NCBI GenBank assembly: GCA_020137815.1
Contig: CM035351.1
Coordinates: 124,001-188,000 of the forward strand
Length of the DNA: 64,000 bases
Reading direction: 5' to 3'
Source of the DNA: Hormiphora californensis
Lineage: Eukaryota; Animalia; Ctenophora
Shown here: piece after piece, positions 1 through 64,000 of the stretch
How the letters are laid out: each line of letters starts with the position of its first letter
Position numbering within the stretch: position 1 is the first letter of the stretch
Position numbers and translations under genes: made by a program
Notes under the pieces: model-generated
What the model was told of the DNA's origin: nothing
Database searches by the model: none
What the model saw: the letters and a program-made list of their open reading frames with translations, nothing else

Positions 1-3000
1 TTGTTTTCAGATAAGACAGGTATCACTGATATCCACACACATCTTGTTTTCAGATAAGACAGGTATCACTGATATCCACACACATCTTGTTTTCAGATAA
101 GACAGGTATCACTGATATCCACACACATCTTGTTTTCAGATAAGACAGGTATCACTGATATCCACACACATCTTGTTTTCAGATAAGACAGGTATCACTG
201 ATATCCACACACATCTTGTTTTCAGATAAGACAGGTATCACTGATATCCACAATAACAATTTCCTGTTTTCAGATAAGACAGGTATCACTGATATCCACA
301 CACATCTTGTTTTCAGATAAGACAGGTATCACTGATATCCACACACATCTTGTTTTCAGATAAGACAGGTATCACTGATATCCACACACATCTTGTTTTC
401 AGATAAGACAGGTATCACTGATATCCACACACATCTTGTTTTCAGATAAGACAGGTATCACTGATATCCACACACATCTTGTTTTCAGATAAGACAGGTA
501 TCACTGATATCCACACACATCTTGTTTTCAGATAAGACAGGTATCACTGATATCCACACACATCTTGTTTTCAGATAAGACAGGTATCACTGATATCCAC
601 ACACATCTTGTTTTCAGATAAGACAGGTATCACTGATATCCACACACATCTTGTTTTCAGATAAGACAGGTATCACTGATATCCACACACATCTTGTTTT
701 CAGATAAGACAGGTATCACTGATATCCACACACATCTTGTTTTCAGATAAGACAGGTATCACTGATATCCACACACATCTTGTTTTCAGATAAGACAGGT
801 ATCACTGATATCCACACACATCTTGTTTTCAGATAAGACAGGTATCACTGATATCCACACACATCTTGTTTTCAGATAAGACAGGTATCACTGATATCCA
901 CACACATCTTGTTTTCAGATAAGACAGGTATCACTGATATCCACACACATCTTGTTTTCAGATAAGACAGGTATCACATGATATCCACACATCTTGTTTT
1001 CAGATAAGACAGGTATCACTGATATCCACACACATCTTGTTTTCAGATAAGACAGGTATCACTGATATCCACACACATCTTGTTTTCAGATAAGACAGGT
1101 ATCACTGATATCCACACACATCTTGTTTTCAGATAAGACAGGTATCACTGATATCCACACACATCTTGTTTTCAGATAAGACAGGTATCACTGATATCCA
1201 CACACATCTTGTTTTCAGATAAGACAGGTATCACTGATATCCACACACATCTTGTTTTCAGATAAGACAGGTATCACTGATATCCACACACATCTTGTTT
1301 TCAGATAAGACAGGTATCACTGATATCCACACACATCTTGTTTTCAGATAAGACAGGTATCACTGATATCCACACACATCTTGTTTTCAGATAAGACAGG
1401 TATCACTGATATCCACACACATCTTGTTTTCAGATAAGACAGGTATCACTGATATCCACACACATCTTGTTTTCAGATAAGACAGGTATCACTGATATCC
1501 ACACACATCTTGTTTTCAGATAAGACAGGTATCACTGATATCCACACACATCTTGTTTTCAGATAAGACAGGTATCACTGATATCCACACACATCTTGTT
1601 TTCAGATAAGACAGGTATCACTGATATCCACACACATCTTGTTTTCAGATAAGACAGGTATCACTGATATCCACACACATCTTGTTTTCAGATAAGACAG
1701 GTATCACTGATATCCACACACATCTTGTTTTCAGATAAGACAGGTATCACTGATATCCACACACATCTTGTTTTCAGATAAGACAGGTATCACTGATATC
1801 CACACACATCTTGTTTTCAGATAAGACAGGTATCACTGATATCCACACACATCTTGTTTTCAGATAAGACAGGTATCACTGATATCCACACACATCTTGT
1901 TTTCAGATAAGACAGGTATCACTGATATCCACACACATCTTGTTTTCAGATAAGACAGGTATCACTGATATCCACACACATCTTGTTTTCAGATAAGACA
2001 GGTATCACTGATATCCACACACATCTTGTTTTCAGATAAGACAGGTATCACTGATATCCACACACATCTTGTTTTCAGATAAGACAGGTATCACTGATAT
2101 CCACACACATCTTGTTTTCAGATAAGACAGGTATCACTGATATCCACACACATCTTGTTTTCAGATAAGACAGGTATCACTGATATCCACACACATCTTG
2201 TTTTCAGATAAGACAGGTATCACAGATATCCACACACATCTTGTTTTCAGATAAGACAGGTATCACTGATATCCACACACATCTTGTTTTCAGATAAGAC
2301 AGGTATCACTGATATCCACACACATCTTGTTTTCAGATAAGACAGGTATCACTGATATCCACACACATCTTGTTTTCAGATAAGACAGGTATCACTGATA
2401 TCCACACACATCTTGTTTTCAGATAAGACAGGTATCACTGATATCCACACACATCTTGTTTTTCAGATAAGACAGGTATCACTGATATCCACACATCTTG
2501 TTTCAGATAAGACAGGTATCACTGATATCCACACACATCTTGTTTTCAGATAAGACAGGTATCACTGATATCCACACACATCTTGTTTTCAGATAAGACA
2601 GGTATCACTGATATCCACACACATCTTGTTTTCAGATAAGACAGGTATCACTGATATCCACACACATCTTGTTTTCAGATAAGACAGGTATCACTGATAT
2701 CCACACACATCTTGTTTTCAGATAAGACAGGTATCACTGATATCCACACACATCTTGTTTTCAGATAAGACAGGTATCACTGATATCCACACACATCTTG
2801 TTTTCAGATAAGACAGGTATCACTGATATCCACACACATCTTGTTTTCAGATAAGACAGGTATCACTGATATCCACACACATCTTGTTTTCAGATAAGAC
2901 AGGTATCACTGATATCCACACACATCTTGTTTTCAGATAAGACAGGTATCACTGATATCCACACACATCTTGTTTTCAGATAAGACAGGTATCACTGATA

Positions 3001-6000
3001 TCCACACACATCTTGTTTTCAGATAAGACAGGTATCACTGATATCCACACACATCTTGTTTTCAGATAAGACAGGTATCACTGATATCCACACACATCTT
3101 GTTTTCAGATAAGACAGGTATCACTGATATCCACACACATCTTGTTTTCAGATAAGACAGGTATCACTGATATCCACACACATCTTGTTTTCAGATAAGA
3201 CAGGTATCACTGATATCCACACACATCTTGTTTTCAGATAAGACAGGTATCACTGATATCCACACACATCTTGTTTTCAGATAAGACAGGTATCACTGAT
3301 ATCCACACACATCTTGTTTTCAGATAAGACAGGTATCACTGATATCCACACACATCTTGTTTTCAGATAAGACAGGTATCACTGATATCCACACACATCT
3401 TGTTTTCAGATAAGACAGGTATCACTGATATCCACACACATCTTGTTTTCAGATAAGACAGGTATCACTGATATCCACACACATCTTGTTTTCAGATAAG
3501 ACAGGTATCACTGATATCCACACACATCTTGTTTTCAGATAAGACAGGTATCACTGATATCCACACACATCTTGTTTTCAGATAAGACAGGTATCACTGA
3601 TATCCACACACATCTTGTTTTCAGATAAGACAGGTATCACTGATATCCACACACATCTTGTTTTCAGATAAGACAGGTATCACTGATATCCACACACATC
3701 TTGTTTTCAGATAAGACAGGTATCACTGATATCCACACACATCTTGTTTTCAGATAAGACAGGTATCACTGATATCCACACACATCTTGTTTTCAGATAA
3801 GACAGGTATCACTGATATCCACACACATCTTGTTTTCAGATAAGACAGGTATCACTGATATCCACACACATCTTGTTTTCAGATAAGACAGGTATCACTG
3901 ATATCCACACACATCTTGTTTTCAGATAAGACAGGTATCACTGATATCCACACACATCTTGTTTTCAGATAAGACAGGTATCACTGATATCCACACACAT
4001 CTTGTTTTCAGATAAGACAGGTATCACTGATATCCACACACATCTTGTTTTCAGATAAGACAGGTATCACTGATATCCACACACATCTTGTTTTCAGATA
4101 AGACAGGTATCACTGATATCCACACACATCTTGTTTTCAGATAAGACAGGTATCACTGATATCCACACACATCTTGTTTTCAGATAAGACAGGTATCACT
4201 GATATCCACACACATCTTGTTTTCAGATAAGACAGGTATCACTGATATCCACACACATCTTGTTTTCAGATAAGACAGGTATCACTGATATCCACACACA
4301 TCTTGTTTTCAGATAAGACAGGTATCACTGATATCCACACACATCTTGTTTTCAGATAAGACAGGTATCACTGATATCCACACACATCTTGTTTTCAGAT
4401 AAGACAGGTATCACTGATATCCACACACATCTTGTTTTCAGATAAGACAGGTATCACTGATATCCACACACATCTTGTTTTCAGATAAGACAGGTATCAC
4501 TGATATCCACACACATCTTGTTTTCAGATAAGACAGGTATCACTGATATCCACACACATCTTGTTTTCAGATAAGACAGGTATCACTGATATCCACACAC
4601 ATCTTGTTTTCAGATAAGACAGGTATCACTGATATCCACACACATCTTGTTTTCAGATAAGACAGGTATCACTGATATCCACACACATCTTGTTTTCAGA
4701 TAAGACAGGTATCACTGATATCCACACACATCTTGTTTTCAGATAAGACAGGTATCACTGATATCCACACACATCTTGTTTTCAGATAAGACAGGTATCA
4801 CTGATATCCACACACATCTTGTTTTCAGATAAGACAGGTATCACTGATATCCACACACATCTTGTTTTCAGATAAGACAGGTATCACTGATATCCACACA
4901 CATCTTGTTTTCAGATAAGACAGGTATCACTGATATCCACACACATCTTGTTTTCAGATAAGACAGGTATCACTGATATCCACACACATCTTGTTTTCAG
5001 ATAAGACAGGTATCACTGATATCCACACACATCTTGTTTTCAGATAAGACAGGTATCACTGATATCCACACACATCTTGTTTTCAGATAAGACAGGTATC
5101 ACTGATATCCACACACATCTTGTTTTCAGATAAGACAGGTATCACTGATATCCACACACATCTTGTTTTCAGATAAGACAGGTATCACTGATATCCACAC
5201 ACATCTTGTTTTCAGATAAGACAGGTATCACTGATATCCACACACATCTTGTTTTCAGATAAGACAGGTATCACTGATATCCACACACATCTTGTTTTCA
5301 GATAAGACAGGTATCACTGATATCCACACACATCTTGTTTTCAGATAAGACAGGTATCACTGATATCCACACACATCTTGTTTTCAGATAAGACAGGTAT
5401 CACTGATATCCACACACATCTTGTTTTCAGATAAGACAGGTATCACTGATATCCACACACATCTTGTTTTCAGATAAGACAGGTATCACTGATATCCACA
5501 CACATCTTGTTTTCAGATAAGACAGGTATCACTGATATCCACACACATCTTGTTTTCAGATAAGACAGGTATCACTGATATCCACACACATCTTGTTTTC
5601 AGATAAGACAGGTATCACTGATATCCACACACATCTTGTTTTCAGATAAGACAGGTATCACTGATATCCACACACATCTTGTTTTCAGATAAGACAGGTA
5701 TCACTGATATCCACACACATCTTGTTTTCAGATAAGACAGGTATCACTGATATCCACACACATCTTGTTTTCAGATAAGACAGGTATCACTGATATCCAC
5801 ACACATCTTGTTTTCAGATAAGACAGGTATCACTGATATCCACACACATCTTGTTTTCAGATAAGACAGGTATCACTGATATCCACACACATCTTGTTTT
5901 CAGATAAGACAGGTATCACTGATATCCACACACATCTTGTTTTCAGATAAGACAGGTATCACTGATATCCACACACATCTTGTTTTCAGATAAGACAGGT

Positions 6001-8303
6001 ATCACTGATATCCACACACATCTTGTTTTCAGATAAGACAGGTATCACTGATATCCACACACATCTTGTTTTCAGATAAGACAGGTATCACTGATATCCA
6101 CACACATCTTGTTTTCAGATAAGACAGGTATCACTGATATCCACACACATCTTGTTTTCAGATAAGACAGGTATCACTGATATCCACACACATCTTGTTT
6201 TCAGATAAGACAGGTATCACTGATATCCACACACATCTTGTTTTCAGATAAGACAGGTATCACTGATATCCACACACATCTTGTTTTCAGATAAGACAGG
6301 TATCACTGATATCCACACACATCTTGTTTTCAGATAAGACAGGTATCACTGATATCCACACACATCTTGTTTTCAGATAAGACAGGTATCACTGATATCC
6401 ACACACATCTTGTTTTCAGATAAGACAGGTATCACTGATATCCACACACATCTTGTTTTCAGATAAGACAGGTATCACTGATATCCACACACATCTTGTT
6501 TTCAGATAAGACAGGTATCACTGATATCCACACACATCTTGTTTTCAGATAAGACAGGTATCACTGATATCCACACACATCTTGTTTTCAGATAAGACAG
6601 GTATCACTGATATCCACACACATCTTGTTTTCAGATAAGACAGGTATCACTGATATCCACACACATCTTGTTTTCAGATAAGACAGGTATCACTGATATC
6701 CACACACATCTTGTTTTCAGATAAGACAGGTATCACTGATATCCACACACATCTTGTTTTCAGATAAGACAGGTATCACTGATATCCACACACATCTTGT
6801 TTTCAGATAAGACAGGTATCACTGATATCCACACACATCTTGTTTTCAGATAAGACAGGTATCACTGATATCCACACACATCTTGTTTTCAGATAAGACA
6901 GGTATCACTGATATCCACACACATCTTGTTTTCAGATAAGACAGGTATCACTGATATCCACACACATCTTGTTTTCAGATAAGACAGGTATCACTGATAT
7001 CCACACACATCTTGTTTTCAGATAAGACAGGTATCACTGATATCCACACACATCTTGTTTTCAGATAAGACAGGTATCACTGATATCCACACACATCTTG
7101 TTTTCAGATAAGACAGGTATCACTGATATCCACACACATCTTGTTTTCAGATAAGACAGGTATCACTGATATCCACACACATCTTGTTTTCAGATAAGAC
7201 AGGTATCACTGATATCCACACACATCTTGTTTTCAGATAAGACAGGTATCACTGATATCCACACACATCTTGTTTTCAGATAAGACAGGTATCACTGATA
7301 TCCACACACATCTTGTTTTCAGATAAGACAGGTATCACTGATATCCACACACATCTTGTTTTCAGATAAGACAGGTATCACTGATATCCACACACATCTT
7401 GTTTTCAGATAAGACAGGTATCACTGATATCCACACACATCTTGTTTTCAGATAAGACAGGTATCACTGATATCCACACACATCTTGTTTTCAGATAAGA
7501 CAGGTATCACTGATATCCACACACATCTTGTTTTCAGATAAGACAGGTATCACTGATATCCACACACATCTTGTTTTCAGATAAGACAGGTATCACTGAT
7601 ATCCACACACATCTTGTTTTCAGATAAGACAGGTATCACTGATATCCACACACATCTTGTTTTCAGATAAGACAGGTATCACTGATATCCACACACATCT
7701 TGTTTTCAGATAAGACAGGTATCACTGATATCCACACACATCTTGTTTTCAGATAAGACAGGTATCACTGATATCCACACACATCTTGTTTTCAGATAAG
7801 ACAGGTATCACTGATATCCACACACATCTTGTTTTCAGATAAGACAGGTATCACTGATATCCACACACATCTTGTTTTCAGATAAGACAGGTATCACTGA
7901 TATCCACACACATCTTGTTTTCAGATAAGACAGGTATCACTGATATCCACACACATCTTGTTTTCAGATAAGACAGGTATCACTGATATCCACACACATC
8001 TTGTTTTCAGATAAGACAGGTATCACTGATATCCACACACATCTTGTTTTCAGATAAGACAGGTATCACTGATATCCACACACATCTTGTTTTCAGATAA
8101 GACAGGTATCACTGATATCCACACACATCTTGTTTTCAGATAAGACAGGTATCACTGATATCCACACACATCTTGTTTTCAGATAAGACAGGTATCACTG
8201 ATATCCACACACATCTTGTTTTCAGATAAGACAGGTATCACTGATATCCACACACATCTTGTTTTCAGATAAGACAGGTATCACTGATATCCACACACAT
8301 CTT
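1..8303. repeat. 43-bp tandem satellite (TTGTTTTCAGATAAGACAGGTATCACTGATATCCACACACATC), ~193 near-identical copies, intronic in the mannosidase gene; runs off the window start
   Basis: Direct 43-nt periodicity with very few variant units (e.g. ~252-270, ~977, ~2460-2500); ends 20 nt before the acceptor at 8323. Confidence 0.98.
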
Positions 8304-8323
8304 GGACCTTTCTTCTCCTACAG

Positions 8324-11300
8324 TTTACGGAACACTTGCGGACCTGATTCAGAGGTATTTATTTAGCAAAACTTGTGAATTTTCCCACGGTCATTGCTCC
8401 ACCCCCTGATGAGAATTTCTTAGTAAAGACCTATGCAGTCAATCCTCATTACTTGAGTCGCACCTATCTCTTGATCACAAATGAGTGGGTGTTCCCTTTA
8501 GCTTATCTTTTGATTGTAGGATCAGTGCAGTCACCCCATGGAAAGGTGGTTGATTAAACTGAGTTTAAAAACCCAATTTGATCTCCCCCTCTCATGGTTT
8601 CGATGAGGTTTTCTCTCCAGGAGTATTATACTTTTGTCACCCTCATCACATAATGACAATTCAAATATAATCCCTATTGAAATATCCTCCTCCTTTGTCC
8701 ATATTTTAAACCGCCCACACTCATTCATACTTAGCAACTCTCAGTAATTCAGTTTGTTGAGGGTCCAGCAAGGCAAAATACAGTCGGACCCCGAATTACC
8801 AGGAGGGAAAATTTCCCCAGAGACATTTTGACCCGTTTTCAATAAAATGTTCGCTAAAATGTTCAGGTGTGTAAGGCATTCAACTTCCTGAGAGAGAACC
8901 AGAAGATAGTGAAGGGGAAGGGTGTGAAGGTTGCAGAGGCTAATGCCAAGGAGATCCTGAAACAGTGGAGGTTGAAAGCAGCGCTACACCAGACTGGGGC
9001 GGTATTTATTGAGTTGGGAGATGACTTTGCATACACTCTTAAAGAACACACCCAGAAAATATACGATAATTACAAGGTATTATCAGGGAATTAGTTCATT
9101 ATTCATTAGTTCATTACTCATATTCCCTAAGATACTGAGATGTTGAGATCTCAACAATAATATATTGTACTATTTTGAGATCTTAACTTTATTGTGTCCA
9201 TGTATACATTGTTCTATTTCCCAGCACGTGTTGCATACACCCATGGTAATGTGCACCAGATGTTGTGGTAATGTGCAACACTGCAACAGATGTTGTGGTA
9301 ATGTGGTAATGTGCACCAGATGTTGTGGTAATGTGCAACACTGCAACAGATGTTGTGGTAATGTGGTAATGTGTACCAGAGCTCTGGAGCACTCATTCTG
9401 TATACACTGTATATATATGCTATATAATATGGTATATATATGCTATAGGCCAATGGTGTGACAGCCACCTCACGACATAGCGTCACACATATTGTTACTA
9501 AGTGTCTGTTACTAAGGGTCTTGTGAAAAGAGATGGGCCGCATAATACGTGGCATTATTACAGAGAATATTATAAGTGTTACCTAATTATTATTTATTAT
9601 ATCCCTTTTCAGATAATTATGGATGTTATTAACAACGATCCTTCACTGAACACAAAGGTAAATAGTAATCTTCATTTTAGTCCAAGTGCAGTGTTCACGT
9701 AGTGTTCACGTGCAGTATAATTCACATGCACTATTTACTTAGTTGGCAGGATGTGGTGTAGACTATTACACCACCACCGGCCACCCTGTCACTGTGTCAC
9801 ACACTGTGCAGTGTCACACCCAGTAACCACCCTGTCACTGTGTTATAGTGTTAGCATGCACTCCCTGCACGGTGGCACCAACCCTTTTTGACACTGTACC
9901 ACACTATTATATACCCTCTTCCAGGTGTCGTGGGGTGTGTTGAGTGATTATTTTGAGTGGGTCCGGGACAACCACCCTCCCTCTACCTTACCCTCCCTCA
10001 GCGGGGACTTCTTCACTTACGCAGATAGGTGTGTTCAAGTAAACAACCAATCAGAGCTCGTTATTTAGGTCACGTGACTGGTTATCATCCAATCAGGGAC
10101 CAGTATTACGCAGATAGGTGTGTTCATAGCCTCACACACATCTGTATACATGACGTGCACCATGTTTGTTTTCAATTCGACCGCGGAGAGAGAGAGCCAC
10201 ACAGCTCTGTGTTCCCCCAGTACAGTAGCTCTGTACAGCTCAGTACAGCAGCTCTAGACCCGGAAAGAGTGTTTCACAAATACAGACACACACTGCTGCA
10301 GTGGCACTAGCCGATTGAGCCGTGTAGTGCAGTATGGTAGTAGGGCCACTGTGTAGGGACACATAGTCTCACTGTGGCCCGGCCACAAAACATGTGTGTA
10401 CTAGTATAATGCAGCTGGCCCGGAAAAGCGTTCAATATTGAAAGGTTTTAGAAAAGCGTTTTAGACTTTAGAGTTGTGTGAAGTCTAGCGAGGGAGTTGA
10501 ACCTTTCTATGCGTTTTACTAATTGCATGGCATTACACTACTAACCATGCTGTATAGTGGGCTGTGAGAAAAACATGTGTTAGTTTACCAGCTGGTTTAC
10601 CGATAGTGAGCTGCAGTGTAATGTGGGTAGTGTGTGTGTTTAGTAAACACTGAACATTGTAGTCTAGGTACTGCACAGATTGGTAAAATGATTGGTAACA
10701 AGCGTGTACAAACCACAGGAAAACATTACATTTGTAGCCTACTTGCAGGCGCCTGTTTACTGTCAAATGACAATACTTTACCACTCAGTAGGGTGCCTTC
10801 TAACTCATGTAGACCATTCCAACGTGCATAATTACCAACTAAAAAACACGCTCCCAAACTATTGAACACATTACCATATTTCCCAGGCAGGCTGATTATT
10901 GGAGTGGGTACTACACATCTCGTCCATTCTATAAAAACCTGGACAGAGTCATGGAGACCATGTTGCGGTAGGTACAAAGTGAGCTAGCTTGTAGTAGTAA
11001 CATCTCATTATTATCAATATCAGCCCATTTATTTGATGCAGCACTAAATAGTACAGCTACAAAACCTACCTTTGCAAAGCAGTTGGTATTACCCCGACCC
11101 TCTCTCTCCCACTGGGGGTTTACTTCATCCCGTATATTTATTACTTTCTCACTACACTCTAATTGACAGTAGTGTTACTCTCATATTACCCTCCCTCCCC
11201 TCTCTGGGTTTATTATTTCCTTACACCCCCCTGTTATAGGAGGACCGAGGTCCTGTACAGTTTCTACAGGGACAACACACACCATTCGACCCTGAATAAT

Positions 11301-14300
11301 GCTCGTCAGACACTGTCCCTCTTTCAACACCATGACGGAATAACTGGCACAGCTAGGGGACATGTTGTAGAAGACTATGGAGGAAGGTATGGAGAAAATA
11401 TTTAGGCCAGGGAGGTAGCAGGTGTGTTAGAGCATTGGCCTGAAAGAGGTAGCACCCAATGACTCATGTCAATGTGTTGTGAAGTTGTGTACTGGCAGTA
11501 GCGCGCCGTGACACTCTTGTGTGAATTGTGCGCAACAGCGGGGGCGCGCGCACACACATGTTCATGAAACGGAGAAGTACATGAAAAAAGTGTATACAGT
11601 ATACACTATACATTGTACATTTAGTGTATAACATTGAAACTATTACCATTTCCCAGGTTATTTAACGCATGGAACGGGTGTAGATCTATACTCGCAGCAG
11701 CGACAAAGCACCTTCTCTCACTTGAAACACTACCCACCACTTACCGACTTGGATTCAATGTGTATGAAAAGGATACCCCTCTGAACGGGTCTGGGATAGT
11801 TGTTATCTATAACTCCCTCCCCAGAGATCTGTTAGCAGTCCACAGTGTTGCCGTGAAAGGGACAGAGTTGTTTGAGGTAGGAAGCTGTCATATCTACAGG
11901 TATCTTAGCACTATCTGAAATAAGGAGGGGGTTTGAAATGATTTCACTAATGATCCCAGGTTAAAGACACGGTTTATCAAATTGAACCTAACTATGACTA
12001 TGGTAAAATGGACAGGGATTCCTCTAAAGTGGTCTTTGCAAAACATACCAGCCCTGTATCTCTGACACCGTGAGTGTGCTTGAATTTGAGAAATTAGTGT
12101 AGTTTAGTTACCGAGTTCTTTGTGAATGACATCATCTTTATCTCTATTGTTTGAGTTTACCCAGACTTCCTGAATAACAACTAAGTCACCCCTACTACAG
12201 AGTGTTGTTAGATAATGGATATGAAGACTCTGCCCGGGTATGGGTTGAAACATACAACAGCTACCGATTGGATGAGAAGCTGACTGAACTATTTTGGAAC
12301 AGAGATCACCCCCCTGAGAAATGCAGGCATATCAAGATTGGTACTAAGAGGGTTGGTGGGACTATAGATTGCCGGTCAGGGCAACTCCTCTCCATTTGGA
12401 GGGATGGTACACAGATGGACATCAAACAGAATATTGTGCTTTACGACGCAACTAACAGTGGGGCTTATCTGTTTAGACCAATCGGAGAGGACGTGATGCG
12501 TAAGTAAAATAGAGAGCGAGGGAGAGTGATAGATAGTGGAGTTCTAAACTCATCATAAACATGAAGGAAACTGATTTACTCCTTCATAAAACATGTCATC
12601 TCTCAGTTGGGGAGAAAGATAGGCCGTCTATTTTGGTGTTGAGAGGTCCAGTTAGGCACCGTGTCATTGTCCGGTTTGACAAATACATCACCATCTCCTA
12701 TACTATCAATATGGTCGAAGGTAGGCTTCAATATGGTCGAAGGTAGGCTTCAATATTCCATGCTCAGACCCCTTTTCTCCCACCCCTTTTCTCCCACCCC
12801 TTGAGTCACCTGACACTGTATCTGCACACAGTTAACTGCACTCACTGCCACTATTTAACAGTTCAACTAACTGCACTCACTGCCAGGTCCAGAAGGTGAG
12901 TATATTGACATGGAGCTGCTGACTACACTGAACAGATTTGGAGACATGGTAATGAGGTTCCAAACTGACATCAAGAATGATAGGACGATATTCACCGATC
13001 TCAATGGGCACACACTTCAGGAGCACAGATACAAGGACAAACTATTCACCCAGGTATGCTATAGCCCTGTAGTAGTGCAGCTAGGTATAGACCCCCCCCC
13101 CTGTAGAATAGAAGCTACTAGCTGTTGACCTATTTGTCCAGGTATTGTAGGCCACTAAATTCCTTATTATGGTCCCAATCCCAGCTGTTTGCAGTTTGTG
13201 TCCTAATTGTTCACATATCCTCTGGCCGGCCATCAGCTGTTTGCAGTTTGTGTCCTAATTGTTCACATATCCTCTGGCCGGCCATCAGCTGTTTGCAGTT
13301 TGTGTCCTAATTGTTCACATATCCTCTGGCCGGCCATCAGCTGTTTGCAGTTTGTGTCCTAATTGTTCACATATCCTCTGGCCGGCCATCAGCTGTTTGC
13401 AGTTTGTGTCCTAATTGTTCACATATCCTCTGGCCGGCCATCAGCTGTTTGCAGTTTGTGTCCTAATTGTTCACATATCCTCTGGCCGGCCATCAGCTGT
13501 TTGCAGTTTGTGTCCTAATTGTTCACATATCCTCTGGCCGGCCATCAGCTGTTTGCAGTTTGTGTCCTAATTGTTCACATATCCTCTGGCCGGCCATCAG
13601 CTGTTTGCAGTTTGTGTCCTAATTGTTCACATATCCTCTGGCCGGCCATCAGCTGTTTGCAGTTTGTGTCCTAATTGTTCACATATCCTCTGGCCGGCCA
13701 TCAGCTGTTTGCAGTTTGTGTCCTAATTGTTCACATATCCTCTGGCCGGCCATCAGCTGTTTGCAGTTTGTGTCCTAATTGTTCACGATATCCTCTGGCC
13801 GGCCATCAGCTGTTTGCAGTTTGTGTCCTAATTGTTCACATATCCTCTGGCCGGCCATCAGCTGTTTGCAGTTTGTGTCCTAATTGTTCACATATCCTCT
13901 GGCCGGCCATCAGCTGTTTGCAGTTTGTGTCCTAATTGTTCACATATCCTCTGGCCGGCCATCAGCTGTTTGCAGTTTGTGTCCTAATTGTTCACATATC
14001 CTCTGGCCGGCCATCAGCTGTTTGCAGTTTGTGTCCTAATTGTTCACATATCCTCTGGCCGGCCATCAGCTGTTTGCAGTTTGTGTCCTAATTGTTCACA
14101 TATCCTCTGGCCGGCCATCAGCTGTTTGCAGTTTGTGTCCTAATTGTTCACATATCCTCTGGCCGGCCATCAGCTGTTTGCAGTTTGTGTCCTAATTGTT
14201 CACATATCCTCTGGCCGGCCATCAGCTGTTTGCAGTTTGTGTCCTAATTGTTCACATATCCTCTGGCCGGCCATCAGCTGTTTGCAGTTTGTGTCCTAAT

Positions 14301-17300
14301 TGTTCACATATCCTCTGGCCGGCCATCAGCTGTTTGCAGTTTGTGTCCTAATTGTTCACATATCCTCTGGCCGGCCATCAGCTGTTTGCAGTTTGTGTCC
14401 TAATTGTTCACGATATCCTCTGGCCGGCCATCAGCTGTTTGCAGTTTGTGTCCTAATTGTTCACATATCCTCTGGCCGGCCATCAGCTGTTTGCAGTTTG
14501 TGTCCTAATTGTTCACATATCCTCTGGCCGGCCATCAGCTGTTTGCAGTTTGTGTCCTAATTGTTCACATATCCTCTGGCCGGCCATCAGCTGTTTGCAG
14601 TTTGTGTCCTAATTGTTCACATATCCTCTGGCCGGCCATCAGCTGTTTGCAGTTTGTGTCCTAATTGTTCACATATCCTCTGGCCGGCCATCAGCTGTTT
14701 GCAGTTTGTGTCCTAATTGTTCACATATCCTCTGGCCGGCCATCAGCTGTTTGCAGTTTGTGTCCTAATTGTTCACATATCCTCTGGCCGGCCATCAGCT
14801 GTTTGCAGTTTGTGTCCTAATTGTTCACATATCCTCTGGCCGGCCATCAGCTGTTTGCAGTTTGTGTCCTAATTGTTCACATATCCTCTGGCCGGCCATC
14901 AGCTGTTTGCAGTTTGTGTCCTAATTGTTCACATATCCTCTGGCCGGCCATCAGCTGTTTGCAGTTTGTGTCCTAATTGTTCACATATCCTCTGGCCGGC
15001 CATCAGCTGTTTGCAGTTTGTGTCCTAATTGTTCACATATCCTCTGGCCGGCCATCAGCTGTTTGCAGTTTGTGTCCTAATTGTTCACATATCCTCTGGC
15101 CGGCCATCAGCTGTTTGCAGTTTGTGTCCTAATTGTTCACATATCCTCTGGCCGGCCATCAGCTGTTTGCAGTTTGTGTCCTAATTGTTCACATATCCTC
15201 TGGCCGGCCATCAGCTGTTTGCAGTTTGTGTCCTAATTGTTCACATATCCTCTGGCCGGCCATCAGCTGTTTGCAGTTTGTGTCCTAATTGTTCACATAT
15301 CCTCTGGCCGGCCATCAGCTGTTTGCAGTTTGTGTCCTAATTGTTCACATATCCTCTGGCCGGCCATCAGCTGTTTGCAGTTTGTGTCCTAATTGTTCAC
15401 ATATCCTCTGGCCGGCCATCAGCTGTTTGCAGTTTGTGTCCTAATTGTTCACATATCCTCTGGCCGGCCATCAGCTGTTTGCAGTTTGTGTCCTAATTGT
15501 TCACATATCCTCTGGCCGGCCATCAGCTGTTCACCGTGTTCCAGTTTCCCTAAAAAATATCAAATTCTATCATTCCCTCATATAACTCTTCGTATTTGAA
15601 AACCTGGTTGTAAAATACACGTGAAGGTTGTAAAATACACGTGAAGGTTGTAAAATACACGTGAAGGTTGTAAAATACACGTGAAGGTTGTAAAATACAC
15701 GTGAAGGTTGTAAAATACACGTGAAGGTTGTAAAATACACGTGAAGGTTGTAAAATACACGTGAAGGTTGTAAAATACACGTGAAGGTTGTAAAATACAC
15801 GTGAAGGTTGTAAAATACACGTGAAGTACATAACTATTTTTCTTATTTCCCGAGTGACAAAGTAATTACCCTGAAACTACCAACTCTCTTTCTCTCTTCA
15901 ACTTTATAACCCTCCATGAGGGTAAAAATGTCTCAAATACTTCAGGCTATAATAACTACCTGGTAGTTACTACCAGGTTATAGTTACTATACCTCGGTAA
16001 TATACCAATTCTTGGTGTTCGAAGGAAATAGCGCTAATTAGCGATTTTAGGAGCGCTAATTAGCGCTAATTAGCGCTATTTAAGATTTCGATATTTATAA
16101 AAAGTGTTAGAAGCGCTAAAAATAGCGCTATTTTATAAAATAGCGCTATTTGTGACCGCTAATTAGCGCTAATTAGCGGTCACAAATAGCGGTAATTAGC
16201 GGTAGCGCTATTTTAGCGCTTTTTGCACTTAAAAATAGCGCTATTTTAGTAGAAAAATAGCGGTTCTAAATTTTGTGTTAATTTCAAATTTGATAACACC
16301 GCTATTCAAATAGCGGTCCTAAAAATTTTGAAATAGCGCTATTTAAGAGACATCGCTATTTGACGTATCTAAGCCATGATTGGTTGGCGTTGATCACGTG
16401 ATTAAATAAATCCTTATGATTGGTCAAAATCTGTAACCGCTAATTAGCGCCATTTCTTAAAGATTAGCTATTTTTATTTACAAATTAGCGCTAATTAGCG
16501 CTAATTAGCGCTATTAACAATATGAAAATACCGCTAACTAGCGCTAATAAGCGCTAAATAGCGCTAATTAGCGCTATCAACAATTTGTAAATAGCGCTAA
16601 TTAGCGCTATTAATACAATATATGTATATTACTTTGTTAATAGCGCTAATTAGTGCTAATTAGCGCTATTAATAAAATAGGAAATGTTTAAGTTGGTATT
16701 AGCGCTAATAAGCGCTAATTAGCGCTATTAATAATATGCAAATAGCGCTAGTTAGCGCTTATTAGCGCTTATTAGCGCTAACTAGCGCTATTTGCAAAAT
16801 ATTAATAGCGCTAATTAGTGCTAACTAGCGCTATTAACAAAATAATAAATGTTTAGGTTGATAATAGCGCTAATTAGCGCTAATTAGCGCTAATTAGCGA
16901 TTATAAAAATAGCGCTAATTAACGCTATTTTTCGTCACATGACAGGATTTTTGTCACGTGACATACATTATCCAATCATAGCGTTTTCTATATTTTGATA
17001 AAATTGGAAATAGCGCTAATTAGCGGTTCGAACAAAATTAATTGAGAATGTTAATAGCGCTAATTAGCGCTAATTAGCGCTGATTAGCGCTATTTTTGTA
17101 AGTGTTAATAGCGCTATTTTTTTAGAAAAATTGCACGATTAGCGGTTACAAAAAGCGCTAAAATAGCGCTACCGCTAATTACCGCTTTTTTGATCGCTAA
17201 TTAGCGCTAATTAGCGGTCAAAAATAGCGCTATTTTGTGAAATAGCGCTATTATTAGCGCTATTAGCGCTATCGATAAATAGCGCTATCGCTAATTAGCG

Positions 17301-20300
17301 CTAATTAGCGCTATTAAAACCGCTAATTAGCGCTATTTCCTTCGAACACCAAGAATTGGTATATTACCTATACCTCTTACTCTCTTAATGAACAACATTC
17401 CAGGACAAATTCATATCTCTCTCCAGACTACCACCTCTATAATAGCCCTCTCTTTCTTTCTCCCTCCAACAAAAACCACCCCCCTCAGGGCAACTACTTC
17501 CCAATGCCCTCGATGGCGTTCATCCAAGATCCCTCACGGCGCCTAACCATACTGGCCACTGAACCCCACGGAGCTGCCTCGTTATTTGAAGGTACGTGTC
17601 GACTCTGTAATCTAGTACTCGTAGTATGGACTCTGTAGTATGGTTATCTGCAGCAGTGGCGCCTATCTGAGCGCACTGTCGGAATCAAAACGGCCGGTCT
17701 GGTAGTTCAAGTTATCCAGACCAGTTTATCTGCAATATGGAAACCTTTAATTGGATATCGCTGTGACGTAAAAGGAACACTTTAATCTGGTTATGTAGTG
17801 ATTCGAATTAACTAACGGGTGATAACTAAAAGATGTCACAAATTTAAAACAGCTGTATAATTTTTCCCTTATGAGATACAGCTTCGGGCTAGTTATAGAA
17901 CGATTTTTCAGACAATTTTGAATCGGAATAGTATACCGGCAAAACCTAAAAAGTTCATTTTTATTGCGATATCTGATCATTTCATCTTATCCCACCAAAG
18001 CATGTAGTACGGAGATTTGAAACTTCTATGTGATCAGAAATAGCTTTTCCGATGAGATAAAATTCTAATAATTGGAGGTTTGGTTGTTCATGCTATAGTC
18101 AACATAACTGCCAAGTTTGAACATTTTAGCTCATTAAGAAATTGGTTTTCACGGTCATTAATGTTTCAAGAGATCGTCGAAATGGCGATTTCTCAAATTA
18201 CCTGTAAACTACGCTTTGTTACAGAAGATTCTGATCAGGATATTGAGATTTATGAAGTTTGAAACAGCGTTAATTTCGTTCAAAATTGTCTGATAAATCA
18301 TTCTATCACTGTCCCGAAGCTGAATCTTGAACAGAACAGGTGCTAGAGGTGCTAGAAAAGTGTGTAAATTTCACGTACTAAATGCTTTGGTGGGGCAAAA
18401 GGAAATGATGTGATATCGCAATGAAAACGAACTTTTTAGTCTTTGCCAGTATATTATTCCGATTCAAAATTGTCTGAAAAATCGTTTTATAACTGGCCCG
18501 AAGCTGTATCTCAAAAGGGAAAAATTCTACAGCTGTTTTAAATTTGTGACATCTTTTAGTTATCACCCGTTAGCAGAACTAGCTTAGTGTTAGCACGATA
18601 AATAGTTTCCTAGAATCTCCAGGGTATGCAGTTTAAAATATAGCCAGCTGATTCTTCTGGGTAAAGAAGCCGCTATGTATTCTAGTTGTTAGTGTATTCT
18701 AATCATTAATGTTCCCAGGTAGTATAGAGGTGATGTTGGATCGAATGACACCTAAAGATGATAAAAGAGGGTTAGCAGGAGGACTGAATGGTAACCTAGC
18801 AACCCCTGGAAAACTCAGGCTGCTGTTAGAGAAGCGGAACCAAGTGGTGAACACTGAGAGAGATGAAGGGGGGTCTACAGGAGGAGGAGATGGGGAGGCT
18901 GAAGGGGGGTCTACAGGAGGAGGAGATGGGGAGGCTGAAGGGGGGTCTACAGGAGGAGATGGGGAGGCTGAAGGGGGGTCTACAGGAGGAGGAGATGGGG
19001 AGTATGGGTATACAGTAGAGTTCCCCTCTCAACTCAGCCATCTAGTTCAACAGTCGCTCTTACATCATCCCTACCTCTCCTTCTCTAAACGTGAACACCA
19101 CCCTCCTAACTCCGAACAAGACCACTCTTTGGAAGGGGTTGGACTACTGCAGCCGCTTCCTGACCCTTTATACTCCGAACAACGCCTTCCTCAACCCGTC
19201 CAGCTAATGTAAGAACCACAATTATATCTATTCATTTGATACATAACCTATAGTCAGTCACCTTGTAAAACACGTTTTCAAGCTATTATGAAACCCGATA
19301 GTTGATTTATCAGTCGTTTGAACATTTTACGCGCACACGTTAACTGCGAGATGGGGGATTTAACACCCTGCTCGCTCTTTATTTAGTTATCAGACCAGTG
19401 CCCATTTTCAGGCAATTTTGCATTTGCGGGCATCGCACTATAGACGCAGTACCCACGTACTATAGACGCATTATAAACGCATTATAGACGCATTATAGAC
19501 GCATTATAGACACACGCAATATAGACGCAATTTCGTAAGCAGCACTATAGACGCAATATAGACGCATTATAACAGCAATATAAACGCATTTTTATAGACG
19601 CAACGCAGTATAGCCGCATTATAGGCGCACTACCCACCCCAAAATCACCTTATAGACGCACTATTGACGCATTATAGACTGACTATAGCAGCACCATAAA
19701 CGCTACATAGAACCATATAGACGCATGATAGAAGCATTATAGACGCAAATCGCTTTTTATAGACGCCGCGTCTATAAAAAACGTGCTTTTTTAAGAAGCA
19801 CTATAGACGTACTCCAGGCTACAGTGCGATATTTGAGGCGCAGTTGGGCGTTTTATAAACGCATTTTTGTCGCATATAAAAGGAAGCAGTATAGACGCAT
19901 TATAGACGCAGTATAGCCGCATATTGTGTGCGAAATGGATAAAGACGCGATATAGACGCAAAATAAGAAGGAGAGGGAGGGAGAGAGAGGGAGGGAGGGA
20001 GGGAGGTGAGCGGAGGAGAGGGAAAGGGGGAGGGAGGGATACAGGGACAGAGTGAGAGACAGAGACAGACGGGTAAAGACCTGAGACAGACGGACAGAGT
20101 AAGATGGAGAGAGAGTAAGATGGAGAGAGAGTGAGATAGGGGCGGAGTGAGACAGAAAAAGACAGAGATGGAAACAAACGGACAGGGACAGACGGACGGA
20201 CGGACAAACACGCGCTTACTATCTCCCTCTCTCTCTATCTTAATCTCTCTCCCTCTGACTCTGTCCGTCTGTCTTAGATCTTTGTCCATCTGTCTAGTGT

Positions 20301-23300
20301 CTCTGTCTGATCTGTCTCTGCATCCCTCCCTCTCTCCATCTTTCCCTCTCCTTCCCTCTCCCTCCCTCCCTCTCTCCATCTGTCTCTGCATCTGATCTGT
20401 CTCTGTATCCCTCCCTCTCTCCCTCTTTCCCTCTCCTTCCCTCTCCCTCCCTCCCTTTTGCGTCTATATTGCGTCTTTATATACCCTGCTAACTTAAATA
20501 ATGCGCCAGTGGCGAGAAGTCCCACTAGCGCGCTCTCGATAACCAGCCAGTCCAGCGGCAGATTATTTCCCACTGGCAGGTTATTTATTTTTAACTCCTA
20601 TGTTACATTCAAAGTGTGTGTAAATGATCAGTTCTTACTGAAATACAGAGGGAACACTGTTTGGAAGAGTTACACACTAAATTGGAGAGAAAGAAACAAC
20701 ACATTCCGCCAATTACTCTCTCTTTATCTTCCCTTTTGTTTCACTATCTCAATTCCTCTGTGTTATGTCTGGCATGCCCCATATCTTGTTATTTCTTTCT
20801 CTCTCTCCTTAGTAACTGTTACCAAACAATGTACACTCAATTGAGAGATGTTTTTGACTGTTTCTCAGTTCTCTTTGTGTGTTTTGATTAGTGTTCTCTC
20901 TCTTGTTAGTGTGTAATACTTGTAACAAACAACTAAAGCAGGGTATATAACCTATAAACTCTTGCCACAGACGCGTTATAGGTTTAAACCCCTCCGCCTC
21001 TCCCTCGGCTACGCCTCGGGATCGTCGTCGTGATTTAAACCAGTTTATCCGCCAGTGGCGGATAAACTACAGCTACCTTCTCCCAGCGTCGCGCTGGGAG
21101 AAAGGTATCTGAAATAACGCGCCACTGGCAAGAGTTTATGCCTCATATATCGATTTCGCACACATGCGGCTATACTGCGTCTATAATGCGTCTATACTGC
21201 TTATTTTTATATGCAACAAAAATGCGTTTATAGTTCGCCCAACTGCGCCTCAAATATGGCAGCGTGCGTCTGAGTACGTCTATAGCGCTTCTTAAAAAAG
21301 CACGTTTTTTATAGACGCGGCGTCTATAAAAAGCGATTTGCGTCTATAATGCTTCTATCATGCGTCTATATGGGTCTATGTAGCGTTTATGGTGCTGCTA
21401 TAGTCAGTCTATAATGCGTCTATAGTGCGTCTATAAGGTGATTTTGGGGTGGGTAGTGCGCCTATAATGCGGCTATACTGCGTCGCGTCTATAAAAATGC
21501 GTTTATATTGCTGTTATAATGCTGTTATAATGCGCGCATATGCGTCTATATCACTGCACTGGCAAGTGCCCCGTGGCCTCAGGGGGGTCTGGGGGCACAG
21601 CCCCCAGCATTAAAAATATCCCCAGTCATAACAAAACATGACTCTGAAACAATTAAGTCCGGCGCGAGAAGTACATTTACCTCCCCCCCCCCCCCATTGG
21701 GGGCCAGTGCAGTATACCATACGGATGCGACAAACGCCCTTTTTGAGCGCCTGTTTGACCATGTTCCCGATAAGCTAGCGAGCTGAAATTTTGTAGTTAT
21801 AAGTACCTCTACCATTACTGTTAGTGATATAAATTTCAAGTTGATCGGTCGTTTCGTTCAAAAGTTACGAGGGGGGTCCCAAACACACCCTGTGTAGACA
21901 CTATACATACATACAAGGCACGACCATTTTGCAAACATTCGCCTGGAAAAACGGCTAAAGCTAGAGCCCTGAAATTTTAAACTTAGGTTACTCTAGTTAT
22001 TCTGTGTGTCATAAAGTATGTGGCATCTTGATTGAAGATCATTAAGTCATTAATTCTGCATAATTTATGTATGAATTTATGAATATCTCGGTTATGACTC
22101 ATACTAGAGAGAAATCAACGGTTCTAACCGACGCAAAATATTCGATTTATGGGGGGTCTTACTCGGGACAATTTTCTCTAACTTTTACCGTTAAGGAGTT
22201 ATATGCGCATAATTATGACAATATGCATATCTGAATATCTCAAGTTCTACTTATGATAGCGGCTTTTCATTGGTCGCATTAGACGGAGAATAGTCAATTT
22301 ATGGGGGGTCTTCCCCCGGACAAAAAGTCATATCTTGCACCGTTTAGCCGTTATTCGCATATTTATGCACCAATTCATGATTTATGCATTTTCTGAATAT
22401 CTCAAGTTCTACTTATGATAGCGGCTTTTCATTGGTCGCATTGGACGGAGAATAGTCGATTTATGGGGGGTCGTCCCCCGGACAAAAAGTCATATCTTGC
22501 ACCGTTTAGCCGTTATTCGCATATTTATGCACCAATTCATGATTTATGCATTTTCTGAATATTTCCACTTCAGCTGGTCCTAAAAAGTTTTCATGGACAT
22601 ATTTCGACGCAAAATGGTCGATTTATGGGGGGTCGTCCCCCGGACAAAAAGTCGTATCTCCCACCGTTTAGCCGTTATTTGCATATTTATGCGCCGATTC
22701 ATGATTTTGTGCATATTCTGAATATTTCCACTTCAGCTGGTCCTAGAAAGTTTTCATGGACATATTTCGACGCAGAATGGTCGATTTATGGGGGGTCGTC
22801 CCCCGGACAAAAAGTCGTATCTCCCACCGTTTAGCCGTTATTTGCATATTTATGCGCCGATTCATGATTTTGTGCATATTCTGAATATTTCCACTTCAGC
22901 TGGTCCTAGAAAGTTTTCATGGACATATTTCGACGCAGAATGGTCGATTTATGGGGGGTCGTCCCCCGGACAAAAAGTCGTATCTCCCACCGTTTAGCCG
23001 TTATTTGCATATTTATGCGCCGATTCATGATTTAGTGCATATTCTGAATATTTCCACTTCAGCTGGTCCTAGAAAGTTTTCATGGACATATTTCGACGCA
23101 GAATGGTCGATTTATGGGGGGTCGTCCCCCGGACAAAAAGTCGTATCTCGCACCGTTTAGCCGTTATTTGCATATTTATGTGCCGATTCTTGATTTTATG
23201 AATATTCTGAATTTTTCGACTTCAGCTGGTCCTAGAATGTTTGTAAGGACATATGTCAACGCAGAATGATCGATTTAAGGGGGGTCGTCCCCCGGACAAA

Positions 23301-25084
23301 AAGTCGTATCTCGCACCGTTTAGCCGTTATTTGCATATTTATGCGCCGATTAATGATTTTATGAATATTCTGAATATTTCCACTTCAGCTGGTCCTAGAA
23401 TGTTTTCATGAACATATTTTGACGCAGAATGGTCGAATTATGGGGGGTCGTTCCCCGGACAAAAAGTCGTATCTCGCACCGTTTAGCCGTTATTTGCATA
23501 TTTATGCGGGAATTGCACCCTTCGTCAGAGCAAGACGTGTGGAAGAGTGAGACAGAGAATGTGCGTGTGTTAGAACTTAGAGAGAGATGGCACAACAATA
23601 CCTAGTAGCTCAGATTATGGGTGCATTTCCCGCAGCGTCAAGTATCGACAAAAGGCCACGGGTTTTCCAAACAAATTTCTTTTGTTTTTTGGTCTAGTTG
23701 CGTCTATAGTGCTGCTTGCGAAATTGCGTCTATATTGCGTGTGTCTATAATGCGTCTATAATGCGTTTATAATGCGTTTATAATGCGTCTATAGTACGTG
23801 GGTACTGCGTCTATAGTGCGATGCCCGCAAATGCAAAATTGCCCCATTTTCACGCGTTTCTCTTCATTTCCATAACATGCGTGTAAATTTCCAAGTAATG
23901 AAAATGTGTGTAAACACACAGTTCTGTCAACAAAAGAAAAGGGAAACATGTCTGCAACACGTTTCCTTGTTATCTCTCTCATAAGGAGTGAAAAGAATCA
24001 CATTCCATTCATTTCTCTCTCTCATTGTCTCTTTTACTGTTCATTACCTCTGACAGTGTGTATTGCCCCTAATCTTTCTCTCTCTTTCTCAAACATGTTA
24101 GGAACAGTAGACACTAAGTCTACACACATTTTCAGGGTATCTGTTGACTATTTACCAGCAGTTCTAGTGTGTTTCACCTTGTGTTGTGTCTCTTATTTGT
24201 GTGTAATTACTATCGGGTTTCATAAAATATGAACGTTTGTTAGCCTATCGCGTTATAGGTTTAAATCACCTCCCCCTCACCCTCGGCTGGCGCCTCGGGA
24301 TCGGAGTCGGGATTTAAACCAGTTTAATCGCCCTGCCGGGCGATTAAACTCCAGTTGGCTGTCCCCAGCTCGCGCTGGGAACAGCCAACTTCATAACGCG
24401 CCAGTCTACAAACGTTCATACTTCATACATCTGTACCCCTTCTTCTTCTATGTGAAGTGTGAACTGTGAACTATGTGTGAACTATGTGTGAACTATGTGT
24501 GAACTATGTGTGAACTATGTGTGAACTATGTGTGAACTATGTGTGAACTATAACATAATGTGAACACCTTTCAGGGGTAAATTCCCGTGTGATAAGGAGC
24601 TGGTAAATTTGAGGTATGTTAATCCAGGAAAGAGTTTCATGGTGACCCGTACATTGGGATCTTCCTGTACCATGGACCTGAACCATTGCAGCCATGATAT
24701 TACCCAGGTACTAAAACATGTGTATAATTACCTGAACACCTGAACAACGTGCTGTTTTTCACTAAACTAATCTCCCTACTAACTAGATTACCCCTCTTGC
24801 AACTCCCCTAATACAACTAATCTCTAGCTTATAACTAATCTCTATCACAGGTTGTGGATGACAGTACTTTCTTGGTAGATGGGGGAGTAACAATCTCACC
24901 TCCCCACCTCTTTTCACCTTTCTACCAAGACACACAAACAGGGCATGAAGCAGGGCCCATGGAGCTGGAATGCAGAACTGTTTCCTTCCCTGTACCCCCT
25001 ACCACACTGCCCCCTATAGCCCCTCCAGCCGGGGAAGGGGATGATACTGAACATGGGGAAAATGAGGAGGGGGAGATTGTGTAA
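8324..25084 (+). CDS. MAN2A: Golgi alpha-mannosidase II-like (GH38), 5'-partial multi-exon gene. Exons approx. 8324-8354, 8867-9076, 9613-9657, 9925-10028, 10887-10967, 11240-11386, 11657-11876, 11960-12069, 12201-12499, 12607-12720, 12887-13053, 17489-17591, 18719-19208, 24575-24707, 24851-25084(stop)
   Basis: Phase-compatible GT-AG exons give the GH38/MAN2A motifs in order: [91 protein letters not shown]. Confidence 0.92.
9245..9380. repeat. Short intronic minisatellite (~60-bp unit built from TGGTAATGTG subunits)
   Basis: Repeated GATGTTGTGGTAATGTGCAACACTGCAACA / GTAATGTGCACCA units. Confidence 0.85.
10038..10105. mobile_element. 68-bp interspersed-repeat insertion flanked by a 21-bp direct duplication
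   Basis: TTACGCAGATAGGTGTGTTCA at 10017-10037 and 10106-10126 flanks AGTAAACAACCAATCAGAGCTCGTTATTTAGGTCACGTGACTGG... Confidence 0.7.
13182..15530. repeat. 52-bp tandem satellite, ~45 copies, intronic
   Basis: Unit CAGCTGTTTGCAGTTTGTGTCCTAATTGTTCACATATCCTCTGGCCGGCCAT. Confidence 0.97.
15606..15825. repeat. 20-bp minisatellite, ~11 copies
   Basis: Unit GGTTGTAAAATACACGTGAA. Confidence 0.95.
15996..17368. mobile_element. Non-autonomous foldback/MITE-like DNA transposon rich in TAGCGCTA palindromes (possibly Merlin-type)
   Basis: TIR GGTAATATACCAATTCTTGGTGTTCGAAGGAAATAGCGC.../...GCGCTATTTCCTTCGAACACCAAGAATTGGTATATTACC; 8-bp TSD TATACCTC at 15988-15995 and 17369-17376. Confidence 0.9.
17813..18572. 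mobile_element. TIR element, TAACGGGTG family, copy 1
   Basis: Termini TAACGGGTGATAACTAAAAGATGTCAC / GTGACATCTTTTAGTTATCACCCGTTA; related to 26233-27000. Confidence 0.85.
18863..19001 (+). repeat. In-frame coding minisatellite (36-bp unit, [12 protein letters not shown] x~4) in a mannosidase exon
   Basis: Repeat lies inside open exon 18719-19208; one unit is 33 bp, preserving frame. Confidence 0.85.
20481..21147. mobile_element. Unclassified structured non-autonomous element nested in foldback copy 1
   Basis: Interrupts the arm consensus GCGTCTTTAT^CGATTTCGC seen in copies 2 and 3; internal inverted repeats; 3' part resembles 24230-24428. Confidence 0.65.
21551..23697 (+). mobile_element. 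Non-autonomous Helitron-like element nested in foldback copy 1
   Basis: A|TC...CTAG|T boundaries; removal restores the arm consensus TCTATA-TTGCGTC with no TSD; subterminal inverted repeat CCCGTGGCCT (~21570) / AGGCCACGGG (~23653). Confidence 0.8.
22140..23510. repeat. ~163-bp tandem array inside the Helitron-like element
   Basis: Near-identical ORFs at 22625, 22788 and 22951 are spaced 163 bp apart; flanking units are diverged. Confidence 0.92.
24462..24551. repeat. 11-bp minisatellite just upstream of an acceptor site
   Basis: Unit GTGAACTATGT. Confidence 0.9.
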
Positions 25085-25555
25085 TTGTTGCATGCGGGAC
25101 TAATTTATTTAATTTTTATTTGCAGTTTGGAAGGGTTAGTTTTAGTTTTACATTTATCCCAAGATTTTATTTGTTCACATACAGTTGCTGTGTGTATGTC
25201 ATGATACACGGTGCATCAGAATTGAGTCATGATCAAACTCCACTCATTTTAATTGCAAAAACTTTTGCGAGTTTATTAGCATGACATTAATTGCTCCGCA
25301 ATCTTTCCGTGATGAGGGTAAGAAATTAACATACGAAATTAATCTATTTAAAAGGAAATGTTGCTCCGCTATACTTTGATGTTGATAATATCTATTAATT
25401 AATTAATTAGTCAACTTAAAATATACCCCAATTTGTTGGAACCAGGGTACGTTGGTCCCAAATAATATTTGCATCGATAATGTACATCTTGTTTAATATT
25501 GTTAATCAACAAGTTTAATGCTAATCGATAATGTACTGTTAATAGCCACATTATA

Positions 25556-27328
25556 GGCAATTTTGCATTTGCGGGCATCGCACTTTAGACGCAGTACCCA
25601 CGTACTATAGACGCATTATAAACGCATTATAAACGCATTATAGACGCATTATAGACACACGCAATATAGACGCAATTTCGTAAGCAGCACTATAGACGCA
25701 ATATAGACGCATTATAACAGCAATATAAACGCATTTTTATAGACGCGACGCAGTATAGCCGCATTATAGGCGCACTACCCACCCCAAAATCACCTTATAG
25801 ACGCACTATAGACGCATTATAGACTGACTATAGCAGCACCATAAACGCTACATAGACCCATATAGACGCATGATAGAAGCATTATAGACGCAAATCACTT
25901 TTTATAGACGCCGCGTCTATAAAAAACGTGCTTTTTTAAGAAGCACTATAGACGTACTCCAGGCTACAATGCGATATTTGAGGCGCAGTTGGGCGTTTTA
26001 TAAACGCATCTTTGTTGCATATAAAAGGAAGCAGTATAGACGCATTATAGACGCAGTATAGCCGCATGTGTGCGAAATCGATAAAGACGTAATATAGACG
26101 CAAAATAAGAAGGAGAGGGAGAGCGAGGGAGGAGAGCGAAGGAGATGGAAAGGGGGAGGGAGGGATACAGGGACAGAGACAGATGGATAAACTTAAAGAC
26201 CTGAGACAGACGGACAGAGTTTAAGATGGAGATAACGGGTGACAACTAAAAATCTGGACAATTTTCTGTAAGCCCTAGCGCCGGCCCCGCTTGAGATACA
26301 GCTTCAGGCCAGTGATAGAACGATTTTTCAGACAATTTTGAATCAGAATAACACAACGGGAAAAACTAAAAAGTTCATTTTCATTGCGATATCGCATCAT
26401 TTCCTCTTGACCCACCAAAGCATGTAGTACTTGAAATTTACACACTTTTCTAGAACCTCTAGCGCCTGTTCTTTTTGAGATACAGCTTCGGGGCAGCGAT
26501 AGAATGATTTTTCAGACGATTTTGAACGAAATTAACTTTATTTCACACTCCGATAATCTAAATTCTAATCACAGAATCATCTGTAACAAACCCTTCAAAG
26601 CGTAGTTTACAGGTAATTTGAGAAATCGCCATTTTGACGATCTCTCGAAACATTTATGACGTGGAAAACCAACTTCCCGATAAGCTAAAATGTTGAAACT
26701 TGGCAGTTATGTTGGTTATGGCATGAACAACCATTATTTCAAATTTGAGAATTTTATGTCATCAGGAAGGTCGTTTCTGATCACACTGAAATCTCAAATC
26801 TCCGTACACATGCTTTGGTGGGTCAAGAGGAAATGTTGCGATAACGCAATGAAAATGAACTTTTTAGTTTTTTCCGTTGTGTTATTCTGATTCAAAATTG
26901 TCTGAAAAATCGTTCTAGCTCAGGCCTGAAGATGTATCTCAAGCGGGGCCGGCGCTAGAGCTCACAGAAAATTGTCCAGATTTTTAGTTGTCACCCGTTA
27001 GAGAGTAAGATGGAGAGAGAGTGAGATAGGGACGGAGTGAGACAGAAAAAGACAGAGATGGACGGACTATCTCCCTCTCTCTCCATCTTAATCTCTCTCC
27101 ATCTTAATCTCTGATCTCCATCTTAATCTCTCCGTCTGTCTCAGATCTTTGTGCATCTGCATCTCTGTATCCCTCCCTCTCTCCCTCTTTCCGGCCTCTC
27201 CTTCCCTCTCCCTCCCTCCCTCCCTCCATCTCTCCATCTGTCTCTATCTGATCTGGTTCTGTATCCCTCCCTCTCTCCCTCTCTCCCTCTTTCCCTCTCC
27301 TTCCCTCTCCCTCCCTCCCTCCCTCCCT

Positions 27329-27386
<58 letters not shown>

Positions 27387-27949
27387 GATCTCCTTCTTAT
27401 TTTGCGTCTATATTGCGTCTTTATCGATTTCGCTCACATGCGGCTATAATGCGTCTATAATGCGTCTATACTGCTTCCTTTTATATGCGACAAAGATGCG
27501 TTTATAGTTCGCCCAACTGCGCCTCAAATATCGCAGCGTGCGTCTGAGTACGTCTATAGTGCTTCTTAAAAAAGCACGTTTTTTATAGACGCGGCGTCTA
27601 TAAAAAGCGATTTGCGTTTATAATGCTTCTATCATGCGTCTATATGGGTCTATGTAGCGTTTATGGTGCTGCTATAGTCAGTCTATAATGCGTCTATAGT
27701 GCGTCTATAAGGTGATTTTGGGGTGGGTAGTGCGCCTATAATGCGGCTATACTGCGTCGCGTCTATAAAAATGCGTTTATGTTGCTGTTATAATGCGTCT
27801 ACATTGCGTCTATAGTGCTGCTTACGAAATTGCGTCTATATTGCGTGTGTCTATAATGCGTCTATAATGCGTTTATAATGCGTTTATAATGCGTCTATAG
27901 TACGTGGGTACTGCGTCTATAGTGCGATGCCCGCAAATGCAAAATTGCC
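25556..27949. mobile_element. Foldback-type transposon copy 2 (left module of the composite)
   Basis: Same GGCAATTTTG.../...CAAAATTGCC long arms as copy 1. Confidence 0.92.
26233..27000. mobile_element. TIR element, TAACGGGTG family, copy 2, nested in foldback copy 2
   Basis: TAACGGGTGACAACTAAAAATCTGGAC / GTCCAGATTTTTAGTTGTCACCCGTTA. Confidence 0.88.
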
Positions 27950-28542
27950 TATTTCTTTTATAAACTGAAATATAAGTAATGTAGCCATTATATGCCTTCC
28001 CTCTAATTCTACATTTAAATACCCCTTTAAAATTTAAATACTCTGTACTCTACTACATACTTATCATGCCACTTTGTTTTTGGGGAGCGGTGGATTGAGG
28101 AAGGGAAATATGTCACCGGCCACTCTCTCTCTCTCTCTCTCTCACAAAAATCAGAGATTTCGCGCTCAATCACATGATGTTTGCGACTATCATCACATGA
28201 CTATGCAAATGCAAGTATAAAATCAGAATTCAGTACCAATACTACAGTCACTAGTCAGCTAGATCGTGAGACTTCATCTTGGTCCTTACTCCTTATAAAC
28301 CCGATAAACCAATGATTGTACTCAGGCATCACACTGAAAATTTTGGGGTACCGTGCTATTTATATGGGAGTGGGTCTAAAAATTTGGGTGAGGAGACAGA
28401 TAGTGTTCCCCCAACTCTCAAAAATTTGAAATTTGAAATGTGGATGGGTCCCAACTTTTGGGTGTCTGTGACAGATAGATGTTCCCAAAAACGTCAAAAA
28501 TGTGGGATTTTTTCGAAAAATAGGGGAGTGGGTCCCAAAATA

Positions 28543-29440
28543 CCTTACTCTCGTTAATTAAGCTCGCATATTTCAAGAAACTTTTAAATAAGAAACTTTT
28601 TTTCTAGGAAACTACAGGTGTATACAATCCAAAAACAAAAAGAATTTATCCTTTATTAAGAAGCTAAATAAGTTAGGGGTGTTCTATTTTGTTGTGGTGT
28701 CTCTGAATTGTGTGATTTACATTTGAAAAGTTTCTTAAAAAAAAGTTTCTTCCTAAAGCGTTTCTTAATAAACGAGAGTAAGGGGGACCACATACAGCAC
28801 CGGTGCGAACTCCAGAACGTCGCACCACATACTGTCGGTGGAAACTTCAGTACAGTGAGTGTATGTGGTGCCTCTTACTGAACAATCAATAAAAACCTTC
28901 AAAACAAGCTAAAAACACGTAATTTTTTGTGAAATATCTTCCTCTCACTAATACCGAACTCTCTCTACCTCCTTTTCTCTCTCTTGTTATGTTTATCTCC
29001 ACTTATCTCTCTCTTATCTTTCCCGATTGCAGCACATATTTTCTCGATATGTCGGATAATCTCGCCCTTGTTCTAGGTGTGGCCCTTTCTGTCGTAGTGA
29101 GAGTGCGTGCGCCTCTTATTGGTTGCTGTGGTGTGGGTGTGTGTGTGTATTGTGAGATGCAGGTCTGTCATTGGCTAGTGCGCGCACGTGACCCCCACGT
29201 GACCTTTCAGTTCAGTACGAAGAGCACATACAGCACCGTACTGATCTTTTCTGAGCTAAGCTCACGTGAGATTGTGTACTGATAGTCCCACCGATATTTA
29301 TCAGTAAGAGGCACCACATACGGCAGTGCGTACTGGAGTTTGCACCGAAAGTGCTGTATGTGCTAGTGAGAACTGAAGTTAGAGGCACCACATACGGCGG
29401 TGCGAATTTCAGTACAGTGCTGTATGTGGTCCCCCTAAGG
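28543..29440. mobile_element. TA-flanked MITE whose right TIR is interrupted by the Harbinger-like MITE at 28782-29435
   Basis: TA|CCTTACTCTCG ... CGAGAGTAA[insert]GG|TA. Confidence 0.65.
28782..29435. mobile_element. PIF/Harbinger-like MITE
   Basis: TIR GGGGGACCACATACAGCAC / GTGCTGTATGTGGTCCCCC; TAA on both sides. Confidence 0.82.
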
Positions 29441-29670
29441 TATGGGGTGTGAGTCAGTTAAAGGACGACCCCTAACTGTCAAAATCAAGGGGGGAAGGGG
29501 GTGTTTTCCATCTGGGACTGTTAGGGGCATGGATGTCTGATTAGATACTGTTAGGATGACCCCCTCCCCCCCCCCCCCTCTGCGTGCGATCTATTCCGCT
29601 TTTACCCACCCTAAGTTCAATTGTATATTTATTTCAACATACTTCAATAGCATTAACAAAAGCATACTAA

Positions 29671-31080
29671 ATGGGCACCATGGGCCTTTCCGAGAATGCC
29701 CAGCTAGAAGCAGAAAAAGCTGTGTTTGAGAACATCAAGGCGTTTGTCAAAGAATCTGGGTTAACGACAGACAGTTTCTTTTCGGACACCCTTGCTTTTG
29801 CTAAAATAAAGATAACTGCGGCAGATGGGACCCACCTCAAAACATTTGATCTGACGGAGCTGCTACTTGCCGATGGTGTGGCACAGATACATTTTGAGGA
29901 TACTGATAGGGACATCAACTTACTGATGAATATCGGAAGCAGCGAAATTAGGGACCACATCCTGGATGGTGATACACATCAACTGTGGAAGGATAACATT
30001 GAGCAAAACATGTTGATTGACATGTACAACGCTTCATACTCGATGTCATTTGTGTGGACCGATGGTACAGAGTCCTTTCGTCAAAACGACAAGATGATCC
30101 TGCGAACGTCGGTGCTCATCATTTGTGCCCTTGTATTGGGGTTTCTTTCCATCAGAGATTTGTGGAAGCATTATAGGAAGACCCCCGGTAAGTTACTGAG
30201 GTATGTGAGATGTTTTCGAGAAGGATGGCTGGTGTCAATAGCTTTCCTCAGCTTCATATCTCATGTCGGTAACTTGCTTCCCTCACTCGGGAAGTCCTTC
30301 TCGTGGCTTAAAAAGGTCACACGGACGATCGATTTTATCACCTTCTACGAGGGAGCATCACTCAAGTTTTTTACCTGTTGCATCTACATTTTCCAGACTG
30401 TGATGGTAGTGTTTCCATTCTACTTTCGATCCAACAAGTCTAAGCTATTGTTGACAATGGCCAACACGATGACTGGAGTTGCGGTTACCTTGGTTACCAT
30501 ACCTCTGCCAGTTATAGTGGGATACATTAAGATCACGAGGGTATCCAGTTGCAATGATGTCGCTAACCTTAGCCAGCACGTTCAAGTAACGAACGCCATT
30601 CTATTTGCAATATTTGTCGTTGGTGCCTCTGTAACAAGTATGGCATATATGCTGATGTACTGGCTTTCCAATAGGAAGGAGGGCGATGAGGTGCAGGTTG
30701 CTAGGCAACAGAATGCAGAAAACACTGAGGAGACGCTTCTAAAGACGATCGTGGAAGCAGTGACAAACATCGTTCTGATATACTACACAGTGCAACATCA
30801 TCTTGACATCGCAACATTCCACAAGCAACGATCCAAGGTGACTGACTGTATATCTGTCGATCCAGTGTTTTCTACCGTGGCCACCCAACCGGCTAGCTTT
30901 GATGCTCTCTTGGCTCAGCAGGGAGTCACTGCTATTATTTGCTCGATAGTGCCTCGTATTCGCAAGTTACTCAAGAAGTTTTGGGTCAGAGGTATGGTTA
31001 CAGGAGACAAAGGTGACGAGGGATCAGGTGATGGCATATCAGTTCAACAGAGTTCAGATACTACCCCGCCGAACAATTAA
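29671..31080 (+). CDS. Intronless 469-aa multi-pass membrane protein, probably a divergent 7TM/GPCR-like receptor
   Basis: Long ATG-initiated ORF; ~140-aa hydrophilic N-terminus followed by about seven hydrophobic segments; TM3-end QTVMVVFPF in place of DRY. Confidence 0.72.
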   Translation: MGTMGLSENAQLEAEKAVFENIKAFVKESGLTTDSFFSDTLAFAKIKITAADGTHLKTFDLTELLLADGVAQIHFEDTDRDINLLMNIGSSEIRDHILDGDTHQLWKDNIEQNMLIDMYNASYSMSFVWTDGTESFRQNDKMILRTSVLIICALVLGFLSIRDLWKHYRKTPGKLLRYVRCFREGWLVSIAFLSFISHVGNLLPSLGKSFSWLKKVTRTIDFITFYEGASLKFFTCCIYIFQTVMVVFPFYFRSNKSKLLLTMANTMTGVAVTLVTIPLPVIVGYIKITRVSSCNDVANLSQHVQVTNAILFAIFVVGASVTSMAYMLMYWLSNRKEGDEVQVARQQNAENTEETLLKTIVEAVTNIVLIYYTVQHHLDIATFHKQRSKVTDCISVDPVFSTVATQPASFDALLAQQGVTAIICSIVPRIRKLLKKFWVRGMVTGDKGDEGSGDGISVQQSSDTTPPNN

Positions 31081-31494
31081 ATGCTAAGTTTTAAGTGCTG
31101 TTTAATGCAGTTTTTTCAACTACAGCGTTTAAATATTTATTGAGAAACTGAGACTCCAAGATGCATGGAGTGGGTGCTACTGGGGGAACTCCAAACTGGT
31201 CTCGCGTGTGTTAGCGTGGGTTCAGGCATTCAGGAAAACGACGTTGATTCAGGTGTTTAAATAGCTATAGTGGCCCCCATTCCAAGCTTTATGATGTCGC
31301 GGACGGTGACACCAGCCCGTCAAGGTTGGCACAGCAGTGAGAGTCCAAGAATAAATAAAGACCATATTGTGACGATTTCCGTGGAAGAGACTTGATACTT
31401 TTCTGAGATACAATTAAGAAATTCGGCGTGAACGGCTATGCCTGAGTGAGTACTAACAGAATGGGTAAACTCTACTAAAGTAAAACTGGTTTTC

Positions 31495-32852
<1,358 letters not shown>

Positions 32853-33288
32853 AGCTTCAAGTAAAACACACCCGAGTGGTCAGCGGTATGAAAATAACAA
32901 AAGGAAAATAAACGGAGGTTGAGACCAGGAAGGAAAAGTATTACAGTTGAGAAGCATTGACAAAAAGAAATAAGGGGATCATTGCTCTCTATACATTTCT
33001 CTCTATATTTGAGGTGGCCCATTCGAATGGGATCATGAACTATATATACACACACACATACACAGCACAATGTTCCAGTTCATACATTTTCAGTTTTAAC
33101 ATGACAAGTCCCACGTTTACTGAAACAATTGTTGTTCATGCCTATTAATATCAACATCCCTTGTTTTCAGTGCTATTTGGGGAGGCAAGCTGGATATCCA
33201 TGACAGTGGTGGAGAGGATCTGCTTTTTTCTCACCATGACAACCAGATTCTACAAGCGGAGAGTCACTCAGCTTGTAAACAATGGGTA

Positions 33289-34480
33289 GGGTAGAAAGGG
33301 GTAAAATGGCACACTTTCTAACGTTTTAGGTTCTAAAATACTCAATTTATACAGCAAGGAGAAAAATATATATATATATAGGCTATCCAATGAAACGTTT
33401 TCCTTTCAGACGAGCTAAATTTTAAAATCTGAAAGTTTTATTTAATAGCTTAATTAATCAATTCAAAAAGTTTGGTAGGGCTTTTTTTGGAAATTTTGCA
33501 CTGGGGTAAAATGGTCCAGCCAATAGCATTGCTCGATTTTTATCACGTGCCTGGTGTTGTTAGAGCACTGGGGTAAAATGGTCCATGTTATCTTCAGTAA
33601 TTTCTGTGTGTGTGTGTGTGTGGCTCTAGGTTATAGCGTACCAAACTCTGCCGCACGACAGAACGGTGTTGCAACCTGTCATAAAGTCTGTGGTCTGTAT
33701 GAAAGATAGTAGCTAAAATATCACGCTCAAAATTACACCAAAATCAAACAAAATTTCTCTGATATTCTAACTGTTTGTGGTCTGTATTCGGGCACTCTCA
33801 CGCAAGCTTTATGTCCTGTCAGCTTCTGAGTCTGGAACAAGGTAACGTTTTGCCTTTGAGAGAGTCTTGAGTTTGGTTTAGTCTGGATCAAGGTAACGTT
33901 TTGCCTTTGAGAGTGTCTTGAGTTTAGTTTGGTCTGGAACAAGGTAACGTTTTGCCTTTGAGAATTTCTTGAGTTTGGGTCTGGAATCCCGATGTTTACC
34001 GTGTTTTGAATAGTAAATTACATTCAAAATATAAACTTTACACAATCTGTGAACAGACAATACGGACAGGTGAACTTACAGAATTTACCCCAGTGTGCTG
34101 GACCATTTTACCCCAGTTGGTATCACGTGGTATTGGAGGCTCGATTTCATTGGTCCCAGGGTGAACCATTTTACCCCAGTGAGGGTGAACCATTTTACCC
34201 CAGTTTGACTAATTTGACAATTTAATCAACTTAATAGTGGGTTTTTTGAAAAATTTTTATACCAAGTTTTAGAAGGATAAAAACCCTAACTGGCAGTTTT
34301 TGCAAAATTAAAATCGGCCAACTCAAACAGAAATTACAGCAGTTTTAAAGCAAAAATTCGGAACAGAACGAGCAGGTCTCCGCTGGAGAAAAAGTCACGT
34401 GACTACATGTAATAACTATGACCATTTTACCCCATACATGTGCCATTTTACCCCGTGTGCCATTTTACCCCTTTCTACCC
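33289..34480. mobile_element. TA-flanked non-autonomous DNA transposon (Tc1/mariner-pogo-like)
   Basis: TA|GGGTAGAAAGGGGTAAAATGGCACAC ... GTGTGCCATTTTACCCCTTTCTACCC|TA; internal GGGGTAAAATGGTC subrepeats. Confidence 0.85.
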
Positions 34481-34681
34481 TAAACAAAATAACTTAGAGT
34501 TGACCACCTATTTACCGTTCCCCCGAGCAGCCCGGTCTAATCGTAGTATCTTACTCTGTTAATTTATTTCTCTCCCTCTCTTCTTTCAGCTCTTGCACTT
34601 CCTGTCTCTCTCCCACCTTCAATTAAGTTCGTAAACCATATCCCCCGTTCCAGGTTAACTATTTCATCCACACCGGACATC

Positions 34682-36815
34682 GGCAATTTTGCATTTGCGG
34701 GCATCGCACTATAGACGCAGTACCCACGTACTATAGACGCATTATAAACGCATTATAAACGCATTATAGACGCATTATAGACACACGCAATATAGACGCA
34801 ATTTCGTAAGCAGCACTATAGACGCAATATAGACGCATTATAACAGCAATATAAACGCATTTTTATAGACGCGACGCAGTATAGCCGCATTATAGGCGCA
34901 CTACCCACCCCAAAATCACCTTATAGACGCACTATAGACGCATTATAGACTGACTATAGCAACACCATAAACACTACATAGACCCATATAGACGCATGAT
35001 AGCAGCATTATAGACGCAAATCGCTTTTTATAGACGCCGCGTCTATAAAAAACGTGCTTTTTTAAGAAGCACTATAGACGTACTTCAGGCTACAGTGCGG
35101 GTGGGCGGACTCTAGTGCTAACGGACTCTTTATCTAAATCCAAGGCGGACTCTATATCTAAAAACGGACTCTTTATCTACAGTTAGATTTTGAAAAAAGT
35201 TTAGATAAAGAGTCCTCCCTGTGTAGACTTTTTAGATAAAGAGTCCGCCCTGTGTAGAATTTTTAGACATAGAGTCCTCTAGTACATTTTGGCGCCAAAT
35301 CCTCCAACCCGGACTCTATGTCTAAAATCCTAACCCAACCCAAAACCTAACCCTAACACTAACCCTAACCCTAACCTCGAACCCAAATAACGGCCCTAAC
35401 ACTTCTAAATTAGTATAGGGGTAGAGCAAACTCTCGTTTCCGGCCTAACGGCCGAAATCTCGAGTTCGCGGCGAAAGGCGGACTCTATATCTAATTTAGA
35501 TTTATGTAGATATAGAGTCCACTTTGTTTAGACTTTTTAGATAAAGAGTCCGCCCTGTGTAGACTTTTTAGATAAAGAGTCCTCCTAGAGTTTAGAATTA
35601 TTTGGACTCTTTATCTAAATTTAAATTTAGATATAGAGTCCTCTTTAGACTTAGAGTGTAGCACTAGAGTCCGCACACCTACAGTGCGATATTTGAGGCG
35701 CAGTTGGGCGTTTTATAAACGCATTTTTGTCGCATATAAAAGGAAGCAGTATAGACGCATTATAGACGCATTATAGCCGCATGTGTGCGAAATCGATAAA
35801 GACGCAATATAGACGCAAAATAAGAAGGAGAGGGAGGGAGAGGGAAGGAGGGAGGGAGAGGGAAGGAGAGGGAAAGAGGGAAAGAGAGGGAGGGACTGAG
35901 GGAGGGATACAGGGACAGAGACAGACGGATAAAGACCTGAGACAGAAGGACAGAGTAAGATGGAAAGAGAGTAAGATGGAAAGAGAGTGATATATAGGGA
36001 CGGAGTGAGACAGAAAAAGACAGAGATGGAAACAAACGGACAGAGACAGACGGACGGACAAACACGCGCTTACTATCTCCCTCTCTGTCTCACTCTCTCT
36101 CCATCTTAATCTCTCTCCATCTTACTCTGTCCGTCTGTTTCAGATCTGTGTCCATCTGTCTCTGTCTGATCTGTCTCTGTATCCCTCCCTCTTTCCCTCT
36201 CCTTCCCTCTCCCTCCCTCCCTCCCTCCCTCCCTCCCTCTAGTCTCTCTCCCTCTCCTTCTTATTTTGCGTCTATATTGCGTCTTTATCGATTTCGCACA
36301 CATGCGGCTATAATGCGTCTATAATGCGTCTATACTGCTTCGTTTTATATGCGACAAAAATGCGTTTATAGTTCGCCCAACTGCGCCTCAAATATCGCAG
36401 CGTGCGTCTGAGTACGTCTATAGTGCTTCTTAAAAAAACACGTTTTTTATAGACGCGGCGTCTATAAAAAGCGATTTGCGTCTATAATGCTTCTATCATG
36501 CGTCTATATGGGTCTATGTAGCGTTTATGGTGCTGCTATAGTCAGTCTATAATGCGTCTATAGTGCGTCTATAAGGTGATTTTGGGGTGGGTAGTGCGCC
36601 TATAATGCGGCTATACTGCGTCGCGTCTATAAAAATGCGTTTATATTGCTGTTATAATGCGTCTATATTGCGTCTATAGTGCTGCTTACGAAATTGCGTC
36701 TATATTGCGTGTGTCTATAATGCGTCTATAATGCGTTTATAATGCGTTTATAATATGCGTCTATAGTACGTGGGTACTGCGTCTATAGTGCGATGCCCGC
36801 AAATGCAAAATTGCC
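34682..36815. mobile_element. Foldback-type transposon copy 3 (right module of the composite)
   Basis: Same long arms as copies 1 and 2. Confidence 0.92.
35100..35679. mobile_element. MITE (GGTGGGCGGACTCTAG family), long copy with TAACCC repeats, nested in foldback copy 3
   Basis: TIRs; 9-bp TSD TACAGTGCG at 35091-35099 and 35680-35688. Confidence 0.9.
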
Positions 36816-36988
36816 CACATTATATAACTGATTTATTTGACGGGGGAGTTATATTGTGTATAGAAATTTGTTGTTTGTAATGTTTTAAAACTGTATCACC
36901 AAATTCAGCTGTATTGAACTTCGTATGGTGCAGTGAGGGACTTTAGTGAGAATTAAACTGAGAATGTGTGTGATGGGTATCAAGGAAA

Positions 36989-37265
36989 GGGTCACCACAC
37001 ACCAAAGTTAAAATTAAAATTAAAATTTTGATTTTAAACCCGCACACATCAGCGGCCGTTAAAATTTCTCTCCCTTATTCTAAAAGTAACAATCTCGCGC
37101 GCGATTTTAACGGCGTGTTAAAATTTTGTCATCCAACGCGACCGTCAAAATCGTGCGTGAGATTGTTACTTTTAGAATGGGGAGAGAAATTTTAACGGCC
37201 GCTGGTGTGTGCGGGTTTAAAATCAAAATTTTAATTTTAATTTTAACTTTGGTGTGTGGTGACCC
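36989..37265. mobile_element. Palindromic ~277-bp MITE (Harbinger-like), copy 1
   Basis: GGGTCACCACACACCAAAGTT...AACTTTGGTGTGTGGTGACCC; AAA on both sides; second copy at 61040. Confidence 0.88.
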
Positions 37266-37969
37266 AAAAGGGCCTATAAAAACCAAGATTGAGGGGGTCG
37301 CACCAGGTGTCTATATGTCACCAAAAGGAAAAGGGCCTATAAAAAACTTGATCCTCCGCGGATCTGTCAGGCCAATGCTCTGACCACAGTTCTCGCGGGC
37401 CAATGCTCTGACAGCCGCGGATGACCTTTAGACCTTTGTCATGGATCTGTCAGAGCATAGGCCTGACGGCTGACCCTATTCGAGAACTGTGGTCAGAGCA
37501 TAGGCCTGACGGCTGACCCTATTCGAGAACTGTGGTCAGAGCATTGGCCTGACAATTAGGATAAATTGGTCATGGTCTGTAGTTCGTAGTCGTAGAGAGC
37601 AAGGAAAGATTGAATAATAATAATATTAACTGTCCAGAGCTGCGCAGAGCTGCGCAGAGCTGTGTTTTGCTCTAGATTCTTCTATCTACTATAGACTAGA
37701 TCATAGATTGTCTTGTCTAATCGATAGGGCATTAACACAGAATCACCGAGATAGATGGAGGGTTAATATCTTTTCTAGCTTAGCAGGATCTCTACGCTAC
37801 GAACTGCAGTACATACCGTGACAAGTTAGCGAAGCTAATGTTGTTAACAACAATAGCTTCGCTAACTGGTCACGGTATGTACTGCAGTTCGTAGAGAAAG
37901 GTGTATGGATAACAATGTTATCAATCCACTTTCTCTCCCTCTCCTAGCTCCTGTCTCCTGGGGTTATAA

Positions 37970-39397
37970 TGTAGGACTGGGTGTGACCCCGAGAGAGTGC
38001 AGACTCGCAGTGAGAATGCCCATCTCTGTGTAGCCTGGGTAGGACTGTAAAAACCCCAGGGTGGCTAGGTTGTGTGGCCACTGCTACACTCCTACCGGAC
38101 TACCTATAGTCCGTACTCCAAAAGCTCCCGTATCCTTAGGATTTAGCATTTGTATACACATAATATGGGCCAAGGCATGCACTGCGAATGACCCAATGGA
38201 GACCACTATGCAATGTTTCCGAAAGCCAGCCCCCATTCCGTACCGTTTCCAACGCGATGGCGAGCACGGTGTTTCCCATAGAAAACACCGAGCTCTAAAA
38301 CATAACTCATGTATTTGAGGGGCGTGAATCCCTTGCCTGCACGCAAACCAATGATAAAAACATAAAGCCCATGAATACACGTATTTCAGCCTGTAAATAT
38401 AATACTCTCGCACTCTCTTCTACATCACTCTCTCACTCGCTCCTCTACATCACTCTCTCACTCTCTTATCTACATCACTCTCTCATTCTCTTATCTACAT
38501 CACTCTCTCACTCACTCACTTCTCTACATCACTCTCTCACTCACTCCTCGATCTCACTCTCTCCTGGCCCCTATACCACTGCATAACGCCTCCTTAGTTA
38601 GCCCAACAAGCCCAAGCCCGAATCACAAGCAAACTGAGTCAACCCGATCAGGTGGCGGTCTAATGACTGAGAGACCATTGCACAATGTAGCCTGTCGGGG
38701 AAGACCCTCCGACACATATGGAGACCATGTTGAGCCCGTCAGATGACCATGGCCTGATAGCCAAGCAACTCTCCGACCTGAGCAAGTCCCAAGCAGAAGT
38801 GAGGATTTCACCCCTCGCTTCCGAGTTTTGTTACGTGCGCCTGAAGGCGGGGAATCACCCCTAATCACGTGCTAACTGCCCCGTCCCCGATTGGCCAATT
38901 ACCGCGTGTGCCGTAGGGGAATAAGCAAAGGAGGGGAATTACGCATTGTCCTAACGCAGGTCACGTGACCCGAGCCTCTCGCGGAACCAACTTGCTAACA
39001 GCCGATGAGTCGCCCGAAAAAACCTAATTACGATTATGCCCGCTAAAGGATTATTGTCCGCACCTAGTTAGCAAGAAACTTATCATGTAGCCCACGGAGT
39101 GATGGCACCCCTGGTACAGCTAATGGTTTTCCCGGGAATTTCTCCCTGAAGCCCGCTTCTAATGGCCCAAGGCCCCTCTCCCCAACTCTGACTCGTCTCT
39201 CTCTCTGTCTCTCTCTTTGCACTTTATCCTCAAAATAACTCAAAAAATAGTAACTCCATTACGGCCCTCTGTATCACACTCTCTTCCCATTAATATCGTG
39301 AAATAAAATATTAATAAAAAACACACCAAATATATATAACACACTAAACATATATAAGTATGTTTGCCCGGCCTAAATGTAGGTTTACCGCCCTACA
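37970..39397 (-). repeat. 3' LTR (1428 bp)
   Basis: TGTAGG...CCTACA; direct repeat of 52215-53642, with identical ORF-track translations. Confidence 0.97.
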
Positions 39398-39412
39398 TAC
39401 CCACCCCCCCTG
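39398..39412 (-). other. Polypurine tract
   Basis: Minus strand AGGGGGGGTGGGTA immediately before the 3' LTR. Confidence 0.8.
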
Positions 39413-39465
39413 ACAAAATGGAGTTTTTATTTTTTCTCCACACTTACAGCATAAGCCCTTTGTCC

Positions 39466-41766
39466 CTATTTGTCCGTGGCTGCACTTATGGCTGGTGGCG
39501 TCTTACTCAACCGAGGATATAAGGAGGCCGTAAAAGGGATCACTGGTGCCGATGCTGGTGTGCCCGTTTTGACAGCCTGAGAGCCCCCTTTTAGCCCCGA
39601 GTCCCCTTTCCCCAATGTGAACGCTTTCCCGAATGCCCGAACCCCAGTTGTCCGAACCGGTGCCGTGTCCCCCTCCGGAAGCCCCTGCCGCTCCTCCTGG
39701 CCGGCCTCCACAGGCCCGGAAATCTGCAGCGTCCTCCATCCGCGTAGTTCCGCCTTGTATCTTCCCACCCGCGCATTCCAATGACTACATGCTATGAGGC
39801 CGAATGATATGACATTCAATGCTATCCCGATCAGGCTGACTATATCCAGCCATCCCCACTCTCCTCCTTCCTCCCGAACCATCCGAACTGCCCAGGCCAG
39901 ATCCTCTTGGGTTTGTTCCTGTTCCGTCAGCTGCTTAGCCAGTCTGGTGACATTGCCTGTGTCCAATACCCTCGAGGTTGCCTGCAGATGCTCCTCCCAA
40001 GCCTTGACGTCGGGTAGCTGTAGCTCCTGGTGCAGTGCTACCTCTCTGCTAGACGCCATCATCCTGTGATTAATCATCAAATATGAATAATCAAGCCATG
40101 AATAGAAGCCCGTCCGATTGCTTTCGATTTCCTGGAACGTAAGTCCGCCCTGGTTCCCCGCCTGGATGCCCCTAACCGGTGTTTCACTGAAGACGAGGGC
40201 TCCGGCTACTGTGAAGACTGTGCGGTCCTCACATACGGCCAATTTAGATTTACACTCTCTTCTCCCGTTGAGGCACATTGCCGGAACGTGTTCTTCTACA
40301 GCATTGCCGTGAGTTGGTCTAAGACAAATCTTTAATAATGCGTCCCTGTCGTAACACCCGTCGCCTGGTCTGACCTCATAAAATCGGTCCCCGATGCGAT
40401 ATACTTCATCGGCCATTTCAAAAAGTAGACAGGTGTGGTTAACCTTGATGCCCACTTGTGCCACCGAATACCTCGGATACACGCTGCCCGGCTGTAACAG
40501 AGGAACTGTCATCACAAAGTGGAACTTCCAGCTGAAATCATTTCTCTGCATGCCCATCAGCGTCATTTTGCCCAAAGTATAAATGGTTTCGGGCTGCCCG
40601 ATAAAAATTGAGCCCTGGAAAACCGGATTTTCCTGCACCAACCTCTCCAAGCTTGCCAATTTTAGGAGTTCCGGCAGAACCCCTATGGTTAACTCGTTGG
40701 CCAAGACCCCCGATAGTATGGTACGTGTATGTCGTTCCCATTGTCCAATCTTCCTCTCCAGTGCAGGCTGGTATGATAGCCAGCTCACATCACAAGCCAT
40801 TGCCTTTAACTCCCCTTCGAACCCCTGGAACAGTTCAATCACATCCCTGTTGAATTTTAGCTGGTGTTCAAACTGCCGTTGTGCTGTGTTCGCAAACTCT
40901 GCAAACTGTCCCCTCAGCTCGCGCAGGTGTTTCCTCATCCGTATTCCCTCCCATAATGTAGCTCCTAGCCCCACCACTGGAAGTGCCATGCCCACCGCCA
41001 ACAAGCTACGTTTCTCGTGCCCGGTGCTGCCCTGTTCCTCGCCCCCTAATTGGTACGCCTTTTTTAACGTATCAAAGTTATTCAGAGACGTCTGCCATAA
41101 GGCCTCCTGATCCGCCTCTGTCCGCTCCCTAAAACCTGCCGCCAGGTCCGGCTCATCGTAGTGCTCGCGGCATCGGTCCTCGACCACTGTCCATTTCTTG
41201 AGATTCAAAGTCTGCCATGTTGCCCACTGTCGTCCTTGTAGGTTTGCGTTGTCCAGGATATCCCTGTCTTCTTGCTTGCTTTCGCGATAATCTTTGAAGT
41301 TAACTCGACACTGTCCCTCCGATTCCCGGAATGCACAGTTTTCGCCCTTCATCCGAATGCACCATTGTATGCACTTGGTCCAATTGTCCGTTAGTTCATC
41401 GTTCTGGAGCCCGTTTAGTTTAATCAACAACGCCGTAGTGCCGAACCGCTGTCTGTCCTTCTCCTGCATCTTTTCTACCCACTCCTCATCTATCCTGCAT
41501 TTTTGCCACCAGCTGACCCTACACAAACCCACTGTTGGCCAAGTTGGAATCGGTAAGTCGATAAAAAGAGAAGCGAAGATACTGTCCCCACCGCTGCCCA
41601 GGAAACCCACGGGCTGCAAGGCGACCCCCAAGTCTGTCATAACGAGTGGCTCCGTTGAGAGCTCAAGTTGTCTGTGATCCATGCCTGCTGCGCCCACCTG
41701 CCTGCCCGCCAACCCACTCAGCACTGCCACATAAACACATACAACCGACGCTACTGATGCTGCCAT
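39466..41766 (-). CDS. env: Envelope glycoprotein, class I fusion (F-type) architecture, 766 aa
   Basis: Signal peptide; HEKR followed by hydrophobic fusion peptide SLLAVGMALPVVGLGATLW; heptad repeats; Cys-rich region; N-glycosylation sequons; TM WLDIVSLIGIALNVISFGLIA; located between pol and the 3' LTR. Confidence 0.88.
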   Translation of the reverse strand: MAASVASVVCVYVAVLSGLAGRQVGAAGMDHRQLELSTEPLVMTDLGVALQPVGFLGSGGDSIFASLFIDLPIPTWPTVGLCRVSWWQKCRIDEEWVEKMQEKDRQRFGTTALLIKLNGLQNDELTDNWTKCIQWCIRMKGENCAFRESEGQCRVNFKDYRESKQEDRDILDNANLQGRQWATWQTLNLKKWTVVEDRCREHYDEPDLAAGFRERTEADQEALWQTSLNNFDTLKKAYQLGGEEQGSTGHEKRSLLAVGMALPVVGLGATLWEGIRMRKHLRELRGQFAEFANTAQRQFEHQLKFNRDVIELFQGFEGELKAMACDVSWLSYQPALERKIGQWERHTRTILSGVLANELTIGVLPELLKLASLERLVQENPVFQGSIFIGQPETIYTLGKMTLMGMQRNDFSWKFHFVMTVPLLQPGSVYPRYSVAQVGIKVNHTCLLFEMADEVYRIGDRFYEVRPGDGCYDRDALLKICLRPTHGNAVEEHVPAMCLNGRRECKSKLAVCEDRTVFTVAGALVFSETPVRGIQAGNQGGLTFQEIESNRTGFYSWLDYSYLMINHRMMASSREVALHQELQLPDVKAWEEHLQATSRVLDTGNVTRLAKQLTEQEQTQEDLAWAVRMVREEGGEWGWLDIVSLIGIALNVISFGLIACSHWNARVGRYKAELRGWRTLQISGPVEAGQEERQGLPEGDTAPVRTTGVRAFGKAFTLGKGDSGLKGGSQAVKTGTPASAPVIPFTASLYPRLSKTPPAISAATDK

Positions 41767-42805
41767 AAAACGTACTTTTTCTGCTAAAACGAGGCGTGGT
41801 TAGAATTATTTCAATAATCTTCGGCTCTGGCACACATTTTGGATTATATTACTCTCACATATTTTGTCAAAAACTTATCTCTCCGATATGCGCTTCTAAG
41901 TTTTTATAGACGGGATGGGCACATACCGTCGTCTCACCCCCCCCTTGAAAAGACGCCTTTGCAGAAAAATGACGTTTCTGTAACCGCTCCCAATACGCAT
42001 TTTCGTTTAACCTTTCCCATACCTCCATAACCACACCCCAGGTGCCTGCGCCACCTTGTTTACGTCTCCCCCTGATTATATTTCCACCGTCCGTTTCTAT
42101 GAACATTCCTCCCATTTATCTACAGTACAATATCAATATTTGTATAATTTTAGGCACCTATGCATATTTACGGCTCCCCCGCCGTCCCCCGGTCGACCGC
42201 CGTGCCCCCGTTTAAGGTCTACATCCATCAGCTTTGAATTCATCTCCCACCGTCCGTAATTTAATATGAATGAGGTCGGGCGCTACTCCGATCCCCCTCT
42301 AATGCGTTTTCTGGCCGTCCCAACCCTGGCCTATCCCAATAATTCCCACCACATGCTTAGCTACCAACCGACCAATCCAGCCAACTAGCCAGCATGCCCC
42401 AATTTTCGCGCACGGCATTATTGATGTGTCGGGATTTGACACACCCCCACCGATAGGTTGGTCATACCCACGTTTTACCTTTTCCTGGTACCCCGTTTTA
42501 ATAACCAACCTATAGGGGTGGATAACTAACCTACAATAGTTCAGCACGTTTTGTCCGCGATGCGCTGATTACATCCATGGACAAAACTCTAAAGAGGATT
42601 AGAAACCCGATCGCATATATGCTAGTTTCCCAAATTTCTTGGGAGAGGTGATAAACCTTCTGTGTGCCAGGACCCAAAATAGCACTACAGTCGAAAACGC
42701 ATTAACAAAGCTGATATAGGTGAAAACAGGAATATGCATATATGTATGATATGTATAATTGTACAAGTTGAGATAAAATTCCACACACGAATGATAAATA
42801 CACAT

Positions 42806-45800
42806 TCAATTGACCGAGTACTGATATCTCACGGGTTTTTTAATAACACGTTTAGAGCGTCTTAATAAACCATCCCTATGAATCCCCACCTGTCCCGGTC
42901 CCAAGTCTGATCCGTCATCTGTTTTCATGTCGGCCCTCCAAGACTTGCTATCCTGTTCCCGTCGTTTGCTTGATTTTTTAATCTTCTCCCCCTTGTTTTG
43001 TCTTCCCATCACCCACACGGGTCTGTTCGACTCGTGTTGTCTACCTGTAAGTCTCCAACCTGGTTCTTGCCAGGATCGGCCAATTATTGGCTTAGTGACT
43101 TCCCCCCGGTCATGTAAGCCTTCCCTATACCCCGTGTTTCTCAGTGTCAGTGGTGGTTCGTCATGTGGTGTCGTTAGATGTTCGCTGGTTGATGTTCCCA
43201 GTGGTGCGGTTCCCCCTTCGCCTATAGTGACCTTCCTTCCGAGTGGTTCCTTTGTGTCTTCTCCCTCAGAGCTATCCTCCTCCTCTGACGAGCTGTCACT
43301 AAAAGGTTCATCCTCTGTAGGATGTCCTGCTCTGTCAGTATGGAGGAGTGAGCTCCCCGGGTTAGAGTCCTTAGTTTTACGCAAATTTACACCAGGCTTC
43401 ACCTTACGTAGTGCATCAAAATGAACTACCTCGTGTTTGCCCGTCTCTGCATCTTCCACGATGTAATTTTGTTCATTTATACATTTTGTGATTACCAAGG
43501 GACCTTTATACGTGTTTCTGAACTTTCGGTAATCCCTTATTTTTGCCGGCAAGGGCTTATACAACAGAACGTGGTCACCCACGCTATACGTAGTAAAGTT
43601 TACATTTTTATCGTAAGCCCGTTTTTGTAATTTCATTGCATGCCCCGTAGTGGCACGCACCAAATCAAAGACCTCCCTGAATTTATAATAGACCGCTGAT
43701 TTATACTGCTCTTTGTTTTCATAGAACTGAGACTGAGTGGTATCGAAGATAGCATCAGCCGCAGTTCTCACCGTGTAAGAAAACATTAGATCGTTGGCCG
43801 AATACTTAGTTGTGGAGCTTACCGCGTTGTTAAGAGCAAAGACAGCTACCGGTAATTTCTCCACCCATGTATCGGGTTTTTCCCCTACCAATTTTTTAAG
43901 AACCGCCACAACGTCTCTATGACGTCTTTCCACCTGCCCGTTGCCCTGTGGGTGATACGCCGTTGTACGCACCTTATTAATTTGTAAAACTTTATAAATT
44001 TCCTGTATGACCTTAGAGCTGTGCAAATTTGACGCTTGATCCGACAGCACGGTTTCCGGTACTCCAAAAATGAAGCACCATTTTTCCATGAATGCTCTAG
44101 CTATATTTTTGCTGGTGGCCTCTACCAAAGGACTCGCCATGAAGTATTTGGTGAATCGATCAATCATAGTAAGAATGTATTTAGGAATGCCCGGGGCCGG
44201 TGTAAACGGCCCTACTATGTCAATAGCTACACATGCGTTTGGTCTACCGACCTGAAACTGTTTAAGCGGTGCTCTCGGTTTTTTGAAGTATGCTTGGTTA
44301 TTCAGAAAGCACGCTTTACAGCACTGGCAATAATGCTCTATTTCTTTGTGCATGTTTGGCCAGTAGTAAGATTTGAGTACGTTATCTGTCGTACTCTTGC
44401 TGCCCATGTGCCCTGCGGTTGCGTTACTATGATAAGCCTTCAAGATCTCGTCGCGTTGCTCTTCCGGGACACAGATCAAGAGCCCAAATTTCTTAGATTT
44501 TGGCGTGTAACGTTTGTAACAGATCACATCGTTCTGGTTAATTATCAAGGATTCAAATTTGTTCCAATATTTTCGCAACTTAATGGTGAACGCCTTAGCC
44601 CATCTTCTGAGAGGTTTTTCTCCTTCTACCAGCCATTTCCGGACTTCCGTCAGCACGGTGTCCCCTAATTGTGATGCCCTCCATTTACCTGCCCTATCTG
44701 ATACCGAAGCCGTGGGATTATCCCAGGACCCAATGGGGTCCTTTTTTTTAATTTTTACCGCGGCGACGGCCGTCTCTTTTAAATCGGTGGCCTGAGAATT
44801 ACTGATATACCAGTCGTATAGCACGGACGAATGGGTGGGAGCCCGTACGTCTCTACTTAATAGGTCAGGGAGTTGCATCTGAACTCCGCTTTTGTGGACC
44901 AGTTCAAAATCATAGTCCGCCAGGGCTATTATCCACCTCAACATAACTGCCGAGGTAGTTTTTCTCAAGAATTTGTCCCCGGTGATCGCCTCCATGTCGA
45001 TCACAGCCTTAAATTCGGCGTTGATGAGGTAAAAGCGCCACTTCTCTATGAAGTATTTCAGGGCCAGGAACTCCCTTTTGAAACTTGGGTACTTTGACTC
45101 TGTTTCTGAAAGCACCTTGCTCCCATAGGCTATAGGCCTAAATTTCCCGTCTATTTCATGCCCTATGACGCCCCCTAAAGCAACCATACTTGCATCCGTG
45201 TACAGCACCATTTTCTTGGTGACGTCCGGAAAGATCATCACCTGCGGGCTACAGAGAGCCTCCTTCAGTTTCTCTACACTGGCCCTAGCTTCCTCCGTCA
45301 TTACGAAGTCTGGCCCTTTCAATGTGTCTGTAAGCCCTTTGGCCAGCAGTGCAAATTTCGGAATATGGGTCCTAAACCAAGAACAGGCCCCTAAAAACCG
45401 TTGCACTTGCTTCCGCGAAGCCGGCATTGCGATGTTCCTAACTGCTTCCGTTTTTTCCCCATCAGTCTCGACGCCGTTGACTGATAGGAACATGCCCAAA
45501 AATTTTATTTTCCTCTGAAAAAGTTGGCACTTCTTTGGATTCAGAGTCATACCCGCTTGGGTCACCCGGGTAAAAACCTCGTCTAAAATGGCACACATTT
45601 CCGTGAAAGTGGAGGCGCTCGCTATTATATCGTCGATGAAGCCAGCCGCCTTGTCCCCTTTCATGCCCTGCAAAATTTTGTCTAACAAGGCCTGATATGT
45701 ACTGGGCGAGCCTTTTAATCCCAAAGGCATCCTAACGAATTCGAAATGCCCGATGCCCGGAATGGTGAACGCCGTTCTATCCCTATGCTCAGGTGCCATT

Positions 45801-47071
45801 CCAATTTGAAAATAACTATCCTTGAAATCCAATGTGCTAAAAAGTTCTTTACCGGCCCAGTTGGCCGTTATCGAGTCTACTGCAGGCACGGCTGCATATG
45901 ACCTTTTAGAATGTTTGTTTAATTCTCGGTAATCGATTAGTAAGCGCCTTTTGCCCCCTCTCTTCATGAGAATTGCTGGGGACGAGAACTCACTAGAGCT
46001 CCGTTGTATAATGCCCGCATCCAAAAGTTCAGCCACTTCCTCTTCACAATCTTTGAAAAGATGGAAAGGCACCCTCCGATATTTGCAACGAATTACGGTA
46101 TCCCGTTCTGCCAGTGGGACGGTGTGCTGTATTAACGTCGTTAGTCCCAGCTGGTCCCTACCGAGGGCGAATACGCCCTCATGTTTACTCACTAGCTGTG
46201 TGGCCAAAAGTTTTTCATCTTCTGATAAGTTTGTGTTCTCGTTGAATTTCAAAGCCTCTAGAATTCCGTCTAGATTGGATTTGTCACCGTCTATCTGGAC
46301 GGTTTGTATTCTGTTTAAAGTTTCAATAACTTCTAAAGCTGTGCCCAGACAGACCTGCGGGGATATCTCCCAGTCTCCCCCTTCCCATTCATTGCGAAAC
46401 GGGAGACTGCAATACCCATTCTTTACTTCCATAGCCCATGAACAATTTGTGTCGCCTCCTATGTCTTCACTAGGGAACAGGGAGAAAACTCCCGTTATGT
46501 TTTCCCTTTCGTTAGCCTCGTTTTGCAAACGAGCCTCAGCCCAAATCATGCCTTCTGCTGGCACACAAATGGACTTTATTAGATGTACGTTTAGCGCCCT
46601 TTTGCCTTTTTTCTTACTCCCCGCTAGAAGAGGAGCCTTAAAATCAGGTCCAGTGACCAAATTTAAGTCAAAGTTTATTGTTGCCCTGGCTTCTCCCAGC
46701 CATTCGGTACCCAGGATCACGTGATCCCTTAGTTCCTTGACTACCAGGAAGTTTGTTACGAAGGGTTTGTCCCCTATTTTAAAAGGAACTTTATTTGCTC
46801 TATACAAAACGGGAAGGGAGATTCCCGAAATCCCCGTTATTAAGACGTGCTCAGCCGCCTTATCCGCTACCTTCTGTCTAAGGAACCACTCCTCACTACA
46901 TAAATTCCTAGCCGCACCACTGTCAACCAGCCCGTGAACTGTCCCATCCCTACCCATGATCCTAACGAACACTTGCCCCCCACATGAATTTATTTCGAGA
47001 AGAGAAACGTCCTTACACTCAGACCACTCCGACTGTCCGATTAACACCTCTCTTCTCTCTATTCGTTTTTT
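42806..47071 (-). CDS. pol: Pol polyprotein (protease-RT-RNase H-integrase), Ty3/Gypsy order, expressed by -1 frameshift from gag
   Basis: LVDSGA protease; LDFKDSYFQ and FIDDII RT; YTDAS RNase H; H-H-C-C and D,D,E integrase (IDIVGP, SDQ, GQVER); KGP motif. Confidence 0.97.
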   Translation of the reverse strand, partial: KKRIERREVLIGQSEWSECKDVSLLEINSCGGQVFVRIMGRDGTVHGLVDSGAARNLCSEEWFLRQKVADKAAEHVLITGISGISLPVLYRANKVPFKIGDKPFVTNFLVVKELRDHVILGTEWLGEARATINFDLNLVTGPDFKAPLLAGSKKKGKRALNVHLIKSICVPAEGMIWAEARLQNEANERENITGVFSLFPSEDIGGDTNCSWAMEVKNGYCSLPFRNEWEGGDWEISPQVCLGTALEVIETLNRIQTVQIDGDKSNLDGILEALKFNENTNLSEDEKLLATQLVSKHEGVFALGRDQLGLTTLIQHTVPLAERDTVIRCKYRRVPFHLFKDCEEEVAELLDAGIIQRSSSEFSSPAILMKRGGKRRLLIDYRELNKHSKRSYAAVPAVDSITANWAGKELFSTLDFKDSYFQIGMAPEHRDRTAFTIPGIGHFEFVRMPLGLKGSPSTYQALLDKILQGMKGDKAAGFIDDIIASASTFTEMCAILDEVFTRVTQAGMTLNPKKCQLFQRKIKFLGMFLSVNGVETDGEKTEAVRNIAMPASRKQVQRFLGACSWFRTHIPKFALLAKGLTDTLKGPDFVMTEEARASVEKLKEALCSPQVMIFPDVTKKMVLYTDASMVALGGVIGHEIDGKFRPIAYGSKVLSETESKYPSFKREFLALKYFIEKWRFYLINAEFKAVIDMEAITGDKFLRKTTSAVMLRWIIALADYDFELVHKSGVQMQLPDLLSRDVRAPTHSSVLYDWYISNSQATDLKETAVAAVKIKKKDPIGSWDNPTASVSDRAGKWRASQLGDTVLTEVRKWLVEGEKPLRRWAKAFTIKLRKYWNKFESLIINQNDVICYKRYTPKSKKFGLLICVPEEQRDEILKAYHSNATAGHMGSKSTTDNVLKSYYWPNMHKEIEHYCQCCKACFLNNQAYFKKPRAPLKQFQVGRPNACVAIDIVGPFTPAPGIPKYILTMIDRFTKYFMASPLVEATSKNIARAFMEKWCFIFGVPETVLSDQASNLHSSKVIQEIYKVLQINKVRTTAYHPQGNGQVERRHRDVVAVLKKLVGEKPDTWVEKLPVAVFALNNAVSSTTKYSANDLMFSYTVRTAADAIFDTTQSQFYENKEQYKSAVYYKFREVFDLVRATTGHAMKLQKRAYDKNVNFTTYSVGDHVLLYKPLPAKIRDYRKFRNTYKGPLVITKCINEQNYIVEDAETGKHEVVHFDALRKVKPGVNLRKTKDSNPGSSLLHTDRAGHPTEDEPFSDSSSEEEDSSEGEDTKEPLGRKVTIGEGGTAPLGTSTSEHLTTPHDEPPLTLRNTGYREGLHDRGEVTKPIIGRSWQEPGWRLTGRQHESNRPVWVMGRQNKGEKIKKSSKRREQDSKSWRADMKTDDGSDLGPGQVGIHRDGLLRRSKRVIKKPVRYQYSVN

Positions 47072-48426
47072 GATTCCCCTGCTTTATTAGCGGTAGGTGT
47101 CGAGCCTTCTTGGAAGGAGACTGCTCGAGGTCTCACATGCCACGGGTTGGGTTGAGCTTCCGCGACCCCACCTTGCTGCTGTCCCTGTCCCATCCAATGG
47201 TTATGCCGTCCTCGTCCCTGCCCGTTTCCGTTGAATCTGCCTCCCCGTGAAGGACTGTAGCCCTGTTGCCGATTGGGGTTGTATGAGCTGAACTGTGGGT
47301 TTGGGCCACCCGTGCCGCACTGCATGCACCTGTTGCGCCGGGCGAAATTATGAAACCCACATTCCTCGCAGAGCCAGTCCCCCACCTGTAGTTTGGCCTC
47401 GAACCTCCGCCCGTTGTACCCTCTGTTCTGTCCGCCCCACTGCCGAGCCTGCCCCTCCCATGGCCGGTGCTGCCTCTCCCCAGTTTGGCGAGGCCCCTCA
47501 TACTGTGCCTGTAGTGGAGCTCCTCCCTGGTTTGCCCGTGCCTCCCCTTGCCCTGCCGCCAGTACCGTGACCTCATTAAGCCCAGACACGTCGTTCCGTG
47601 CCGTTAAAGCCTTCTCCTTCCGGTCCATGTTTTCCACCAGGTCCGCGAAGGAGTCCCTCTCCAGCTTTTCCGCTATCTCACACGCGATCTTGTCGTCCCT
47701 GGCCCCGATCCATAGCGTGTCCTTCAGGAGCTGCTCCAACTCCGGGCCCTCCACGTCCCCCAGATCCGCTGCCTCCCTAAGTAGCCGATCCCCAAAGTCC
47801 CTAACCGTCTCCTCCAACTGCTGCTTCAGGGCCCGGAACCGTGAAATGGCCACCACTTTCAAATCGGGTGGGGCCAGCACTAAAACTACCCGCTCCAGGT
47901 AGGCCTCCCACGATTTGGCCTCGGACGCCTTCTTGTCCCCCCGTACTTTCAACGAGGACACTTCGTCCAAGTACGTCGGAAATATCTCACGTGCATCCTC
48001 TGTGGATATCTTGGCTGCCCTCCTATAGCCCTCCCATGCGTCCACGAATGCCCGCACGCTTTTGCCCTTCTTGAACGGCTCCGGCTTCCTCGCCAATTGA
48101 TGCCTCTTGGCCCTCCCCGTGCCCCACTCCGTCCCAATACCTCCCCTGGCCCCGACTGCCTCTGTTTTGATCCACTCCTCCTTCTCCTCCCGTAAGCCCT
48201 GTATCATCCTCTTGGCCCCCTCCAAGTCCCGTGCGTACCTTTCCTCATTCTCAGCTATCGCCTTGCCCGCCTGCTTCCTAACCTCCTCCACCTTCTCCAT
48301 GCCCTCCCCCATTCCCCTTGCCCGCGCCCTTTCCTGCTCCCGGAGCACCAGTTGACACAGCTCCTCGCCCTGGCCCTCGTTTAAGTTCAGTCCTTGAACG
48401 AATTCGTTGATAGAGATGCCCTCCAT
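47059..48426 (-). CDS. gag: Gag (coiled coil, capsid-like region, Gly/Arg/Gln-rich NC with RanBP2-type zinc finger)
   Basis: Directly upstream of pol; capsid-like PEPFK..., QQLEETVRDFGDRL major-homology-like motif; likely ATG at 48426. Confidence 0.9.
   Translation of the reverse strand: MEGISINEFVQGLNLNEGQGEELCQLVLREQERARARGMGEGMEKVEEVRKQAGKAIAENEERYARDLEGAKRMIQGLREEKEEWIKTEAVGARGGIGTEWGTGRAKRHQLARKPEPFKKGKSVRAFVDAWEGYRRAAKISTEDAREIFPTYLDEVSSLKVRGDKKASEAKSWEAYLERVVLVLAPPDLKVVAISRFRALKQQLEETVRDFGDRLLREAADLGDVEGPELEQLLKDTLWIGARDDKIACEIAEKLERDSFADLVENMDRKEKALTARNDVSGLNEVTVLAAGQGEARANQGGAPLQAQYEGPRQTGERQHRPWEGQARQWGGQNRGYNGRRFEAKLQVGDWLCEECGFHNFARRNRCMQCGTGGPNPQFSSYNPNRQQGYSPSRGGRFNGNGQGRGRHNHWMGQGQQQGGVAEAQPNPWHVRPRAVSFQEGSTPTANKAGESKNE
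47065..47071 (-). promoter_or_regulatory. -1 ribosomal frameshift slippery heptamer A AAA AAC
   Basis: gag ends ...TCA AAA AAC GAA TAG; the -1 frame is open into pol (RIERREVLIGQ). Confidence 0.85.
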
Positions 48427-48770
48427 GTTGTGTTCACTACAAGGAATAAGAGAAGAGGTTAGCAAACATAATAAACATATATATCTGAGGAGTGGGGTTG
48501 TAAAAGGGAAGAGGGAATCTGTTCTTTCAGGTGGGGGTTCAAGGGAAAAAGGGAGGGGAAATGTAACACTGAAAACACACGATTTTCCTCACTGAAAGTT
48601 AAAACTGATACGTTATAGATACATAAAAAGAAATACATAGAAAGTCCTGGACTCCAATGTTCCGGCCCGCTGATCCGTCAAACTCTGGTCCGGCCCACTG
48701 ATCCGGCTCGTGCTTCCCTTGATGAGTTCCAGTCCACTCCTGAATCGGCCGGCCTCACCTCCATCCCCTT

Positions 48771-49415
48771 CTACTCGGTTCCAAGGCCGCATATGGAGGC
48801 GATATGACCGTACGTTAAACACCGGGAACACTCGATCATTTGTTGAATGCGAGGCGGCTTTACGTTGTAGCGACCGAACGCCTCGTGATCCCGGCTGATG
48901 GTTTCCCGGCTGTCGGCCATTTCACGACGGTGCATACAGCGCACCCATGTGGCGTTTGTTGCCATCCTCCGGCCCTCCCTCCGCATCCTGGCATCCCTCT
49001 CCTCCCGCCTCCTCCGTGCCTCCACCGCCCTCCTCTCCCGTTCCTCCGCCTGAATCCTCTCCCGTGCCGCCGCCCTTGCCCTCATCAACCCCGCCACCTT
49101 GCCCCTCCTCGCCTCCTCCTCCAGCCTCAACGCCGCCAACTCCGCCCCTAACCGCCGATCCTCCGCCATCCAATCCTCCATCCGCCCCTCCTCCTGCCTG
49201 CCCGTCCCCGGCCCCTCCGACACCTGCCCAACCTCCTTCGCCTCCTCCGCCGGCACGCCCACTGCCTCCACCTCCACGCCTTCGTCCACCCCCTCCAGCT
49301 CATCTGCCCAGCTACCAATGTCCTCCTGCCACGTCTTCGTCACCACCACCGCCGCCGTCGCCGCCGCCTTCGCATCCGACACCTCCTCCGCCCGTTGGAT
49401 TTTGCTCGTGTTCAT
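48771..49415 (-). CDS. Accessory ORF-B, 214 aa: acidic N-terminus, Arg/Glu coiled coil, C-terminal CCHC zinc knuckle
   Basis: ATG preceded by a splice acceptor; CSRCLTYGHIASIC fits C-x2-C-x4-H-x4-C. Confidence 0.75.
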   Translation of the reverse strand: MNTSKIQRAEEVSDAKAAATAAVVVTKTWQEDIGSWADELEGVDEGVEVEAVGVPAEEAKEVGQVSEGPGTGRQEEGRMEDWMAEDRRLGAELAALRLEEEARRGKVAGLMRARAAARERIQAEERERRAVEARRRREERDARMRREGRRMATNATWVRCMHRREMADSRETISRDHEAFGRYNVKPPRIQQMIECSRCLTYGHIASICGLGTE

Positions 49416-49555
49416 AATGGTACTATAGAGGGAGAGAGAGAGAATATTAGATCAGCTGAAAGGTTACACGACACGCTAGGGGAAAGAATACATACAAAAA
49501 AAAGGGGGGGGGGGAAAGGGAGTGAGATAAAAACGCTGAGAGAGTATACACAAAT

Positions 49556-49557
<2 letters not shown>

Positions 49558-49592
<35 letters not shown>
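49558..49592 (-). other. Internal poly(A) tract (~35 nt) on the element's sense strand
   Basis: T run on the + strand ~70 nt downstream of the ORF-A stop. Confidence 0.9.
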
Positions 49593-49593
<1 letters not shown>

Positions 49594-49663
49594 ATAAAAG
49601 ATACAAGAGAATAAAAGGAACGATAACAAATATCCCTCAAATACAGCCATTATTTCCTCCCTC

Positions 49664-50242
49664 CTATTCCGGCACGTCCACCCTGGATATTAGGGCCGCC
49701 CGTTTGTACCCAAACCTTATGGCCCACCGTGTCAGCTTTAACAAAGCCCCCTGCCCAAAGTCCACTGCGGCTATGAGTTCTGTGGCCCCCAATTCCCCTC
49801 TCACCCAGTAATGATTGGCCGCCGCCACCCGATGCCTCTTGGAGTCCACCCCACCCCGTGCCCGGCCCATTATCTCCTCCCAGCCCCACGGGTCGCTATA
49901 CCCCTCTATCTCCATAATGGCCTGGCCCACCCTAACATCTATCCAGGCCCCCTTCAAGTCCTCCCAACAAAAATAACATAACCGGGCCCCCATAATGGCC
50001 TCTACCTCCGAATCCCAGATCTCCCTGCACCCCCTACGTGCACACTCTTCCGGCCCTGCCCTAGGTAAGTCCGGCTCCCCCAACGGATACCTCCGGCCCC
50101 CCACCAAGTCGATGACCGGCAGCTCCCCATCCTCCTCCGGCAACACCTCCGACCTCTGCACCTCCCGCGCCTCCACCCGCGCCTCCAGCCGTTCCTGTGC
50201 CCGCACTACTGATATCCGTCGCCGTTTACTGTCTTGTGACAT
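49664..50242 (-). CDS. Accessory ORF-A, 192 aa, unknown function
   Basis: ATG-initiated, same strand as gag/pol, preceded by a splice acceptor; N-terminal KRRR; C-x4-C and C-x2-C pairs. Confidence 0.65.
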   Translation of the reverse strand: MSQDSKRRRISVVRAQERLEARVEAREVQRSEVLPEEDGELPVIDLVGGRRYPLGEPDLPRAGPEECARRGCREIWDSEVEAIMGARLCYFCWEDLKGAWIDVRVGQAIMEIEGYSDPWGWEEIMGRARGGVDSKRHRVAAANHYWVRGELGATELIAAVDFGQGALLKLTRWAIRFGYKRAALISRVDVPE

Positions 50243-52195
50243 AGTGTTGCGCTATATGGGACAGTCGGAGGGTTTAGTGGAATGTCCCACAATTTTTTTA
50301 TAAAACCCGGTGTGAACCCGTGAACCCCATGAAGTACCCGTCTTTACCCATCACAATATAACTAAACTCAATGTAGTGGTGTAACTAAACAGTATGAAGA
50401 TGGTGCAGTGATAAACTGTTTTCCACTATGTTTTTCCAAATCCGGTTTACCTACGCAAAGCCAATCATAACTAAAACAAATGCTTGATAATAGTACGAGG
50501 ACCTCTAACTATAATTTCCAAACTTGTTCGAGCTCGCGCCGTCCCCCTCCCGGAAGTTGTTGCACGCTACTCACCTTTGTAACCCACTACAGCACCATGG
50601 TTGATTTGCTGTCCAGAGTGGGCTACCGCAGCGCCTTTACACAACTGTTCACTGAAACCGCGGTCCAAAGTTTCTTCTCGACAGTATTTCATAACACATA
50701 ATATTAATAATGAACGAATCAATTGATGCCATTGCTACCTCTCTCTGGGCTCCATCTCGGTCGCTGCGCAACCTTGATTTCGCCCGAGTGAGGTAACACA
50801 GTGTGAGCAGACCCATGTGCCATTAAACGCGCATCTTAACCTCGGCCCATACCTCAACCCGCACCCCAGCCCTTAACCTCCGACCCTACCTCCGTCACCC
50901 GCCCTTACCAACGTGCAATTTGGCACAGCAAACTCTAGACTCCGACCTTACGGTCCAAATGTCGAGTTCGCTGAGAGAGAGATTAGCGCTCATGAGTCCG
51001 CACACTATGTAAATAGCACCAAAAACTTCGATAAAACAGAGAGAATATTTAAATACATAGCCCGTTGCCTTCCCATAATAATAACAACCCGCCACATTCC
51101 TTATATAACATCATTCTCCCCCCACACAATTGCTAAATCATTATACATTGCAAGCAATATAAGCCAAATTGTGGCTGCACACCTTACCCTAAACAGTCTG
51201 TCTTTTCCTTTCTAATACGTGCCTAACATAAACCAAATTTCAGTCTTTTACTGTACTACTAAGGAATTTTTAGGGGTGAGTGAATGGGTGTCTTACCATG
51301 CAGCATGACTTCATGGCTGCCTCTGAACCAAGTGGGAAACCTTTGCCCTAGAGTTTTGTGGGGAGGTCTAAACATGTAAAATAAAATGCAAGTAACGAAT
51401 TCAACGGTGAGGGTATTTCTAGTCACTCCCGCAGATGGGGCACCAACATAAGGCAACTGCTGTTTCAAGCTCCTAGACTGCGTAGTTTTGATATTGTTAT
51501 CATGTAAAAATCTCACGTCCCGTCCCCCTGAGTGTATCTCCACCCCCTGAATCCTGATTAACCCATACTCACATACCCCACATATAAAAAGTCAAGTAGT
51601 AACAGAACAGGCCGCCAAGAGAGAAATTATTTCATGATGATGTGAGAACGATGCAAGGATAATGGGGAAACGAAATGAGAATGTCATTATCACTGGGTGG
51701 TGGAAGTATAATTGGAGAAGTGAGAACGAGGTGATAACGATATCAGGATGGTGCTATCACTGTGTGCGTGCACTGAACTGTGAGAACGAGGTGATAATGA
51801 TGTACTACCATTTATCAGGAAGATGTGTAAGTAATGTGAATAGGGTATGAGAGAGATGTGAAAATTTAACAGGGATGTGATGATGATATCAGGAAAATTT
51901 AAGGGGCTTGGCTGCCGTTCTGCTGTTACCCAGACTTGAGAACCTGATACTACAAGCATAAAAAATCATTCCCTGCCCGTAATCATATAAATCAAACTAC
52001 CTAAATGACCAATTAACAAACGCGGGCAGACCTGCAGAGGTAGTAAACGAAAAGCTGATTTTATAGATTGTTCTACTCATAATCTCCACTCAACTCCTGT
52101 GCGCTCTCTCCGAATGAATAATTGGCTCCTCACCAATAACCGGCCCAACTATGCAAGCCCCGTGTATACAAACATGAACTCAGATTCATTAATCT

Positions 52196-52211
52196 GGTTG
52201 TCGTCGGACCA
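52196..52211 (-). other. Primer binding site (tRNA not identified)
   Basis: Minus strand TGGTCCGACGACAACC starts 3 nt after the 5' LTR. Confidence 0.7.
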
Positions 52212-52214
52212 TAA

Positions 52215-53642
52215 TGTAGGACTGGGTGTGACCCCGAGAGAGTGCAGACTCGCAGTGAGAATGCCCATCTCTGTGTAGCCTGGGTAGGACTGTAAAAACC
52301 CCAGGGTGGCTAGGTTGTGTGGCCACTGCTACACTCCTACCGGACTACCTATAGTCCGTACTCCAAAAGCTCCCGTATCCTTAGGATTTAGCATTTGTAT
52401 ACACATAATATGGGCCAAGGCATGCACTGCGAATGACCCAATGGAGACCACTATGCAATGTTTCCGAAAGCCAGCCCCCATTCCGTACCGTTTCCAACGC
52501 GATGGCGAGCACGGTGTTTCCCATAGAAAACACCGAGCTCTAAAACATAACTCATGTATTTGAGGGGCGTGAATCCCTTGCCTGCACGCAAACCAATGAT
52601 AAAAACATAAAGCCCATGAATACACGTATTTCAGCCTGTAAATATAATACTCTCGCACTCTCTTCTACATCACTCTCTCACTCGCTCCTCTACATCACTC
52701 TCTCACTCTCTTATCTACATCACTCTCTCATTCTCTTATCTACATCACTCTCTCACTCACTCACTTCTCTACATCACTCTCTCACTCACTCCTCGATCTC
52801 ACTCTCTCCTGGCCCCTATACCACTGCATAACGCCTCCTTAGTTAGCCCAACAAGCCCAAGCCCGAATCACAAGCAAACTGAGTCAACCCGATCAGGTGG
52901 CGGTCTAATGACTGAGAGACCATTGCACAATGTAGCCTGTCGGGGAAGACCCTCCGACACATATGGAGACCATGTTGAGCCCGTCAGATGACCATGGCCT
53001 GATAGCCAAGCAACTCTCCGACCTGAGCAAGTCCCAAGCAGAAGTGAGGATTTCACCCCTCGCTTCCGAGTTTTGTTACGTGCGCCTGAAGGCGGGGAAT
53101 CACCCCTAATCACGTGCTAACTGCCCCGTCCCCGATTGGCCAATTACCGCGTGTGCCGTAGGGGAATAAGCAAAGGAGGGGAATTACGCATTGTCCTAAC
53201 GCAGGTCACGTGACCCGAGCCTCTCGCGGAACCAACTTGCTAACAGCCGATGAGTCGCCCGAAAAAACCTAATTACGATTATGCCCGCTAAAGGATTATT
53301 GTCCGCACCTAGTTAGCAAGAAACTTATCATGTAGCCCACGGAGTGATGGCACCCCTGGTACAGCTAATGGTTTTCCCGGGAATTTCTCCCTGAAGCCCG
53401 CTTCTAATGGCCCAAGGCCCCTCTCCCCAACTCTGACTCGTCTCTCTCTCTGTCTCTCTCTTTGCACTTTATCCTCAAAATAACTCAAAAAATAGTAACT
53501 CCATTACGGCCCTCTGTATCACACTCTCTTCCCATTAATATCGTGAAATAAAATATTAATAAAAAACACACCAAATATATATAACACACTAAACATATAT
53601 AAGTATGTTTGCCCGGCCTAAATGTAGGTTTACCGCCCTACA
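52215..53642 (-). repeat. 5' LTR (1428 bp)
   Basis: Direct repeat of 37970-39397. Confidence 0.97.
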
Positions 53643-54613
53643 ATAATAGTTATCTCTCTCTACTCTACTCTCTCTCAATATCTGCCTCGGTCTCTCTAAA
53701 GCTAAAAGAACTGGGAGAGAGAGAAACATCTTTCAATTCTTCGTAGTGCCCTTTTATTTGGGATGCTGAATGTGAACTAAACTATAGGTGGGGGACAGTA
53801 CCAATCACCAAACTTTTCTTTTTGCCCATTACCTCTAAGCTCACTTGCCAGTGTGAGGTGTCTTCGATACCAACTATACTTTTCTCTGTCTAACCTTTTC
53901 TTTCTAACTGTCCAGTTGGAGTTTCGGAGCCTGATATCAGCCTGCAGGCATGCGTTCTAGCTGGGAGGATGTAAAAGTTCCATCTCGAAGGCATGCCTGG
54001 TTCAGACTTTTTTAGGAATCGCAACCCTATGGGCTTCATTAGGGGAGCTGATGAGCTGGCTGTGTTGAGCTACTGGCTTGTTTTACGGTTATGTGTTTTG
54101 TTTTCAGTTTTTTTGCAAAAAAAAGAATATTGTAACACCTTCATTTATTAGCGATGTGTGTCAATATGATACGTCTCCTTCTCTTCACAGCTACATTGTG
54201 TGGAACAGCCGTTCTCACCGCTGGTTAGTCAAAAAATTTTTAGCAATTGGCTGTTGCAATTGGGACATTTGGCTGTGTCGCGCCCCTCGATATGGGAACC
54301 TGTATGGCGGCGCCGACCCGATCTGAGGCCCTAAGGAAATTTTTGAGGGTCTGTCGACACAGTAGATAGATGGGAATTGCGTTCAAAGATTAATCATGAA
54401 GTTGCTATATTTCGTTCATTGTCCAAAATGACGTTATATAAGCTCTGGGCTCGGCTGCTTTTTAGGGGGGACGGGTCTAGGGTCGGCTGTCAGGCCAATG
54501 CTCTGACCACAGTTCTCGCGCGCGTGCAGAACAGAGAGAGAAACGAGAATGGGTCAGGCCAATGCTCTGACAGAGGGTCGGAGCCACTGAATTTATCTAA
54601 TATTGCGTTTCAG

Positions 54614-57600
54614 ACTGGACAGCTGTTATAGAGAGGGAGGTGAAGTTATTCTGGGACCTGGAGGGAACACCTCTCCAGATAAAGACGGACTCTTCAGTTG
54701 GCAGTAACAAAAAGATCTATGTTGAGCTGTATAGTAATAGTGGCAGTTTCCAAAGTGATGTAGTCGTGAAGTTTAGTTCTACAGTGGAGTATAGGATCTA
54801 CGATTGCACCAGCGACTGGCCAGATCTGCCAGTCCAGCCCTCAGGGGTGGAGGACAAGGTCTGGACGATCAGTAAAACTGAGAGCCATCTAACTATCGAG
54901 TGTAATGGTTTAACTCTCCTGAACTACAAGTTTTCAGACGGGAAAAGTAGCTGCGCTTCACTAATGAGCGTTGTGCAGAAAATAGCCTTTCACGATGAGG
55001 ACACAGCATCTGACTTCTACAGAGCAGGTATATCCACTAGATATGTGAATGGCGCAACCTATAGGGGGGGTTCCAGCCTATTTTTTTGTATTTTTTTGTA
55101 TTTATTTGTACGGACCATACATAAAAGTATCAAAAATTCCTGTTTTTTCCATCATACTATTATTAAAGCAAATAGGGAAATCCCATGTCCCGTTTTTTTA
55201 ACCAAATATGGCACAAAATTCCTGGAAATGGCCTTTTGCACGTGTTGTCCCTAGAGGGACCCTGGCAACCTGCCAGCTTGAGCCTTAAACTGCACGTGCA
55301 TCCTTGATTCATCTTTCTGCCGGTTGTGTGATTGATCGTTTGCTCGATTTGATCTGTTCACCACGTTTCGTGAACATGACTACTGAACTTCAACACAATC
55401 GCCAGCGAGTTTGGAGGAGCCATATCTCCCAAACTGGCGCTGACGCCTATAGACTACGTGATAGAATCCTACAAAAGAGGTGATTATTATTCAAAAAAAG
55501 TTGTCAACACACGTAATAACAAAGTATCAATGGCATTAATAAGAAATGATAGTAATACGTGAAAGTATTTTGCCAATGTACTCCTCTCCTTCATAAAATA
55601 CTTCAGGACCTGGCAAAAGAGGACCCGTGGTTTTTTGTTGAAAGAATCCCTGTGGTTAATTTACCTGATAAATTTACTGATTTTAAAAATTTCAAATGAT
55701 ACTACACTATTTGCTTAGTTTACTGTATGACCATCCCTGATATTCGCCCGTAGGGCGAGCGGGCTTACTAGTACAAACAATACAAAAAATACAAAAAAAT
55801 AATGAAGGATGTGGTCGGTAAGAAATTGCGATTCGGGAAAATTTCTCGCTTAGAAAATACGATTCGAGAAAATTTTCTCGGTAAGAAATTGCGATTCGGG
55901 AAAATTTCTCGCTTAGAAAATACGATTCGAGAAAATTTTCTCGTTAAGAAATTGCGATTTGGAGAAATTTCTCGCTTAGAAAATACGATTCGAGAAAATT
56001 TTCTCGGTAAGAAATTGCGATTCGGGGAAATTTCTCGCTTAGAAAATACGATTCGGGGAAATTTTCTCGGTAAGAAATTGCGATTCGGGGAAATTTCTCG
56101 CTTAGAAAATACGATTCGAGAAAATTTTCTCGGTAAGAAATTGCGATTCGGGAAAATTTCTCGCTTAGAAAATACGATTCCAGAAAATTTTCTCGGTAAG
56201 AAATTGCGATTCGGGAAAATTTCTCGCTTAGAAAATACGATTCGAGAAAATTTTCTCTGTAAGAAATTGCGATTTGGAGAAATTTCTCGCTTAGAAAATA
56301 CGATTCGAGAAAATTTTCTCGGTAAGAAATTGCGATTCGGGGAAATTTCTCGCTTAGAAAATACGATTCGGGGAAATTTTCTCGGTAAGAAATTGCGATT
56401 CGGGGAAATTTCTCGCTTAGAAAATACGATTCGAGAAAATTTTCTCGGTAAGAAATTGCGATTCGGGGAAATTTCTCGCTTAGAAAATACGATTCGAGAA
56501 AATTTTCTTGGTAAGAAATTGCGATTCGGGGAAATTTCTCGCTTAGAAAATACGATTCGAGAAAATTTTCTCGGTAAGAAATTGGGATTCGGGGAAATTT
56601 CTCGCTTAGAAAATACGATTCGAGAAAATTTTCTCGGTAAGAAATTGCGATTCGGGGAAATTTCTCGCTTAGAAAATACGATTCGGGAAAATTTTCTCGG
56701 TAAGAAATTGCGATTCGGGGAAATTTCTCGCTTAGAAAATACGATTCGAGAAAATTTTCTCGGTAAGAAATTGCGATTCGGGGATATTTCTCTCGCGATT
56801 TTGGCATGCTATATATGTAGCCGTGTGCGGCAAAAAAAAGGCCCCCCCTAGACCACCATAGTTGCCGATGTGGTGGAGAGCTGTAACTTGGCAGGGTTGC
56901 TCCACTATGTCTATCTTGATCCTGACAGAAAAATCAGAGCTCTAGCTCAAAATTCATTTTTTTGATAGGAATGAACATTGTCATTCATTCCAAGAAAAAA
57001 ATATTTTCGGTCCAGAATTCAAGCAATTATCTTTGGCCATCGATTAGCTTTCCAATGTGACCAAGATCATCTAAATTGGGCAACCACAAGAGACACAGTG
57101 TCATGTTTCTTAAAGTTAGTCAGGTCATGTGATCTTCACCGAATCGTTGATTATCCGGGATTGCTAATCGAGCCAATGGGCAGAGGAATCTCGTATCACG
57201 GCCGCTAATGAGGTATGTGTACCAATACAGGGTAATGTGATTCGAGGAAAGAGGACATTTATCAAAGAGCTACAGATCTCATGACCAATCAGCATCGTCA
57301 TCCCTCATTAGTAGCCGTGATACGTGATTCTCTACCACTTAGACCGATTCGTAATACTGAACACTCAACGATTCGGTGAAGATCACATGACCTGATTAAA
57401 TTTAAGAAAGATGACACTGTGTCTCTTGTGGTTGCCCAATTTAGATGATCTTGGTCACATTGGAAAGCTAATCGATGGCCAAAGATAATTGCTTGAATTC
57501 TGGACCGAAAATATTTTTTTCTTGGAATGAATGACAATGTTCATTCCTATCAAAAAAATGAATTTTGAGCTAGAGCTCTGATTTTTCTGTCAGGATCAAG

Positions 57601-58708
57601 ATAGACATAGTGGAGCAACCCTGCCAAGTTACAGCTCTCCACCACATCGGCAACTATGGTGGTCTAGGGGGGGCCTTTTTTTGCCGCACACGGTATTTTG
57701 TGCTAAATTGCGTGAAATAGCGTGGAAGAATGTTTAAAAACAGTAAAAGTTCGAACAATAATGGTAAATTACCATATAAAACTGTTTTTATTTTTTTGTA
57801 TTTTTTTGTACTTTTTTGTATTTTTTTGTATTTTTTTGTTTGAGGAAAGCCCTGTTTTTTCCGTACAAACGTACAAGAAATAGGTTGGAACCCCCCCCCC
57901 CACCCTATACCATTCAATAGTACTTTCGGGCAGGTCATCTTCCAGACGCAGCAATCACAAACAACATATTCAATAGATCAAGATTCACTTTTACTGTTGG
58001 GTCAACATTGTCTCATATGAGACCCTCCTCTTCGCACCGGGCCGAAAGCCCGGTGCGGCTACGTGAGGCCGCGTAGCGAGGAGGTTGCGCGATGTACAGT
58101 CAGTGTGTGACAAGGTCAACAGTGTTGACTGTCTGCAGCTTCATTACCTGGGGCGCTGGTCTAAACATAGTGATTTCCCAATTATTTCTCTGAATGATAG
58201 ACATAGCTAACCCACCATTTTATTCAGAACCAGAGTGTCCAGCCTTTACCGTTGAGGGATCAACACAAGGAAGCTGGTCTACCTCACCAATAGGGACAAC
58301 TGCCACCATCGAGTGTGCTGCCACCCATAGCCTTGTGGGAAGTGCAACACTGACTTGTCAGGATGATGGAACATGGTCAAGCGATGTACCGCAGTGTGAT
58401 GAAATAGGTCAGTTAACATTTTGAAATGCATAAGGGGGTCAGCGGAGGGTGCCAAATGCTCGGTGGTGAATCACGACTGGTGATACCAAACCTCTTATTT
58501 GTATGAAACATATAAATATCTTCTAATTCCATTTCAGAGTGTCCAGCCTTTACCGTCGAGGGATCGAAACAAGGAAGCTGGTCTGCCTCACCAGTAGGAA
58601 CAACTGCCACCATCGAATGTGTTGTCAACCATATCCTTGTGGGAAGTGCTACAGTGACTTGTCAAAACGATGGATCTTGGTCTGGTGAAGTGAAGTGTGA
58701 TGTAATCC
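54614..58708 (+). CDS. Partial modular extracellular protein: beta-sandwich 'WDLEGTPLQIKTDS' domain exon (54614-55027) plus two sushi/CCP exons (58228-58407, 58538-58708)
   Basis: Symmetric phase-1 GT-AG exons; CCP pattern C...C...LVGSATLTCQDDGTWSSDVPQC duplicated. Confidence 0.75.
55745..55771 (+). mobile_element. Helitron-like 3' terminus (5' end not resolved)
   Basis: GC-rich hairpin CGCCCGTAGGGCG followed by CTAG|T. Confidence 0.55.
55817..56790. repeat. 63-bp tandem satellite (dimer of ~31/32-bp subunits), ~15 copies, intronic
   Basis: Unit GGTAAGAAATTGCGATTCGGGGAAATTTCTCGCTTAGAAAATACGATTCGAGAAAATTTTCTC. Confidence 0.95.
56821..57693. mobile_element. Non-autonomous TIR element with ~390-bp inverted arms
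   Basis: CCGTGTGCGGCAAAAAAAAGGCCCCCC / GGGGGGCCTTTTTTTGCCGCACACGG; mirror ORFs at 56978(+) and 57537(-). Confidence 0.88.
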
Positions 58709-59129
58709 GTAAGTTATCAGTGGTATTACCTTGATCTTCCAAACCCTCCACTACCCCCCCCCCCCCGCCTCCACTACCCCCCCCCCTCTCCAATCCCGTG
58801 AGAGGTGCGACCCGGGTTCAAATAGGCATAAAATTTTAGGGTAAACTTTAAAAAAATTAAGTTGAAAATTATAGGTTAGATCAAATTCAAAAGGTTATTA
58901 TTACGCGACAGTCTCTAAAAATGCAGATATTTTATTCAGGAAGTACTTATTTCCAGTAGGGTCCCTGACCCCCAGCTGACTATGATTATGATGACGTTAT
59001 TTTGTGACGTCATGTCATCCTTGATTCTGTCATGGCACAACTATCATCATGCAGCCGAGATCTCTATATCTCTCTCTGTTCTTTATCTTATCTTTCTCAC
59101 AAACACATGCACTTGCGATCTGGACATGT

Positions 59130-59130
59130 A

Positions 59131-59175
<45 letters not shown>

Positions 59176-59230
59176 TCTCATCTCTCTCTCTCCTCTCTCT
59201 CTCTCTCGTCCTCCTCTCTCTCTCTCCTCT

Positions 59231-59272
<42 letters not shown>

Positions 59273-59410
59273 TCTCCCCTCTCCTCCTCTCTCTCATCTC
59301 TCTCTCTCCCTCCTCTCATCGCTCTCCTCTCTCGCTCTCCTCTCCGCATCTCTCCTCATACACCTCCTCCTCCATCTCTCTCTCTTCTTCTCGTCTCTCC
59401 TTCTCTCATT
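59130..59410. repeat. Degenerate (CT)n microsatellite
   Basis: Direct observation. Confidence 0.9.
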
Positions 59411-60140
59411 GCATACAGTGCCATGCATGATTCCCGCGGGTGGCCATTAACAGAGGAACGTGGTCGAGAGACACAGCCCTATACTTGTTGAAATGACATT
59501 TGCGCCTCCTTCATTTCTTTCGTGGTAATGATATACCGCCTCCTTCATGATACTGACACCCACATGCTGCAACCTACAATCCTCCCCCGCCTTCATGCAG
59601 CCCCCCTCCTTTTGTAACTTAAGGCAAATAGATGATTCGGTAACATCGACTCGGAAGTGATAAGGAATGCGCTCAAAACTCTTCTCTCCCCTGCTCCGGG
59701 GATCTGCTAAAACCGATTGGAGCACTGACTTTAAATGGGTACGTACTGATTTGAGATGTTATCCTTCAAATGGGTATGTGATTTATTATCCTTCATTTTC
59801 ATAGCTATTTTTCTAACTGCTGCACCAGATTATAAAATATGAGTGCATGCAAAACTAGATATCGAGACAAGACAATGTTCAGGATTTAAAAGCCTTAGCA
59901 TCATCAAGCATATAATTACAAGCTGTCCGAATTAAGTTTAACGATCCCTTTTGACATTCAAACATTTTTCAATCACTTTCTATCTATTCTTCCCCCTTCT
60001 TTTAAAACACCCATCCTAACCCCCCTTCATTTAACACCCATCACCCTTCATTTCAGTATGACGACCAGTCCCCCTCTCTAAAGGGTGATGGGGTAGAACC
60101 GGCCCCCTCACCAGCACCCCCGCCCGCAACCAACACGCGC

Positions 60141-62657
60141 ATGTTAAACGAGGGGAATTTTACAACGTACCCAAGAATTCCCCAAAAAAGGGTAATGTTA
60201 CCATGGCAAACCACAAACAAGGGTACTAGCCCCTGGAAACCCAAAATAAGCTAATAGAAACCAAGGGTAGAAACCAGGTTCCCATTTTAACTATGACTTG
60301 TCCCCTTTAAAGTGTGGTTCAGGATGGTCTTTTTTTTAATTACATACCGGTACTACTAGATAATATCAAGGGGAGACTATAAACACCCCCCCCCCCTCTC
60401 TCAGGGTGCAATAGTGTTGTACACTGGGGAGGACTATGTCATGACACCCCCCCCTCTCTCAGGGTGCAATAGTGTTGTACACTGGGGAGGACTATGTCAT
60501 GACACACTACCCCCCCTCTCAGGGTGCAATAGTGTTGTACACGGGTGAGGACTATGTCATGACACACTATACCCCCCCCTCTCAGGGTGCAATAGTTTTG
60601 TACACTGGTGAGGACTATGTAATGACACTAACCCCCCCTCTCTCAGGGTGCAATAGTGTTGTACACCGGTGAGGACTATGTAATGACACTAACCCCCCCC
60701 TCTCAGGGTGCAATAGTGTTGTACACTGGTGAGGACTATGTAATGACACCCCCCCCCTCTCTCAGGGTGCAATAGTGTTGTACACTGGGGAGGACTATGT
60801 CATGACACACTCCCCCCCCCCCTCTCAGGGTGCAATAGTGTTGTACACTGGTGAGGACTATGTAATGACAGAACAGATTTCTACAATGACACATGGTCAC
60901 CCTACCACTACTACTACAACTGAGATCAGTCACGCTGATCTGGGAAACCTCCGACGAAACATCCTGACATATGGGGCTGACCAGGTAGGTACTAATTTAC
61001 TTGGTAATTTTATAATAGCGGTCTGTAGCAGTAGACTTAGGGTCACCACACACCAAAGTTAAAATTAAAATTAAAATTTTGATTTTAAACCCGCACACAC
61101 CAGCGGCCGTTAAAATTTCTCTCCCCCATTCTTAAAGTAACAATCTCGCGCGCGATTTTGACGGCGTGTTAAAATTTTGTCATCCAACGGCCAACGCGAC
61201 CGTCAAAATCGTGCGTGAGATTGTTTCTTTTAGAATGGGGAGAGAAATTTTAACGGCCGCTGGTGTGTGCGGGTTTAAAATCAAAATTTTAATTTTAATT
61301 TTAACTTTGGTGTGTGGTGACCCATAGATATGGAGTTGGTGACAGCGCCAGGTGTCTGTGTTACCAAGAAGTAAGTAAGTAAGATATGGAGGCGATATAT
61401 CAAGTAGTATACTTGTAATGAATGGATAATATATAGCCCTCCCAACACCTACCTTATTTAGAAGACCACCACTGCTACTACTGCTGAGGCGGAGGATGAG
61501 GAGGCTTATTTCAAGTTTACCAAACCCAATCCTAACGACGTGTTTCTGAATGAGTGCACTCGGCCTGGAGCTCTTCCTGAGGTTTATCTTGAGGACCTGA
61601 AACACAAAACACGGTGAGAAAGAGAGAGAGAGAAAGGGAGGGGGTGTATCACAAAATACGGTACTTTGTAACTTCTCGAAGGAATTCAGACAAACGAGGG
61701 GGACACGGTTTTCTAGTTTACTAGTTTTCTAGTCAGAGAGAGAGAGAGAGAGTACCCCCCCCCCCCCCCCTGAGTATTATTATACTCGTCTGGAGCACAC
61801 ATGTCCCCCTTCCCCCCGTACCAGATTGTACTCCAAGACCCAGAAACAAACGACATGTAGACTCCAGAAGTTTGAGGGCCGGCCCCGGTCAGTTCGGAAC
61901 ATCCCCACAACCCCAGTACAACCTCCCTCCTCTGAGGGGTGCCAGGGAGAGAAGAGGAGGTTAATGAGACCCCCCTCTGCACCCCCCACTGTTCCAATGC
62001 CGTCTGTTGAGAAGAGAAGGACAGAGATCATCAGGGACCAGATGAAACAAATAGATGCCGCTCAGAGGAGGGAGAAAATGAAGTTCAATGATTTCGAACT
62101 CGTCGCATCCCTACCAGAACACTTTAAAGTTAAAGGTACGTGATTGTAGTTCCACTAGTTAAAGGTACCACGCGGGGCCCAAAAAACAAGCTCTTACTCA
62201 ACAACCATTACGTGTCAGGTACCCCTAACTATCCCATTACATCAGGTCTTGGAGGGAACGATTTACCGCGGAGAGCTCATTCAAGTCCTGTCTACAAAAC
62301 CAAGTTCCACGAGGACAAGACCTTTGTACAAAGCCAATCTGAGTCTCTACCACTCTTTGTCGTGACTTCAACCCCTGCCAAGAACAGTACTAACCCTTAC
62401 AAATCCACGGTGTGTACATGGGGGGGGACCTCTTAGAGAACTCCAACTTCATTAAAAACACGCTCATTATATATTTCCCTAATTCAGGACTACAAGTTTT
62501 AACAACTTCGTTATGTCCACTGTCCCCCAGGATTACAAGTTAATCAAGGCGAAGTATGAGTCTCGTGCCAGGACAGACAGTATAAAGACAGACAGTGAAG
62601 CGGACAGTAATAAACTGGACATCTCTTCCCAGGATTTTGATAAGAATATCATTAGGG
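60141..62657 (+). CDS. Uncharacterised protein, 3'-partial; exons approx. 60141-60191, 60829-60984, 61462-61613, 61825-62135, 62246-~62411, 62488-62657
   Basis: Phase-compatible GT-AG exons give a continuous reading (MLNEGNFTTYPRIPQKR-GAIVLYTGEDYV...LRRNILTYGADQ-KTTT...RPGALPEVYL...). Confidence 0.6.
60385..60870. repeat. ~60-bp tandem array (8 copies) of a splice acceptor plus exon start
   Basis: Unit poly-C-TCTCAG|GGTGCAATAGTGTTGTACACTGGKGAGGACTATGTMATGACA. Confidence 0.92.
61040..61323. mobile_element. Palindromic MITE, copy 2
   Basis: Near-identical to 36989-37265; flanks TTA/ATA. Confidence 0.88.
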
Positions 62658-63997
62658 GTAAGTTACTATTAGTGTCATTAGGGGTAAGTTACTGTTAGTG
62701 TCATTAGGGGTAAGTTACTGTTAGTGTCATTAGGGGTAAGTTACTGTTAGTGTCATTAGGGGTAAGTTACTGTTAGTGTCATTAGGGGTAAGTTACTGTT
62801 AGTGTCATTAGGGGTAAGTTACTGTTAGTGTCATTAGGGGTAAGTTACTGTTAGTGTCATTAGGGGTAAGTTACTGTTAGTGTCATTAGGGGTAAGTTAC
62901 TGTTAGTGTCATTAGGGGTAAGTTACTGTTAGTGTCATTAGGGGTAAGTTACTGTTAGTGTCATTAGGGGTAAGTTACTGTTAGTGTCATTAGGGGTAAG
63001 TTACTGTTAGTGTCATTAGGGGTAAGTTACTGTTAGTGTCATTAGGGGTAAGTTACTGTTAGTGTCATTAGGGGTAAGTTACTGTTAGTGTCATTAGGGG
63101 TAAGTTACTGTTAGTGTCATTAGGGGTAAGTTACTGTTAGTGTCATTAGGGGTAAGTTACTGTTAGTGTCATTAGGGGTAAGTTACTGTTAGTGTCATTA
63201 GGGGTAAGTTACTGTTAGTGTCATTAGGGGTAAGTTACTGTTAGTGTCATTAGGGGTAAGTTACTGTTAGTGTCATTAGGGGTAAGTTACTGTTAGTGTC
63301 ATTAGGGGTAAGTTACTGTTAGTGTCATTAGGGGTAAGTTACTGTTAGTGTCATTAGGGGTAAGTTACTGTTAGTGTCATTAGGGGTAAGTTACTGTTAG
63401 TGTCATTAGGGGTAAGTTACTGTTAGTGTCATTAGGGGTAAGTTACTGTTAGTGTCATTAGGGGTAAGTTACTGTTAGTGTCATTAGGGGTAAGTTACTG
63501 TTAGTGTCATTAGGGGTAAGTTACTGTTAGTGTCATTAGGGGTAAGTTACTGTTAGTGTCATTAGGGGTAAGTTACTGTTAGTGTCATTAGGGGTAAGTT
63601 ACTGTTAGTGTCATTAGGGGTAAGTTACTGTTAGTGTCATTAGGGGTAAGTTACTGTTAGTGTCATTAGGGGTAAGTTACTGTTAGTGTCATTAGGAGTA
63701 AGTTACTGTTAGTGTCATTAGGGGTAAGTTACTGTTAGTGTCATTAGGGGTAAGTTACTGTTAGTGTCATTAGGGGTAAGTTACTGTTAGTGTCATTAGG
63801 GGTAAGTTACTGTTAGTGTCATTAGGGGTAAGTTACTGTTAGTGTCATTAGGGGTAAGTTACTGTTAGTGTCATTAGGGGTAAGTTACTGCTAGTGTCAT
63901 TAGGAGTAAGTTACTGTTAGTGTCATTAGGGGTAAGTTACTGTTAGTGTCATTAGGGGTAAGTTACTGTTAGTGTCATTAGGGGTAAGTTACTGTTA
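62649..63997. repeat. 26-bp tandem array of a splice donor junction, ~52 copies, reaching the window end
   Basis: Unit TCATTAGGG|GTAAGTTACTGTTAGTG; first unit overlaps the exon end. Confidence 0.97.
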
Positions 63998-64000
63998 CTG

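Follow-up and report, generated by a model that had tools for sequence, protein, structure and literature searches.

Intact, env-bearing LTR retroelement of the Ty3/Gypsy type, 15,673 bp in length, from the ctenophore Hormiphora californensis (assembly GCA_020137815.1, contig CM035351.1). Lies on the minus strand at positions 37970–53642 of the window, the whole 64,000-nt stretch that was analysed (contig positions 124,001–188,000), exactly within the boundaries given by the original prediction. Internal region of 12.8 kb. Features, in the direction of transcription:

53643–53646, no strand: right copy of the TSD, ATAA.
52215–53642, minus: 5' LTR, 1,428 bp, TG...CA ends.
52649–52808, minus: tandem array inside the 5' LTR, 25 bp × 6.3.
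52200–52211, minus: PBS, begins TGG, 3 nt past the 5' LTR.
50243–52214, minus: leader, 1,972 nt, 40 ATGs.
50574, minus: consensus-like donor AAG/GTGAGT in the leader.
50252–50280, minus: predicted 3' splice site of ORF-A (CTAA, 13/18 pyrimidines, AG), 9 nt before the ATG.
49664–50242, minus: ORF-A, 192 aa from the ATG, starts MSQ.
49558–49592, minus: sense-strand A35 run between ORF-A and ORF-B.
49423–49450, minus: predicted 3' splice site of ORF-B (CTAA, 18/18 pyrimidines, AG), 7 nt before the ATG.
48771–49415, minus: ORF-B, 214 aa, starts MNT.
48437–48465, minus: predicted 3' splice site of gag (CTAA, 17/18 pyrimidines, AG), 10 nt before the ATG.
47059–48426, minus: gag, 455 aa, weak Retrotrans_gag match.
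46997–47071, minus: predicted -1 frameshift signal, A AAA AAC (47071–47065), 7-nt spacer, long hairpin.
42806–47083, minus: pol, 1,425 aa stop to stop.
41767–42805, minus: pol–env spacer, 1,039 nt.
41781–41805, minus: predicted 3' splice site of env (CTAA, 13/18 pyrimidines, tandem AG), 14–17 nt before the ATG.
39466–41766, minus: env, 766 aa.
39398–39411, minus: PPT, G-rich, abuts the 3' LTR.
37970–39397, minus: 3' LTR, 1,428 bp, same sequence as the 5' LTR.
37966–37969, no strand: left copy of the TSD, ATAA.

LTRs claimed as identical align with 0 mismatches in 1,428 positions (divergence below 0.21% at 95%). The TSD, PBS and PPT are likewise found as claimed; the leader and spacer, put at about 2 kb and 1 kb, have the lengths listed, and the five frames said to be uninterrupted all read open. 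Identical LTRs and open gag, pol and env agree with the young, intact, env-bearing Gypsy element that was proposed. An LTR of 1,432 bp was rejected: the four extra matching bases are the TSD, and the TG...CA ends fix 1,428 bp. Not counted as genes are an 82-codon ATG frame in the pol–env spacer (42115–41867; P 0.12, chance level) and an 89-codon frame in the leader (P 0.22). Both tRNA-Tyr ends in the published table differ from the PBS by 3 mismatches in 12. Searches of the window for Rfam families (gathering score), tRNAs and a ctenophore leader motif all come out empty. Exact lookup of four proteins in the protein collection gives no identical entry.

Contigs of runs X1 and X3, which represent one sample, possibly the same one as the window, connect 37970 to 53653 with the element absent; this empty site could instead be a paralogous flank. 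Contig depths in run X1 (internal 30–38, LTR 64–80, empty site 39.5) are compatible with a single hemizygous copy, depth not being equal to copy number. The stretch is present in four of the seven listed runs, all four from one sample of one study; RNA runs do not figure among the listed carriers, which says nothing on expression. Run X5, from another sample, leaves env 39670–41571 and the pol core 43474–46009 uncovered and covers relatives of gag, ORF-A, ORF-B and the LTR. These gaps hint at absence of the element there or at a deleted relative; they include no contig joint and are not used as evidence. Run X7, possibly of RNA, gives four short pieces, 0 inside the internal region, and says nothing on expression.

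Pol possesses protease DSG, RT FIDD, RNase H and integrase HHCC + DDE motifs, with Pfam matches to RVP_2 (52–138), RVT_1 (374–531), RT_RNaseH (620–724), Integrase_H2C2 (872–929) and rve (947–1045). Domain order is PR-RT-RH-IN, as in Ty3/Gypsy (Metaviridae). Among solved proteins Ty3-G Gag-Pol scores best (E 4e-74); foamy-type Pr125Pol (5e-30), HIV RT (about 1e-12) and MLV are all far below. By pol order and by the LTR, PBS, PPT and short-TSD hallmarks the element is a member of Ty3/Gypsy, and judged by sequence matches its pol is not of retroviral type. Relatives of pol in metagenomes are seven distant loci, 24–41% identical; no relatives of pol, gag or env are found in viral contigs. The frameshift hairpin has an energy of -27.9 kcal/mol (z -4.2, 0/200 shuffles). 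Gag carries a RanBP2-type zinc finger at aa 348–372, the only one in the element's six frames, best matched by the RNA-binding proteins RBM10, RBM5 and ZNF265. No CCHC knuckle is present in Gag, nor are the budding motifs PTAP, PPxY and YPxL.

Env is hydrophobic at the N-terminus (1–22), in a stretch at 254–273 and in a membrane anchor at 637–663, the places expected for the F-type. Residues 252–253 are KR; HEKR precedes the hydrophobic stretch, also in protein P0001, and is dibasic, not the full furin consensus R-x-K/R-R. The closest env, 86% identical, is a Pleurobrachia bachei EukProt protein, in keeping with the early-branching animal host that was proposed. Among Atlas clusters the nearest are Fusion_gly/Baculo_F (0.76–0.79; 177–190 shared features in the top four), a lead only. 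No match is observed in Pfam or PDB sequences. From this anatomy and the Atlas lead of 0.79, env is probably F-type.

ORF-A has a basic N-terminal helix (KRRR), a four-Cys motif, an RGGxD..R..A..HY motif and a predicted three-helix bundle. Its homologues form four distant clusters (E 1.6e-20 to 8.5e-6, 31–42% identical); in the five-row alignment 11 columns are invariant, the RGGxD..R..A..HY motif among them. In a related copy about 90% identical, six of eight listed differences in ORF-A lie at third positions and five of eight are silent (fraction expected 0.25, P 0.026). This test drew on 27 of the 40 best-supported rows out of 262, and on eight of the differences in that stretch of ORF-A, which number at least 14; in the gag control 15 of 17 differences are silent. 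Shuffling of ORF-A alone gives P 0.002 (5,000 shuffles), an optimistic value, the stretch having been picked as an ORF; a sense ATG frame of at least 192 aa arises in 11 of 1,000 shuffles of 48427–50400. On the strength of its sequence relatives ORF-A is taken as a real gene, from a conserved protein family without a name. No match is given by the word-indexed search, Pfam (homologues: weak scattered matches only), PHROGs or PDB sequences, and the best Atlas value (0.77) is uninformative. Loci of ORF-A occur neither in viral, metagenome or prokaryote contigs, nor elsewhere in the window, nor in loci L001–L007. Contigs of the homologues span just 0.6–1.6 kb, so that a link to retroelements is conjectural, which counts against the preferred reading of ORF-A as an element gene with a part in RNA export.

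The single-sequence model of ORF-A has a pLDDT of 43. The fold of ORF-A is predicted as a common three-helix bundle without a specific match: the top Z is 8.5, under the tool's helical-bundle bar of about 13, at 3–14% identity, and no Foldseek match is obtained at E 0.001. This also counts against the preferred reading, as does the net charge of -3 of both ORF-A and ORF-B. No hydrophobic 19-mer above 1.6 is present in either. An unlikely alternative keeps both ORFs as real and spliced and lets ORF-A, through its zinc finger and MIT/GAT-like bundle, recruit ESCRT/ubiquitin machinery or disarm host silencing. The predicted C-terminal bundle aligns with GAT, MIT and BAG (Z 7.0–7.9), the charge of ORF-A is negative and all three budding motifs are missing from Gag; against this stand the low top Z, the low identity and the empty Foldseek result, and such folds leave the invariant RGGxD..R..A..HY motif unexplained.

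ORF-B consists of an acidic N-part, an Arg/Glu-rich likely coiled coil and a CX2CX4HX4C knuckle at the C-terminus (48830); no other CCHC knuckle occurs in any of the six frames of the element. Unrelated to ORF-A. No homologues are found among proteins of 117–375 aa. Shuffling of ORF-B alone gives P 0.015 (5,000 shuffles), optimistic for the same reason as in ORF-A. The related copy differs at two listed positions, in one codon, both amino-acid-changing. Third-position G is 0.55 in ORF-A, 0.63 in ORF-B and 0.47 in gag. ORF-B is probably a gene. Of the two accessory genes originally claimed, ORF-A thus stands as real by its homologues and silent differences; ORF-B is left without homologue or selection signal.

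A knuckle found only in ORF-B, directly upstream of a gag without one, together with the G-rich third positions common to both, would fit a detached part of Gag (knuckle and coiled coil) co-assembling into particles, the RanBP2-type finger of Gag being its replacement. This is very unlikely: knuckles normally come after the capsid, but ORF-B is placed before gag, ends in a stop codon of its own and is set apart by a 344-nt spacer and a separate acceptor-like site, and it gives no Gag-like match in Pfam or PDB. Little credence is given, too, to both ORFs as captured useless cargo, a captured mRNA having left its tail as A35 and ORF-B being perhaps open by chance in G-rich DNA. The A35 run does lie about 70 nt past the ORF-A stop, the ORF-B region is of low complexity and its other strand has long frames too, ORF-B has no homologue, and the ORF-A homologues sit on short contigs. 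However, differences in ORF-A are mostly silent in the related copy, ORF-A and ORF-B alike show a codon bias resembling that of gag as well as acceptor-like sites, and a complete knuckle ends ORF-B.

The original prediction lacked both the predicted acceptors, which precede every gene but pol, and the exchange of zinc fingers. Branch motif plus pyrimidine tract is found at 4 of 105 non-coding YAG sites, all 7–17 nt before the ATGs of ORF-A, ORF-B, gag and env; under the same rule 0 of 69 sites pass on the opposite strand. Among 25 variants of the rule, 16 recover all four sites, four recover three and five recover two. The rule was set after the sites had been seen and is uncalibrated on host introns, so that P values of 4e-8 to 7e-3 are optimistic. 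Since these genes stand directly behind predicted splice sites, their proteins are likely made from separately spliced messages.

The MDG1-group offers another mode of expression: gag is preceded by two ORFs, a polyadenylation site separates the two, and the long RNA stays unspliced, according to the accessible parts of the source (PMC11952523). Applied here, this would mean unspliced full-length RNA, a short RNA ending at A35, internal promoters or internal initiation, and acceptor-like sites that are only pyrimidine-rich spacers. The A35 run between ORF-A and ORF-B agrees with it, and some Oikopleura Tor elements drive env from an internal promoter. It is nevertheless regarded as highly improbable: CTAA, tract and YAG recur at the same spacing before four ATGs, and the roughly 420 internal YAG sites include just one more such combination, located in pol.

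The preferred model, to which an even chance is assigned, is an intact Ty3/Gypsy element with two extra genes, in which each gene would have its own spliced mRNA and accessory proteins would handle the unspliced genome. The LTR would give rise to a single long RNA. Because a leader with 40 ATGs and two ORFs come before gag, the full-length RNA would be a poor gag message. The four predicted acceptors would yield single-gene mRNAs for ORF-A, ORF-B, Gag/Gag-Pol and Env, with Pol produced by -1 frameshifting. As the source of the 5' end, a host spliced leader is slightly favoured over cis-splicing from the LTR or the leader donor. In one ctenophore a spliced leader is carried by 56% of long cDNA reads (PMC8527503, available portion). 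Genome RNA would have to bypass all four acceptors and depend on packaging in trans. For a Rev/CERV-like role, by analogy likely in RNA export, the candidates are ORF-A with its basic helix and Cys4 motif and ORF-B with its Arg-rich coil and CCHC knuckle: they would help the unspliced genome to exit the nucleus and enter particles. Gag would bind RNA via its RanBP2-type finger, and Env would carry particles from cell to cell. The model yields four base-exact predictions, namely mRNA starts at 50252 (ORF-A), 49423 (ORF-B), 48437 (gag) and 41784/41781 (env).

A wider form of the model, rather doubtful, holds that ctenophore enveloped retroelements are spliced-leader operons, with the leader on four genes including gag, genome RNA never serving as gag message, and ORF-A (a new Cys4/helical family) and ORF-B acting in Rev-like export and trans-packaging. 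If so, complex-retrovirus logic would have evolved independently in a lineage that ranks among the earliest-branching of animals. If the preferred model holds at the RNA level, genome RNA would be separate from the gag message, the two being normally one in retroelements.

Gypsy elements with env have already been published for ctenophores: nine, six of them F-type, appear in the available parts of Chary and Hayashi (eLife 2026, PMC13524379). Shared with those F-type 'ancient errantiviruses' are an intact gag-pol-env order, Ty3/Gypsy affiliation, LTRs and PBS. F-type env is characterized there by a paramyxovirus/baculovirus F-fold ectodomain, signal peptide, fusion peptide, anchor and a furin site before the fusion peptide; the elements have a 'mini' domain after RNase H, and multiple near-identical copies are usual, not required. 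Internal regions are 11.3–12.2 kb in three of the four ctenophore elements with LTR coordinates, compared with 12.8 kb here. The yardstick of 7–9 kb and three ORFs, against which this element was originally set, is an insect one; MDG1 also has upstream ORFs. In the accessible rows the LTRs of all four differ in length from 1,428 bp, and the PBS of this element does not occur. The pipeline described discards LTR pairs separated by over 14,000 nt and searches no further than 5,000 nt beyond pol, so a 15,673-bp element would appear there without LTRs. Three F-type rows are of this kind, and one of them could be this element or its kin. The words 'accessory', 'zinc' and 'splic' are absent from the main text as available. 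For Gypsy elements with env in early-branching animals, three core genes are all that is known, and the present copy suggests what may fill the extra kilobases in those of ctenophores: an orphan gene that is conserved, a non-Gag knuckle protein and an acceptor before gag. No earlier description was found of the ORF-A gene, ORF-B, a RanBP2 finger in Gag or four acceptor-like sites.

Accessory ORFs ahead of gag are already known in the env-less MDG1 elements (412, mdg1, Stalker, Blood, Tabor; sORF1 and sORF2), which share two upstream ORFs separated by a poly(A)-related feature (PMC11952523, accessible part). Those ORFs are about 110 and 70 aa, shorter than ORF-A and ORF-B; sORF2 (FAST-like) is short, transmembrane and usually starts MG, whereas ORF-A and ORF-B have no hydrophobic segment and start differently. 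MDG1 long RNA is unspliced, splicing being predicted here, and env is retained only in the present element.

Planarian Burro/GYPSM1 is a large Gypsy element with accessory ORFs and F-like env homology; its env is fused inside a 4,873-aa polyprotein, separate here (PMC6431247, available part). Plant Ogre, in the same source, has an 11–13 kb internal region and one or two extra ORFs, and belongs to a plant lineage, unlike this element. No match of ORF-A or ORF-B to the domains named for Burro and Ogre is observed in Pfam. Complex retroviruses (HIV Rev) share accessory genes, several acceptors and the need to export unspliced RNA, but have a retroviral-type pol in place of a Gypsy-like one. Walleye dermal sarcoma virus has an upstream orf; to our knowledge an acceptor before gag is not a retroviral rule. 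Foamy-like fish ERVs reach 17 kb, as far as the accessible source goes.

The working model for ORF-A and ORF-B, by analogy, is Cer1 of C. elegans, a Gypsy element able to use SL1, with a Cys-containing accessory protein, CERV, that is translated from a spliced mRNA with SL1 and is needed to export the unspliced genome (PMC10309623, PMC3315495, parts available). The likeness of ORF-A and ORF-B to CERV is one of described features. CERV shares gag exons and uses the env position, whereas ORF-A and ORF-B each have a frame to themselves, upstream of gag, and a separate env-like membrane glycoprotein occupies the env position here. Cer1 gag-pol RNA is neither cis- nor trans-spliced; gag of the present element has an acceptor-like site. 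If the model is true, this ctenophore element would be the second Gypsy example, after Cer1, of unspliced-genome export in a trans-splicing host.

The env-bearing Ty3/Gypsy provirus, bounded by LTR comparison, lies among other features of the window. The four tandem arrays come from repeat analysis, with matches of 96–99% across them.

37970–53642, minus strand: the element
41867–42115, minus strand: ATG frame of 82 codons within the pol-env spacer; a YAG precedes it by 4 nt
29671–31080, plus strand: intronless frame of 469 aa with several hydrophobic stretches
1–8304: tandem array, 43 bp x 193, very homogeneous
13182–15531: tandem array, 52 bp x 45, very homogeneous
55815–56792: tandem array, 63 bp x 15.5, very homogeneous
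62649–63997: tandem array, 26 bp x 52, very homogeneous

The 469-aa frame matches no Pfam family at cut-off and is likely a multi-pass host membrane protein.

LTRs identical, 1,428 bp each, with TG...CA ends. ATAA flanks the element on either side. The PBS lies 3 nt past the 5′ LTR, and the PPT adjoins the 3′ LTR. Open frames, five in all, code for 192 aa (ORF-A), 214 aa (ORF-B), 455 aa (gag), 1,425 aa from stop to stop (pol) and 766 aa (env). Leader and pol-env spacer measure 1,972 and 1,039 nt. The original prediction, which named identical 1,428-bp LTRs, TSD, PBS, PPT, five open frames, leader and spacer, is correct throughout; LTR alignment gave 0 mismatches in 1,428 bp. The four bases past the 5′ LTR (52211–52214) equal the TSD sequence at 37966–37969, so the exact repeat is 1,432 bp. 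AATAAA and ATTAAA are absent from the sense strand of both LTRs, the nearest AATAAA being 34 nt upstream of the 3′ LTR (39431, minus). A sense-strand run of 35 A at 49558–49592 (minus), about 70 nt past the ORF-A stop, may represent a templated tail, or else a scar left by a captured mRNA. The 82-codon spacer frame is possibly a third small gene; its length is within chance expectation (P 0.12), and no Pfam match was obtained. The YAG ahead of it has CTAA upstream, but pyrimidines at 9 of 18 positions.

The absence of mismatches bounds LTR divergence at 0.21% or less (95% bound). In DNA runs X1 and X3, contigs link 37970 with 53653, a site without the element; both runs stem from a single sample, which may be the window's own, and the joint could instead be a paralogous flank. 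X1 contig depths (internal 30–38, LTR 64–80, empty site 39.5) are compatible with a single hemizygous copy, contig depth being no copy number. Recent insertion, predicted as "very young", is well supported by LTR identity and the empty-site joint. Deeply covered related pieces occur in X1, X3 and X5 (the last from another sample) at 42200–42840, about 50779, 47500–48050 and 49670–49830. In these runs a related family is about 88–90% identical to the element in gag and ORF-A, one part of the spacer is multi-copy and one bit of the leader very high-copy. Leader positions 50922–51005 are 75% identical to window 31946–32027.

Pol domains are in Gypsy order (protease, RT, RNase H, integrase) with DSG, FIDD, HHCC and DDE motifs. 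Of the solved relatives, Ty3 ranks first (E 4e-74), by a wide margin over foamy-type, MLV and HIV enzymes. The RT active site (pol aa 482–485) is FIDD, not YxDD. At the gag/pol overlap lies A AAA AAC, with a hairpin 7 nt further on (-27.9 kcal/mol, z -4.2, 0/200 shuffles), and -1 frameshifting is predicted. Gag matches Retrotrans_gag weakly only. It has no CCHC knuckle and instead carries a RanBP2-type finger (E 6e-8), nearest to those of RBM10, RBM5 and ZNF265. Such fingers are reported, in the portion of the source available, for one frog ERV Gag (10.1101/2024.07.05.601823); among the literature matches listed, none was found in a Gypsy Gag.

Env has a hydrophobic segment at its N-terminus, an anchor, and a KR site immediately followed by a further hydrophobic stretch. 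No match in Pfam or PDB sequences. The nearest Atlas protein clusters are Fusion_gly/Baculo_F at 0.76–0.79, a lead only. The sole homologue found is a Pleurobrachia bachei EukProt entry (P0001), 86% identical over 625 aa; this single protein points to a ctenophore as the likely host. The cytoplasmic tail contains LYPRL (aa 749–753, about 39510–39525, minus), which resembles a YPxL budding motif; Gag has no such motif. P0001, which has a different end, lacks LYPRL.

No ORF-A homologue was found by word-indexed search; full HMMER scan yielded four homologue clusters (E 1.6e-20 to 8.5e-6, 31–42% identity), on ENA and Logan contigs of 0.6–1.6 kb. In the 5-row alignment a four-Cys motif is present in each of the four rows that extend far enough, and invariant columns around RGGxD..R..A..HY number 11 there and 9 in the 8-row alignment. 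The 8-row model (pLDDT 69, pTM 0.56) shows a long helix at the N-terminus and a bundle of three helices, with the Cys region poorly predicted. GAT, MIT and designed bundles match the three-helix part at Z up to 8.5, unspecifically; beside these matches, an accessory protein serving as host-protein adaptor is an unlikely reading. A related copy, about 90% identical, occurs in both samples compared. Selection was tested against it on the best 40 of 262 difference rows, 27 of them inside ORFs. In ORF-A, silent changes account for 5 of the 8 listed differences (against 0.25 expected, P 0.026), and 6/8 are at third positions, the 8 being drawn from at least 14 in that stretch; in gag 15/17 are silent. 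ORF-A is a gene, as predicted, by its four homologue clusters and mostly silent listed differences; accessory ORFs as passive cargo are very improbable.

ORF-B bears at its C-terminus the element's only CX2CX4HX4C knuckle, and its third-position G (0.63) is gag-like. These features support the predicted accessory gene, but the region is G-rich, the opposite strand also having long frames, and no homologue was found among proteins of 117–375 aa. No significant family match. The frame is open in 1.5% of shuffles, and both listed differences from the related copy alter one codon. A detached part of Gag, a reading that touches the knuckle and the gag-like composition, has little probability; ORF-B is probably a gene.

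Internal non-coding DNA contains 105 YAG sites, 11 with at least 13 pyrimidines in the 18 upstream bases, 10 with CTAA, assumed here as branch motif, at branch-point distance, and 4 with both. The four passing sites lie 9, 7, 10 and 17 nt upstream of the start codons of A, B, gag and env. The entire internal region (about 420 YAG sites) has just one further passing site, inside pol; on the opposite strand 0/69 pass. Across 25 rule variants all four ATGs were recovered in 16, three in 4 and two in 5, with P 4e-8 to 7e-3 under a rule set after the sites were seen and without calibration on host introns. The leader holds 40 ATGs. Unspliced, MDG1-like expression is, beside these sites, a decidedly unlikely alternative to splicing at the four predicted acceptors. 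Consensus-like donors occur in LTR repeats and leader (e.g. 50574), so cis-splicing would be possible; in one ctenophore a spliced leader is on 56% of long cDNA reads, according to the source as available (PMC8527503), and trans-splicing is therefore equally available. Donor-like sites at 50574 and 48758 (minus) precede the acceptors of ORF-A (50252) and gag (48437) by 322 and 321 nt, possibly by chance.

On the likeliest reading, one long transcript would start from the LTR, the four acceptors would split it into mRNAs of one gene each, and Pol would arise by frameshifting. The unspliced genome would require aid for nuclear exit and would have to be packaged in trans; ORF-A and ORF-B are candidate helpers by analogy with Cer1 only. 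In Cer1, itself a Gypsy element, as far as the source portions extend, genome export is solved by a Cys-containing accessory protein from an SL1-bearing spliced mRNA (PMC3315495; PMC10309623). The full chain has an even chance of being right.

Chary and Hayashi list, in the part of the paper available, nine ctenophore env-Gypsy elements, six F-type (PMC13524379). Three of the four rows with LTR coordinates have internal regions of 11.3–12.2 kb, so at 12.8 kb the present element does not stand alone in size, and further genes may be frequent among the published elements. Their LTR search would have missed it, its LTRs being 14,245 nt apart and its 5′ LTR lying over 5,000 nt away from pol. It is possibly among the three F-type rows without LTRs. 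The words 'accessory', 'zinc' and 'splic' are absent from the text portion available. In the available parts of the respective sources, accessory ORFs upstream of gag are described for MDG1-group elements (PMC11952523), extra ORFs for plant elements (PMC7264820), Ogre and Burro (PMC6431247) and rotifer elements (PMC5408684), and an internal promoter able to drive env for Tor (PMC4402516). In literature including few subscription journals and few Repbase entries, no paper was found that describes, for a ctenophore element, accessory genes upstream or a splice acceptor preceding gag. The element would work, as predicted from its sequence, like a complex endogenous retrovirus, yet belongs to Ty3/Gypsy, most likely to the F-type 'ancient errantivirus' group. 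Its core genes are of a kind already known; its novelty lies in the accessory pair, the zinc-finger swap and the predicted acceptor before gag.

Follow-up and report, generated by a model that had tools for sequence, protein, structure and literature searches.

The closest described systems are the F-type 'ancient errantiviruses' of Chary and Hayashi (eLife 2026, PMC13524379). The available text of that survey gives nine ctenophore elements, six of them with ENV_F, including two in Pleurobrachia bachei, so that F-type env is already on record for ctenophores and the family treated here, or a sister family, may already stand in the survey's table. The surveyed elements share with the present one a GAG-POL-ENV Ty3/gypsy layout with LTRs and an F-type Env. 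Errantivirus F is said there to comprise four conserved domains and to carry a 'highly conserved furin site', whereas the Env described here has HEKR at its cleavage site and adds an insert. The main text makes no mention of PAN/apple domains, ESCRT, late domains or the cytoplasmic tail, the insert may appear unlabelled in its figure of the F alignment, and its F structure sheet, as available, has no ctenophore element amongst the matches. A paramyxovirus-like F is likewise found on an LTR element of a non-insect animal in the bdelloid TelKA (PMC5408684); according to the available part of that article this F is about 600 aa long and has an RXXR site, and PAN is unmentioned there. Env-dependent budding has a precedent in the foamy viruses (PMC3705266, available text), but there PSAP is on Gag, whereas in the present element Gag has no such motif and the motifs are on the Env tail.

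Amongst viral proteins, the F proteins of RSV, hMPV, PIV5, HPIV3 and measles virus have the same fold, F2/F1 organisation, fusion peptide, HRA and HRB regions and cysteine pattern as the Env of this locus, at about 10% identity. Pneumovirus and paramyxovirus F proteins are short-tailed and lack the ~110 aa inserted behind the F2 cysteine, and paramyxoviruses use a separate attachment protein. The glycoproteins of lispiviruses and arliviruses give the best matches amongst viral models; the top five, 531-587 aa in length, are too short to hold the insert, judged by length alone.

The locus lies in a stretch of 64,000 nucleotides from the ctenophore Hormiphora californensis (the window). A complete Ty3/gypsy LTR element with env, an errantivirus as PMC13524379 uses that name operationally, occupies 37970-53642 on the minus strand (15,673 bp), with env as the third main ORF after gag and pol. 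Its two LTRs, 1428 bp each with TG...CA ends, are identical, and ATAA flanks both ends of the element as a 4-bp target-site duplication, indicating that the insertion is very recent. The ORF scan found gag, pol and env all uninterrupted, and the element is intact. The domain order of pol is PR-RT-RH-IN, as in Ty3/gypsy, with gypsy-type domains identified by Pfam. A spacer of ~1 kb separates pol and env. The parts of the element are as follows.

37970..39397, minus strand: 3' LTR, 1428 bp, TG...CA, matching the 5' LTR exactly
39466..41766, minus strand: env ORF, 766 aa, precursor of an F-type class I fusion glycoprotein, P0001 (ORF, profile, model, fold search)
42806..47083, minus strand: pol, with protease, RT, RNase H and integrase; open (ORF and Pfam)
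47059..48426, minus strand: gag, encoding both a RanBP2-type zinc finger (about 47311-47385) and a stretch rich in RGG (ORF and Pfam)
48771..49415, minus strand: accessory ORF upstream of gag, a charged helix with a terminal CX2CX4HX4C knuckle (sequence)
49664..50242, minus strand: second accessory ORF upstream of gag, 192 aa, with C-x3-C and C-x2-C (sequence)
52215..53642, minus strand: 5' LTR, followed by a TGG-starting site resembling a primer-binding site

Several features of this anatomy deserve mention in their own right. Gag has an unusual nucleocapsid module, in which the RanBP2-type zinc finger (Pfam E 6.5e-8) is followed by the RGG-rich stretch and no CCHC knuckle is present. The retroviral-type CX2CX4HX4C knuckle, usually found in Gag, is here on a gene of its own upstream, after a long charged helix (48771-49415). 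Neither accessory ORF obtained support from Pfam, the first having no significant match and the second none. The gag and pol frames overlap by 25 nt at 47059-47083 in the -1 frame, consistent with ribosomal frameshifting, and the stretch that separates the two upstream ORFs includes a long run of A on the minus strand (49559-49592). The second upstream ORF, gag and env each have an acceptor-like pyrimidine/AG stretch ahead of their ATG (for env at 41767-41790, where the putative stretch TTTTAGCAG lies ~15 nt ahead of the ATG), hinting at several spliced messages from the element.

Short-read and database searches added the following. One Logan short-read contig covers env completely with 1 differing letter and 0 gaps, from a run that is possibly the source sample. 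Runs X5 and X6, from another sample, gave contigs that span parts of the leader, gag and pol and little of env; being contig data, these are not informative on the presence of env. Contigs of another sample contain related copies of both upstream ORFs. A run presumed to be RNA yielded no match to the element between its LTRs, which speaks neither for nor against expression. A contig of run X3 tracks the left flank (37531-37970) to the LTR border and then continues for 37 more letters, and could represent an empty allele of a heterozygous insertion. RT-based scans returned 46 distant loci, none with a match to the env profile, the fetched RT relatives being 27-39% identical, and no env-bearing loci were found in metagenome and viral contigs. 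Elsewhere in the window are a tandem array of a 43-bp unit in about 190 copies (1-8200), a 63-bp array (55689-56933), and on the plus strand an intronless ORF of 469 aa with several hydrophobic segments and no significant Pfam match (29671-31080), possibly a divergent multi-pass receptor.

The env sequence alone matched no Pfam family at E up to 1 and no PDB sequence, and its single-sequence fold prediction reached a pLDDT of only 33.7. Relatives were collected by a HMMER scan of 1.84 billion representatives, which yielded 180, of which the best 150 were listed and 135 aligned; a word-index homolog search found 3 relatives, in both runs. The closest named relative amongst the matches listed is P0002, a predicted protein of Pleurobrachia bachei, 86% identical. 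The profile of the env family matched paramyxovirus and pneumovirus F proteins in the PDB with E down to 3.3e-11. An AlphaFold2 model of env (pLDDT 76.3, pTM 0.64) found RSV and hMPV F as its best PDB matches in Foldseek (E 1.2e-11), and VIA-align placed it on hMPV F with Z 15.2 and rmsd 6.1 over 376 aligned residues, its top 16 rows all being F proteins or foamy Env. Against the BFVD viral models the closest match was a lispivirus protein (E 8.5e-20), with baculovirus F at 1.3e-11, and the Atlas gave Baculo_F and Fusion_gly as leads at 0.84, which is lead level. The features of the protein are listed below.

41689..41766, minus strand: likely signal peptide, aa 1-26 (sequence; helix at aa 3-20 in the model)
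41152..41496, minus strand: F2 insert of ~110 aa (about aa 91-205), lying after the conserved cysteine region of F2 and ahead of the pre-cleavage helix; relatives with a short F2 do not have it
41308..41373, minus strand: PAN/apple-like core, C132-x3-C136...C144...C153 (profile and alignment; degenerate in the env copy)
41008..41019, minus strand: HEKR cleavage site, aa 250-253, with no basic residue at P3-P8 (alignment)
40942..41007, minus strand: fusion peptide, aa 254-275 (aligned with F fusion peptides)
40717..40968, minus strand: HRA region, aa 267-350, including C325 (model and alignment)
39868..40008, minus strand: HRB/stalk helices, aa 587-633 (model and alignment)
39787..39843, minus strand: transmembrane segment, about aa 642-660 (hydropathy and model)
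39544..39555, minus strand: ASAP, a non-canonical motif resembling P(T/S)AP, aa 738-741 (sequence)
39508..39522, minus strand: LYPRL, aa 749-753, fitting both ALIX-type LYPxL and YxxPhi (sequence; pLDDT under 50)

Env thus shows the characters of an F-type protein, namely a basic site with a hydrophobic fusion peptide after it, then HRA, HRB and a transmembrane segment, with head domains and a helical stalk. In the model long helices span 267-350 and 587-633, the cytoplasmic tail of 106 aa is disordered, and C325 in HRA is kept in 99% of the rows that cover it. The predicted fold is that of an F-type class I fusogen, a reading made secure by the profile, Foldseek and VIA-align. The same three comparisons bear out this designation in an earlier note on this DNA, whose fusion peptide, two heptad regions, transmembrane segment and tail of ~105 aa are likewise present; its signal peptide corresponds to a hydrophobic N-terminal helix at aa 3-20. 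By analogy with F proteins, refolding of HRA and HRB very probably drives fusion.

The cleavage site reads HEKR/S at aa 250-254, as it does in P0002, and HEKR does not conform to the furin consensus R-x-K/R-R. Amongst the relatives, 107 rows cover this position and 104 could be scored: Arg is found at P4 in 69 and is absent in 35, from which it follows that the furin consensus does not define the family, and 6, including the env query and P0002, possess a bare KR with no K or R at P3-P8. The nearest full-length relatives amongst the matches listed have RNKR, RRKR, REKR and RPKR. Given these sites and the 35 rows without P4 Arg, HEKR is best regarded as a derived, weak variant and not a unique one, and the proposal of a unique cleavage site was rejected on the 35 and 6 of 104. 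The dibasic HEKR that had been claimed in place of furin RxKR is accordingly real and non-canonical, but it is a minority variant and not exceptional. On the sequence of the site, the env precursor is likely to be cut at KR/S by a convertase of the kexin family that tolerates the missing P4 Arg, with F2 staying disulfide-linked to F1.

The length of the region before the cleavage site is bimodal amongst the aligned relatives, and side-by-side alignment places the ~100-115 extra residues of the long forms between the 'P...C' motif and the pre-cleavage helix. The C-x3-C..C..C pattern was identified in 37 of the 44 rows with at least 190 residues before the site and in 2 of the 53 shorter rows, both of which are N-terminally truncated long types. 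The PAN clan of Pfam matched 24 of 53 long-type proteins and none of the 42 short-type proteins scanned. The 24 comprise 14 of 35 at E up to 0.01 and 10 of a further 18 with the limit set at 0.05; 9 exceed the curated cut-off, and 3 of these 18 fall into the same 90% clusters as earlier rows. The top PDB sequence match of P0046, a weak one (E 0.011) that falls over the insert, is microneme antigen L2 (2yil), a cellular parasite protein and apple-domain galactose lectin; this match belongs to the insert of that relative and not to the copy in the window. These sequence comparisons make it quite likely that, in this family, the insert adopts an apple fold.

A phylogenetic tree of the F1 core was built quickly with IQ-TREE from 85 of the 135 rows, rows with fewer than 250 core residues or fewer than 85 residues before the site being dropped. 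The 43 rows that carry the insert fall together on one side of it, and all but one of the 40 short rows fall on the opposite side, so that 2 label changes suffice where shuffled labels need 27.7; the exception, P0098, is truncated inside the insert. The split has a support of 85, which is unstarred in this quick tree, and gain and loss of the insert both fit it. As judged from these sequences, the insert defines about half of the relatives (the 43 of 85 tree rows) and is well supported for the family and weak in the env copy. The short-F2 relatives P0061, P0064, P0080 and P0116 have a small cysteine-rich insert (4-7 Cys) in the same position, which suggests that this loop of F2 may repeatedly take up extra modules.

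The copy in the window deserves separate treatment. Its insert is homologous to the Pfam-PAN segment of the relatives, since a profile built without the query scored it at 12.3 bits, whereas the best of 2000 shuffles reached 8.9. Pfam gives no match for the insert and the window's protein stays below the PAN-clan cut-off, a more distant profile gave 3.6 bits, a score reached by 34 of 2000 shuffles, and the third core cysteine is shifted relative to P0003 (P0014 is without the first core cysteine). In the model this segment is partly helical (pLDDT 56-81), and whole-protein fold searches were filled by the F core. Because of the missing Pfam match, the weak distant score, the shifted cysteine and the partly helical model, the env copy may have lost the apple fold or its function. 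The PAN/apple-like WTKCIQWC..C motif reported previously is thus supported as a family trait, by the 24 PAN matches, and has no Pfam match in its own copy; of the points made in the earlier note, it is the one that gave the stronger result. The cysteines of the insert are kept in 72-100% of the rows covering them. Identity to P0002 is 76% in the insert, 93% in the F1 ectodomain and 73% in the tail; the faster divergence of the insert fits an exposed binding surface and relaxed constraint alike. A donor was not found: the Atlas returned no usable match for aa 80-215, and a search with the P0046 region found only itself.

The 'P...C' motif of the short forms aligns with paramyxovirus F2 at a place just ahead of the F2 helix, and its cysteine is presumably equivalent to that of RSV F, with the same F2-F1 disulfide. 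As the insert follows this motif and falls beside the loop that corresponds to residues 62-69 of RSV F, it is predicted to lie at the apex, where site O of RSV F (62-69, 196-209) is located on the trimer (PMC6922093, available text). From this sequence register, the insert probably occupies the membrane-distal apex of the trimer. Whether it binds a glycan or protein of the target cell, so that one protein both attaches and fuses, is an evenly balanced matter.

The tail had been described as ending PASAP...LYPRL, with reference to YPxL and P(T/S)AP motifs. 'PASAP' holds ASAP and not P(T/S)AP, and LYPRL at aa 749-753 is followed by 13 residues; ASAP in the Z protein of Tacaribe virus does not drive self-budding (PMC3509680, available text). 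In the 94 tails that possess a transmembrane segment and at least 25 residues, out of 135 rows, P(T/S)AP occurs in 4 against 0.33 expected and LYPxL in 3 against 0.05 expected from shuffles. With two short fragments added, giving 96 tails, PSAP occurs 5 times against 0-3 for its 11 permutations, and LYPxL 3 times against 0 for its 5 permutations, one of these three tails being the env query itself, picked after the fact. The PSAP tails are those of P0003, P0013, P0021, P0029 and P0147. P0003, the closest full-length relative with a different tail, has PSAP and then LYPNL in the same order in a tail that is otherwise unalignable, while the motifs are absent from P0004, P0012 and P0158 of the same clade and from about 90% of relatives. 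PPxY and the looser YPx(1-3)L are at chance in the 94 tails. P0002 was rejected as evidence of a loss of LYPxL, its last residues matching another reading frame of the window's tail. The conservation of LYPxL and PSAP amongst relatives, which the earlier note had proposed as a check, was not found, at 3 and 5 of 96 tails, although both exceed shuffles; on sequence counts the Env tail motifs are recurrent and enriched, not conserved. Gag and both accessory ORFs contain no P(T/S)AP, YPxL or PPxY, and because Gag has no late motif it is Env that would bring ESCRT to the budding site. Recruitment of ESCRT by Env via LYPRL, with PSAP serving in some relatives, is a tentative proposal, standing somewhat below even.

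The same residues admit a different reading, in which YPRL is an ordinary YxxPhi sorting signal, the precursor passes via endosomes and has its weak KR cut there by a cathepsin-type protease, and Env recruits no ESCRT. The henipavirus F tail has a YSRL endocytosis motif. Moreover, henipavirus F matures through cathepsin L cleavage (PMC6911215, available text), and in the present family YxxPhi is found in 50 of 94 tails, with 38.7 expected, and in 18 of the 26 tails whose P4 residue is not R, compared with 22 of the 51 in which it is (Fisher p 0.053). This association is weak, however, and the Fisher test ignores tail length and kinship; the site remains a conserved dibasic KR, and adaptin binding explains neither the Leu before YP nor the excess of PSAP. 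Endosomal processing of this kind is rather unlikely, and cleavage by a kexin-family convertase is preferred.

A second alternative, which is less probable again and must be called unlikely, keeps the F core as normal, regards the tail motifs as having arisen by chance in a disordered tail that evolves fast, and sees in this lineage's insert a decaying shield or spacer without binding. It is consistent with the lack of tail motifs in most relatives, with the lower identity of tail and insert than of F1 to P0002, and with the missing Pfam match in the env copy, but is at odds with the counts of PSAP and LYPxL against their permutations and with the retention of the insert cysteines. The idea that the env ORF is a fusogen domesticated by the host, or a product of misassembly, could draw on the absence of a Pfam match for env alone, but env is located between pol and a 3' LTR identical to its partner, the element has a target-site duplication, and one short-read contig reproduces env, leaving this explanation exceedingly improbable.

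The reading preferred here, with odds slightly better than even, is that of an intact F-type Env of a recent Ty3/gypsy element, whose PAN/apple-like F2 insert, predicted to be at the tip, would serve as a built-in attachment module and whose tail may recruit ALIX in place of Gag. We infer its roles in processing, attachment and budding as follows. Env would be made from a subgenomic message, enter the secretory pathway, be cut at KR and be presented as a trimer that bears the apple-like insert at its tip. There the insert would engage a ligand on a cell surface, and refolding of HRA and HRB would merge the particle with a cell next to it, probably one of the germline if Drosophila errantiviruses are a guide. 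Env's long tail would couple to capsids and may recruit ALIX.

A clade-wide PAN/apple insert, and sporadic late-domain motifs on the Env tail in an element with a Gag lacking them, appear to be undescribed, the tail part being suggestive. The literature search, which covered openly accessible text, returned no relevant report of a PAN/apple domain in retroelement envelopes, and amongst the titles it listed none dealt with late domains in the Env tail of an errantivirus. The wider proposition that a deep F-type clade captured an apple/PAN domain at the apex, and that in some elements the Env tail took over the ESCRT late domains from Gag, leaving release to be driven by Env and not by Gag, with this element as an intact example of both, is doubtful. 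The available text of the 2026 survey gives the mode of transmission outside Drosophila as unknown (PMC13524379), and that of a 2012 review lists the use of ESCRT by errantiviruses as unknown (PMC3383448). An apple-like domain that is small and separable and is present on about half of the relatives offers a handle on target-cell recognition, and an element whose sole late-domain-like motif is on Env offers one on ESCRT use. If the proposition is true, a class I fusogen would have gained its own receptor-binding module by domain capture.

Follow-up and report, generated by a model that had tools for sequence, protein, structure and literature searches.

An intact env-carrying Ty3/gypsy element of Hormiphora californensis with putative splice acceptors ahead of gag, env and two additional upstream ORFs

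Main findings

The minus strand of the window (the whole 64-kb stretch of Hormiphora californensis DNA analysed here) carries an intact 15.7-kb env-carrying Ty3/gypsy LTR retrotransposon with two ORFs without annotation, ORF-A and ORF-B, upstream of gag, and an acceptor-like AG lies shortly before the ATG of ORF-A, ORF-B, gag and env (Table 1). The sequence gives good support to the view that all four ORFs, even gag, are designed for translation from processed RNA; this rests on the acceptor ranks, the pol control and the 39 to 68 upstream AUGs. We propose, with about an even chance of being right, that a common donor in the leader of one LTR-driven transcript would be cis-spliced to each of the acceptors, every gene, gag-pol included, thus being placed on its own subgenomic mRNA. 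In LTR elements and retroviruses a single RNA normally serves as both genome and gag-pol message. If the proposal is true, an intact young element would uncouple these two roles and complex-retrovirus-like expression would exist in a gypsy lineage of an early-branching animal; translated RNA would, we infer, be kept apart from packaged RNA. If the host spliced leader (SL) does the work, the element would have the organisation of a host operon; among LTR elements, the literature searched offered nothing comparable except the one SL1 site of Cer1.

Results

The two LTRs are direct repeats of 1428 nt with 100% identity and TG...CA ends, flanked by a TTAT target-site duplication. Together with the primer-binding-site-like (PBS-like) stretch, the polypurine tract, the pol order PR-RT-RNase H-IN and a gag product with a capsid-like fold, they are the features expected of Ty3/gypsy, and by RT and domain order the element is assigned to that group, not to the retroviruses; as a gypsy element carrying an env-like ORF it is also an errantivirus in the wide sense. 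No tRNA gene was found within the 64-kb window, and an Rfam scan gave a single match at chance level. The named Pol relatives, judged by a quick tree, come from Mnemiopsis. DNA loci of relatives were distant: three at 27-30% in one viral scan and none in the other, 61 at 21-37% in the metagenome scan and eight at 22-32% in the genome scan, so that these 72 gypsy-type loci, too divergent for a comparison of acceptor conservation, were used solely as a background set.

Table 1. Features of the element (positions in the window; acceptor ranks are among 1082 AGs)
Feature	Position	Strand	Remarks
5' LTR	52215..53642	-	1428 nt, TG...CA; TTAT duplication outside at 53643-53646
PBS-like stretch	52194..52211	-	begins TGG, 3 nt past LTR
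Leader	50253..52193	-	~2 kb, 39 AUGs, six donor-like sites
Best donor match of element	50569..50577	-	AAAG|GTGAGT, GT at 50574
ORF-A acceptor	50252..50280	-	weakest of four, rank 14/1082; acceptor G at 50252, 9 nt before ATG (50242)
ORF-A	49664..50242	-	192 aa, basic N-terminus, four cysteines
A run in A-B spacer	49558..49592	-	35 nt, U/UGUA-rich flanks
ORF-B acceptor	49423..49452	-	CTAAT branch motif, pyrimidine tract, TAG, rank 2/1082; acceptor G at 49423, 7 nt before ATG (49415)
ORF-B	48771..49415	-	214 aa
Second-best donor match	48753..48761	-	GT at 48758, 13 nt past ORF-B stop
gag acceptor	48437..48465	-	CTAAC branch motif, pyrimidine tract, TAG, rank 1/1082; acceptor G at 48437, 10 nt before ATG (48426)
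gag	47059..48426	-	455 aa, capsid-like fold, one RanBP2-type zinc finger
Predicted -1 frameshift signal	46997..47071	-	AAAAAAC (47071-47065), hairpin 7 nt downstream, z -4.9
pol frame	42806..47064	-	PR-RT-RNase H-IN, open back to slippery site
env acceptor	41781..41805	-	CTAAC branch motif, tandem TAG/CAG at 41784/41781, 17/14 nt before ATG (41766), ranks 7 and 15
env-like ORF	39466..41766	-	766 aa
AATAAA and polypurine tract	39398..39431	-	AATAAA at 39431, upstream of 3' LTR
3' LTR	37970..39397	-	followed by TTAT at 37969-37966

Gag has no CCHC knuckle, and its RanBP2 finger stands where relatives have CCHC knuckles. Its best capsid matches were PNMA2, dArc1 and the MLV capsid (best E 0.007, none at 0.001); a word search with gag retrieved 0 of 7997 candidates, and HMMER returned mostly RanBP2-finger proteins, with eight capsid-region matches among the 150 listed. 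The Gag start position is alike in seven of eight aligned relatives, one being longer by ~14 residues. Pol is apparently made by -1 frameshift at the predicted signal. The env-like ORF, which is separated from pol by a 1-kb spacer and gave no match to Pfam or PDB sequences, encodes an N-terminal hydrophobic segment, a KR followed by a hydrophobic segment (residues 254-272), a C-terminal hydrophobic segment (642-660) and four N-glycosylation motifs; the KR with its hydrophobic segment, together with the C-terminal segment, would fit an F-type protein, although the site is HEKR and not R-x-K/R-R.

The products of ORF-A and ORF-B are candidates for new accessory proteins. No relative of ORF-A was found (0 of 90 candidates; best Atlas value 0.77), and its single-sequence structure model had a pLDDT of 43. 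ORF-B likewise showed no homology in the Pfam and Atlas searches (best Atlas value 0.75) and no similarity to a related gag; it contains a Leu-rich export-signal pattern (89-98), whose all-leucine form arose in 0 of 2000 shuffles, an Arg-rich stretch (134-150) and a CCHC knuckle (196-209), and might, speculatively, act in the manner of Rev or CERV and export the unspliced genome. The bias towards G at third codon positions is common to ORF-A, ORF-B and gag (0.55, 0.63 and 0.48), which suggests that the two ORFs are long resident rather than recently captured.

The initial annotation had placed a splice acceptor ahead of the ORF-A, ORF-B, gag and env ATGs and had pointed out that even gag has one. 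The motifs were found at those positions, the gag site being the strongest in the element, and the first AUG past each of the four acceptor AGs is that ORF's own ATG. The spacing of 7-14 nt originally given holds for ORF-A, ORF-B, gag and the env CAG; the second env AG, at 17 nt, was missed, as was the env branch motif. At ORF-A the AG is present, but the ACTAAAC cited as its branch sequence contains no CTRAY, and the site is weak (65% pyrimidine, with an AG-free zone of 88 nt).

In the weight matrix, the AG preceding the first in-frame ATG of pol ranks 520/1082, and a separate pol acceptor was rejected on that ground. Among the 1214 minus-strand AGs of the element, nine combine YAG with CTRAY and no AG between, 18 combine YAG with at least 70% pyrimidine, and just three satisfy both, namely those before ORF-B, gag and env. 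Dinucleotide shuffles of the whole spacer matched the observed score near the ATG in 0 (gag), 3 (ORF-B), 5 (env) and 50 (ORF-A) of 2000 trials each; for the last 150 nt the counts were 1, 4, 1 and 69, and for the last 80 nt 1, 1, 5 and 24, in the same order, all of them optimistic because the matrix weights, drawn from general splice-site consensus, were fixed after the sites were known. In the background set, ORFs that begin with ATG and reach at least 150 aa scored 6 or more in 2 of 104 cases (0 of 11 with CCHC), against four of four here; this background includes many disrupted ORFs and many ATGs internal to genes, in hosts unrelated to this one. The exons of a host mannosidase-like gene with joinable frame have weaker signals (acceptors 7.2, 6.0 and 3.9; donors 4.6, 3.8 and 1.7; introns of 270 and 83 nt), a calibration confined to three acceptors because the exon chain failed to join past the third exon.

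Could the motifs be by-products of pyrimidine-rich spacers, the ORFs being read from unspliced RNA via internal entry, shunting or reinitiation? The weak ORF-A site (50-69/2000 shuffles) and the matrix set post hoc would allow it; two of the five top AGs (ranks 3 and 5) also fall within pol where no ORF starts, so the score flags sites without apparent use as well, and in foamy viruses ribosomes reach gag by shunting across short ORFs. We nevertheless consider this very improbable: the ORF-B, gag and env sites were rebuilt in just 0-5 of 2000 shuffles each, the pol ATG has none, and gag starts 3.8 kb downstream of the LTR behind at least 68 AUGs on unspliced RNA, hence the need for processed RNA.

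The leader contains acceptor-like sites that include 52032, 51368 and 50971, candidate short exons at 51367-51297 and 50970-50909 (the latter AUG-free), and a stable hairpin at ~50800-50690 (z -5.1, picked out of a 167-window scan). The donor AG|GTGAGT at 50574, listed in the initial annotation as an example, is confirmed and is the best of 912 GT sites; it lies 323 nt ahead of the first acceptor, upstream of all four, and is crossed by a 39-codon leader ORF (ATG 50692) in frame with env. Its score was reached in 49 of 1000 shuffles of the whole leader and 19 of 1000 of the last 500 nt, and six donors in the leader have scores of 3.5 or higher, the shuffle mean being 2.4 (20/500); with several regions tried and p about 0.02-0.05, these statistics are no more than marginal. 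The donor at 48758 and the gag acceptor would delimit a 322-nt intron, and the A-B and pol-env spacers have no good donor (equalled in 810 and 716 of 1000 shuffles).

The spacers following ORF-A and pol are U-rich with three TGTA each within 150 nt, and the A run lies 70 nt past the ORF-A stop. AATAAA and ATTAAA are absent from the A-B and B-gag spacers; near the pol end ATTAAA occurs at 42844, 42502 and 42265. One sequencing run, conceivably of RNA, yielded 0 contigs over 39400-52600 and two 34-nt pieces over 28400-32500, which is neutral as to expression.

Discussion

In the preferred reading, cis-splicing from a shared leader, the donor at 50574 or its neighbours at 50908-50852 would be joined to one of the four acceptors, Pol would arise by -1 frameshift on the gag mRNA, and the unspliced RNA would be a poor Gag template and mainly genome. 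A further step is needed because splicing from 50574 alone leaves at least 36 upstream AUGs: the AUG-rich 5' part of the leader would also be removed, either by upstream cis-splicing through the short exons or, as in Cer1, by the host SL joined to an acceptor within the leader (50971, for example), or it would be bypassed by an internal start site. As in complex retroviruses, a strong donor, marginal in its statistics, lies upstream of all acceptors, and an acceptor precedes each separately started ORF. Against this reading, the env join would have to bridge 8.8 kb and bypass three acceptors, of which two are stronger than that of env.

Alternatively, in the manner of an operon, the host SL might be added by trans-splicing at all four acceptors themselves, or at any rate at those of ORF-B, gag and env, while 3' ends form in the spacers; the translated RNAs would lose R-U5-PBS and therefore could not be reverse transcribed. 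SL trans-splicing in ctenophores, to which the initial annotation referred, is published for Hormiphora, with the leader on at least 56% of Iso-Seq mRNA reads, and for Mnemiopsis. A direct SL would eliminate all upstream AUGs in a single step, and it would be consistent with AG-to-ATG distances of 7-17 nt at all four sites where 43-88 AUG-free nt were available, with the U-rich TGTA-bearing spacers, the 35-nt A run and the donor-poor A-B spacer, and with Cer1, in which SL1 is found on the spliced mRNA but not on the 8-kb RNA. However, the acceptors are not donor-less, a near-perfect donor lying upstream of all of them and a second 322 nt before the gag acceptor. In nematodes a donor placed upstream converts trans- into cis-splicing. 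Further points against the operon are the missing AATAAA and ATTAAA in the A-B and B-gag spacers and the Oikopleura Tor elements, described with cis-splicing or internal promoters and 0 occurrences of 'trans-splic' in the available text (PMC4402516). The SL end motif AATTTGAG is absent from the coding strand of the element, which thus bears no trace of a captured leader. We regard the operon as possible though unlikely. Its extension to the genome is slightly less likely still: with SL at every acceptor, ORF-B would, as a Rev analogue, export the unprocessed genome and the RanBP2 finger of Gag would package it via a donor-like sequence that only unprocessed RNA keeps. Of the two routes named in the initial annotation, cis-spliced subgenomic RNAs or an SL-resolved operon, a processed RNA per ORF stands under both; the operon fails the test of donor-less acceptors (50574, 48758), and cis-splicing has modestly more support because the best GT site sits just before the first acceptor.

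It is improbable that the ORFs are separate transcription units, some with internal promoters (like Penv of Tor3b/4b) and all beginning with a short intron or an outron at the 5' end; ORF-A might then be a captured mRNA, with the A run as its poly(A) tail and its acceptor in part a relic. Such units would account for the fact that ORF-A and gag are each preceded by a donor and an acceptor close together (323 and 322 nt apart), for the 1-kb pol-env spacer and for the position of the A run; internal env promoters have been shown in Tor (PMC4402516, available text), and ORF capture is described for rotifer LTR elements. The A-B and pol-env spacers, on the other hand, offer no good donor, and the gag-like G bias of ORF-A and ORF-B suggests long residence.

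Comparison with known systems

Lentiviruses have one upstream major donor, several acceptors and accessory ORFs. Complex retroviruses resemble the element in these respects, but their Gag is read from genomic RNA, unlike the prediction here. Foamy viruses have a separate spliced mRNA for pol (PMC5035957, available text); a reported spliced foamy gag RNA found no confirmation in the literature searched. In plants, Retrosat2 likewise has an extra ORF, ORF0, before gag (PMC3485330, available text), and EVADE and BARE1 make spliced Gag-only RNAs such that translated and packaged RNA pools differ; their splices cut downstream of the gag start and drop pol, whereas the predicted splice here lands before the gag ATG (PMC12786077, available text).

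Chary and Hayashi described 'ancient errantiviruses' that include nine ctenophore elements, six with F-type env (PMC13524379). These share the LTR-gag-pol-env order, intact ORFs and a ctenophore host with our element; the two pre-gag ORFs and the pre-gag acceptor were not found in the available passages, and the main text has 0 occurrences of 'splic', 'subgenomic', 'RanBP', 'accessory' and 'upstream of GAG'. Their LTR search, as given there, left out pairs more than 14 kb apart; the present pair is 14.2 kb apart.

The Tor elements of Oikopleura dioica are, like this one, env-carrying LTR elements in an SL-using host, and the Tor3a env is cis-spliced while that of Tor3b/4b comes from an internal promoter. 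They differ in that gag and pol RACE products begin in the LTR, and extra upstream ORFs were not found in the available text (PMC4402516).

Cer1 of C. elegans combines cis-splicing, SL1 and a Rev-like protein, as far as the available texts describe it (PMC3315495, PMC10309623). It too is a gypsy element in an SL host with an acceptor before an initiator ATG; its spliced mRNA bears SL1, and its accessory CERV exports the genomic RNA. Cer1 lacks env, its GAG-POL is made from the unspliced 8-kb RNA, and CERV shares GAG sequence and lies partly after pol, whereas the element described here has an env-like ORF, its strongest acceptor at gag and free-standing extra ORFs upstream.

Structure of the element

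The env-carrying element is a young, intact, five-ORF gypsy element, in which the protease, RT, RNase H and integrase domains of pol stand in the gypsy order. Its closest matches in the RT-RNase H region reach 65% and 63%, and the closest with a species name, both of Mnemiopsis leidyi, 52% and 47%; a quick tree of 46 rows placed it within a 22-row group (SH-aLRT 100) that includes both Mnemiopsis proteins, and Mnemiopsis is also the source of one gag relative. From these matches the host is likely a ctenophore. Sequence scans returned no DNA of a close relative. The genome scan returned a distant contig, L065, carrying a gypsy element (331 to about 8900) in which gag and pol are accompanied by other long ORFs; it is filed in a bacterial genome bin and is probably eukaryotic contamination.

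Features of the element, its acceptors and the surrounding DNA
Feature	Position	Strand	Description
Element, complete	53642-37970	-	
LTRs		-	1428 nt each, identical to each other; ends TG...CA; TTAT flanks both
Primer site	3 nt after 5' LTR	-	starts TGG
Leader	upstream of ORF-A	-	2 kb
ORF-A		-	192 aa
ORF-B		-	214 aa
gag		-	455 aa
env-like ORF		-	766 aa
Purine tract (PPT)	just before 3' LTR	-	
ORF-A acceptor	50252	-	9 nt before ATG; matrix rank 14/1082
ORF-B acceptor	49423	-	7 nt before ATG; matrix rank 2/1082
gag acceptor	48437	-	10 nt before ATG; matrix rank 1/1082
env tandem acceptors	41784/41781	-	17/14 nt before ATG; matrix rank 7/1082
alpha-Mannosidase-like host gene exons	about 8850-19200	+	Pfam Alpha-mann_mid, E 2e-10
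Host ORF, single exon	29671-31080	+	469 aa, membrane-protein-like
Satellite arrays	1-8304, 55815-56792, 62649-63997		units 43, 63, 26 nt

The LTR (52215-53642, minus strand) contains no AATAAA or ATTAAA, and the nearest AATAAA is at 39431, just before the PPT; the TATA-like site at 52646 together with AATACA at 52560 (minus strand) would define a short R region. The 1-kb pol-env spacer contains a hairpin (42450-42555, minus strand; z -2.8). The hydrophobic segments of env, one N-terminal, one following a KR pair and one close to the C-terminus, have a layout that fits an F-type fusogen, but no family or structure match was obtained.

Elsewhere in the window, the mannosidase-like exons are broken up by a 52-nt tandem array. 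The ATG of the 469-aa host ORF is preceded at 20 nt by an acceptor-like TAG (score 4.2), and a donor-like site lies some 210 nt upstream. The 63-nt satellite gives spurious long ORFs, and at 19400-36800 a repeat of 300-600 nt, itself composed of an 11-nt unit, occurs in many copies and both orientations.

Acceptor signals before the ORFs

The initial annotation had placed acceptor motifs before the ATGs of ORF-A, ORF-B, gag and env, and all four were located; its distance of 7-14 nt holds except for the upstream AG of the env tandem (17 nt). A CTRAY branch motif with no intervening AG, a YAG and a pyrimidine content of 70% or more come together at just 3 of 1214 AGs, those preceding ORF-B, gag and env. 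Spacer shuffles matched the observed score in 0/2000 cases for gag, 3/2000 for ORF-B, 5/2000 for env and 50/2000 for ORF-A, which is a weak site. The weight matrix is our own and was set post hoc; the three host acceptors for which the exons could be connected in frame had scores of 7.2, 6.0 and 3.9, and in 72 distant gypsy-type loci, a rough control in which many ORFs are broken, a score of at least 6 was reached at 2 of 104 ORF starts. Ranks 3 and 5 fell to AGs at 46800 and 46470 (minus strand) in the protease region of pol, adjoining no ORF start. From sequence, we judge the set to be real, well-placed splice signals; chance motifs would be a very improbable explanation.

The LTR-to-ORF-A stretch comprises 1968 nt with 39 AUGs. 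Since 3784 nt and 68 AUGs separate the LTR from gag, gag too would need its acceptor, and scanning from the cap to either ORF could hardly succeed.

The AG before the first ATG of pol ranks 520/1082. Traced upstream, the pol frame has no stop as far as the AAAAAAC that ends gag, the hairpin 3' of this heptamer is equalled in folding by 0/200 shuffles, and several related gags share the K-N ending; Pol is therefore likely a -1 frameshift product, needing no separate start.

Cis or trans route

Processing of every ORF's message is likely, and of the two routes initially proposed, cis-spliced subgenomic RNAs or an operon resolved by spliced leader (SL), cis is ahead. One shared leader would be cis-spliced to each acceptor, with or without leader addition further upstream, a reading to which we give an even chance. 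The suggested leader donor at 50574 is indeed the best of 912 GT sites, 323 nt upstream of the first acceptor, and the second-best lies 13 nt past the ORF-B stop, 322 nt upstream of the gag acceptor. Both are marginal against shuffles (19-49/1000 and 54/1000 equalling them), as are the six leader donors scoring at least 3.5 (2.4 expected; 20/500 shuffles). If 50574 were the only donor used, at least 36 AUGs would stay upstream, so further leader trimming would be needed; an AUG-free candidate exon (50970-50909, minus strand) has a branch-containing acceptor (rank 4) on one side and a donor cluster on the other. A 39-codon leader ORF (50575-50692, minus strand) crosses donor 50574; joined to env at either tandem acceptor it would be in frame and would extend the protein by 44-45 residues ahead of the signal-like segment.

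Direct, operon-style trans-splicing of the SL at the ORF acceptors is possible but rather unlikely. In its favour, 56% of Hormiphora long reads bear the SL (available part of PMC8527503), every AG-to-ATG distance is short, and the two spacers that follow ORF-A and pol are rich in U and UGUA, without good donors. The former also holds a 35-nt A run (49558-49592, minus strand; 70 nt past the ORF-A stop), which could be a template-switched copy of a poly(A) tail or an A-rich 3'-end signal. Against this, donors do exist upstream of acceptors, and neither the A-B nor the B-gag spacer contains AATAAA or ATTAAA.

ORF-A, ORF-B and comparison with known elements

The searches run with ORF-A and ORF-B found no relative of either. 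Both share the third-position G bias of gag, as would be expected of genuine genes that have long resided in the element. An account of the arrangement by internal promoters or captured modules is improbable. ORF-B has an all-leucine export-signal pattern (0/2000 shuffles), 10 Arg within 17 residues and a lone CCHC knuckle, at motif level the components expected of a Rev-like factor. Gag instead carries a RanBP2-type zinc finger (residues 348-372; 47310-47380, minus strand; Pfam E 6e-8). At this place two CCHC knuckles are present in 6 of 8 aligned relatives, and the other 2 stop before the region. RanBP2 fingers bind GGU or donor-like RNA. Against capsid structures the gag model gave weak E-values (best 0.007), every row listed being a capsid or capsid-like domain. 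RanBP2 fingers have been reported in the Gag of a frog ERV (bioRxiv 10.1101/2024.07.05.601823).

Our literature search, outside which most subscription journals lay, found no gypsy element described as having acceptors ahead of all its ORFs, gag among them, or as an SL-resolved operon (further comparison literature, available in part: PMC4402516, PMC7986045, PMC5408684, PMC3485330, PMC12786077, PMC7264820, PMC5035957). Chary and Hayashi (PMC13524379) list nine env-carrying ctenophore elements; "splic" is absent from the main text as available, and the figures or supplements may show extra ORFs. In the C. elegans gypsy element Cer1, SL1 is present on the cis-spliced mRNA and absent from the 8-kb RNA (available part of PMC3315495), so the two routes can coexist. 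ORF-B would be a candidate Rev-like factor keeping genome RNA unspliced, likened by motifs alone to CERV, the Cer1 accessory protein that does a Rev-like job (available part of PMC10309623).

Follow-up and report, generated by a model that had tools for sequence, protein, structure and literature searches.

A RanBP2-type zinc finger in place of CCHC knuckles at the nucleocapsid position of a ctenophore Ty3/gypsy Gag

The Gag protein of an intact, young Ty3/gypsy retrotransposon of Hormiphora californensis carries a RanBP2-type C4 zinc finger at the nucleocapsid position and lacks CCHC knuckles, whereas its relatives carry knuckles, the module with which the Gags of LTR retroelements and retroviruses commonly grip RNA. 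The element lies within a 64,000-nucleotide stretch of contig CM035351.1, referred to here as the window, in which all positions are numbered. With modest confidence, we favour the explanation that this finger, likely captured, acts as a functional G-reading substitute for knuckles lost from the Gag nucleocapsid. The replacement is judged real and, for a gypsy Gag, apparently undescribed; it is represented by one copy, and the domain as such has a precedent in Gags generally.

The W-x-C-x2-C-x3-N-x6-C-x2-C motif occupies positions 47382-47314 of the minus strand (Gag residues 349-371), exactly where the sequence-only reading had located it, and residue mapping together with Pfam identified it as a RanBP2-type C4 zinc finger (PF00641, Zn_ribbon_RanBP; 32.2 bits against a cut-off of 27 bits, E=6.1e-8). 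It appeared in 0 of 200,000 shuffles of the Gag protein, and a six-frame scan revealed it to be the sole such motif in the window. A motif scan of Gag bore out the absence of a CCHC knuckle, a module that is common but not universal in Ty3/gypsy Gags. The residues Asp350, Phe361, Arg363 and Arg364, equivalent to Asp68, aromatic 79, Arg81 and Arg82 of the RNA-binding RanBP2 subclass, are all kept, and this residue signature supports the earlier assignment of the finger to that subclass. Phe358 and Met368 (mapped through RBM5) occupy the positions of the U-reading Asn pair, and the GGU-specific signature of the ZRANB2-F2 type (Asn76 plus Asn86) is absent. The Thr of the ubiquitin-binding TF motif is also absent, which counts against protein binding. 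Among PDB entries, RBM10 was the best single-finger match (2mxv, E=3e-7), followed by RBM5 and ZRANB2; Nup153, with two fingers summed, ranked after RBM10, the fingers of RanBP2, TAB2/3 and HOIP likewise appeared, and TAF15 (2e-4) and FUS (6e-3) were weaker. The finger had also been described as FUS/TAF15-like and set in Gly/Arg/Gln-rich sequence with RGG. Its flanks are indeed rich in these residues (G 18%, R 11%, Q 13%), but they contain only one RGG and three RG in 165 residues, and the tails of relatives are comparably Q/N/R-rich with somewhat less Gly than this Gag; the FET-like label was rejected because the flanks are not RGG boxes and the FET fingers are not the top PDB matches.

The gag ORF (47059..48426, minus strand; start at 48426) encodes 455 amino acids, with an N-terminal coiled coil, a capsid (residues ~112-281) and a basic disordered tail. 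Its match to the Pfam family Retrotrans_gag is weak (E=0.017), its homologues carry Retrotrans_gag plus CCHC, and its identity to CCHC-bearing Gags is 25-33%. The capsid region was modelled as helical (pLDDT 70-95), and the top PDB fold matches of this model were all retro-type capsids (PNMA2, dArc1 and MLV), the best at E=7e-3 and none reaching E=0.001; the finger was not resolved in the AlphaFold model (pLDDT <50). By sequence and modelling, the ORF is judged to be a genuine Gag with a retro-type capsid because of the weak Retrotrans_gag match, the capsid fold matches and the identity to CCHC-bearing Gags.

The element hosting gag is a 15,673-bp LTR retrotransposon on the minus strand with a gag-pol-env Ty3/gypsy organization. 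Its 1428-bp LTRs (5' LTR, 52215..53642, TGTAGG...CCTACA; 3' LTR, 37970..39397, with a G-rich polypurine tract just before it; both minus strand) are identical, and the insertion is flanked by a 4-bp target duplication, TTAT. Three nucleotides past the LTR lies a PBS-like site recognized from its sequence (52196..52211, minus strand), which starts with TGG and would be compatible with a tRNA bearing A73 and a C1:G72 pair, like eukaryotic tRNA-Tyr. The errantivirus PBS table, as far as it is given in the available text of PMC13524379, contains no counterpart of this site. The pol ORF (42806..47083, minus strand; 1425 open codons) encodes protease, RT, RNase H and integrase in Ty3/gypsy order and lies in the -1 frame relative to gag; a predicted -1 frameshift signal (46997..47071, minus strand) combines the slippery sequence A AAA AAC, where gag ends, with a hairpin located downstream of it (-27.9 kcal/mol, z=-4.9). 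The env-like ORF (39466..41766, minus strand; 766 amino acids) has an N-terminal hydrophobic signal, a C-terminal transmembrane helix, and a KR site with a hydrophobic stretch resembling a fusion peptide after it, features that fit an F-type envelope; it had no Pfam or PDB match and was modelled at pLDDT 33. The LTRs, target duplication and PR-RT-RH-IN order place the element in Ty3/gypsy (Metaviridae). Judging from its identical LTRs, the target duplication, the uninterrupted ORFs and the intact frameshift signal, it seems to have inserted recently, with the finger-bearing Gag. Elsewhere in the window, 43-bp-unit tandem satellite arrays occupy 1-8000 and 55770-56930, and a 26-bp tandem array occupies 62650-64000. 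A dispersed family of 400-700 bp repeats in both orientations, together with small palindromic MITE-like elements, lies at 19400-36800, 36988-37268, 61037-61324 and 56821-57693, and an uninterrupted 469-amino-acid ORF (29671-31080, plus strand) has several hydrophobic stretches and no Pfam match above cut-off.

The position of the finger was compared with that of knuckles in related proteins. A homologue search against 1.84 billion representatives, of which the best 150 of 1003 matches were considered, gave 8 matches to the capsid region; a further 16 Gags found by capsid profile and 6 by cluster look-up brought the set to 30. In this set, which draws in part on the best 150 of 1003 matches, one or two CCHC knuckles follow the capsid in 27 of the 30 Gags and a RanBP finger in none, in agreement with the proposal that the finger stands in place of the nucleocapsid knuckle. 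The remaining three have no finger of any kind, two of them ending early and one being a fragment; P0143 and P0154, related Gags that end shortly past the capsid, may be NC-less Gags or broken copies. The nearest named relatives of both Pol and Gag are Mnemiopsis leidyi proteins. A tree of the RT-RNase H region was built from the element and 23 of 45 Pol matches, leaving out P0016 and P0024 (short coverage) and 20 distant sequences; it placed the element as sister to P0001+P0002 (UFBoot 84) in a clade split from the outgroups at 100, with weak inner nodes (51-65). A link from Pol to Gag runs through P0197: its Pol part shares 86% identity with P0002, and its Gag part 98% with the two-knuckle M. 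leidyi protein P0160. P0006 bears its own knuckle, and P0003-P0088, P0015-P0200, P0012-P0214 and P0008-P0210 are presumptive Gag-Pol pairs matched by the equal lengths of their contigs. Because the Pol tree puts the element among knuckle-bearing, ctenophore-linked kin, with Gag linkage traced for P0002 and P0006 and presumed for the four pairs, the knuckles are likely the ancestral state and the finger derived.

A second finger-bearing element was not found in the searched libraries, leaving the case at one copy, and it is unlikely that the main library holds a finger-bearing Gag of this clade, which would be expected to outscore the capsid-only matches among the best 150 of 1003. Full-length Gag gave no match in a word-indexed homologue search, viral contigs yielded no Pol relatives, and the capsid alignment offered no stretch conserved enough as a search query. 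None of 30 longer finger-matching proteins picked from the best 150 of 1003 matches had a Pfam Gag or RT domain. The RanBP motif was seen in 0 of 52 loci from a metagenome scan, which at 23-44% identity are too distant to be informative, and the Atlas leads for Gag were all below 0.9 and belonged to Gag/CCHC clusters.

The likely mode of RNA contact can be judged from the cellular counterparts of the finger. According to the available text of PMC11789483, ZRANB2-F2 reads G1 through Asp68 and Arg81, G2 through Arg82 and U3 through Asn76 and Asn86, with Trp79 stacking, and the RBM5 finger prefers GGG; the corresponding part of PMC10349855 describes that in RBM5 Phe195 replaces the Trp and Leu192 and Phe202 replace both Asn. 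From the available portion of PMC6384913, the human RBM10 finger binds all GGN with a preference for GGG and the Asp matters, the mouse RBM10 finger binds more weakly and gave no SELEX enrichment, a caution that this subtype can bind poorly, and no simple recognition code for such fingers was found by the authors. Because the Gag finger keeps the G-readers and, like the fingers of RBM5 and RBM10, lacks both U-reading Asn, it is predicted to bind GGN loosely, with GGU still possible. In the favoured explanation, Asp350, Phe361, Arg363 and Arg364 would read two guanines as ZRANB2 does, and the finger would bind unpaired GG-containing RNA with a loose third-base preference. The basic disordered flanks would supply affinity and chaperone activity, and selectivity for the element RNA would arise as many Gag copies bind along a G-rich transcript, rather than through a single donor site. 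GG density on the sense strand of the element is 114 per kb compared with 45-49 per kb in the flanking host DNA, and reaches 150 per kb in the intron predicted to be removed and 175 per kb in gag, a richness that may only mirror codon use. If this explanation is true, knuckles do no more than read unpaired guanines, a job that modules taken from cellular RNA-binding proteins can take over.

Between the 5' LTR and gag lies a 3.8-kb leader with 69 ATGs and two ORFs. ORF-A (49664..50242, minus strand; 192 amino acids) has no Pfam match; a 35-nt poly(A) run (49558-49592, minus strand) about 70 nt past its stop, still within the element, may represent the tail of an mRNA that was captured. ORF-B (48771..49415, minus strand; 214 amino acids) has an acidic N-terminus, a charged helical middle and a C-terminal canonical C-x2-C-x4-H-x4-C knuckle at 48830-48789 (2 of 200,000 shuffles), which hints at an RNA-handling accessory role. 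A SWADE motif near its N-terminus presumably recalls the N-termini of eIF3g and eIF4B. Compared with a Gag profile, ORF-B matched at the knuckle only (probability 6%), which does not show it to be a Gag fragment, and the search for homologues found none, with an Atlas lead of 0.75.

The leader also contains the predicted major splice donor AAG/GTGAGT (50569..50577, minus strand; donor position 50574), the only one of the element's 912 GT sites to fit the consensus at 9/9 positions; it lies upstream of all four predicted acceptors. A basic acceptor filter retains 164 of the 1211 AG sites of the element; in the ranking of these, the predicted ORF-B acceptor (49423, 7 nt before the ATG) is the best of the element and the predicted gag acceptor (48437, 10 nt before the ATG) the second, while the predicted env acceptor (41784) lies 17 nt before its ATG and the predicted ORF-A acceptor (50252, 9 nt before the ATG) is the weakest of the four, all on the minus strand. 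Among the five strongest branch-point acceptors, three lie ahead of an ORF start (P=5e-5, an optimistic value since the thresholds were chosen after seeing the sites); in the RNA run examined, coverage was confined to a simple repeat. With one predicted donor and four predicted acceptors, the element may follow a splicing scheme like that of complex retroviruses, with gag among the spliced genes, a layout which, like the ORF-B knuckle, the sequence-only reading had overlooked. Because a predicted acceptor sits just before its ATG, the leader holds 69 ATGs and the donor lies upstream, a spliced RNA is the likely source of Gag itself, and the single donor may give rise to the spliced RNAs from which all four ORFs (gag, env, ORF-A and ORF-B) are translated. 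Gag made in this way would package unspliced RNA in trans, possibly with help from ORF-B, which poses the question of how a Gag made from spliced RNA finds the unspliced genome.

The finger might instead be a tolerated passenger, the nucleocapsid job being done by the basic disordered tail or by the ORF-B knuckle in trans, an alternative that we consider unlikely. In its favour, Drosophila gypsy places all nucleocapsid properties in an unstructured Gag region, according to the available text of PMC1635307, so that a finger here may be dispensable; the Gag tail after the capsid has a net charge of +9, a canonical knuckle is retained in ORF-B, and two related Gags end without a finger. The four Cys, Trp, Asn and four G-reading residues are nevertheless intact, although identity between this Gag and its nearest kin is only about 30%, a pattern suggesting that the finger was maintained along a long branch.

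The predicted splicing also supplies a rationale for the earlier proposal that the finger recognizes the retained major splice donor (AGGUGA), by which unspliced genomic RNA would be chosen over spliced gag and env mRNAs. The single perfect donor upstream of four predicted acceptors would be intact only in unspliced RNA and is predicted to be mostly unpaired in two of three folding windows; moreover, ZRANB2 was crystallized on AGGUAA (available text of PMC11789483) and natural fingers with other residues still favour GGU-like motifs (available portion of PMC6384913). Even so, both U-reading Asn are replaced, the splicing is itself predicted, and one micromolar finger reads about three bases, so that with 233 GGU, 72 AGGU and 7 AGGURA in the internal region a single finger could hardly pick out one donor. 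We therefore regard donor reading as distinctly doubtful. A broader scheme, of a ctenophore endogenous virus laid out like a complex retrovirus, in which Gag too is made from spliced RNA, a captured finger selects unspliced genomes through the donor plus intron and the CCHC has moved to a Rev-like accessory protein, seems to us just as doubtful.

As to origin, the closest cellular fingers, among 423 fingers taken from the best 150 of 1003 matches, share 17-19 of 27 residues with the Gag finger and belong to tandem-finger proteins, those named being from a fungus and from algae and protists; no cellular donor gene was found among them. Capture of the finger from a cellular RNA-binding protein of a host is likely. 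Remodelling in place from two ancestral knuckles could account for the shared position, for the aligner pairing the last CxxC with the CxxC of the second knuckle in relatives, and for the lack of a donor gene among the fingers compared from the best 150 of 1003 matches; it is, however, quite improbable, because cellular fingers share the D-W-x-C start, the N-F-A-R-R core and the terminal Pro (up to 19/27 positions among the best 150 of 1003 matches) and the CxxC pairs stand 15 residues apart in closely spaced two-knuckle relatives compared with 10 here. Least probable of all, and only barely credible, is that the finger binds a protein (Ran, ubiquitin or nuclear-pore partners) and aids nuclear traffic or budding: the Nup153, RanBP2, TAB2/3 and HOIP fingers match too and the available text on the frog retrovirus AnERV9 remarks on the nuclear-pore association of the family (bioRxiv 10.1101/2024.07.05.601823), but RNA binders are the best single-finger matches, and both the Asp preceding the Trp and the aromatic-Ala-Arg-Arg surface are hallmarks of the RNA-binding subclass.

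The proposed substitution of a G-reading finger for the knuckles can be set against several known systems. RBM10, RBM5 and ZRANB2 share with the Gag finger the W-x-C-x2-C-x3-N-x6-C-x2-C spacing, the Asp, the stacking aromatic and two basic residues, but here a single finger without an RRM partner is part of a capsid polyprotein, and the third-base positions hold Phe/Met in contrast to Leu/Phe in RBM5 and Asn/Asn in ZRANB2-F2. Env-carrying Ty3/gypsy 'ancient errantiviruses' are known from ctenophores and other invertebrates (Chary & Hayashi, PMC13524379), and in the available text they resemble the present element in their LTR-gag-pol-env order, intact ORFs, and KR plus hydrophobic peptide as in an F-type Env. 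Unlike related Gags with CCHC, the element described here has the finger, together with the 3.8-kb leader and two extra ORFs; the main text of PMC13524379, as available, does not mention RanBP, zinc finger or knuckle, nucleocapsid, CCHC or splicing. Drosophila gypsy is also env-bearing, but a folded replacement finger is not mentioned in the available text of PMC1635307, and in our case close kin have knuckles, with a C4 finger in their slot. For ORF-B, the CERV protein of Cer1 from C. elegans offers a functional model by analogy: made from a spliced mRNA, this accessory protein has a Cys-rich loop and is needed for export of unspliced genomic RNA, whereas the nucleocapsid zinc finger is retained in the Cer1 Gag, and CERV and gag have exons in common (available text of PMC10309623).

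The sequence-only reading had suggested that the arrangement is new among Gags. A search of the literature returned no report of a RanBP2 finger replacing knuckles in a gypsy Gag, to which Repbase, Dfam, GyDB, the errantivirus ORF files and supplements, and subscription journals may hold additions, and the suggestion stands to that extent. The wider label 'never seen in Gag' was rejected, as the frog epsilon-like endogenous retrovirus AnERV9 is a precedent, with two RanBP2-type fingers and one CCHC inside its Gag (bioRxiv 10.1101/2024.07.05.601823, from the available text). AnERV9 belongs to Retroviridae, not Metaviridae, and has kept its CCHC, so that its fingers are an addition and not a replacement; if our explanation is true, the two elements together would make the ctenophore case a second independent recruitment of the RanBP2 finger family into Gag.
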